Part shown: positions 1 through 64,000 of the stretch, piece by piece | How positions within the stretch are numbered: position 1 is the first letter of the stretch | How the letters are laid out: every line of letters starts with the position of its first letter | From: Macrostomum lignano | Lineage: Eukaryota | DNA: 64,000 nucleotides | Reading direction: 5' to 3' | NCBI GenBank assembly: GCA_002269645.1 | Contig: NIVC01002967.1 | Coordinates: 64,323 to 128,322, forward strand | The notes under the pieces: generated by a model | The model's input: the letters and a program-made list of their open reading frames with translations, nothing else | The model's database searches: none | Told to the model about the DNA's origin: nothing | Program-made: the position numbers and the translations under genes

Positions 1-3000
1 GAAGTACAGGCCTCGTAAGGTAGATTCCAAAGTGGCTTTGATCCATAAAGGCCCCATGCTTCGAAAGGTTCGGCTGACCTTCCAAGAGGCCCCGTCTCTG
101 ACGTGTCCCAATGGGCTATTCGCCCAGTGGGTCGAGCTAGGCGCCGTGAGAGCCGATGCTCAGAACCTCTGTCCGTGTTTTCGAACCAATAACGTCAAAA
201 GACACTGCTTGGCAAATGGCAGCATTTGGAAAGGCGAGACCGCTCCGCCAAAGGACGCTTGGTATCAGCCGATAACCGAGGAAGAGAAGGTGGAGCTGGA
301 GCGGATCGGTAAAACAGCCGTCGTCGAGCTAGCGGAGTCCACGGCTGCGCTCATCAAGCGCCAGTTCCAACACTACAACAAGGCGAAGCCCAGTCGCCTG
401 GCACCGCCCGTCGACCAGCTGCCAGAAACGCCGGTGCCGCGCAAGAAGAAGCAGTCGGCGGATGACGGCACGGACTCGTCTCCAGAAGCGCAGTTGCCTG
501 TGAGTAAAGAGTGAAGTTAAAAATTTCGTGCTTTTTTTAATGCATTTTTTAATATATAAGAAATATATATTAAGTCACTCATAATATTTCCACAGAAAAC
601 GGTACAGTTCCAACCGCTAAAGAAGCCCAAGGCGGCGGCAGCAGCTGCAGGATCAGCCCCTGCCAAACGCAGGTCGTCGGATGAGGAGTCGCCATTGGCG
701 TCCATCGCGGCTGGCGTCGCGGCCCCACTTGAAGGGGTAATTTTTACTGTAATATTTAGTTGTTCATTTACGGCAAAATTCAATGCGTATTATGTGTGGC
801 AAACCAAAAACTGCTGAAGGTTCCTTAACCAAATCTATTATTTTACAGCAATATTCCACACGTTATATACATAGTGAAAACAGAGAGTATGGAAATCCAA
901 ATGCTGTAAATTCCGTTAATTTAATATTCACCTACAGTTTAACACGTCCAATAGGCTGTAAATTCAAGAGTATTAAAATCGACACGTACAAGTTACAGTA
1001 TTTTACTACATAATCTAACTTTAACCGTGAAGTAGGTTCGTTACATGTACGTTGCAAATTTACTTTTGACTATAAACTTAATCGAACTTCTCAAATACTT
1101 CATTTGAAATTTTTTATTTGAAAACCAACTACCATTCTCTTTCACAGATGGATTCGTCGTTGCCGCCTTTCGTCAGCGTCCACCGGCAGCTCCCAGCACT
1201 AGCCAGTTTCGGTGTTCCGGTGGTGGCACCGGCTAGTTTTGCGGATGCCGCATTGCCCTCGGACTGGCTCCTCCTCACCAGGCTCATGACGGCGCCGGAT
1301 GCCGACCAGGGCGCTGATTCCCTGGCCGCTCTGAATGCCTCGTTTGACAGCAGCACCCAGAACGGCCGAGATGACCTGGCCATTCTGGCTGGCGCCCTGA
1401 ACAGCCTAGATAAATGTGACCTATTGGCGGTTCTTTTTAATTTTGCTATCCGCCAGAATGGAAACATCAAGGAACTTCAGAGCTGCTTATTTGATTATAT
1501 CAACGCTGGAAAGGACCACCGGACCTATGGCATGCAGCGGATCAACTTCGGCGGCATCACGGAGCGAGACGCGATTTACACCGAAATGGTGTTTGACCGG
1601 GAGTTAAACTTAGGTCTGTTGATCCACAGGTTGAACGGTCTCAGCCGACGTAAAAGCGCTCCGCCCAATCTAGGAGAGGAATCGGAGGACAGCGTGGTCC
1701 AAAGACCAATGACAAGACAAATGGATGCGTCGACAAAGCCAAAGCATGCTGCCACCGCTGCTGCCTGCATCGTCTGTCCCAGTTGCTGCCGAGCCGGAGA
1801 CAACTGTCGTGCGCTCTAAGAGCGCCATCGAGGTAAGAGACTAAAATTCGAAATTCGCAAAATACTGAATTTCACTAGGTATTCAAATTTCCACACGTTC
1901 ACAACGTAGTAATATACCCCCACAATCACTACACACAGGCTGCCGAGTCGGCTTTATGCGCCGACACTGCTGCAACAACCACCGCTTCGGGTGCCGGCAC
2001 TGCCCCAGCAGCAGCAGCAGCAGCAGCAGCAGCCTCAACTATTCCGAAGGCCAATAAAAGGCGCGGCAAGACGGCTGCTAGGGGCGCCGCCGCTTCCGAT
2101 TCCGGTGCGCCGTCTTCCCCGGGAGGTCGTACTGCGGAGACACCGGCCGTGCCTTCTAAGAGCGCTATCGATGTAAGAGACTGAAACTCGAATTTCGCAA
2201 GATATTAAATTTAACTACGTATTGACATTTCCACACGTCCGCAACGTATGTAAATTATAGTGTACCAAAATTCAATACCCTTTAAAATTAGAACCCTGCA
2301 AGATAGAAACATTTTACGATATTCCTAAATTCAACTTGTAATATACCCCCACAATCACTACACACAGGCTGCCGAGTCGGCTTTATGCGCCGACACTGCT
2401 GCAACAACCACCGCTTCGGGTGCCGGCACTGCCCCAGCAGCAGCAGCAGCAGCAGCAGCCTCAACTATTCCGAAGGCCAATAAAAGGCGCGGCAAGACGG
2501 CTGCTAGGGGCGCCGCCGCTTCCGATTCTGGTGCGCCGTCTTCGCCGGGAGGTCGTACTGCGGAGACACCGGCCGTGCCTTCTAAGAGCGCTATCGATGT
2601 AAGAGACTGAAACTTTTTCGCAAGATATTAAATTTAACTACGTATTGAATTTCCACACGTCCGCAACGTATGTAAATTATAGTGTACCAAAATTCAATAT
2701 CCTTTAAAATTAGAACCCTGCAAGATAGAAACATTTTACGATATTCCTAAATTCAACTTGTAATATACCCCCACAATCACTACACACAGGCTGCCGAGTC
2801 GGCTTTATGCGCCGACACTGCTGCAACAACCACCGCTTCCGGTGCCGCCGCTGCCTCAGCAGCAGCAGCAGCAGCAGCAGGCTCAATGAATACGAGGGCT
2901 GCTACAAGGCGCGGTAACACGGCTGCTACGGACACCGCCGCTTCCGGTGCCAGTAAAACGCCCGCCGACATCGCCGCTGGCGCCCCTGCTGGCGCCTCTG

Positions 3001-3341
3001 CTGGCGCTTCCGCTGGCGCCTCTGCTGCCCGCACCTCCGCTGGCGCCTCCGCTGGCGCCTCCGCTGGCGCCTCCGCTGGCGCCTCTGCTGCCCGCACCTC
3101 CGCTGGCGCCTCCGCTGGCGCCTCTGCTGCCGGCACCTCCGACGCCTCCGCTTCAGAAAGCGCTGCTAGGGGGATCACGATACGCAAGAGGTCTGGTTCT
3201 GACTCGGTGCCACAAGTAACGGAAAAAAAGGAGGCGCGAGTTTCGCACCATGAAGGGAAAAGAAAACAAAAGCAACTCAGTAATGGAAGAAGGAGAGCAT
3301 GTAAGAAGAGTGCTTCGGGGCGGAAAAGTTTACCCCAGTGA
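1..3341 (+). CDS. Multi-exon gene of unknown function, 5' end outside the window. Exons <1-499, 596-736, 1148-1832, 1939-2172, 2368-2598, 2790-3341; Ala/Ser-rich basic C-terminus; one apparent +1 frameshift near 1765
   Basis: GT/AG sites at each boundary (gtgagt 500, gtaatt 737, gtaaga 1833/2173/2599; cacag acceptors). All junctions are phase 0 and the frames join the listed ORFs. Exon 3 is 685 nt (3n+1), so one frameshift is needed. No domain recognised. Confidence 0.65.
1905..2885 (+). repeat. Tandem duplication of a ~425-bp intron+exon unit (2 full copies plus 1 partial)
   Basis: taatatacccccacaatcactacacacaggctgccgagtcgg recurs at ~1910, ~2340 and ~2761, each followed by a CAG/GCA tract. 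Confidence 0.95.
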
Positions 3342-3529
3342 CTCGGACAGTTCGACATCAAAGATTTAATTTAATTTTTCTAATTTGCTTACAAGTTCTC
3401 CACTCTGGGCAACTCTGCGTGACAAGTTTTGTTCTAATTTCTGTTTTAAAAGAAAAAAATACATTAGAAAAAGAATTCCAGCAACTTTTCGTTCTCAAAG
3501 AAAAGAATGGAAAGAAAAAACTACGAACC

Positions 3530-5190
3530 GGTAAATCGAACTTGACCCTCGTGTCTACTGCTTCGTGACAGTCTATTTTTAAGAAACTTCTGAGATTCGA
3601 ACAGTAAAAAAGTATGGCACATCGAATTTCAGCACGTCAACAAGATATGTAAATTTGAATTGTGTAGTAAATTCGAGCATGCTAAACTGTAGAATTTCAC
3701 TACGCATTGAAATTTCCACACGTCCACAAGATATGTAAATTACACAGTACCGAAATTTGAACGTCGCAAAATGTCGAATTTCACTACGCATTGAAATTTC
3801 CACACGTCCACAACATATGTAAATTAGTCAGTACCAAAATTCAAACGTTGCAAAATATTGAACTTCACTACGCATTGAATTTAGCTACTGGGAATAATTT
3901 CCTATGGAAATAAGTTACCCACCCCGACTGCTTGGCGGCCAATGTGCAGTTGCGAAAAACTGACGCGGATTGGTAAGTCGAACTCAGATTTTGGCGAAGT
4001 CTGTGAATTCAAGAAAATTAAAATTACCCGGCGACTAACTCAATCGACTGGATATCAGTCCAGCAGGCTCTACTTTGAGTGGCGCCGGTCAAAGTACTTC
4101 CCAGAGGTCTCACGGACGAAGAAGAGTATTTTGGTACCTTCCGAATTTCATACACATCTTATGTAGCAAACTCTATGGGTAGTAAAATGATTTTGCTACG
4201 TATGTGAAATAAATACACACCCAGTGTACCCAACTCTTAGCTAGGAAATTCAATTTTGGCCTAAAAACTCTTCAGGCGCCGAAAAGGTCTCCATCGTAAT
4301 CAGCGCATTGAATTTAGCTATTGTGACTAATTTCCTATGGAAATAAGTTACCCACCCCGACTGCCTGGCGGCCAATGTGCAGTTGTGAAAAACTGACGCG
4401 GATCTGCAAGTCAAACTCGAATTTTGGCAAAGTCTGTGAATTCAAGAAAATTAAAATTGCCCGGCGACTAGCTCAATCGACTGGATATCAGCCCAGCAGG
4501 CGCTGCTTCGACTGGCCCCGCTTAAAGTACTTCCCTGAGGTCTCAGGGACGAAATAGGATATTTTGCTACGCTTCAGAATTTCGTACACATCTTGTGTAG
4601 CAACGTGTATGGTAGTAAAATGATTTTACTATGTATCTGAAATAAATACACACCCAGTGTACCCAATTCTTAGGTAGGAAATTCATTTTTGGTCTACACA
4701 CAAATTCAGACGCCGAAAAGGTCTGCATCGTAAGCAGCGCATTGAATTTAGCTAGTGTGAATAAAAAATACATAAAATTCCAACTTGACTCTCGTGTCTA
4801 CTGCTTCCTGATGCTTTTTTTAAGAAAGTTCTGCGATTGCAACATTAAGAAAGTACTGCACATCGAATTTCAGCACTTCAACAAGATATGTAGATTAGAC
4901 TTGTGTAGTAAATTCGAGCATCGTAAATTGTAGAATTTCACAACGTTTTGAAATCATCCTACGTCAAGCAGGGACGTAAGGTAGAGGGTAGCAAAATATT
5001 GAATTTAACTACGCATAAAAACATTCATACGTAAAAGACATCGTCAAAAGAAGGGTAGCAAAAAATAAACGTAGTAAATTGCATAATTTTGCTACGCAAC
5101 AAGATTTTCATACGTAAAAGACATCGTCAAAAGAAGGGTAGCAAAAAATAAACGTAGTAAATTGTATAATTTACTACGCATCAAGATTTT
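3530..5190. repeat. Composite tandem-repeat array: ~84-bp units, two 434-bp units and a duplicated ~165-bp block
   Basis: actacgcattgaaatttccacacgtcc at ~3700 and ~3784; cattgaatttagcta at 3872, 4306 and 4740; 3535-3700 resembles 4778-4945; catacgtaaaagacatcgtcaaaagaagggtagc at ~5026 and ~5110. Confidence 0.9.
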
Positions 5191-5329
5191 CGTACGTCAA
5201 ATGGTATTTAAAGAAGAGAGTAGCAAAATTCGCGAAAAGAAAAATATTGAAAATACAGCGACCAGTTCATCCCAATTCTGCTACTGTTAAATCCACGGAA
5301 ACGGTTGGCATTGGAAACGATAAACAAAC

Positions 5330-6810
5330 GCATTTCCCGAATATTATTTTCCCCTATTAGGGCCCTTCTTATCCCAAACAGAATCCCAAACAGATAGACA
5401 CTTGTTTTCTGGATCGGGATGAATTTGGTTATGCAGATTAACAATGAAGCTATAGTCGTAATCACTCACTCCAAGTACATCCGAGTAATTATATTCCACC
5501 GATTTAGTAACGTAATCGTCGTATCTATACTCGCGAAACTCACCTGTAGCGAGATCATTTACTCCATCGTTAAACCCTAGCAAATTCCATTTCATATCGA
5601 ATTCAATTTCATTGTTAGTAAACCTCTCTTTGAACAAAGTAGTTACCTGTTTGAGCTTGTTGGCTCCTTGTATTGAATTTATATTCTTCATTGTACTCTG
5701 TAGTTTCTTTTCAAGTGCTTTTAACTTCTCTTTATCATCAGCCGCCTTCTCAATTGCAATTTCGAGTCTAGTCTTTCGGTGGTTTAACTCACTGCTAACA
5801 AGGTCTGATATTTTAAGAAATATGTCATTTATACTACTTAGTTCTCTCCACTCATCATCATCAAAATAGTAAATACCATCGCTATTGTAAATTATATTAT
5901 TTTTCTTATATTCATAAACAAAGTTGGTTATGTTAACGTCAGTGAAATTATCATCAAGATACTCAATTCTACCATAATAATCATATTTGCTTTTCCATTC
6001 CTTATATTTGTTATAGTTTTCTTCACTTGCCCATTTCTTTAGTGTACCGATAGTAAGTCTGTCCTGTGCATCAGCAGAGCTGGCACTGGTGCTATTCCAC
6101 AGCTTCTCACATGCCTCGGAATCGAACCTATTATAATTTGCTTTTGACCAATTAGTGAATACTTTGTACATTTCATCACCACTGTCTATGTCGCGGAGTA
6201 TAAGTGCTACCTTGTACCAAGAACCATAGTCTTGGTTTTTGTGTTGTATTATACTTAACAACTTTGAAGCTCCTTCACAAGTGGGGGGTGGAACGGTGCT
6301 TTTTAGTGCCTGTTTATCGGGTTCTTGGTTTTCTTTTTTATCCTGTGGCTTAATTAATCTATTTATCTCATCAAGAATTACATCTGTCCCTCGCACTTTG
6401 TACGTTTGTATTCCTTCATTTCACCATCCACATAATAGAAACCTGGTGGAGCAAATACTAAAGCCGGAATATCAAAACCCACACTTTGTTGAATCGTTAC
6501 TTTTAATCCATCTACCTTGTTAAAGTAAAAGTGATGACCCTTGTTTGTCTGAACAATCCAATCACAATGAGTCATACACAGTTCAATCAACTCAGGGCAT
6601 AGGTCAGCATTATCAATATCGATTACGGTTATATTTGAGATTTTCGTATCTATCCAAATCATGTTGTCTGCCTCTGGTCGAAATGGTGGGGAGGTTGAAT
6701 TCCTATCTGCTTTGGTTGGCATTCCTGACGGTATTTTTTTCTTTGTTTTACTATTCCATGTTATACTGCAACTTCCGAATCTAAAATTAAGTTCTCTATA
6801 GAGATTAATT
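5330..6810 (-). pseudogene. Viral-type primase-helicase remnant: AEP prim-pol + PriCT-2 + D5_N, frameshifted near 6390 and truncated before the SF3 ATPase
   Basis: ORF 6378-6722 has AEP motifs TVIDID, QTNKGHHFYF and GFDI. ORF 5344-6396 has the PriCT-2 pattern (DYGSWYKVALIL..FTNWSK..LWNS..LTIGTLKKWA) and D5_N (NLLGFNDGVNDLATGEFR..DYVT). No Walker A follows. Confidence 0.85.
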
Positions 6811-6812
6811 AG

Positions 6813-7310
6813 TTAATCGTAAGATTTTGTTTGTTTTAAATTTGTCAATCTTGGTGGTGGGGCATCATGGTTTTGAAGCGGATCCTGTACGATCACAGGA
6901 GAGACACTTGAATCATTCTGATTTTTTCTTTCCATTTTATTAAAAATAAATTTAACAATATATTGTAATTTATCGGTTTCAATGTACTTCTCACGGGTTA
7001 TGGGGAGTTTAAAAATGTTCAGTTTCAGCATGACGAAAAATTCATCATTCCTTATGTGCTGTCTCGAAATCAATGCCCATTTATCAACATGTGCAAGATA
7101 TACTCTGAATGAATACAATTATGGGGGGCATTTACAATCGGTGTGTTTTAATATTTCTACTTTATATTCATCGTAAGCTTTATCAATTTCTTCAATTAGT
7201 CGAGCCTTTCGAGTGGGTGTTTTATTTGAGAGAAACTTACAATAGAATCATAGTATTTTTGTGGCAGAGCATTTCGAACATTTGGGTTATTAGCTTCCAA
7301 TTTTTCTAAG
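6813..7310 (-). pseudogene. Degraded AT-rich ORF upstream of the primase, product unknown
   Basis: ORF 6813-7118 continues upstream through frameshifts (…LEKLEANNPNVRNALPQKYYD…IEEIDKAYDEYKVEILKH…). Same composition and orientation as the primase. Confidence 0.35.
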
Positions 7311-7838
7311 AAAAATTAGCAGTTACAATCTGGTTTTTGAATTCTGGTTTCGCTGATTGAGAGATTGAGACTGACTCACACCACACTCCGCTGCCACTCT
7401 CCGAGACTCTCACAGGAGTTCAGTGTTTTTTCATCTTCATCAAACCCCCTTATTCAACCCATAAAAGACACTAGGGGCACCCCTCATGCTAGCTGTCTTT
7501 CACAACAATTTATAGGCTGATGCAGGACTGGCACACTCACCAACTCTCAAACGTTATGCTAGTTATTTGTGTGTGTTTATTAAAAGATACTCTCTATCTC
7601 AACTCGCACAACGAACGCGTGAGTAATTGTTAGAGATTCTTTGTTGAAACAAATACACTCACACACATATCAAGTTTAACGCATGGCTCACACCCACACA
7701 CTTTTGCTAGTTGTAACCTGTTATCGGCTGACTGCGACCCTCCCCTCCATCGCTATATTAGTTTTATTTAGCTTAGCAAGCAAGAGCAAGAGAAAATTTA
7801 CTTTAGGTCTAGAATTCTATCTATACAACATATTTCAA

Positions 7839-10800
7839 ATGGCTTCTTCCAGCGATAGAAAGCTTCCATCTAAGATAGTTTCCACGATTAAGAGTATTAG
7901 CTCAAAAGACCAATCAAGTTCAGCAGTTGCAGTTAGTCGCTTGTCTAGCGAGGAGCAGAACTCATTACTGGAAAAACTGCGAAAGATTGAATGTGAGTCC
8001 TTCAAGAAGGATAAGAAGGAAGAGAAGAGCAAAGAGAGCGATTCTAAATCTATTAGAGAAAGCCGATTTATTGGACGCCTTATCGAAAAAATGAGAGGAG
8101 TGACAAACGAAGTAACAACTATCAAGACTCGGTGTCTTGTTGCCTCGGTTTATATCCCAGGGGACAGAGACCCTGCTCCTGAGAGTTTACTGCGCCTCGC
8201 GCAGTACTGCGAGTCCCAGAACGCTGAGCTGTGCTTAGGGGGCGACCTTAACGCGCACCACAAGCACTGGGGCAGCAAAGATACCAACACTAGAGGAGAG
8301 GAGCTTCTGGCCCTCATCTTTAACACAAACCTCATGCTCTGCAACCGCGGCAGCACTCCTACCTTTAATAATGGCAGATGGACCGAGGTCCTCGACGCCA
8401 CACTCGTTACCCCAAGACTCTTTGACAGAGTTGAGGAGTGGAGAGTCTGGTCTGAGGAGCCCTCCCGGTCTGACCACTGCTTTATCGCCTTTAACATCGC
8501 GGACACTAAAACCCAGTCTCCGATCACTTGGAGGCGCAATATCCGCAACACTGATTGGGCGGCCTACAAGGCTGCCCTTGATCTGCACCTGCAGGAACTC
8601 ACGGACTTACGTCCGATTGAGACCTGCGAGGATGTGGATCATATGGCTGAGACGCTGACAGGTTGCATTATTGCAGCCTACGTAGCGGCTTGTCCTGCTC
8701 GCGCCTACAAAGGCAAGACCTCGGCGCCGTGGTGGAACCCGGAACTGGGGAAACTCAGGCGGAAGGCCAAAAGCCTTCATCGCCGTGCCATGAAGACCGG
8801 AAACCCGGAGGACATGGAGCTTTTCCGGCAAGCCTCCCGCAACTTCAAATCTGAAGTGCGCAAGGCCAAGGAATGTAAGTGGCGCCAATTCTGCAATGAA
8901 TTAGATCAAGACAGACCTACTTCTAGGCTTGTCAAGGCCCTTACAATGGACAAAATGTCCAAATTAGCCATGATCAAAAAAGATGATGGCTCTCTTACTA
9001 AAGACCCTGAAGAAGTGCTACAGCATATGCTCAGCACATTCTTCCCGAGGGTACCTACTGCTAGACCGGAGCCCAACCATTCGATGGATGGAGCCACCCT
9101 AGCGGCGGGCATTGTCACTGAAGACCTAATCGCTCGTGCGGTCAAAACCTTCAAACCCTTCAAATCTCCTGGACCTGATGGTATCTACCCTGTTCTCCTT
9201 CGTGAAGCAGCCAAGATACCCTCGTTCCTGAGACTCACCCGCAATCTTATGCGGGCCTCTATCCAGCTGGGATACGTTCCCAAATGCTGGACTGAAGCTC
9301 GGGTAGTCTTTATTCCCAAACCTGGGAAGGGTGACTACCAAAGCGTCAAGGCCTTCCGGCCTATTAGCTTAACGTCAGCAATGCTTAAGCTCACTGAGAG
9401 GCTTATTCTCTGGCGGCTGCTGTCCTGCGAGCTGACAGCGATGCCCCTCAGCAATAATCAGCACGCCTTCCATACCGGGAGGTCGACTGACAGCGCCCTG
9501 CATGCGATTGTCGAGAAGATTGAAAGGGCGGTACTGGGTGACGGTTACGCTCTGGCTCTCTTTCTTGACATTGTTGGCGCCTTCGACAACGTTATCTTTG
9601 AAGCGTTTCAGAGGGCCCTTCAAAATCGCAAAGCTCATGCTACCCTCATACGGTGGATCATGTACATGATCTCCAACCGTACGGTCACTGCCCAACTTCT
9701 TGGGCAAACTGCCTCCACCAGAGTCTGTAAGGGTGGACCCCAAGGCGGAGTCCTCACCCCGACGCTCTGGAACCTGGTCATGGACGCTCTTTTGAGTGAC
9801 TCCCGACCCGACCCCGTCTTCAAAGTCGGGTATGCTGATGACGTCACGGCCATTGTGGCAGGACCGTCTCCCAGCACGCTCAGGGATCTGATGCAGAGCT
9901 TTATCCGCAAAGCAGAATCCTGGGCCAATGACAATGGTCTGGAACTCTCTGAGCCCAAAACCGTTGCCATTATGTTTACCAGCAGACTACGCTGGAACAT
10001 ACGTCCTCTGCAGCTCTACGGCAGAGATATTGCCTTCGCGCACCAGACCAGATGCCTCGGGGTCATACTTGACCACCGGCTCAACTGGTCCTCCCACGTG
10101 AAAGCAAAAGCCAAGCGTGCCTCAGCCATCCTGGCCCAGCTCCGACGAGCACTTGGCACTTCTTGGGGTCTATCCCCAAAGCGGCTTTGGTGGATCTATA
10201 CTTCCGTAGTTAGACCTGCCATTACGTACGCCTCTGATGTCTGGATTAGCGCTACCCAGGTAAAAAGCCATGCAGACCTGCTCAACACGATCCAAGGCAG
10301 AGCGTGTAGGCTCATCTGCAACGCCACCAGGTCCACGCCCTTTGCTGGCATGGGGGCCTTCCTTAATATTCCGCCTCTTGACCTCTTCATCAGGGGTGAG
10401 GCGGCTAGAACGACGCGGCGTCTAATTGATGCCGGCGTCAAATTCATTTACATGAGAGCACCTGCTAAGCGGAACCTTGTCCCGCATAGCGATCTGTGCC
10501 TCAACTTTCTCAACGAGTGTCAGGCCAATCGCGTCTTCACCGATGGCATTGCCTCAACGCTCAACCTGAGACAGCGCTACTCCGTAGCTATCGACTCGCG
10601 CGATAACATCAATGACCAATGGAACCCTGGTGAGCTTCATTGCTACACCGACGGTTCTAAGCAGTCAGCCAACACCGGCTTTGGTGTTGGAATCTTTCTG
10701 AACGGGAGGGTCATCGCTACCCACGCTCAATACACTGGGGTCAACTCCAGTGTTTTCCAAAATGAAGTTCTGGCCATCAGCTCCTGCACTGCAGAGCTTC

Positions 10801-12199
10801 TCGCCACTGGCGTTACTGGTAAGAACATCATTTTCCATTCGGACAGCCTAGCTGCCTTGCACGCCATCAGTGGCTGCAGCACCAACTCTGCTACAGTCCT
10901 CGACTGTATCAAACTTCTCAACGTGTTGGGTTCCGCCAACAAAATTACCCTTAAGTGGGTTTCGGGGCATGTGGGGATCCGAGGAAATGAGTTGGCTGAC
11001 ACCCTTGCAAAAGTTGGTGCCTCCGGCTCCTCTCTCGGCCCCGAACCTCTTGTCCCGATTCCTGGCTGTGTCATCGACTCGCGCATCAAAGCGTGGATCA
11101 GGACTCAGCAGACTTGGGCGAACCGCACGAACTGCAGACAATCCAGAGGCGCTGTCCCTCAGCCCTCTCACCAGCTCCGGAAGCTCCTCTTGCGCCTCTC
11201 GCGCAGAGACATCCGGGCTGCCACCATGACCCTCTCTGGTCACGGCTGCTTCTCCAGGCACCAGTACCTGCAGGGCAACGCCACCAACGCCACCTGTAGT
11301 TTCTGCAACTCAGGTGACGAAACCGCTGAGCATTTTGTCAGCATCTGTCCCGCCTTCACGCGGGCCAGACTCACTTACCTCGGGCCACACACATCTATTA
11401 CTGAAGCGTGCAAACCCGAAAACTTTAATCAGCTCATGCGCTACCTTCGGGCCACCCGCAGGGCTGAACTCTCCTTTCCAGAGAGCACCATAGCTGCTGG
11501 CGACACTGGGGGACCTCCCTGGGCGGCGCCAACCCTCCGTCCATAGCGACGCGTCGGCCGTTCAGGGACTAGCGGAATGGGCGCCCGCGCCTTCCCGCTG
11601 TGTCCCCTCCGGGACAGCCCTGCAGCTAAGTCAAGTCAATCAAGACTCGGTAAGTTTCAGTTTCATTCTCCATAATTTCATTGAATAAAAGCAAATATCA
11701 TAACTTGAGTCTATTTTCATTATAGGTTCTACAACGCAAAGGTGTGCACATCTATCATTGGCGATGATGAGACTCGCATGATCCAACGGTTCAATCAACT
11801 GGAGGGTTTCATCGCCGACCTTGAAGTGCTGGGTTGTATTGCCAGTAAGAAGAAGCAGAAGTAATTGCTGCGTTGCAAGAAAAACTCGGACTGAGCATTG
11901 AAGGAGTTGCGAGAAAGCTAGATATAGATGTGAAGTTTGCCCAGCGACTATTTACATTCTACAAGCTAACAACAAAGTACCCGAGTCTGGTAATTTCTGG
12001 ATATTGCTTTGAGACCCTTCTGACGTTCAAGAAGGCAATTGAACAAAGAGCATCAGAAGATGAGAATTTCGCATGCCGCCTCGAACTCGACATCGTACTG
12101 CACTTTGAAGGAGAGGATGACAGCATGCTTGATGAAGAAGAGAACGACACGATTGAAGCAGCCACTAGCGAAATGGGAAGCGCTTCTATTGATGAATAA
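7839..12199 (+). pseudogene. Spliced gene of unknown function interrupted by the LINE. Exon 1 is 7839-8131, intron 11650-11725, exon 2 runs from 11726 to the stop at 12199
   Basis: Removing the LINE and one TSD copy restores exon(phase 2)|gtaagt…tatag|exon in frame (…TIKTR-FYNAKVC…). A stop near 11863 needs either a frameshift or a 35-nt intron to reach ORF 11873-12199. AATAAA overlaps the stop codon. Confidence 0.6.
8134..11638 (+). mobile_element. 5'-truncated non-LTR retrotransposon (LOA/R1/I-group-like) with partial APE, RT, RNase H and a C-terminal zinc knuckle
   Basis: Open ORF with GDLNAHH..WGS and SDH (APE), GPQGGVL and YADD (RT), YTDGS and GHVGIRGNELAD (RNase H), CSFC..ETAEHFVSIC. 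Tail of aagtc repeats. 13-bp TSD atcaagactcggt at 8121-8133 and 11639-11651. Confidence 0.95.
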
Positions 12200-13054
12200 A
12201 CACATGACAGACAAATATCCAGAATTTTTTCTGGACGTCCAGAAAAATTGACATGCTACTACTTAAAGTGACAATTATCATTCAAACATTCACTCCGCGC
12301 TACTTACCTTAGTATATACCTTGAAAACAACTCTTTGAAATAAAGGCTGCCTTTGTGCTCCAGTGGAGCCACCCACTCTGTGTGTCTGAGAGTCTTTTGT
12401 GTTTGCTTCATTTATTTTTTTCTAATTCTAAAAATAGACAAAAATGTGCCACGTTAAGGGGTTCTGATACATCATCAGCATTGTGAGTCAGAGCTGTTGG
12501 CTTGCAAAAGAATACCCTCGTATATGAAATTCGCCAGGATACTTTCCACTGGAAAAGATGGGTGGTAGTTTTGTTATAGCTGACTGAATATCTAAGGCAT
12601 TTCCTAGAAATATTGGTTTACTGAAGGCCATTTTATAATATATAAAATTTCCTATCGTTGAATTGGATGACACTTTCATATTGTATATACCTGAAATTGC
12701 ATTAAATTGACCCGTGAATCCAACTTTTCTCATGGTTTTAGAGTTGGAATCGTGAAAATTGCACTTTTTCAATTTTTTGAAAATCACAAAAAATCGCTGT
12801 TTTCAGACCATTTTCACCTGTTTTTAGTCAATTTTTCACTTATTTTTAGTGATTTTCAAAATGAGTGAGGGCATGAGGGCAAGGGCACCCCCCTTTTTAA
12901 AAAGTATAAAAATTCCGGAAAATCTGTGTTCTGTGAAATTCCACATGCCAATGCCCCCACATGCCCTCACCCTCAACACCCTCACTCACAGATATATGTA
13001 TATTTATGTATTTTTATATTTATCACACACCACTTGCAACTCTGACCTCCTGGT

Positions 13055-13154
13055 AGTAGTAGTATGTTATAAGGGGCTGAGTCATCCAGCGAGCTGGCGC
13101 GCAATGCGCCCGAGCAATCAAGTGTGGCGCAGCCCCTTATAACATACTACTACT
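13055..13154. mobile_element. 100-bp element with perfect 25-bp inverted termini starting AGTAGTAGT (Maverick/Polinton-type end)
   Basis: agtagtagtatgttataaggggctg (13055-13079) is the exact reverse complement of 13130-13154. No TSD is visible. Confidence 0.6.
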
Positions 13155-13479
13155 TGTACGTTAAAACATTTTATTATTATTAGTAAAACTTGTGTTGCTA
13201 GAAATCTCATTGGTATCCTGACTCAATTCTTTAACTGTAAATACCAGAATTAGGGAAAGCAGGAAACTGGTGGCAGCGAAATCTACCAATATACCCCGAA
13301 AATCCACTAAGTTCTAAAGTAGAAAAAACCAGTAAGCCTAGACTGCGAGTACCACGCTTGTCCACCTTCGTGTACACGCATTTAATAATTATTTTCAACG
13401 TAATTTCTCCAAGGCAACCCCCAAAAACTCTGCCACACGCAGCTCCTAACGAGCAAAAGCAACAGCGGCATCAGCAAGA

Positions 13480-13484
13480 TGAGC

Positions 13485-13515
<31 letters not shown>

Positions 13516-13552
13516 GCAGCAGCAGCAACAACAGCAGAAGCAGCAGCAGTAG
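13480..13552 (+). repeat. (CAA)n(CAG)n polyQ-type microsatellite in a decayed ORF
   Basis: Direct reading. The downstream frame is interrupted by TAG codons. Confidence 0.85.
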
Positions 13553-14146
13553 CGGAATGAACAGTTCTTACGAATCATGTAGGGGCTAAAAAATGGAAAC
13601 TTTGTTATACATAGATGCCAGCTGTTTGTTTAGCGCAGAAGACTAATGCAGGAGTTTACTTCGGGCGTGTCATAAGCAATGCACTGATATAAAAGCAGAC
13701 GAACTTGCAATCGTAGATAAACAAAATTGTATCAATCAACAACATCTCCCAATATCAATCACACACTGGTAGTGCTCATAGAGCTTCTCCATCTCAGCTT
13801 GTATGTTTGTCCGTCATCTGCCAGAAACACTGCAACGCGGCCTGTTTGACCATGAAAGGTTGCTTATGACATTACTTTGACACACCCGAAGTGATTCTTC
13901 GTATTCCGTAGCCGTGGGAACCGCAATATTACCATATTGTACTGGTGTGAAGCCGTCGTCATTTTCCACTCTGCTGTTGAATGGGTCGCTGGTCTTGGGT
14001 CGCTCGTTTTTTTAGAACTGGACTCTATGCTTCACTATGTTAGCACTCCGACCTTATGTACAGCTTGAGCCTTCATTACTAGTACTAAGCTAAAAGAGCA
14101 GAAGAAGCAGTGCATTAGGGAACAGTTAGCCAATAGTCAGCCGAAT

Positions 14147-14986
14147 ATGTACCACGACTCAGAGAGCGAATATGAGTACGAAGATGCGGTGCAGTTTCTG
14201 CCAGTGCAACATGAAAATAATGAGCAGTTAATGCCAGTGCAAAATCAACATAATGAGCAGTTAATGCCAGTGCAAAATCAAAGTTAGGGCAGCAGAATGG
14301 AGGAAGGCGATCCGGAAGGAAGACTAGTTGTCGGCGTATATCTGGAGGAGTTGGAAAAAGAGACTGAGAGAAAGGAGGTCGAGTTTAGGGATGAGATGGC
14401 AAGATTCATGGAGGAAATTCGGCAGCAGGAGGAAGGGGTGGATCCCATCGACGAACCGGAGGAGACGGCCACAGACCAACCGACGTGCCAGCTGGAGCAG
14501 TATCAGCCAGAGCAGTGCCAGCCAGAGCAGAGCCAGCTTGAGCCTGCATCAGATTCGCTCATAGATTATGCGACGCTGCTCAGGGTGGACTTGGGCGACA
14601 AGCCGGCCCCTGAGGAGACCAAAACCGGACGACAGGATAGCCCCGGTACACAGGCGTGGAAGTTCCGCAAGTGCCATCGCGACCTGAAACAATTTATCCT
14701 GGCCACGGGAAGAACGGGGCGGTTCGAGGCCCAGTTACCGGAGGCCTGCGTCCAGTTCCTAACCACGGCAACGCCAGAAGAGGCAATTAGGTGTTTCGAA
14801 ATCACCTGCTCGTACTGCCTACAATACGCAGAAGGGAAGGCGCGGGGTCCAACTTGCATGAGGGCGACCGCCGAACAGCTCGAATTTATCGCCAGTCGGT
14901 TCGACCCCGTCCGCCAACTAATCCCAGTAAACGGACTACTTTACCTGTCTGCTCAGAATACTTTAAATCTCAGGCCAGTTAATTAA
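14147..14986 (+). CDS. Unknown acidic protein, possibly a pseudogene (in-frame TAG at ~14284 separates an MYHDSESEY… leader from ORF 14297-14986)
   Basis: 229-aa ORF with protein-like composition and a 36-bp duplication in the leader. No recognisable domain. Confidence 0.35.
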
Positions 14987-15177
14987 GTAGACTAGGAAAC
15001 CCAATCAAATAATAACCCTTCCAAGCAACATTATTAACACATGCTCGATGCCATCATATTTTCACATTTTACCATCCTTTGGAACATCTTCAAATCCGAT
15101 GGTCAGCGTGGCTGACCATGCATCACTTTAGCTAAAATCCAACTCTTTATGGCCATAGACTTAACTTTTGTCTTCAC

Positions 15178-17626
15178 TTAACAGCATATCGCGAAAACCC
15201 ATATGGTCAGCTTGGCTGACCATGGCTGTAAGTAGTCTATATGAAGTATAATAACGAGAAAACATGCATTCAAGCATGTCAAAAACTCAAAAATATCGTC
15301 AAAAATATCAAAAACATGAAAAAATTTTCACAAAAAACATGAATTACTAAAATTCCTTTTCTCACTCTGCTAAACGGGTGAAAGAGCATAGCTCGAAGCT
15401 GTCTGCTCAATCGCACCTGAATAGTAGGGTGCTGAACTAGTAAATAACGTTCTGTTTTCGACTTTTTGAAACTTTTTCAAGTTCTTAGTAGTTAAAACTT
15501 TGAAATGGTCTCAATATTTTGAATTTCTAGCTTCCAGATGTAGCATTGCTTTGAGTTCTTTTCTAATAAATTTTGCAAAAGATCCAGTAAATGTAGCTTT
15601 ACTTCTGTTGCTATTACACTACCTAACTTTTATGCAATGTGAGGCAAGACAATAACAGGTAGTCGGCAGGAGTAAAACGAACAACTCTCCTCTCAGCCTA
15701 CGAGTGCCAGGCTCGAAAGCAGTCAGGGATGCACAAGCCGGGCTGACCCGGGCACTGCTGACAGACGAAGACGGTACGTTTGGTGATGCCATTGCGATAG
15801 CAGACTCTGCAGCGACGTGTTACTGGGCAAGTGAACAGCATCGGCAACAGGACGCGATGGGTGGACGCACCGTCTTTTTCCAGGCCCTGAGCTGTCTATC
15901 AGGGCAACGATCAGTTGTTCCATGAACTTCAGAAAAGTCAGTGAGCCGCCGGAGTGCCGGAACAAAATCCAGGCATTTTGCGACAGCTGCAATAGGAAAT
16001 GAATTCCGAGCTTCTGGTGCCAGCGGTACATCTTTCTGCTTGGGTGGTAGGGCTGCAGCGCAGAGTCAAGGCGGTCGACACCACCCATGGACTTTGAGTA
16101 GTCCGTCACAGTCACCGGCTTTCGAACAACCTCCATTTGTCCACCTCGTCTGTACCGTTGTCGCGCAGTGCTCTGGGCCGTACCGAAGGTGTCAAGCAGG
16201 TAGACTGTCTTAATACCGCTTGCTTTTCTGTCTGTCAGCTTCACTGCCAAAACATCACCGCTTCGCATGTAGCAGTGGGATGGAGGCACTGCTGGCATCT
16301 GCCGGAGCTCGACTGGAATGCCGCGGTCACAGCGAACGGTGCCTGTTAGTAAGGTACTGTGAGCTAGTAGAAACTCGGCCAGTCGTCGGGAGGAGAAATA
16401 ACTGCCAACAAACACCCTGTAGCCAAGATTTAGCAGGTCCTTCGAAGCTCCACCACTATTCGCTCGCTGATGGACAGGTTGTAGTCGACGAATTCGCTGC
16501 CAAACTTGCTGTTTTCCTCAGCTGTCGAATGAACGAGGACGCTCCATAAGTAACCGGTCTTGGAGTCACAAAGACAATAGGCCTTAATTCCATATCTAGC
16601 CCGCTTGCTGGGAATATACTGTTTGAACGCTAGTCGTCCTTTGTGCTGAACAAGCTCCTCGTCAACAGCGATGTCCCTGTCAGGCTGAAAATTCTGCTGA
16701 CAAACTTCCTTTACTGAGTTCAAGAACGGGCGGATTTTGCGAAGCGGATCGTCATTGTCACCAACGCGACAGTCGTAGAACCTCAGAAAAGATAAGATTT
16801 GTTGGAACCGGTTTCGAGACAGGCAGTTTTCACTCAGGAACAACTGGTTGTCATAAAACTTTCCAGTGGCCCAGTAGTTTTTTATCTCTGGCTTGCGCAC
16901 GATTCCCATGTAAAATATTATTGCGATGGTCTTTTTTATCTCATCATCTGCACAGTCTCTCCAATCGGTCAATCTCGGTGGCAGCTGCTGGTCATCCTCT
17001 TCGTTCTCAAAGATTCGCAGCTCCTCCCATGCGCGAGCATTGGTGAATTCTTTCAAATGACTAATAATGTCCTTCGTGAATAAGTTGAAAAAGAGTAACG
17101 GCTCATTTGCTGGTGCTTGAACACCAGGATTCATACCGTGGACTCCGAGAAACTCGGGAAGCTGCCCAGCTCTGTCATCTTCTCCGTCGTTGACAATTGT
17201 CCATTCGTTTTCCTCATCCTTCATCTCCAAGGTTGGCTCCTCAATTACTTCAAAAACTGAGTCCTGATCTGACTCAGTCGATGAGCTGTTGGACTCGTCG
17301 CTTGTAAGAAGTTGATGAAGACTCATTATTACTTATCCGTCGAAATAGCAAATTATATGACAATTCTTCTTAAAATGAAGAGGCAAACAATCTAGATTGA
17401 ATGTAAAGGAGAAAAATCTTTCTAGGGATAGTGACTTAGTAGGTACGAGGAAGGAAGGGCAGAAGCAGTCCACAGTGATAGGTTCTATGGCTGAAACCCC
17501 AAAGCAGGTCACAGAGTGTTCCAAACACACTCTCTCAAGTAACGGGTTTTGGCGATGTTAAAGCAGCACTATAATTTTACATAGCAGTAGTCTATGGTCA
17601 GCCTGACCATACGGGTTTTCGCTTAA
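15178..17626 (-). mobile_element. piggyBac (PGBD4-like) transposon, inactive. Transposase remnant at 17326-15698
   Basis: DDE_Tnp_1_7 motifs LSRNRFQQILSFLRF, AVDEELV, QYIPSKRARYGIK and MGGVDRLD, plus a Cys-rich tail CRVC..VFVCQQC..LC..CF. Frameshifts near 16440 and 15815; DNY changed to GSY. Inverted ends gcgaaaaccc(a/g)tatggtcag at 15191 and 17622, with TTAA at 15178 and 17623. Confidence 0.9.
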
Positions 17627-17649
17627 TGTAGAGAAAATGCGCGGTCCAA

Positions 17650-17900
17650 ATTATTTGTTCACTTATAATCTGCCCATTACATGCCCTTTGGACTGTACAG
17701 TTAACATTTTTGTTCACTTATAATCTGCCCATGACATGCCCTTTGGACTGTACAGTTAACATTTGTTCACTTATAAAGCTGTTGTGTGAGTTAAAAATAC
17801 ACCAGACCCTGAAGATGGTCATTGTTGGGCCGAAACGCGTCAGAAGAAAGAATTTACTATAATCTATATTGATTTCAACTTTTGTAATTGTAATTTTTTC
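17650..17900 (+). mobile_element. Penelope-like pLTR remnant with a ~54-bp tandem repeat and a hammerhead-like motif
   Basis: CTGAAGA-t-ggtc-attgttg-ggcc-GAAAC-GCGTC at 17809-17841. The downstream atattgattt is shared with the Penelope remnant at 31.0 kb. Confidence 0.6.
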
Positions 17901-17989
17901 TTACATTCTCTCAATGATGAACGTCAATACAAGCTCTTCACCATTGAAATCAACACCCATCACATCCCTGATTGCAGCGCATGGGCATT

Positions 17990-18215
17990 TTGGCGGACGG
18001 CGTCCGGCGCGGATCAGCCTGCGCGGCGCAGCATTGGTGCGGCGCGGCGCGATGTGGCGTGGCGCAACTGGGAGGTGCGGCGCGGTGGGGGGTGCAGCGC
18101 GGTGGCGAGGTGCGGCGCGGTGGGAGGCGCGGCGCAGTGGGAGGTGCAGCGCGGCGGGAGGCACGGCACGGCAAGGAGGCACTGTGCAGTGGGAGAGGTG
18201 CGGCGCGGTGTGTCG
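17990..18215. repeat. GC-rich (CGGCG/GCGGC)-type low-complexity repeat
   Basis: Direct reading. It explains the overlapping Arg/Ala/Gly-rich ORFs. Confidence 0.85.
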
Positions 18216-18224
18216 GAAGTTGCA

Positions 18225-18331
18225 GCACCGTGCTGCTGCTCACGGTGCAGGCACCCTACCGGCGAGGACAGGCGCGTACTCAACGCTACATCGACTGCCT
18301 GCTGACTGATGCTGTAACGGAATCAGAATGA
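18225..18331 (+). mobile_element. 3' fragment of an RTE-like LINE
   Basis: VLLLTVQAPYRRGQARTQRY..LLTDA matches the 3' end of the RTE fragment at 57.8 kb at nucleotide level (caggcaccctacc..cgagga/aagacag). Confidence 0.6.
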
Positions 18332-18504
18332 ATCGTAGAGCAAAGGCGGTGGTTTTTGGTCGTTCATTAATCGTATGATTGAGCGACGAGAAGGAAAGGA
18401 AAAGAGCCTTGGAGGTTGCACGCCTTGGCTACGTGTATTTATAGTGTCCAACGGAAACTTCTGGAAAGTTCTATTGAATTATAACAAAGTTAACATTCGG
18501 GAAT

Positions 18505-20278
18505 GAATATGATGAAGTTGACCTGGCCTTTTTTGACGTCGTGTGGGATCCGCCGCACTGGTTAGACCTCATGGTACGTGATGTGCTGCGGTTGAGCCCA
18601 GCAATGCAGCGCACTGTAGCCGCCCTTCGCTGGCTACACAAAAAGTTGCAGCGCGGCAAGATGACCGTGGCAGCCGACCAATTTGCGGCCATGTTGGAAG
18701 ATCGCAAGGCGCGAAAGACGCAGTCCTTCAGCGCCACGCGCTTTGCGTCTTCAAACTTTGCAGTGGTCGAGAAGACCGTGTCGGAGCTGCCCATTTGGTT
18801 GGCAACCCTTTCCGGGACCAGCCGCCGACTGTCGAGAAAAGATCGCGACCGCCTGGCCTACCTGCAGTCGGCCCCATGCATAGTTGAGCTGCTCGTGCTG
18901 CATGATGTGCTAAAGCCGATTTGCGCAGTCATGCTGCGTGGGCAAAATCTTCAGCTGCCCGGTTGGCACGTAATCGGCGACCTGTCGGCACTGGCTGTTA
19001 CGCTGGAGCAAATAAAGATAGGAATGCAGGGCCTGAACCAGCCCGACGCGAATCACGGCAATCAGTTGCACTTACACTACATCGGCCCATCGGCCGTCAC
19101 CTGCAAGAGCTGCGGAATGGTCGCTTCCGTAGCCTGGAGGTTACCACTTCGGCGGTCATTCCATTCCCCACCACTGGCAACGACGTCGACGGCGAAGAGT
19201 CGGCAGATTCGGATACAGAGTCCACCGACTCCGAGGACGCTGCGGACGCAGGTAAGTGAGGCAGTGTGTGGCACTGTGGTGTATTACTGTAATGATTAAA
19301 TTTTTACCGTAAATTTTCCGATTCGACCGCAACTTCCAGGCTCCCATGATGAAGGCCAGTCTTGCGAATCTTGCGACCACACGGTGGAAGCAGCCCTCAA
19401 GGCGTCGCTGGCCATGGTGAACAGACTTTGCGAGTCTTTAAGCCGCCGGAGCTCGGAATCCGTGCCGAATTTTCTTCACCTGTTAGAGGCGTCTTTCGGG
19501 CTCCACGGCTACCTGCGAGCACTTTGCGGCAGTCGGCGGCAAGGAATGGTGCGGCTGCGCTTCGAAGGGGCCTTCCTTGTCCACGGCCAGCAGGCCTTCT
19601 GCGCAGCGGTCGGCGCAGCAAGAACAAGGCAATGCATTCGCGAGCTGCTGGCCGACTCCAACGCACTGCAGCTCCATCGGGCCTGGCGTGACGCCCTGTG
19701 GGCCATAGTCTGGGAAGATGACGCTGCTGCCAGGTGCTGCCGGCAGGTGAAAAAAGATATATTATTATATTTTGGTTTTTTAAATTGTTTTGAATTCCGA
19801 TCTAGTCTCAGCTCAGCTTTACTACATCTCACAGGCAATATTCGGCACAGATTGCCCAGATGACCGCGTAATGATGATGTCGGCCTCATCAGATTCCTCC
19901 GAGTCCGACTTCATGGTAGATTTCGGCGATGGTCCAGTGCCTTTACGAGTTAGTGAAGGAGCGTTCTGTGCTGCTATTTATCGAGAGCCCGCCGTCTACG
20001 AAAAATTTGGGACGAAGCTGTGCGCCCTATACGACTGGGCATTGGCGAAGCGCGGTCCCGAGGCAATCGTTGAGAGCGTCTACACCAGCATGAAGCGCCA
20101 GTGCCAGCAGGGCGCCATTCAGCTGGACGAGACGCTGGAGCTGCGGGCAAGGCTGGCGTGGCATTTGCCGCCGTCCGTCAGTTCAATGCCACAGACAGTG
20201 ACTGCGATAGCCAAGGAGTGGCTGCGAAAAGCTAGTGGCGTTTTTCGTAAGACACCGGCAATCAGTGCAGCTACTTAA
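18505..20278 (+). pseudogene. hAT-superfamily (ZNF862-like) transposase remnant with introns: exons ~18505-19251, 19340-19746, 19835-20278
   Basis: WDPPHWLDL (C/WxxH motif), SATRFA (TRW-like) and the C-terminal dimerisation-like PEAIVESVYTSMK..ETLELRARLAWHLP. GT-AG introns preserve the frame. Frameshift near 19070. The 5' catalytic part is missing. Confidence 0.65.
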
Positions 20279-20289
20279 GTCTGGCGTAC

Positions 20290-20930
20290 TTAAGCCATGC
20301 GCTGCAATAGGGATCACATCTTCAGTCTGGAACTGTAGCACAATCTCGTGAATCTCCTTATTACTCGTTTCGCTTTCCCTTAATATTCGTTCGCTTTCCC
20401 GTAAAAAAACCCAATCAAGACTGAGATTACTTCTGATTCGAATATTCAAACCTTTTACAATGTCTGCAATATTGGGTGCTAAGAACAAACCGCTTACACT
20501 TTCCCGGGCCATGCTAACAACCCACGATGATTCTGGCGCTTCAGTTCCAGTCCGCGCCGTGGATTCTACCCTAAGCTTTCTGCTCAAATCCCAATTCCCT
20601 ATACCAAGTGTCATCTTTAAACTCAACCTCCGCATCTTTGTGAACTCTCATTACAGTGAGATCATAGGCTAGTTTGACAGGGAACAGTTCTGGCCTACTC
20701 AGATCAGGTGTCTTAAAATGGCCTCTTTTAGTAAAGACGTTTTCTAGAAAGTAATTGTAAATATCCACACTTTGCGTGCTCACAGGGAATACCACAGCTT
20801 CTGCTGCCACACCTTTCCATTTGTAATAAAACTTATTATTTGCTGCCGTCACATTAAGAACGTTTGACCAACCAGTGAATCTTATTTCGCAAGGATCAAT
20901 ACCCCCGAAGACGTTGCAAAAACAGTTCAT
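20290..20930 (-). pseudogene. Minor capsid protein (penton), frameshifted near 20600
   Basis: NVTAANNKFYY…VFPVSTQSVDIYNYF…VEFKDDTWYRELGF…APNIADIV..IRSNL…IHEIVLQFQTEDVIPI follows the Maverick/adintovirus penton pattern. Confidence 0.75.
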
Positions 20931-21589
20931 TTTCCTTATATTGCGGCTCGTCTTCTTGAAGAAATACTTCCATATTTATCCTTCTTAAGTCAGATTTTCT
21001 GTGGCTGGATGTGGGGGGGGGTATAAGTTTACTTCTTTGTTTCTGTTTCAATGCAACAATGCGTTCCTTGAGAGTCGAAAGAGACGGCATGTTTTGGCAG
21101 AAGAGACATGCACAATTCTTCCTTGAATTTAATAAAGAAGACTATAGAAAGTTCTAGAAGAAAAAATTGCTGTCATGACTATTTTTAAATATTCATAGAG
21201 GCAAACTAGGCGGACCAAATTCCGAGGCTGAGGCCGAATAGGCAGGCCAACTGGCCTCGCAATTTGGCCAATAATCAATATCAGTCAAGGAGAGAATCCC
21301 AACATACACAGTCCATGCATGCTAATGGCGGCGAAGCGGTTGATTTTTTCCTTTTCTGCTTTTCTGGGAGAATGAGAGAATCCCTATTGTGCGCAACTCT
21401 TTAGGGAATAAAAAACTGTCCTTACTCAAATCCACACTTGGCACCCCCCCCCCAACATATTCTCCATCTGCTCAACTAAGCATAATTTGTACACTGCTTA
21501 AAAAAGCATTTGCACATAGCAGGCTACAACAGCGACAGCTATGTTTAAGCAGCTCACATTCTCTCAATGATCAACATCAATACAAACTC

Positions 21590-22156
21590 TTCACTGTTGC
21601 AGCAGTCTGCCTGTTTTTTTACTGGGCGCGTGCAATAGAAAACCTAACCTTTCTCCCAAACACCCCTCCAATCCAAAAAAATGAGCCCTATTTTTTGGCT
21701 TGAATAATTCTGCTCTTTCAACCCCCAGCTCTCTCAGCAGTCTTCCTAGTTCTTCATTAGGAGCATGCAATACAAAACCCACCCCTTCTCCCAACAGCCG
21801 CCAATCCCCAATCCCAGATTTGTCCCACGAAAAATAACAGCTTTAACTAGCTTCCGAGTGATCGATTCCATCCACCCGCTTGAAGTCCCCATATTGTCTA
21901 GTCTCCTAAGCATTTCTTTGTCCCAGCAATTCTTCTCTGAAAAATCCCTATACTTAACGTCGTGCCACATGCAGACAGAGTCTAGCTTGTTCACCGGCTC
22001 ATGCCCAGGATTTTGATTATTGTTTTTATCTAACTGAATTTCAAGCGGATTCAAAGACTCGCAATATTTGTAGCTGGGAATTGTCCAGCCTTCGTTTGGA
22101 TGAGGAAGCTTTTCTATCAGTCCATGTGAATCTAAGTTACCACCAGAGCGTTGCAT
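21590..22156 (-). pseudogene. PLA2X (parvovirus VP1-like phospholipase A2) protein
   Basis: GGNLDSHGLIEKLPHP..GWTIPSYKYC..LNPL..QL…PVNKLDSVCMWHDVKY…WDKEML..LD…LGLG. The His-Asp catalytic dyad is retained, but the Ca-loop (YxGP) is degraded to YCES. Confidence 0.8.
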
Positions 22157-22180
22157 TTTATTAAAAATCTTCTTTAAAAA

Positions 22181-23036
22181 ATGACAGAGCAGAGACTTTA
22201 AAAGCTCTACTACAGCAACAAAGCATTCTTTTTAGGAAAAAATGCAGTCACCAAACTCGCAGAACTAAGTAATGAATCAAAGCAAATAGTTAAAAGATGG
22301 CTTTCCAAGCAAGCAGTCTACCAAGAAGTCTACTTCCTACCTCTTCAATTTACAACACCTCACTTTAGCATTATAAACCTAATGAGGCGTACCAAGCAGA
22401 TCTTGTTTCTCCCCAATGACTGAGGCTACAAGTATGCTCTCATAGTTATATACATTGCCTCCAGATATAAGGAAGCGAGACTACTCAAGACAAAGAAGTC
22501 AGAAGCAGTTGCAGCTGCCCTCCAAGAAATTAAAACTCTCCGCTCACATACCCCCAAACCTTTATGACTGATCCTAGAAAATAATTCATGGGTGCAGTCA
22601 AATCTCTTTTGGAAAAAACAATACGAAAATGTGCTACAGAAGAACTGAGCTCTACAGAGACCAGGCTTTTGTGGAAAGATCCTATACCAAGTGGACAGAA
22701 AGACTCCCCACTGAAATAAATCAACTGAACAATGAAGCATCTCAAGTGACAAACCTGAAACCAATTACTGCCATCAAACAAGACACAGTTAAATCAAAAC
22801 ATCAGATAGGAATATATTCTCCAGAAATTCTTACTTACTCTGAATTCGTTCGCCTCCTTTACTTACCAGGAGAGCTAGAAAAGGACACAAAGAGAAGAGC
22901 AACATACCCATACTTAAGTCTTGATGTACATAAGATAGATAGGAATTTCACATCAGCATCCAGTGATTACTATTTTCTATCCCAAGCCTTAAATTCAAAA
23001 GCCCCACATGATCATTCACAAAGGCTGAGCTTCTAG
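22181..23036 (+). pseudogene. Maverick/adintovirus retroviral-like integrase, multiply disrupted
   Basis: WLSKQAVYQ…PNEAYQADL…YKYAL.VI.IASRYKEA..LKTKKSEAVA…MTDP…RDQAFVER…VRLLYLPGELE..KRRAT. The D-D-E residues are readable across stops and frameshifts. Confidence 0.85.
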
Positions 23037-23078
23037 TAATTCCACATGATACAGAAATAAATACTTTTTTTAAATAAA

Positions 23079-23490
23079 ATGATTGAAACCAGATCCGTGA
23101 ATAAAATCAACAGAATTATCGAATCAAAGAAGCCAGGTGTTGTGTCAATTAAAGGTGTTAATGTCAAAGTAGATCCAACACATAATATCACTGATGAGAA
23201 GACTGGCAAGATTCTTCCTTTGGCAACTCTAATCCCCATCCTAGTAGGCGCTCTTGGTTCCGCAGGAGGTGTAGCCAGCAGAGTTGCATCAGCTGTGAAG
23301 GCTTCCAATGACAGTGCACATCAATGAGAGATGGAGAAAATTGCTAGAAAAAAAGGAGTGAGAATTGGAGAAGGAATGGGTAGTTGTCCATCAGTTGATG
23401 AATCTGTTGACGAAATTAGCAAATCAGAAATTGTTAAAGCCATCATGACACTGCATAAAGCAGGATTTACAATATTTTGGATGTGAATAC
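23079..23490 (+). pseudogene. Small Maverick-type protein with an amphipathic Gly/Ala-rich segment (premature stop at 23325)
   Basis: ILPLATLIPILVGALGSAGGVASRVASAV…Q*EMEKIA resembles the conserved small core/membrane-active protein of Mavericks. The frame continues to ~23490. Confidence 0.5.
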
Positions 23491-24524
23491 AAAATAGAAC
23501 AGAATCTGCTTCTTATTACAGCAGTAATTCCTTATACTTTACACGTCACTTGAGAGTGACCACCCTAAAATTTTTGTTAGTTTTTTAATTTTCATTTAAA
23601 ATGTCTAAAGAAAATCCTGAAAAAAAATTATCGAATCTATCTTTCAAAATAATTATCCTTAAGCTCAAAAGTTTTAACAAAAAGTAATGTTCTGCAAGAT
23701 CTGTGCTAGAAGGCTTGGACAAAAATTGATTTTAGTCCAGGAGTAACATTGTAACAAATTTATAAAAAGCATTTTTAACTATTCCAAGCACCGGCATATG
23801 GTATAACAAAAAAATTGTTTTAGTGCATGGTGCATTAGAAAAAAATGGGAGAAGTTTATTCTAGCGCACATGGTATACCTTCCTGACTATGGTATTTTAT
23901 TAGGTATATTTCCGATTTTTATAAAACCTAATATTGAGTAATTTATTCTCAAAGTTGCACATATATTTGTTTTTATACAATTTTTACCTTATGGTATTCT
24001 CACTAAAGTCCCTATGCTATTTATTGCTTTAAAATTGCCAAAAATGAATTTGAAAAAACTTGCCCGGTTAATTTTTGGATTTTGCCTTCTTTTAGGGCAG
24101 GCCCTAATTAAGGACTTCAATAAGATTTTGAAAGTTGAAAATGATATAGAAAAAATAAAAATTTATAATTCTAACACTCTCCTCTGGCTTTATCAAATGT
24201 ATGTATAAAAATACAAAAAAAACTTTCAAAATCTTAGTGAAGTCCTTATCCTAATAAAGAAGTTGTAGACTACTTCAAGTTACAATAATTTTCATAGAAT
24301 GAATTATAATAAACAAGCTGTTGAAACCCGCGGATTTTGAACCCGGGGAACTCCATTTCCCGGAATTATTTTTGCATGTATTCTAAAATCTAAGGTAAAA
24401 CTTAAACAAAAACTTGTTCCCTTGTTAATAGTTAGGATAGAGTTAAACATAAAGTAGTGCACATTCATGTAAAATTAGGATTTGAGGCAAACATTGATAT
24501 TGTTGGCTGGGGTGCTGCGCAGAA

Positions 24525-26030
24525 TGTCAGGCAAACTCTGGCCTTTACGTACCTCTGCCTCTCCCTATGTCCTTTGCATCCTTTGAAACTTCCATCTTCT
24601 TTTCTGTTTCTTATCTTCTCTCTCGTCTCTTCTTTTTCTCCCCTCTTATCTCTTCTTTCTTCTCTCCTCTCTCGTCTCTTCTCTCATCTCTTCTCTCATC
24701 TCTTCTCTCATCTCTTCCCTCTCCACTCTATTCTTTTCTCTCTCTTCTCTCTTCGCTCTGGTCTCTGGTCTCTCATATCTCCTTTCTCCTGTTTTATCTT
24801 TTCTCATTTCTCTCTGCTCTCTACTCTCTCTTCCCTCACCTCTCTTCTCACTCCTTACTCTACCCTCTCTCAACACTTTCCTTATCTCTACTCTCTCCTT
24901 TTTCCTCTCTTCTCTCAACTCTTTCCTCTCCTCTGTCCACTCTCTCCTCTCATCTCTCTGCTCTCTCCTATCCTATCTCTCTTCTCTCTCTTCTCTCCCC
25001 TCTTTCCTCTCCTCCCTCGTCCTTTTCACCAATTTCCCCTGTCCTCTCGATTCTCTCCCTTCCCCTCCTCTCTCCTCACTCACTTCTCATCTCTCCTCTT
25101 TTCTCTCTATTCCCCTATCTCTCGTCTGTTCACTCTCGTTTCTGCTCTCATCTCCCCTCTCTTATCTGTCATCTTTACTCTCATATGTTCTCTCACCTCT
25201 CTTCCCTTGTACTCCTCTCTTTCCCCTTTTTGACTCAGGAGGACTCGATCCTTTCTTCTTTCTTCTCATCTCTTCTCTTCTCTCTTCTATACTCTCCCTC
25301 TCTTGTCTTCTCTCTTCTCTCTCACTCTCCTCTCTCCTCTCTTATATCGTCTGTTCACTCTCATCTTTGCTCTCTCATTTCCCTCTCTCTTCTGTCATCT
25401 CTACTCTCCTCTCTACTGTGTACTCTTCTCTTTCCCCTCTTCTGACTCCTCTCTTTCCTTACTCCTCTCTTCTCTTCCCTTTTCTATACTCTCTCCCCTC
25501 TATTCTCTTTTCTTGTCTCTCCGCACTCTGCTCTCTCTTCCTTCATCTCTCATCTCTACTCTACTCTCTCATATTTCCTTTCATCTCACTCATCTCTACA
25601 ATCTCATCTCTTTCCTCTCTCCTCCTCTTCCCTTTACTCTATCATCTCTCCTTTGTCCTCTCTTCTTTCTCAACTCTCTCTCTCTCTCATCTCTATCTTC
25701 TCTCTTCTCACTCGTCTCTCCCCCTTTTATCTCCTCCCCTCTATCCTTTCTAATCCCCCTCTCGATACTCTCATCTCCTCTTTGTTCTCTCATCTCACTC
25801 TTCTCTACTCTCCTCTCTCATCGATCCTCTGTCTCATCTCTCCCCTCTTCTCACCTTTACTCTTTCCTCTCCCTCCTTTCTCCCCTCCTCTCGCTTCTTC
25901 CTCCCTTCTTCTCTGCTCTCTCCTCACCACTTGTCTCTCCTCTTATCTTCCATGTTTTCTCTTATCCCCGTCTTGCCTCTCCTCTCTTCTAATAGTCTAT
26001 TCCTTCCTTTCCACTCTCATCTGGCCCGCA
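24525..26030 (-). repeat. 1.5-kb CT/GA low-complexity tract, possibly the expanded interior of a hAT MITE
   Basis: Pyrimidine-only strand. It begins with gtcaggcaaactctggcc, whose reverse complement matches the MITE end at 63706-63720. Confidence 0.7.
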
Positions 26031-26689
26031 CATAAGCTGGATTCTTTATCTGGCTTTTGAAGTAAAAGTCTGCCGATCCCTGCTTTCAAAGCCAGTTTGT
26101 GGGACGTACTACTCTCATCGTTATTCTCATGCTTTGATCACGTCATCTTTCTTGCCAATTTGCAGCCCTGAAAGGAATTTGTGTATCTTCAGCTCCACTG
26201 CAGTCTGCATCAGTCTAACAACAAATGAAATACGCATTTCTTAGGCCATTTAAATTTCAAAGTACTTTTAAGAGAAACTTAAAATTTCAATGGTGTGCCT
26301 AATTTAGTAGGGTTGTATTTCATTGCATTGCATTGCCTTTTCATAAATCTTTCGCTTTTACAAACCATGCTGGATTCCCTCGATTTGCCAATTGCCATCC
26401 AGTGTTAAACTGCTGCAGAGTTTGCCAATACAGAGGGGAGGGCAGTGGTTAGAATTTCTCACTAAAATGTTGTGGCTAAACGTAGCCTCTCCACTCTTGA
26501 GGTGCAGAGAAGGCTATAAATAAAGTTATTCCAAAACACTGTACATTTGCTATGTACATTCAGTCCTATCGCCTGACCCTTCGTCTGGGCTGGGGGAATG
26601 AGTGAGTGAGAGGCACAAACAACAGAAAAAGCAGACAAAATTCACATGCTTTCAGTTTCTGTCCTGATTGAGATACAGAGTTGAGACTT

Positions 26690-27226
26690 TACATGTAGGC
26701 AGAGAATGAGTCAATAAAGAATTGTGTCAAATTTGAAGTCAATCACTTAATTTGGAGCAAACTTATGGCAGCCGAAAGTTAGTCATTTTAAAACCCATTT
26801 ACACCCTTTGCCCAGATCGGGAAAGAGGCAGGCGGGCGGAGGTTGGGGTGGCTGTCTCGCTGAAAAAAACAGCCAAACTTTAAAAGTGCACAGCGCCGTT
26901 CAGGATTAACTTTGAGACTCGAAATTTTACACGATTGTGTCAAAATAGTTGAAAATTGATTGTGTCAAATTTGAAGAGGATCGGTAGAAGTGGAGCGGTG
27001 CTAAGGAGGCTTTAGTAAAAAAAATCGCGCATTTTGAGCAGTTTTTTGCACTTTTAGGTAGGAAGACTCAAATTTAGGAAATTTAAAGGTAGCCTAAGAC
27101 ATTCTCCGTAGTGAGTTTAGGGTGGGTGTAAAATTTGGTGTCATTTGGTTGAGCGGTTTGGGAGTCCATAGCGATCAAAATTGTCCACACACAGACAGAG
27201 TTTTGACTTTTATAGGTAGAGATTAT
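26690..27226 (+). mobile_element. Putative non-autonomous Helentron/DINE-like element
   Basis: Three copies of tgt(g)(t)caaattt(g)…cgg/tgg modules and a 3' end cacacacagacagag…ttttataggtagagat typical of HINE/DINE-like elements. Confidence 0.4.
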
Positions 27227-27274
27227 AGTAAAAAGGTAAAAAGTTACTAAACATGACTGTATAGTAACTTGAAA

Positions 27275-27712
27275 GGCAATCCTGAAGATTCCCGCGTTGA
27301 ATTATTTTACACATTTTTATACACATTTCAGCCATAGAATTATGGCAGGGCAACCTCCAGCACCCCAGACAATCGTGGATCCTCAAGAAGTTACACTGAC
27401 TATTGAACTAGCTGAACTTAGCATCAACCATTGTGAATTGATGGCTCTAACTAATGAGACAGGCATCCAATGGCTGGCCAAGTATGGGCTGCTATGAAAT
27501 TCCAGGCCATGCACGGGACTTCGGATGCCTTTTTTAGCACATACCTGCAATAGTTCATGTGGCGCCGGGCCTTCCTAGACCATCAGTTTGGCAATATCCT
27601 ATACTGGATTAGATACTATTACCCGTGCCAGTAGTGTAACACTGACAGACTTTTTTTATTGGATTGCTTTAATTCCATAAAATAATTAAATGTGGGAATC
27701 TTCAGGATTGCC
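27275..27712 (+). mobile_element. Merlin (IS1016-like) internal-deletion derivative, 438 bp
   Basis: TIR ggcaatcctgaagattccc (19 bp perfect) and 8-bp TSD acttgaaa/acttgaat. It retains the transposase N-terminus (QWLAKYGLL) and C-terminus (YLQ*FMWRR…FGNILYWI..YYP). Confidence 0.9.
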
Positions 27713-29999
27713 ACTTGAATTAGCATATAAAATTAATGCAATAGAATAGATAGATGGCTAGGCCCAGTTTATTTATAGGCCTAGGCCTAGACTTAAGAGA
27801 AGTCTAGCCCAGTGTTAGTCCTACTTTATGCTAGTAGCACTTAGGTCTTAGTAGCCTACTATGGTACTGTGAATTAAAGGATTAATGTAAATGACAGTGT
27901 AGAGTTAAGAGTAACCAAACATTTTGATGCTTATGCTTAGTCTTAACGGCTAACGCCTAGTCGCCTAACTGCTAATTGACTTGCACCTTGGTAGGCTAGG
28001 CACCTTAGGTTAGACTTGCAAATTAAGCTAGTCCGAAGACTTGAATCTTAGGATGGCCTGATGGCCAGAATTAGTCACAAATAAGACAAATTCATTTGAG
28101 AAAGAAAACTTACCTGCAACTGTGAACTGTAACGAATGAAAGCAAAAGCTGCGAGACTACTGTCGAGAGAAAATAAAAGCAACCTCAACCTCGGACGCTT
28201 TTTGCGGTCTCGTCATGAATAGGAGACGATATTTTTTTCATTCAAAAACACATCGCGAGAAATTAATAATCCAACGGGTCTCCCTCTGTGGCAGGTGGCT
28301 GCCCCTTTATCAATTTGGTCTATTAAATTTTACATTAATATATAGTTATTATTTTAATAAAACTTTAAATCGGTTTACCTTTACGTGATCGTGTTGTCCC
28401 AACCCGGAATTGTTCTCCCACGCCGGGACGTTTTCCGTCACGCTCCCCGTCCCGTAATGGGAGTGCTAATCTCCCTTTTGCGTATAATTTTTTCCAGTTG
28501 CTTATTATACTTCGTAAGACCCTTAATTCAATACTTTTGCTTTTCCTACCGCGGCTGGTCCCTGTGCGTGTTTAATTTTTCCTTTTTGTGGTCCAGCCGA
28601 GGTAGAGTTTGAGGCAATTATATATTGATGTTCGTTTCGGTGTAAACTGCATCCTTCTCCGCCTCCTCGTCCTTTTCTTAGTTTTCTGTTTCTAGTTTTG
28701 TCATTCGATTTACTTGTGCGCCTATCCAGTTTATTTATCTTAATTAGCCGTTAGCACCGCGCGGCCCGCAGAATCAACTCGACGTAAACGATTAACAACA
28801 TCAATTTAACATTCTCTCCGTTATATTAATAAAGATACTAATAAATCAATAAACGTAACAGCCATATTTATTCGTTGACGTTAAGCCATAGCCTATCTTG
28901 AGTTATTTGCCCGTGGGGCGTAAAACAACCAATTAAAGTTCTCAGCTCAAGAAAGCTCAGAGACCTATTCGTTCCATAATACGTAAATTACGGTGGTGGC
29001 AGCTCTACCCTACTGGAATTAACAAGCTTAGAAAAATCGACACGCTCAATTTCGGTGTCTGAATCTACGGTGTCTTATCATTTGAACGACCGCGCCGCTA
29101 CACGACCGCGCTCCGGCCGCTACGATTACGACTATACCCTCCCCCGGACTTGAGGACCCCGGCAGTCGGAGTAAAACAGGAGAAAAATTCCGTTGTGATT
29201 CGTCTGCGCGATAATTTCCGGCTTTATTCGTGCGAACGCAACGTCGACCGGTTTCGAAGAAACCCCAATTGAAAACCCCAAGTTTTATCAGTTTCCAATT
29301 TTATTTTTTCTTTCTCCGCCCCACCTCACCTCAAACACGCCCCGCTCGCCTTTCACATTACACATTAAAACAAATTGGACATAACTGAAGACAGTTCAAA
29401 ATGTGTTTTCTGGTAAGCTTCAATTGATGAGGACGCACTTTTTCCCAAATCCCGCGCTAGCACATGGGCTCTGAACTTACTAGCCTACTGACAGCAGGCT
29501 AAGGGCATTTTTATTCTTTTTCTGCGAATTGTCCTAGAATCTATACTAGATATAATGTTTGGTCATACTAGTAGTCATAATAACATAGGCGCAGCTTTTT
29601 GGGTCGTAAATCATCGCTTTCAAAGTTTGTCTGACAGCCACTGCGCCTCACTCAGTGTTGAGGCTGGCGCCAGATGGCCTGAGGGGATGCGAATAGCAGC
29701 TTTTTTCTTATCGTTTTGACAGGCCATCAAGATTTATGAGGTCAGAGCCTATTGTTCGTGTTCACTCAAGCGTGTGACAGCTTTGACAGCTATGCATTTT
29801 ACCCCTAGGCTAAAAGTACTTTGGGATTAGCGATTAGTGATTTCTCTTCATTATCTTCACTTTCTATTTAATAAGAGCTTTCTAATGTATATATTTCATT
29901 AATTTCTGTCAATCCTACGCGAAAAGTCATAAATCATTTTGTTGCGATTTTGATTGATTTATGACCGCACCTGTCATCTTTTTACGACCCTGTAAACCC

Positions 30000-30600
30000 T
30001 GTAAGGATCTCCCGGTCACGTGATTCTGGGTAGCAACAAGCTTATAGCCAATCAAAAAATTCGGCACTCATTTTAACAAAACGGCTCAGCCAATCAGAAT
30101 CGACGTCTTCCATTATAACAAACTGCGGTCCAGTTGGCGGTTATTTAAACCGGTGTTTTTGGCCCGCTCGGACCTCAACTTTCCTGGTTCCTGCTCCACC
30201 GGCCAGGAACTGACCGTCGTTTCTTGATCCCCGCGGATTGCGACTTCCCCCCATCATCATCAAGGACGAATCCCCCGGTCATCAGCAGCGAACATCAAAG
30301 TTAAGATCATCACCTGCTAGCTATCTGCGAAGACTGTGACAGCATCATCCTGAGTCTACAGCTGCAGAGCATCAAGCCTGTTAGTCTGGGGACCGGGAAG
30401 GCCAGCGCAGAGTGCGCAGCTGTAGCTGTTCCTTCAGTTGACTAACAGCATCGGCTTGGTGTGGCGGCGTTGTTCCTGGGCTTGGGTCTGCTTAATGTCC
30501 AGGCCTGGACCATTAAGCAGACCCAAGCCACCCCCAAGCGGCAATAAGCTTTGCGCGTCCCCTGAAAAAATAATTTCGCTTAGTGGGGTAGAACTTTTGA
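30000..30600 (+). mobile_element. LTR-like sequence (TGTAAG start, two CCAAT boxes, TATTTAAA) containing a 51-nt palindrome
   Basis: tgtaagg at ~30000, agccaatca at ~30047 and ~30088, tatttaaa at ~30143. No matching end or TSD was found. Confidence 0.35.
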
Positions 30601-30609
30601 CTGTTGCTG

Positions 30610-31065
30610 AGTAGTTGCTCCAACTGCAAACCCGAAGAGCGCGCTTCAAAGTCATTGATCAATGCTCATTTGACTCCAAACTCCAGATACGTGAAGCGTT
30701 GTACATTAAAGCGCATTCCCCCCAACCTCAACACTCAACTCCAACACAGTGGCGCGGGACATGTTCTCCGTGTGTTCTGAGGGAGCTGGGGACACCGGAT
30801 GTTACATTATATACTTCTAACTATATCGCTATCATTCCATCCCTGGACATTGCCTCTTGACTTTTAGACCAACAAACATGTACTTCAAATATTGATTTAC
30901 ACCCCAAAATTTTGTATTTATTTACTGCCGATCTCACTCTCGTTTCTTTAGCTCAAAAATAAACCTGAAGATGCACAGTATCGTGCGAAACGCGTCGTTC
31001 AAATTAATTAATTTAATATTGATTTTTGCCTTCCTATTCATCGTACTTGCCAAGCCAGCAACTTA
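30610..31065 (+). mobile_element. Penelope-like element 3' fragment: GIY-YIG endonuclease C-terminus plus pLTR
   Basis: FKVIDQCSFDSKLQIREALYIKAHS-(frameshift)-PNLNTQLQ…VF* followed by an AT-rich UTR carrying a hammerhead. Confidence 0.8.
30962..30999 (+). ncRNA. Minimal type I hammerhead ribozyme of the Penelope-associated class
   Basis: Stem I aac/gtt, core CTGAAGA, stem II gcac-agtatc-gtgc, GAAA, palindromic acgcgt stem III, and GTC cleavage triplet at 30994-30996. Confidence 0.75.
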
Positions 31066-33894
31066 CCTGCAATTTAGTTAAAGTAGAGAATTTCTCTAAG
31101 AATCTTATATTTTTAAGGTGGGACTTTTTAATTTAAACTTTTTTCTCTCAATTTTCTCGCTATATAGCTCGTAATAATTTTTACTTAATATTGAAAACAA
31201 TTAAAAAAGCACATTTTCTTAAGAACCAATTTCTTCTTCACTTTTAAAAATCACCTTACGAGCGTATTCGTGTAAACTTGTCACGGACAAAGATGTTTGC
31301 TATGAATCACTTTTTCTCTAAAATTAGTTAGCGAAATTGCCAGCAGTGCAAAATCGGCGCTAGTGATGCGCTAGTGGCTCGGGTAGTATAATCACTATGC
31401 GATCTCTAAAATTTCAGGTTACATGTAGTCTATCATCAGTGCTACAAGAAGGCTGGTTAGCAAGTTGCAGGCTAGAATTGTACAATATCTTTCTTATTTA
31501 GCAAATTAATAGTACATGTAGCTAGTCTCGCCAGCGTAAGAACCCTCTGCACAAGTCCCCTCTGTCCCCGCATGGCCAATACGATCGAATCCCAGCAGTG
31601 TCCCAATTATCATCGGCTATGACTTCGAGAATGACGACAAAAAGGCACTAGTTGGCAAGTAAGTGCAAAGCCCCCTTTCTAGTCGGAAGCCCGATTTCGA
31701 AAGCTCCGGTTTGGTGAGCCGGTGCACGGGCTGGTGCATGGCGGCGGGTCAGTTATCTGTGGATTAGCCAATCTCTACCTTTAAAATTCTCCCTGCTTGT
31801 CTCTCGCTGTCCCTCTCTTAGCTATATGACCTAGACTGCTCGCCACAGATCAAGCTACCTTGGGGCTGACCATCTGACAGGAGTGGAGAGGTCAGGACTC
31901 TAATTGATTCATTTCTGAGGCCTGAGGCCCTGAAGCTTTAATGCCAAAAAGATCGAAACCCATCACTATCTATCTGCTTCCAAAAAAGCTAGGTATGTAA
32001 CAGTCAAGGACCACTAGCATAAAGTTAAGTAGTTAAGTAGTCCTTGGTAACAGTTTTTTTGTGCCGCAGAAAAATAATTAATTTCCTTTCTCTAAATTGC
32101 CTTCTTCACAAATCTGGTCCTGAAAATTTTATTAAGAAGAATGTTTCGCGTCCTACTTAATCAAGCCGTCCTTTATTTTACCGTTAAAAATATTATTTCT
32201 ACTGCAGCCCCCAAGCGTTAGCTACTCGTATATGGGCTATAGTCTATCATCAATAGAGCAAAAATGTATAGATGTACGCAGAATACGACGTAGCTGCTTA
32301 TACTACTCTAGGTGTATCTATCTACATGTACATATCATAATTGTATACCATAGCATAGTTGAAGATACGCAAACATTGTTAGAACGCTGGAACATGAAAT
32401 TTACAATTAAATATTTAACGCTTTCAGTAAAGGCAAATATGAGTACTTTATTAATTATTTGCAAAATCATGTCACCTACTGCCCCATTTTATTTATGGAT
32501 AGTAGCATGCAAAGTTTAACAGGCGAATAAAATGACTGGCAAAGTAACATAACAGATCTCGTGAAAATTTTGACATTCAATAGTAAAGTAATCATTATTG
32601 AGCATGAGCAATTACCAAGTTTTTACAAAATTTTCAGTCTATATGAGCACAGCTTTCAGTGATGCATAATATTTAGACGTTTTATAAAATAGCCAAGCCT
32701 ATATATATGCGTTTATACCATATATAGATATAGACCTTGTGCCATTGATCAAGAAATTGCATCTCGATGGCGCAGATTAATATTAATAACAAAATACTAG
32801 TAAAGCAAGTTGTCTGTCAACAATATGTAAAATTACTACTACAAGTAAAAGGATGAAAAGTTATTGTTTCTTAGAATTTTAAATGAATCAATTATTGTCT
32901 CATGCTCAAAAAAAGATTTACATATGTGCAGTGAAAATTCAAAAAAGTATTAATGTGCAAATTTAAAACAACCAGCAAGCTTTCAAACTTTTTTCAAGAA
33001 AAAGAGCGCTTCATTCTTCAACTTTTAAAATAAGTATAAATAGCTATTTTTAGAATATAAACACCCGAAAGTCATCGAAAATTAGAAAATAATTTTTGTT
33101 ATACGTACAACGAAAGCTGTCTTAATTTCCAGTCAACTACTGAATATGAAAAAGCGAAAAGAAGTAGGCTATCACGGGTATTGCTATCGTCTTTTGTCAT
33201 TCAGAGAAAAAATAAGTCCTCAATATTTCAATCAAAAAAGGAAATTCTAGACACAAATAACTAAAGTTTGAAGAAACCAGTGCGTGAAAGGCACAACTCA
33301 GGTTTTACATGCAGACATGGCGAAACACAGCTGTGTTGAAAATAGTATTTTAAGCCAGCTAATATTGAATAAATAAATAAAAAATTCAAGAAAGTAAAAA
33401 GCTTTAAATGGTCCGTATACTTTCCTAGGCATTTATAATAAAACGTTCTCTTGTCATAATAGAAACATAAATATAGTTATAACAAATCTGAAATCCTTTT
33501 GTAAAAGTTTCAAACAACACCTATTGAACCTGAAACTACAAACATTTCGATGTTTTAAACTATCGCAGTATCCATTAATTAAAAGTGGAGATTAAACAAA
33601 TTGAGGTCAAAATGGTGAAAAAATAAAGCTACTTTAAAACATTACATTGTCGAATAAACTAGCTAAGAAAACGGTGCCTAAATTATTAGACATGAACACA
33701 GAAACTTCACAGAATGCTCAATAGTTTCTATTTACACCATACTATTAGAATAAAAAAGCATTTGCGCTTAAACTACTCTTTGGGTGAAGAAAGGGAACAG
33801 TAGTATGTGCCATAGACAGAATTGCTTGAGCCTTATCTATTCATCGGGGCTAGGAAAACTTTTATTTTACCTCAGATGGAGAACCCAGCCTATG

Positions 33895-34032
33895 ACTACG
33901 GGCCAGAGGAGGGGAGAGAAGAGAGACAAGAGTGAGAACAGAGATGAGAAGAGAGCAATTACCTGGAACCGTGAAGTTTCAAAGCACCCGAGGGCAGCAT
34001 GTGACTCGTGGGCCGGAATTCGCTAACCCCTG
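33895..34032 (+). mobile_element. hAT-type MITE right part, with GA-rich interior
   Basis: tgaagtttcaaag…gggccggaattcgctaacccctg parallels the copy at 63.6-63.7 kb and the CAGGGG… hAT TIR consensus. Confidence 0.5.
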
Positions 34033-34273
34033 ATTCACATCAATTTACTAGCATTCCTACTAATTCCTTTCACCAGAGAGCAGTAGGCTGCTTAGCATTT
34101 TAATTTTAACTTTAATTTCAACTTAGCATTCTGCGGATTTTCTGCTAACATTACCAACAACTATAGTCAAAAATTTCAAATTGAATACAAAAACTTTCAG
34201 TCAGAGGTAAGAAAGTGACACGCGGACCACCGACACAGGTAGAAGCTGAACAAGGCACAGAGTTGAAATCGGG

Positions 34274-51494
<17,221 letters not shown>

Positions 51495-52231
51495 TGTAAA
51501 GAAGGCAAAACAAAAAAGAATTAAATAATAGTAGTTTTAAGTTTTATGTAAGGCAGTTTATCACATCTTAAAATGGAACATATTATGGAATTGTCTGCCA
51601 AAAGCAAACTGAAAATTTGGTCGCGAAAGACAAATAAACACTTTTAATAAACAATCTTTACTAAGCCACTTAAAAATAAATTTATTACAATGCCCTGGCT
51701 CTCCAGCTAGGGGAACCTTATGATGATAACGCCGATATTTGAATAATATGTTACAAAACTTGAAATCTGCTTAAATTTTACAAGTTAAAAGTTATGTTTC
51801 TTACAAAGCGTCTACAGTTGTGGTAGTTATAACAAAATTTTATTCTAGATCGAAAAATCAAGCGACTTTTTTCAGAGTGATCCTTCTACTATTTATGAGC
51901 ATATAAAATTAAAATTTGTTAAACTAGCTCTAATTTCTGTCAATCAAATCTTAATAATAATACTCTTTATCGGCGGTTCCTAGAGTTCGGATTCGCCAAA
52001 CTATAGTGCAAATATTTTTGCGAAGTGCTTTCGTTTTGATTTACCTTTCTAAGGAAGAGAAAATATTTCTTAATTTATTCTATAAAATGATAGCATTTTC
52101 CCATTGTTGTTTTTGCACAGGCATTTTAAGTATTAAAGATGTCTACTTGATCATGTCATGTGTAGTACATGTAACTGTAAAATTATACATTTTTGATGGA
52201 GAGAAAAGGCAGACTATAAAAAATCGATTAC

Positions 52232-54582
52232 CTTTTTATAGTCCGTCCCAAGATCGTCTAGCATTTCATCAAGGGATGAGTAGCCCTTGAATTTTCGCAT
52301 ATCGGCCTTCGTATACCGCCGACTTTCCTTTCCATTGCTGCAGACGAGCAGTATGTCAGAAAATTTAATGCGTTTTTTGGAATGCCGGACAATTGTGTGT
52401 TGAATCTGTATCGGCAGAGTCTCAAAATATTCTCTGGCTTTTCTACTTTTAAACATCAACGTTTGCGGCTGCTCTTCAGCGGTGGACCCACAACTGGATT
52501 CGTCTTCACTCTCTCCAGTAAAATAGTCGTCGTAAAGTAAAGAGCCTTGCTTCTGCAAAATCTTCATCGCCTCCTTTGCAGAGTGCTTCTTTGGCATGCG
52601 CAGTACCAAAAGCTCGTCAATATCCATGATGCGACTGTGAAAACTGGACGGATCCGGTGGCGCTGCCGGTTTTGCAGGATATGCCGGCGGCTTTTTGCTC
52701 TGGCTTAGTTTCCTGGCACCATATTCATCAGAATGTCCAGGTCGTTCGTTCCTGTCGAACTTGTCGCGTGTCCTTCGCTGAAAGTATCTATCTTCGTCAT
52801 CTTCCGTATCATCAGGCGCTGATGGCTCCTCTGCCACGGCATGTTGCTTCTGAAGCAGCCTGCTAGTGGCCGGCTGGGGCTGGGTCTTGTCCCGAGGCGA
52901 AGGCTGCGGCGAGTCAAACACTTCATCCTGCTGCTGACTCGAAGACTTGCGAGTAGATCGCGAGTGCTGCCGTGACAGCGTCGGCTCTCCATCCAGCGGT
53001 GACAGAATCTCTTCCGGCGGCAGCTTACTCATATGCCGTTTCCACATGCGCACCTTTTCGATGGAGTTCTCTAAAGGACCTTGCTGCTGCTGATTGTTAG
53101 CGGACTCTGGCTTTTGGGATATTGTAGGCTTGATTGGCTGCTCAACACACATTGCTATGTTTCGTCTGGAAAGGATCAATTCAGAGAGTATATTAATTAT
53201 AGCTTCTAAAAGCTAATACAAAATTGAACAACAAGCTAAAAATTTCCTTACCGCTTGTTTGCCAGCTGCTCCTCCCATTCCTGGGCTTTCCGCGCCCGCT
53301 CAGCCTCCTTTTCCATCTCTCGCTGACGTCGCAGCTCCTTCTCCCGCTCCTTGCGCTGTTTGGCTTCCAGGCGCTCGCGCTCTTTTGCCTCCGCCTCTTC
53401 ACGCTCTCTCTGTTGTCGACGCTTCTCATCGTAGCCGTAGACCTTCTCGCGCCAGCTGGGACCACTGGAGTAGCCGCTCTGTCGACCCGCTACGTACGGC
53501 GAGTATGTGGGACCTCCTTCGCCAGTGCTGCCGCCAGAACCGAGTTCGAAAGCCCGTTTCGCTCTTGGTGACGGTGTTGGGGACTCTTGCAAGCTTCCAG
53601 CCCCGCCTCGAGCGCTTCGTTTTTGACCGGCAGAGGCAGTGAGAGGACGGTACTCCTCCGAAGCCAAAAAAGCAGCGTCATTACCAGTGGCTATAGCGAC
53701 ATCCCTCAGCGTTATATCCATCTTGTGTCCTCCCTTGTTCTTTTCCGTACTTGTCTGGTGTCTTGGCTGTTGCTTAGTTATAGACCGCGCGATGCCCCTA
53801 TCATTTTCGGCACTATTTAGACGCCGAAAGCGGCGCTTTTCGAGATCGCTAATGTTAGTAGGCGTCATGCAAGTTCCACGACTCGTAACGTCAACAAACT
53901 CTGACGGCGGTGGCTCTAAAGTCTTCTCATCACTATTGGTGTCCGACATCTTACGAATAGTTTCGACGCTGTCTCGATGATCGATTGAGCCCTTCGCCTG
54001 ACGACTGGAAGCACCACCGGCTTTGCCGCCACCATAATCCTCAGCACCCGAAGGTAGACGACTCCGAGAATAGGAAGGCGTCTCGTAGCGGGAGGACGAG
54101 GCGAGGCTCCCACGCATGTTGGATGAACTGCCTCCGTAAGCTCGTTCCGACACCGACGGGCCAATGTTCGATGACAATGATGAGAAGTCGCTACGTGACG
54201 TGTCAAAGTCTGTGTAACCAGCACCAGCCGTGCCGTAGTTCGCCCCGCTGGACGAAATGCGACGACTGGAGTAGCTAGAGTACGGGCCCGTATAGGCGTC
54301 GTAGGCTCGAGATGCCGCAGCAGCAGCAGCTCCTGTGTAAGGATTGGGCGAAAGATCCCGCGAAGCACTACGAGCCAAGGAGCTGTGTCCCGATGTGACG
54401 CTGTAGTCCGAAGTGCTGCGACCAACGGGCGGTACCGACGGAACAGAAGCTACGGACGGCACCACCGGCTTCGGCTTTAGGTAGCTAACGCCAAAACTTG
54501 GCAACGGTGCTGCGCCACTGGAGTAGCCGGCGCTTCCACTGCCATAGCGGCTGCCAATGCCGTAGTTTCGTCCAGCGGACAT
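52232..54582 (-). CDS. Two upstream coding exons (54582-53252, 53165-52232; 755 aa), probable alternative long N-terminus of FHOD
   Basis: The in-frame phase-2 junction joins the two ORFs. The second exon ends in phase 0 (aag|gtaatc), matching the phase-0 acceptor at 50435, just as the short first exon does. Confidence 0.7.
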
Positions 54583-57524
54583 GCCGGTGGAGTATAAAGA
54601 CGAGCTGGCACCGGACGCGGAGCCGCGCCGTGCGCTGGCCAGCGCCGATGAGCGAAGAGCCTGTATGGGGGAACAGAGGGGGTGAGGATTGGAATATTGA
54701 TCATTTTTGCTGATCTTTTTGCGCTGTAGATTGCAAGGCTAAATGTCATGAAAGGCATTGACTTAACAAAGAATTCACCGAAGTCTTCGCAATTGCTCGT
54801 AAAAATTTCTCTGTTTTAAGCGCAGCTTTATGAACACTTCGCAATCACTTACCAGTTATTGACTAAGGGTAGAAACAGAGATATAGAATCTGTGATCGGT
54901 GTGTTCTCCTGGGATTTATCTAGCTGTCTTAACTAAGCCTCATGCTGGTTGAAGAATATTTGACCCAGATTTTTTAGCTTGATGACCGTTTATTGGAGAT
55001 GTCAACGGAGAGACAGTTCAAAATTATATACCCAACCCGTTGTACCTGCCTCTGGGCTATTGGAGACTTTCGCATGGGAAAAGTGAAATATTCCCTAGCC
55101 GGTAGGAGTGATTTAGTCAACTGAAGGTTCCCACTGGGCCGTTCCATCCCCCTCAAGGAAGGGGACGCACGCGTACCGCGAGAGCGCAGAATCCTTGAAT
55201 GTACACTCCTTTCCCCCTCAAACATGGCAATTGCTGATCGCCTTCGCTGATGATGGCTGTGCAGAACAGCATCGACATCCACTGCCGTTTCCCATAATTT
55301 CTCCTTCTCCCTCTACCCGGGATAAGCCAGCCAATGCGTCTCGGGGTAGGACGGGACTGGGGATCTGGCAAAGTTTCCAAGCACCGCACGTTCGAACCAA
55401 CCGAACGCAACGCCCACCGAGTTTTCCCTTCCAAGCCGATGCTTATAGTTCAAGGCAGCGGGGAGTGTAAGATATAGGCGGCGTTGGTGATGCTGGTAGA
55501 TGGAGCAGATAATCCCAAGAAGCAATTCTGCGTATTGACGCTGCAGTCAAGTCAACTTGCATGCATCTCCGCAGATTCTATTTTTGGCTGCCAGTTCTGC
55601 GCAAGCTCTTGTTTATGCAAAACATTTCTAGTGGTACTATACAAGTCTATTTAGGCCTGAAAGCTTCTAGTATTTCAGCTTTCAACTGGGGAATGGGAAT
55701 AAATGCTGCCCAGAAAGGTTTGACTAACTGACTAGCTTTAGGATGGAAAATTTTATAAAATTTGATTGCTTTTAATACTCATTTTCAGTCGACTTAGAAG
55801 TTTTTGTCTTCAGGCACTGCTTTTGACACTAGCTTAAAAACTTGTTTTCAGTGGTCAGTGGTCCTTGATTTATAGTACTACACAAGATGGAACGCCATTT
55901 TTCCTAAAGTTTCGAAATTTCGTCTAAAAATCATTTCTATCAAGGCTAAAAGGAGTGAAATTAGTTTAAATCGAATGCTTCTTCTGGATTTTGAAGCTTT
56001 GATTCGAAAATTTGCGAATACTACTTGTGACAGTATGTGTCTTACTAACATAATTTTTCTTATTTAAAGTCTTACTAAGATGTGACCCCCAGACAGACAA
56101 ATGTGACCCCTCAAACCGACTGATTGATCCCCAGACAGAACTGTTGCATTAGACCATTGATGAAATGCGTAGGAAAAATGTGAATGTGCAATGTTTTCTT
56201 AAAAAGCTTACGAAAAGATTATGTTTTTCTCGCAATTTATCCTTGAATTTAATACACCCATTGCCCCATTACATATACGGTTGTGTAGCGTTGTTCACTC
56301 ACCGAATCACCGTAGCTTCTGCCGTACATGGTTTCGAAAAATTAGCCACGGATAAAACTTGGACGCTGCTCTTTTCAGGTGCTACGAAATTATTCTGGAC
56401 CGAAAATCGAGGAATTAATCGGTAGAAGCGAAGAGGACACGGACGTCCTCTTAGCGAAGGATTTTCTCTCCCTTCAGGTCGCTTTATGTATCACGCTGGA
56501 CCAGCGAGCGATATGCCAGTAACGTTTCCGTCGAACCAGGAAGCTTATTGTACAGTCTTCGATTATGACTGGACGAAGTAACGGGTTTCTGAGGCTCGTT
56601 TCGATGTACACTTTTAAGTATAGTTTTAGCTTGCAGAACAAAATGATGCAGAAAAATTTCTTCAGCAAAACAAAAATATCAGATAGGATTGTATAACTGC
56701 TAGCCAGAAATGCTTCGGATCGAAACAGAATGCTTTTGTTTAGAAAGTTAATAAAACAAAAATACCAATTTCAAGCAGAACTCTTAACTAATCAAAGTCT
56801 AAATGATTCAGCCTTTCTAGCTAGCTCTGAGAGGTTGTACGCAAGAAGGGTATATATACTGTATGCAAGCATCAATCCCGCATATTCATTCTAGCGCGTT
56901 CGCAAAAAATCAAAGACAAGAGGGAAGTAACACCAATAGAAAGTAGACGGAAACTTCTGGAAGAAGTACGTGTAAGATCGGTAAGACCAAGTGTACCTTC
57001 GAACACCTCTGTTCCTTCTAACAGATCTTTCTCTTTTCTTCCTCTCTCTCTTCCACTTTCTCTTTAGCATAGAAACTTTGCTGCCGAAAACTTTCCTAAT
57101 TTCTCCTCCCATGTACCGAAATAGAAGCCAATATGCCACTCTACCTTTACTGAACCCTAACATGTACCTATTCGTTCGTCCGTACTGTAGGCTTTTTCTG
57201 TAGGCATTTACAGGTTTCTATCACACCAATTTGCTTTCTGGTTTGTTGGCTAACCAATCAAAATTATGATTCCATGTAAAAAAGACTACAGTTTAACCGC
57301 ATGTTCGAAGCGTACTTTGACATTTGATGTTACAGGCGCACTCTGCACTGCCACTAGAGGTACTACTGTACCTATACTGATCAATATCAGGATATCCATC
57401 GATTCTATCTGTATCGATCATATGTGCCTTCTAAGCGAACTTTACAGCTAGCTAAGACAGTCTTCAGAACTTAACTTGTGCTCGGGCTCACTAGACTGCC
57501 TTTCGTTCTGTAGACGGCAGTTCT

Positions 57525-57890
57525 AGCTGTACTCCGAGGCCTAACTTGACACCAGAAAGCGGCGTTCTTCCTAGCAATGGTCGAGACTGTCCTGCTGTAC
57601 AACTCGGCCGGGATCTGGATGCTAACGGACTCGCTCAAATAGTAAGTTGACGCGGCGCACACTGGCTTCAAGATCTGCGACGAGTAAGTCAACATCGCCA
57701 CACTGCATCGGTCCATTCAAAAACCTGTTGCTCCGTCGGCGACTCCAGCTGGCAGGCAACTTTCTCCGCGCATACAACCGGTGCTACTGACTCTTCAGGC
57801 ACCCTACCAGCGAAGACAGACGCGAACTCAGCGTTCTTCCTGCTGGCTGACGCCCCAGATTCGGTCAGTCACGCCCAGACCTTGATGAGG
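57525..57890 (+). mobile_element. Degraded RTE-like LINE 3' fragment
   Basis: FFLAMVETVLLYNS..W.LTDSL…DAAH…RRRLQLAG…LLTLQAPY read across frameshifts. Confidence 0.7.
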
Positions 57891-59814
57891 CACGACCTGT
57901 GAGGCTTCTTTCTTTAAGAACTAACTGACTTGCTAACTTACTAACACTAAGCACGCACTGTTTTACGTTGCCTAGCAAATTTATACATGTACTGTACGGG
58001 GCTGTCAATGATTTCCTCCATTTTTGACTATTTAAATCTAACTGCCGGAAAAAATATGATGCTAATTTTTTTCATATTGTAATAAAGTAATTACTAACTA
58101 CGCGAAACATATTACTTATCAGAGTGTACCGATAGAACTTTGTACCAAATATGTATTTTTTCAGTTTAAAGTTTGCACTGGACAGTTTTTAAATTTAAGA
58201 AGAGGACAGTCAGATAAGTTAGAAGAGAATAAAGTTGCAAGTTCATGAATTTATAAGCTCAAAAACTTTACTGCTATCCACAGTTTAAAAACTGAGGCCC
58301 CTAAAAAACCGAGATAAAAATTATAAAATAAAGTATGTTGGATCTGAAATTAAATATTAAATAAAAGCAACTGTGTGCTGCACTGCTATTAACTAGCAAA
58401 CAAGCTTAACCACAGATAGCAAAACACTAAAAGTTATAGTGCAGGGTATACACTCCTACCTTAAATTTACATCTAGAAACGATAAGCTCGAGAGACGTCA
58501 CTGAAGCAGGCGGATATAACTAACTAGAACACTTGGCTATTGTCAAAACGACCGAGGCAACGAATTTGATTGTGCGCTCCTCCTGCACTGTAGAGTGCTG
58601 TCAGTAACGCCCACGTAACACCAAGTAAAGAATAAATGCACGCACATTTTTCTTGGAATAGCCCAATAAGCACATAAAATCCGTCCCTTTGCACCAAGCC
58701 TGCCAGAGTATAAAACTTTGCTTGGATAATTTAAGCTAAAGAACGTTTACATTTTACGCTCGTACCCTTGCACACTACTGCTGCTTTTATCTACGAAATC
58801 TTGCCAAGCAGCAGGCTGAAGCAGCGCAATTAATACGTACAGCATAGAACGGCTCTTTTTTACAAGTTTCGCAAGGTATAGTTTACTGTTTCTCTTCTGT
58901 GACTGCTTTGTAAAAACTCAAATATAGAATAGGCTCGGATAGAAAGCTGAGCATAGGATTCTAAATGAAATTGAGTTACTTTGATTTATTTAATTTATTT
59001 ATTAAATATTTCATAAGCTATCCTGTTATCACTAGCAACGATAAACTTCCTCAAAATTAATTAAAGAATAGCTCTCCTTTGCCTAAATCTACTATAAACT
59101 GTCAATATAATTAATTATACAATAAGTGTTAAATCCTTAATCATTCAGTTTGTCACAATTGAAAGATGTCGGCCATCGTAGCATTTGAATTTACGCCCAT
59201 AATAAGCACTATGGCGCAGTTTTAAGCTGTGGTTTACCTATTTTCTTTTAGAATTCTTATACTTTTGTGACATTGTCACCAATACTACCACTTGCAACAC
59301 TGCTAAATTTGGTAAATAATTTCCATGGCGTCTTTGAGAAGTCTTGATGGGTCGCTAAACCATGTGATAGGGTCTTCTGAACAAATTAATAGCGCAGTTT
59401 AGAGAATATGCAGCTTTGGCCGTCACTTTGATTCAATGATTTTCTGTAGGAATTTAGTTAAAAGTTAAAAAAACTTTATTTGCGTGACTGTTTCCTTTGC
59501 GCTGCAGTAGCTCGTAATGGCCGCCACGGATTATGTTAGGCTAAAATAATGACATTATGTACAATGACGTTGCATGATATGCATGATATACATACACGTG
59601 ATTCATGTGCATTCGATTGCAAGTCTAAGTCTTCCGAAACCTAAAATAGGCATAAGTGCTAGTATTTTCGACACATAAAACAGTTTAAAACTATTCTTAC
59701 GATGATCAACCAACGTTTCAAACATTTTTTTATTTCAGAACCGAGCGAGCGGCTGACTTTTTCTCATAACTCAATTCTTAAAGTGCACGAAAGAGTTGTA
59801 GCTGTCATCTGTAT

Positions 59815-61367
59815 ATGATGCAACAGTCTGACGGCAGTTTTTCCTGTTCTGACATTACAGAGATATCAAATATTCATCCCATCCAGCATTCCCACGGTAT
59901 ATTTCGCTGCGAAGTGCTTCGAGAAGCCACAAACGGTGGCAGTCATTCTGCAATGAAGTCCTTTGCTAAGAGCAGAAAAATGACGAAAGAGATCTTGCAG
60001 AACTGCAAAGAAACAGAGATGCATTTAGGCGCGAGTACGAACTTCTAGCAAGCTTCAAGGATGCGAACTCCAACACGGCGCATCCCCACATTGTTTCGGT
60101 CACTGCCTACTTTGAGGTGTATCTCGATTACGGACCGTTGTTTTTGATGGAGCTTGCCGAATGCAGCCTGTTTGACGTCCTGAAAGACGAAGTAGCCTAT
60201 CAAACTGATGATGCCGAAGGCAAATACTCTTTTAGCCACTGCATCAGCTTTCTGTTTCAAATTTCTACAGCACTAAAATACTTGCACGGAGGAATTCGCT
60301 TCAACAATGAGGTAAAGCCGGTCATTCACAGAGACCTGAAAAGTTGCAATGTATTGCTGTTTAACCAGGGCAGACTATGCAAGCTTTGCGACTTTGACAT
60401 CAGCAGACCGGTAGAAAATATCATGACTGGAGGCGTCGGAACTCCCGGCTGGAGAGCACCGGAGCTGATGCCGCACAGTTCCGACAGACGGCTGGCATAC
60501 ACCGTCGCAGCCGACTGCTTCTCGTTCGGTGCACTCTGTCTGGAAGCGCTGTTCCGCGAAATACCAGATAAAATAGGAAAACCTTATTGTCCTACAGATT
60601 ATCAAAGTGCTGACAGTATTATCTACTTCTGCGAGCGTACAAGATTGGTGGCACGTCTGAATGACTCGAAGTTCAAAGATTCTGCCGCCTTCGGCCTCCA
60701 AATGCCGGTAATCAAAGATTTGCTATCGGGTTTGCTTGACGATGAGCCCGATAAGAGAATCACAGCCAGTCAAGCATTTGAAACTCTGAGGAGTCTCGCT
60801 CCTCAAAGCGTCTCTCCTCTATACGGACCAGAGATTCCCCACACCTCAATCGGAGTTGGACAACGCGAGGTTAGTGAACCCATCGTTCTGGAGTCCACCG
60901 TTGAACATCCGCGCATCAGCACCAGTGAACCGAACGAGTTCGTTTCCGTATTCTACACAGTTAAGCAAGCCAATTCAAATGCTGAATTTAACGATAATGA
61001 CAAGAAAAGAATTCAAAAAGTGATGGAAGTGATGATCGAGACACTGAACACTCTTGCTAGCCCAACTGAAACGCCTTGCACCGCAAACTTCTGCATCTGC
61101 TTAACCACAGCCGATCTAGCCAATTTGATTCTAGAAATCAAAATAAAACAAAGCAACAAAAACGAAGTATCGGTGCTTGAGTGGTGTCAGAATAACGAGA
61201 AAAAATGTTCTGAGCAGTTCAGTAAATTTTTTTCAGAAGATCCAATCGTTAAGCTGCAAGATCTGGTATTCGGCATGAGGATTCCAATCAGTTTATGCCC
61301 GACGCCGATGTCGAAAGAGAAGACACGCCTGCGCCGTCGATTACGTCAAGAGCTTGCGCATTTCTAA
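59815..61367 (+). CDS. Intronless TKL-like protein kinase (or pseudokinase), with a 1-nt frameshift in the A-run at ~59976-59980
   Basis: SAMK (beta-3 Lys) in ORF 59815; AFRREYELL (alphaC), VIHRDLKSCNVLL, KLCDFDIS, GTPGWRAPE and DCFSFG in the frame of ORF 60117, which is open back to 59970. Confidence 0.85.
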
Positions 61368-63479
61368 GAGAATGCTTGTGCGCTCATGTGAGTTAGTATA
61401 CGAGCGCAGATAACATTCTGTTCGTTACGGATATGTTCTGATTACGGATTCCCTACAATATTTGAAGAGCTACTTCGTATATCTTGTGGAAGTGGCTAGC
61501 TATTTGAGTTTAACTTTAAAAAGTTTGCTAATATGCTAATATTTTTCGTAATATTTGTTGATACTTATTTGTATTTGTATTTCTTATTATGAATAAGAAA
61601 CTAACATAATTTTCCTATCAAAAAGCTTTATGAATATCAATAGAGCTATAAGAACGGCACAACATATCAAAAGATGAACACTGGGTCTGCCTCCTATCGA
61701 AGGCAATAACAATTTTTGTGCTGAAAAATGAAAACTTCTTATCTCCGTAGTGTATTTTGCCTTCAAATTAGTGCCTTCAAAACTTTTACCCATGAAACAT
61801 GAGTGTCGCATCCTGTATATACGCCTTGCTTTCGTTTTCCTTGTTTTGCAGATAGGAAATTTTAAAGCACACGGATACTTTAATACTTCTGTGCTACCGA
61901 CAGTTGTACACGCTTACAATCGTGGTTGCATAATTTTGCGTCCAAGACGATGATGAATATAGTACTACTATTTGCTCTTTCAATCGTTATAGTATATTTG
62001 ATTGTTTAAAGGTATGTAAGCAGGCTCTCTCTCTCTGACCTAAAATGTTATCCGTGTGGACTTTTTGCCTGACTATTGACAGAGGAATTGATGCCTACTA
62101 TAATTACCTATAAAACTGCCCTCTGTAAATATTAATTATTTTTCTCTAATGTGCATTACCTTTTTTATCAGTTTATTCAGTATGCGGAGTGATTCCACAA
62201 TCTCGAATCCTTTTTCGGACTAAATAATAGAAGATGGAGATAAAATTTCAACTTTAGCCTCTAGAATGGAATTAAATACTGCGGCTAAGAATGAGAATAG
62301 CTTACTTGGAGTATATCAATTTTGAGTAATTTTACTTTGGCAAAGAAACTTACGCGTTAACTCGTGAGAGCTACAATTTTTTACTGCTTCATCATCTGAC
62401 TTGAAGATGAAACAATAGTACGACGTCAAGGGGCTACGTCGACTGCTTCTTACAAGCTAGATCACGCCTCAGTAGGCCAAGTGGAAAAGCTATAGGCAAT
62501 TGAATGCGTGTAGAGTGTTAAATGCTTAGTAAAGACAGGCCACAGAAGAAAGAGAGAAAGAAAGACTTGAAGACTAGATACGAGCGTAATATGGGAGAGA
62601 GTTATACTCCTCTTCTCCCTCCTCATCTCCTTAAAGAGCAGGAAAATTCCAGCAGCAACCAATATTGATTTTTCCCTAGCATTTCCAAGCCTTGGCAAAG
62701 TCCTCAAATAAAGGCATTATGATGGGAGCCAAGAAAGTTGCAATTTTTACTCAGTTTTTCTACTACTGCAAAGAGGGCTTGTTGCAGCAATCGACTTTAC
62801 TTTACTAACTTTTGCCAATTTCTCTTAACTAACTAGCAGTAGAACTACATGTAGAGGGTAAAGTATCTGATTGCCCACTTGACTAGCGAGAACAAAACCA
62901 CTCCATAGTAGACAATTAAGAAAGTTTAAAAGTCTGGACAAAAGGCTGGCAGTATCACGTTTTTGTCGGCATAACTATTTTTCTGATAGATTCGCTCTTT
63001 AAAAACGACAGAGTTACGATCTGAGGTGGCTAAGCTAGGTTTAGAAAAGTAAAGATGGAAGCAGAATGCCTTCTTTTAGAAATTTATTTCTAGAAACTTC
63101 TGCTCTAACTCTATCTGCGTCTATCTATTAGACATAGTGGAAACTACTGCCAGAAGTATGGGCCAGGTAGGGAGGAGGGAAAGGCAAGGAAGGCAAGGAG
63201 AGACAATGGCGAGTGGCTGTCCTAGCAACCATGCAGCAAAATATTTTACACCCACACGGAATTCCTTCAAAAATGAGAAGTAGAAAACAACTTTGAGCAT
63301 CCTACTGAGAGCCCGGAAAGATATTTGCAAGATTGCGTTAAAAATTCCCAATGGAGTCAATAATTTTCGGCTTGTTAATGCTTCTGGTCTGTTGCTGTAT
63401 TTTCTGGGATGCTGCTCAAGGTAAGCCAATTGATTTGCATATTAGTGGATTCTGCATTATCTACATGCATGTGAGAAAA

Positions 63480-63726
63480 TACAGATAAAAGATGAGAGAG
63501 TAGAGGTGAGAGATTAAATTAGAGAAGAGTAGAGGAGAGAAGAGGGTGGGAGAGAAGAGGAGAGAGAAGCAGGGAGATAAGAGAGAGAGATGAGAAGAGA
63601 CAAAATTCGTATACTCTGACCGGGCCGGATTGTTATTCTGAAGTTTCAAAGGAAGGGCTCGACGGTCTGGATACAGAGGCTTACCGGTCTGCATGCGGCC
63701 CTCGGGCCAGAGTTTGCCGACCCCTA
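63480..63726 (+). mobile_element. hAT-type MITE right part, with GA-rich interior
   Basis: gcatgcggccctcgggccagagtttgccgaccccta matches the hAT/Charlie-type TIR pattern (CAGGGGTCGGCAAAC…GGCCCGCGGGCCGCATGC). Confidence 0.6.
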
Positions 63727-64000
63727 CAGTCTAAGTGAACATTCGCGCTGTCAGTGACTCATAGCCCGCACAGCTGGTGCAGGCGGTGCTGCTAATAGGC
63801 TTCCTGCCTGCAAGGAGAGGCAGTGACCAGGAGATTGCATATGTGCAGCTCTTTAACGCCCTACAATCGCTTTGCAGGATCCTGCAATCCTGCTCGCTAC
63901 ACGCAGCACAATTGTCCTTACGATCAACTCCGGAGTCAGCAGCCAAGTCAGTAACATCTCTGGAGTGAATCCCTGCAGGGTTGCCTGACTCTGTGCGGAT

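Follow-up and report, generated by a model that had tools for sequence, protein, structure and literature searches.

A broken piece of a viral-type primase-helicase gene is integrated in a chromosome that is likely that of an animal. The piece lies on the minus strand between approximately 6850 and 5400 of the window, which is the whole 64-kb stretch of DNA analyzed, and represents one gene in two frames: a Prim-Pol-type AEP domain is followed, after a frame change, by PriCT-2 and D5_N. A stop, the frame change, and the missing helicase half prevent this copy from encoding the primase-helicase protein. We consider its parent to have probably been a polinton-like or group 2 Maverick element, namely, a small integrating dsDNA virus. 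The coordinates of the features are summarized in Table 1.

Table 1. Features of the primase-helicase fragment (positions in the window)
Feature	Position	Strand	Evidence
Prim-Pol-type AEP catalytic domain	6396..6812	(-)	PF09250, P0003 alignment, and invariant motifs
PriCT-2 domain	6028..6267	(-)	PF08707, E 1.5e-11, residues 52-131 of ORF 5344-6420, above the Pfam cut-off
D5_N domain	5479..5922	(-)	PF08706, E 7.4e-12, residues 167-314 of ORF 5344-6420, above the Pfam cut-off
In-frame stop just before the AEP core	6813..6815	(-)	inside the P0003 alignment 6848-6396
Frame change between Prim-Pol and PriCT-2	6378..6396	(-)	tblastn frames -3 and -2
Gene break on the 3' side, ahead of Walker A	5372..5404	(-)	homology end 5377-5395; 12-base tandem duplication 5372-5395
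Broken upstream coding stretch, inside the multi-copy part	6816..7330	(-)	stops and ATGs
Multi-copy viral-type stretch, limits approximate	5404..7370	(-)	contig depth and contig ends

Domains of the gene and its damage

The Pfam match of ORF 6378-6812(-) to Prim-Pol was weak (PF09250, E 0.001, 20 bits, below the cut-off of 22.8). The primase piece matched intact relatives at E values between 5e-39 and 2e-9 (nine rows), and the AEP domain was 43% identical to P0003, an intact metagenomic protein, over 152 columns in tblastn. Four residues, D 6620 and D 6614 (DxD), H 6533, and D 6473, were invariant in all five aligned sequences, and we take them to be AEP motifs I-III; the claim of the preliminary description that all three motifs are intact was thereby confirmed. 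The predicted structure of the primase domain, a cut-off piece, had a pLDDT of 64.7, and fold searches returned no clear match for it. The D5_N part weakly matched the structures of vaccinia D5 and mpox E5 (E 0.002). P0003 aligned by tblastn to both frames in order, with a joint E of 3e-70. Since the Prim-Pol part and the PriCT-2/D5_N part both match this protein, we regard them as one gene.

The C-terminal SF3 helicase with its Walker A motif is missing from this copy and present in all five intact close relatives. Walker A is located 32 residues past a QI(H/L)P motif in each of the five, and approximately 345 residues follow this motif in four of them. A six-frame pattern scan found no Walker A in the whole window, and no other part of it aligned with the helicase of any of 158 relatives in tblastn. 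Therefore, the earlier name of Prim-Pol/PriCT-2/D5 primase-helicase describes the domains correctly, as judged from Pfam, the relatives, and the motifs; however, the helicase itself is absent because the gene ends before Walker A. Similarly, a single frame change between Prim-Pol and PriCT-2 was found as previously described, but it is not the only damage, given the stop at 6813-6815 and the loss of the whole helicase.

In P0003, 30 residues separate the two matched parts. We rejected the possibility that an intron, and not a frameshift, separates these parts because the window is shorter, not longer, than the relatives at the frame change. The frame change was not among the indel rows listed for the contigs compared with the window (12 of 63). 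At position 6815, all or nearly all of the contig depth had another letter in each of the four sequencing runs compared (see below), and the same was observed at position 7119 for another of the in-frame stops. Since nearly all of the depth differs at these positions, both stops are likely private to this copy. The fragment is likely a decayed internal piece in a transposon-rich region rather than a working gene.

The stretch upstream of the AEP core has further stops in the same frame at 7121, 7250, 7289, and 7292. It may be a small gene of its own or extend the N-terminus, with a candidate start ATG at 6935. Positions 6850-7330, translated with X at the stops, matched no relative in tblastn and no Pfam or PHROG family. 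The nearest Atlas clusters to 6816..7330 were hypothetical proteins without a name (best score 0.91).

Chromosomal integration and sister copies

Integration and copies were assessed from public sequencing runs, four of which (X1-X4, from four studies) were compared with positions 4780-13400 of the window. Of the 24 runs listed, 20, from eight studies and all of a single organism, contained the stretch, with 23-42% of its sampled words; there were no RNA runs among the listed holders. A contig at 5135-5434 crosses the 3' break into the left flank in X1, X2, and X4, with no other letters and two gaps, while no contig across the break was among those listed for X3. Since contigs from three of the four runs join the break to the flank, the fragment is integrated in the chromosome, and the integration claimed in the preliminary description is real rather than a product of contaminant contigs. 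The host was regarded as an animal because of a formin gene at 37111-49490 (-), which is of the FHOD1/3 type (FH3, E 1e-29; FH2, E 2e-38; long repeat-rich introns) and whose family range presumably indicates an animal.

These results bear on contamination or a chimeric assembly with viral or microbial DNA from the sample, an explanation that we consider very improbable. It would fit the purely environmental origin of the closest relatives, and the rise in depth described below varies between runs, as if some sister copies were non-chromosomal. However, the contig joining the gene to the left flank was recovered without another letter from three runs of three studies, all 20 holder runs are of one organism, and a stop, a frame change, and truncation mark the copy as decayed. 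Contamination is largely refuted for this copy.

In all four runs, the summed contig depth in bins 5356-7371 exceeded that on either side; the values in X3 were 170-386 over the stretch, 16-25 to the left, and 31-48 to the right. Low-depth contigs stop at 5432-5434 and start at 7340, which places the repeated part at approximately 5404-7370. The main contigs differed from this copy at 7 of 502 letters in X1 and 8 of 380 in X3 (approximately 2%). At position 5451, the letter in the window accounted for only approximately 33 of 676 of the summed depth in X2 and 13 of 162 in X3. The raised depth and the difference of approximately 2% together suggest a young multi-copy family of near-identical sisters, and the small number of differing letters bears out the statement that the insertion is fairly young. 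Summed contig depth does not equal copy number, and the size of the rise varied between runs; therefore, we take a number of roughly ten or more young copies as a hint only.

We detected neither TIR nor TSD at the ends of the stretch, which shared no word of at least 8 letters and aligned no better than shuffled sequences; this comparison concerns the ends of the fragment, not those of the parent element. No gene for a capsid, packaging ATPase, penton, integrase, or tyrosine recombinase borders the fragment, and a tyrosine recombinase was not seen elsewhere in the window either. We inferred the kind of element from the relatives because none of these hallmarks stands beside the fragment.

Relatives of the primase and the likely parent element

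A HMMER scan returned 994 matches at E <=0.001, three of which (P0001, P0002, and P0003) reached E <=1e-30. These closest relatives are intact metagenomic primase-helicases with 36-41% identity, and the same small set headed the matches of the Prim-Pol piece. The 20 relatives looked up were all environmental (from ENA, JGI, or Logan), with no animal-annotated protein among them, and their names were uninformative. A profile search, which added P0162, P0163, and P0164, brought up 13 proteins with E <=1e-30; no named animal was the source of any of them. When the 358-aa piece was used in word-index protein searches, there was no match among 3295 and 1851 candidates; these searches were insensitive because they missed P0001. 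There was no match among phage records. In viral_contigs, no match was found for the window piece, alignments A1 and A3, P0003, the recombinase-like ORF of contig L001, or ORF 11852-12196. When P0151 was used as the query, viral_contigs yielded eight distant loci (29-36% identity), seven of which came from giant-virus bins.

These loci are of relevance to a second explanation, in which the fragment strayed into the host genome from a giant virus (Nucleocytoviricota), as part of either the core D5 or an accessory AEP-SF3 paralog. The nearest Atlas clusters with a taxon, which carry D5_N and PriCT-2, were mostly labelled Nucleocytoviricota, with very few labelled members, and a C962R-like AEP occurs in 95 of the proteins collected. 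Moreover, Bodo saltans virus was described as having 11 accessory AEP-SF3 genes (10.64898/2026.10.13.758929). However, neither these 95 C962R-like rows nor the ORFs of the eight loci found with P0151 gave a match to the primase piece of the window; its nine matching rows all came from the relative set of the window or were P0061 or P0159, and its Pfam type is PF09250, not PF23162. A Pfam scan of 42 ORFs of the window detected no other giant-virus gene; it excludes the degraded frames at 11.6-15.7 kb and 26-35.5 kb and most of the 3' half of the window. The fragment shares PriCT-2 and D5_N with the Nucleocytoviricota core D5 and ASFV C962R, but differs in the N-terminal primase type and in its place in the tree, and has no other giant-virus gene near it among the ORFs scanned. 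We regard a giant-virus source as unlikely.

In the PriCT-2/D5_N tree, a set of 12 rows (SH-aLRT 96) includes the window and is separate from the 27 rows labelled as C962R-type; the three giant-virus-bin loci in the tree lay outside this set. The tree was built from 67 rows and 307 columns by a quick method, has long branches, and is without a labelled polinton-like or Maverick primase. It leaves out the near-duplicates (P0151, P0154-P0161, and the ORFs of L001 and L002) and rows with <200 aligned positions unless listed by hand; of the other rows, it takes in only the best 45. The set around the window is mixed in that its member P0013 has a Pfam AEP_C962R domain.

The genes next to the relatives provide a further indication. 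On L001, the contig of P0002, the primase is accompanied by a 74-aa ORF and a convergent 301-aa ORF (L001:1967-2872 (-)), while a second relative contig, L002, has the primase-helicase gene only. The 301-aa ORF contains, by eye, an R...K...xxR...H...Y pattern, which we take to be that of a tyrosine recombinase. Its N-terminal 90 residues were modelled confidently and matched the core-binding domains of tyrosine recombinases, including Xer (Z 8.2, rmsd 2.8 over 81), Ndc10 (Z 8.0), a mycobacteriophage integrase (7.2), Cre (7.1), and lambda integrase (6.6). An unrelated chain ranked first (Z 8.5), and the recombinase scores are in the commonly seen range. The C-terminal part was poorly modelled (pLDDT <50). 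The ORF had no sequence match in Pfam, PHROG, or PDB and no Foldseek match at E <=0.001. On the basis of the model and the pattern, this ORF on one contig is likely a tyrosine recombinase. The likely pairing of a relative with such a gene, which is typical of polinton-like viruses, and the best matches of the fragment, which are intact metagenomic primase-helicases, support the viral-type origin that had been proposed.

The preliminary description regarded this architecture as foreign to animals, a view that published work does not support. In group 2 animal Maverick-Polintons, pPolB often gives way to an SF1 or SF3 helicase in fusion with a polymerase or AEP (10.64898/2026.06.19.733378), and AEP-D5 primase-helicase genes adjoin tyrosine recombinases in insect-associated polinton-like viruses (PMC11296320). 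The Prim-Pol/PriCT-2/D5 architecture is therefore not unexpected in animals, and is already known from animal-associated polinton-like elements. AEP-S3H was also reported as a common replicase of polinton-like viruses (PMC11161782), and AEP replicases were described as pairing with tyrosine recombinases and PolB with DDE integrases (10.64898/2026.10.13.758929). In coral elements, tyrosine recombinases were counted in 52 of 4,862, and helicases in some (PMC11131425). Viral dsDNA regions were reported to be widespread in invertebrates (10.1101/2025.04.19.649669). No paper on this particular primase-helicase lineage was found in the literature searched, the coverage of which was incomplete.

The fragment resembles the AEP-SF3 replicases of polinton-like viruses (AHEV_PLV2 and CBEV_PLV1, PMC11296320; AEP-S3H, PMC11161782) in having an AEP fused to a D5-like part, in the likely tyrosine recombinase next to P0002, and in an animal setting, which is known for the insect-associated viruses. 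In contrast to the poxvirus-D5-like AEP of AHEV_PLV2 and CBEV_PLV1, with which it was compared by description only, its AEP is Prim-Pol (PF09250). It also differs from polinton-like viruses in being a broken 2-kb piece with no capsid, ATPase, recombinase, or repeats seen. It has in common with group 2 Maverick-Polintons/adintoviruses an animal host genome and, judging from the relatives, an AEP fused to a helicase module, and a PLA2-bearing Maverick remnant lies in the same window. However, the fragment is not associated with a Maverick capsid or protease, an integrase, a TIR, or a 6-bp TSD, and this likeness is also by description only.

It is established that PriCT-2/D5_N in D5-type proteins links to a ring-shaped SF3 helicase. 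The parent gene probably carried an SF3 helicase, as its relatives do, and its product would have been the priming, polymerising, and unwinding enzyme of the virus. In intact relatives, the AEP would prime and extend DNA, and PriCT-2 and D5_N would connect it to the helicase ring unwinding the template. An adjoining tyrosine recombinase, as suggested by one relative and the literature, may have integrated the element. Such a small dsDNA virus likely spread recently to several near-identical copies and likely left this broken, helicase-less piece.

A capsid-less mobile replicase, consisting of AEP-SF3 alone or with a tyrosine recombinase and copying itself in the host genome, is an alternative to a virus. 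The multi-copy part of this copy stops near 7370 with no further viral gene, nine of the ten set members with a contig size on record are on contigs of <=6.4 kb, and L001 has only the three ORFs described above. AEP-SF3 genes were proposed to be able to move on their own (10.64898/2026.10.13.758929, section 13), and the fragment resembles these proposed autonomous insertion sequences in being apparently multi-copy, with no flanking repeats and no adjoining capsid genes. The Bodo saltans virus paralogs, as described, are intact and reside in a giant-virus genome, in contrast to one broken copy in a cellular chromosome. However, short contigs are usual in these collections, so that contig size says little, and no terminal repeats or TSD were detected at the fragment. 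We consider this alternative improbable. Equally low is the likelihood that we assign to its fuller form, in which a capsid-less primase-helicase, together with a tyrosine recombinase, from a lineage so far seen only in metagenomes recently multiplied by self-copying in an animal germ line. If true, the proposed autonomous AEP-SF3 mobile elements would act as a DNA transposon in an animal. The fragment would matter more if its sisters were such short capsid-less units because self-mobile AEP-helicase genes are still a hypothesis, resting on giant-virus and protist data. As it is a fossil, what the fragment adds is modest: a small Prim-Pol-type primase-helicase lineage that is otherwise host-less likely has an animal host, and a young family of these elements is likely present in the species.

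The Maverick remnant and other features of the window

A decayed Maverick/adintovirus remnant is present at approximately 20180-24200, with a PLA2 domain at 21746-22231 (PF08398, E 1.9e-7). It also contains a small glycine/alanine-rich ORF (23061-23327). By eye, from their motifs, we take ORFs at 20185-20975 (-) and approximately 22180-22800 (+) to be penton-like and a relic of a retroviral-type integrase, respectively; neither had a Pfam match. A PLA2 has been tied to one class of adintoviruses (PMC8502044).

Within the favoured reading of a polinton-like or group 2 Maverick parent, the fragment might be the replication gene of the very family represented by this remnant, which we consider doubtful. 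Group 2 elements commonly have a phospholipase and often an AEP-helicase in place of pPolB (10.64898/2026.06.19.733378), and no pPolB match was found among the ORFs scanned in the remnant. However, fragment and remnant are separated by 13 kb that contain an intron-bearing gene, a LINE, and a piggyBac-type element, and they share no DNA likeness above that of shuffled sequences. The apparent integrase of the remnant also argues against a common family since DDE integrases were described as pairing with PolB, not AEP (10.64898/2026.10.13.758929).

The intron-bearing gene consists of 7839-8132 and 11726-12199 (+), points away from the primase, and has a GT-AG intron at approximately 11650-11725. 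It had no family match of note in Pfam or PHROG. Small indels relative to the run contigs were observed at 11739 and 11852, and it has a higher contig depth than the left flank. We considered whether this gene belongs to the same element as the primase, which was not supported because of its lower depth, its intron, and the absence of flanking repeats.

The gene is split by the LINE, a 5'-truncated non-LTR retrotransposon at 8122-11651 (+) with endonuclease, RT, and RNase H in an open frame and a short-repeat tail. It is flanked by a 13-base target duplication (8122-8134 and 11639-11651) and continues the reading frame of exon 1 of the interrupted gene, giving a 1288-codon open frame from 7680. 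The empty site, in which 8120 is joined to 11639, was found in all four runs; therefore, the insertion is likely very recent or polymorphic.

A 100-base palindromic unit at 13055-13154 has 30-base arms that are 93% complementary, and its ends resemble Maverick termini; no target duplication was seen for this unit. Contig depth was raised in the adjoining 12500-13130. The piggyBac-type transposase occupies two frames at 15700-17350 (-) (DDE_Tnp_1_7, E 4e-43 and 4e-17). A single-frame protein kinase at 59970-61367 (+) is a host gene. The left flank of the fragment (1800-5200) consists of degenerate direct repeats of approximately 84 and 430 bases.

Follow-up and report, generated by a model that had tools for sequence, protein, structure and literature searches.

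A 100-bp hairpin with Maverick-type ends near a truncated primase block in Macrostomum lignano

Genomic context

The window analyzed in this study is a stretch of 64,000 nt of the Macrostomum lignano genome (assembly GCA_002269645.1, contig NIVC01002967.1, positions 64,323 to 128,322), to which all coordinates refer. A host FHOD-type formin gene is located on the minus strand, with exons at 35586-54738 and an upstream extent that is judged from ORF content. Over 167 residues, one of its FH2 exons matches the M. lignano protein A0A1I8HBU7 with 100% identity, and five stretches of this protein map to 35703-39092. The hairpin considered here (13055-13154) lies about 22 kb downstream of the formin gene, amid mobile-element debris. 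At the other end of the window, one long ORF of 465 aa with a protein kinase domain was observed at 59970-61367.

To the right of the hairpin, Pfam recognized a piggyBac-type transposase (DDE_Tnp_1_7) in two frames of the minus strand at 15726-17332 and, farther on, an ORF of the parvo-type PLA2 family (21749-22231; E 1.9e-7). We take the stretch at 20300-23500, in which this ORF is contained, to resemble a decayed adintovirus module with integrase-, penton- and core-protein-like stretches; these three readings were unconfirmed by Pfam, PDB, Atlas and PHROGs, and only the PLA2 domain was supported. PLA2-like genes occur in parvoviruses, too. For adintoviruses, such genes are described in passages of PMC8502044.

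Various inverted repeats are distributed over the window. A 410-bp fold-back element at 40315-40724, with long arms and an 8-bp target site duplication (TSD; AACAAATG), represents a separate non-autonomous family. A 51-bp near-perfect palindrome without TSD lies at 30479-30529, and MITE-like inverted-repeat pairs are found at 24109-24248 and 27260-27727 (28 bp at 96% and 50 bp at 80%, respectively). The 64-kb window contains further hairpin elements, whose perfect arms measure 16-43 bp, so that the presence of a hairpin is in itself no rarity in this genome. The left part of the window (1795-4954) consists of tandem exon-like units of about 420 bp with poly-Ala tracts, after which come a 462-bp duplication and repeats of the subterminal type. 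This part is probably a further mobile element of large size that borders on the truncated primase gene described below.

The neighboring primase block

Left of the hairpin, the block at 5377-12263 carries two broken genes in opposite orientation that face away from each other. The first is a primase gene on the minus strand (5377-6848), in which Pfam placed Prim-Pol and then, in another frame, PriCT_2 and D5_N; the Prim-Pol match (E 0.001) was below the cut-off. This fragment shares 44% identity with the primase relative P0016, and the similarity found by tblastn stops at P0016 residue 633, ahead of the SF3 helicase P-loop (columns 651-657). Matches to the primase at E <= 0.001 were obtained for 994 representative proteins, the top three with 36-41% identity. 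A search among proteins of similar length gave no relative, the query being a fragment. When P0016 served as the query, 14 proteins were retrieved, and the closest four full-length relatives are unnamed and located on contigs of 3,078-5,554 nt. Among 75 candidate stretches in GTDB, none was confirmed for a primase relative.

The second gene, on the plus strand at 7839-12199, has two exons (exon 1 at 7839-8133, exon 2 from about 11726) and carries a frame break; an AATAAA at 12195-12200 overlaps its stop codon. Its C-terminal part is HTH-like, a label that we regard as a weak lead (Atlas 0.90-0.95, Foldseek E > 0.5). No Pfam or PHROG family was assigned to this ORF, and fold searches with it gave no match at E <= 0.001. 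The exon/intron boundary of the gene is occupied by a 5'-truncated non-LTR retrotransposon (LINE) with APE, RT and RNase H, which lies on the plus strand at 8121-11651, has an open reading frame and is bounded by a 13-bp TSD (8121-8133/11639-11651).

According to passages of PMC10120064, primase-helicases occur in TIR-bounded endogenous PLV/Maverick-type elements of protists, and a passage of PMC3671162 states that some Polintons encode an SF3 helicase. Because such genes are reported there, the primase block can be of the Maverick/PLV class without being new. The left end of the block is absent from the window, and therefore no pair of terminal inverted repeats (TIRs) is shown for it. The block is possibly more interesting than the hairpin itself.

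A third terminus-like motif

At 12251-12263, the minus strand carries the motif AGTAGTAGCATGT, which resembles the ends of the hairpin and is a candidate right end of the block 5377-12263. It lies 790 bp left of the hairpin and is identical to the hairpin end at 12 of 13 positions, or at 13 of 15 when extended, with both differences being C/T and divergence beyond. This terminal match between the hairpin and the truncated primase block is the closest approach in the window to a TIR shared with a full-length element. With one mismatch allowed, the outer 13-mer was found three times in the window (expected 0.04), namely in the two arms and at 12251-12263. When the surrounding 2 kb were shuffled 5000 times, a match like the third end appeared in 7 cases, and 300 shuffles of the whole window gave 13; these figures somewhat overstate the significance because the pattern was one of 7 settings tried.

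The third end is situated 64 nt past the stop codon of the two-exon gene, with the poly(A) signal overlapping that stop, as expected of a compact element end. Just inside it lies a perfect 22-bp palindrome (12226-12247). Between the third end and the hairpin, an AT-rich spacer of 791 bp (12264-13054) gave no phage match. An imperfect GA/CT-rich hairpin was seen within this spacer at about 12862-12988, 66 bp left of the 100-bp hairpin.

The initial annotation had considered that the 100-bp hairpin could be the terminus of the primase-bearing block. This was not sustained: the hairpin is bounded on either side by an end that points outward, and at 12263 the block carries a candidate right end of its own. 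The hairpin and the primase block may instead be sister elements. Since their two ends diverge after base 15, we regard the block as a sister family and not as the direct parent.

Structure of the hairpin

The 100-bp hairpin is a genuine piece of mobile DNA in M. lignano. Its left terminal arm (13055-13079, plus strand) is 25 bp long and starts with (AGT)3, and the right terminal arm (13130-13154, minus strand) is its exact reverse complement. Both ends of the hairpin start with AGTAGTAGT and thus show the end motif of Mavericks, (AG)3 or (AGT)2, in its (AGT)2 form; the full arms read AGTAGTAGTATGTTATAAGGGGCTG, and pairing stops outward of them. In 30 shuffled windows the longest perfect inverted repeats measured 11-14 bp, compared with 25 bp here. 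The fold of the 100 bp reaches -34.8 kcal/mol (z = -7.85), a stability attained by none of 200 shuffles. Inverted-repeat analysis, shuffles and fold z thereby bear out the extent of 13055-13154 and the perfect 25-bp inverted termini that had been noticed initially. A further claim, that the stem continues for 5 bp after one mismatch, proved right as to the extension, but not as to full pairing: 3 of the 5 positions form Watson-Crick pairs, and one mismatch and one G-T wobble account for the others, so that 28 of 30 positions are complementary overall.

The arms enclose a non-coding interior of 50 nt (13080-13129), the first and last 5 nt of which prolong the stem weakly. It is without special structure, as 563 of 1000 shuffles fold as well or better. 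A Y/T-shaped fold with two interior arms, similar to a parvoviral ITR, had also been proposed. When the single-stranded DNA was folded, this two-arm structure reached -25.1 kcal/mol versus -34.8 kcal/mol for the minimum (9.7 kcal/mol above it, probability ~8e-9), and every pair of the CCAGC arm had a probability of at most 0.1. The Y/T fold was consequently abandoned. Being short, non-coding and furnished with TIRs, the hairpin has the general make-up of a MITE.

Target site and flanks

The hairpin is flanked by GGT|TGT. In 17 symmetric registers around it, no exact TSD of at least 3 bp was found, and hence neither a perfect 6-bp nor a perfect 5-bp duplication, in agreement with the initial remark that no 6-bp TSD is visible. 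If one base is trimmed per end (element at 13056-13153), a possible degenerate 5-bp TSD appears on the plus strand, consisting of TGGTA (13051-13055) on the left and TTGTA (13154-13158) on the right. These copies match at four of five positions, which 5.7% of 100,000 random flank pairs achieve by chance, and this near-TSD is suggestive only. Allowing a one-base stagger, CTGGTA and CTTGTA agree at five of six positions (chance 15.8% of 100,000 random flank pairs). The ends of the element in the near-TSD register would be GTAG...CTAC, not AG...CT. A check against the TSDs of MITE superfamilies yielded just TA/AT dinucleotides within the arms, together with the five-mer that matches at four positions.

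As an exact TSD is absent, two boundaries come into question, 13055-13154 if there is no TSD and 13056-13153 if a 5-bp TSD has mutated. The missing duplication is informative and not a matter of general decay, because the LINE (13 bp) and the element at 40315-40724 (8 bp) retain theirs.

Copies and database matches

Apart from the two arms themselves, no further copy of the hairpin is present in the 64-kb window. Exact 22-mers of the hairpin had no match in GTDB genomes, and no match to phage sequences was obtained. Matches to two plasmid records covered just 26-32% of the query, all within its GC-rich interior, and were treated as chance. Across the window, Rfam gave no match at the gathering score, and no tRNA gene was found at the hairpin; 9 sub-threshold Rfam matches in 12200-13400, including a plant miRNA model over the hairpin with 20 of the 160 bits, were dismissed.

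Neither 14-mer arm string was found in the papers retrieved for them; the 12-mers alone occurred, in papers unrelated to the subject. The hairpin sequence, a Maverick derivative of about 100 bp and Mavericks in Macrostomum are all undescribed in the literature searched, which comprised few subscription papers and was without Repbase. The M. lignano repeat library of 2017 excluded elements below 200 bp as well as unclassified ones, as stated in a passage of PMC5730564, and a hairpin family of about 100 bp would for this reason have escaped it.

Origin of the hairpin

We posit, giving it about an even chance, that the hairpin derives from an AGTAG-ended Maverick/PLV-class element, the interior of which was lost by internal deletion, and is itself non-autonomous and of MITE size. 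What is seen directly is that the ends are paired and face outward, that they carry the (AGT)n motif, that the hairpin has no coding capacity, and that a related end closes the primase-carrying neighbor block. The hairpin would represent the two outermost ends, of 25-30 bp each, of a parent element of which nearly all of the interior is gone. One way to such an internal deletion would be the rejoining, across the loop, of ends that had paired within a displaced single strand. Encoding nothing, the hairpin would depend for its movement on trans-acting enzymes from a full-length relative, and the outer 15 bp common to it and the third end may be the site to which the enzyme binds. AGT repeats are the kind of terminus that is used in the initiation of protein-primed replication. 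A host function of the hairpin is improbable, and it is probably an ordinary non-autonomous element, with the end shared with the primase block as the one worthwhile lead.

The derivation from the Maverick/PLV class is favored by the surroundings, in which transposons (LINE, piggyBac) are piled up and a PLA2 ORF of parvo type occurs, and by the D5-type primase encoded in the neighboring block. Against it stand the single copy in 64 kb, the lack of an exact TSD and arms of 25-30 bp, and no tool confirmed pPolB, capsid or integrase in the window. The initial interpretation as a mini-element or collapsed element is still the best reading, although the TIR length and the TSD of Mavericks are missing. 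If dispersed copies exist, Maverick/PLV-class elements can yield true MITE-sized passengers, and the required cis sequence would be bounded at about 25-30 bp per end, which is hard to approach with elements of 15-25 kb; M. lignano is a transgenic-capable model. If the hairpin is single-copy, it is an ordinary fossil within the transposon pile-up.

It is possible, if rather unlikely, that the hairpin is a MITE of an ordinary cut-and-paste superfamily, with its true ends inside the apparent arms and a coincidental likeness to Mavericks. An element with a TA target could occupy 13059-13150, and TA indeed flanks the sequence at trims of 4, 7 and 10; alternatively, such a TA-target element could be the core TGTTA...TAACA at 13065-13144. 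A TA target does not account, however, for the bases beyond it, which are complementary and recur in the third end. The inner TGTTA, 10 bp inside the hairpin arms, fits the TGTNR end of Ginger elements as given in passages of PMC2836005, and the third end has TGTCA at the equivalent position. The 4-bp TSD of Ginger is absent, though, and the flanks AGTA and TACT form no duplication. As a second variant, the element may be 98 bp long (13056-13153) and have inserted at a 5-bp TNNNA target, with a single mutation thereafter. This agrees with the outer 5-mers TGGTA, TTGTA and TTAAA, which are all TNNNA, but has to be weighed against the frequency of the near-TSD (5.7%) and of the staggered match (15.8%) among random flanks.

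Another reading, which we consider quite unlikely, makes the hairpin a minimal satellite of small linear elements that form a family apart, encode their own primase-helicase and have AGTAG ends; these would enter without TSD by repair or by a recombinase. The end shared with the primase block is consistent with such a satellite, and so are the T that all three ends abut on the plus strand, the absence of an exact TSD and the short contigs (only 3,078-5,554 nt) of the four closest full-length primase relatives. These contigs may, however, be mere fragments, and the block, which shows no recombinase or integrase, may be just one end of a larger PLV or Maverick of the ordinary kind; none of the 75 GTDB stretches was confirmed as the DNA context of relatives. 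In a fuller form, there would be an undescribed Macrostomum family of small linear AGTAG-ended elements in which a D5-type primase-helicase and an intron-containing HTH gene replace polymerase, integrase and capsid, and which integrate without exact TSD and have 100-bp satellites made almost wholly of ends. We assign a low probability to this family; if it is real, the hairpin would be the smallest unit that acts in cis in an animal system of this type.

There is a slim chance that a pre-existing end underwent a one-off local inverted duplication, by template switch or fold-back repair, and was never mobile as a unit. The absence of an exact TSD and the single copy in the window would be compatible with this, and the palindrome at 30479-30529 is a second one without TSD. 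Yet both arms stop exactly at the recognized end motif, and there is a related end close by. Finally, the viral terminus suggested initially, which would be a parvovirus or densovirus hairpin telomere integrated in the genome, is largely refuted and highly improbable: a stable ssDNA hairpin and a parvo-type PLA2 domain 8.6 kb away would suit it, but the Y/T fold is not formed, piggyBac sits between the hairpin and the PLA2 ORF, and the six-frame Pfam scan of 12200-15070 revealed no viral gene, be it of an NS1 or a capsid family.

Comparison with known systems

The parvoviral Y/T-shaped ITR is a hairpin of similar length, but the M. lignano hairpin has neither the two-arm fold nor adjacent viral genes, and the block on its left encodes a primase, not NS1. 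Spy transposons share with it TIRs without TSD; according to passages of PMC4122938 they insert at AAA|TTT and start with GGANNNNG, whereas the hairpin is flanked by GGT|TGT and ends in AGTAG. Ginger1 and Ginger2, with TGTNR ends and a TSD of 4-5 bp in passages of PMC2836005, differ from the hairpin, where TGTTA lies inside the arms and its flanks form no duplication. Judged by ends and flanks, the Spy, Ginger and TA-target identities did not agree with the hairpin or were not favored. Cut-and-paste MITEs in general are tiny and non-coding, with short TIRs and a stable hairpin, as is the case here, but the M. lignano hairpin is without an exact TSD and without a matching superfamily end.

The neighboring block resembles endogenous PLVs with primase-helicase (PMC10120064) and transpovirons (PMC5499653), which are linear DNAs bounded by TIRs with a primase or helicase gene; the passages in question concern giant viruses or the genomes of protists. 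For transpovirons, PMC5499653 gives an SF1 helicase, in contrast to the D5/SF3-type primase and the intron-containing gene of the block, in which no capsid or integrase was seen.

To our knowledge, the non-autonomous Polintons described so far are much longer than 100 bp. With Maverick/Polinton elements (adintoviruses), the hairpin has in common terminal inverted repeats and the ends 5'-(AGT)2//(ACT)2-3', a motif published in PMC8097293. In the passages of that source, intact vertebrate Mavericks are 12.7-24.6 kb long and have TIRs of 46-1447 bp and a perfect 6-bp TSD, while the hairpin measures 100 bp and is without genes and without such a TSD. Its arms of 25 bp (perfect) or 28 of 30 (extended) fall short of this TIR range, which refers to vertebrate elements. 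Families of pPolB, rve integrase, ATPase, protease and capsid were absent from the 22 + 11 ORFs and 12 frames scanned. The initial equation of AGTAGT with a Maverick end is therefore upheld for the motif, which agrees with the published one, but not for a TIR of at least 46 bp or a perfect 6-bp TSD. Because these defining features were tested and are lacking, we do not file the hairpin as a Maverick; in its mode of working, it is comparable to a non-autonomous TIR element whose ends are of the Maverick type.
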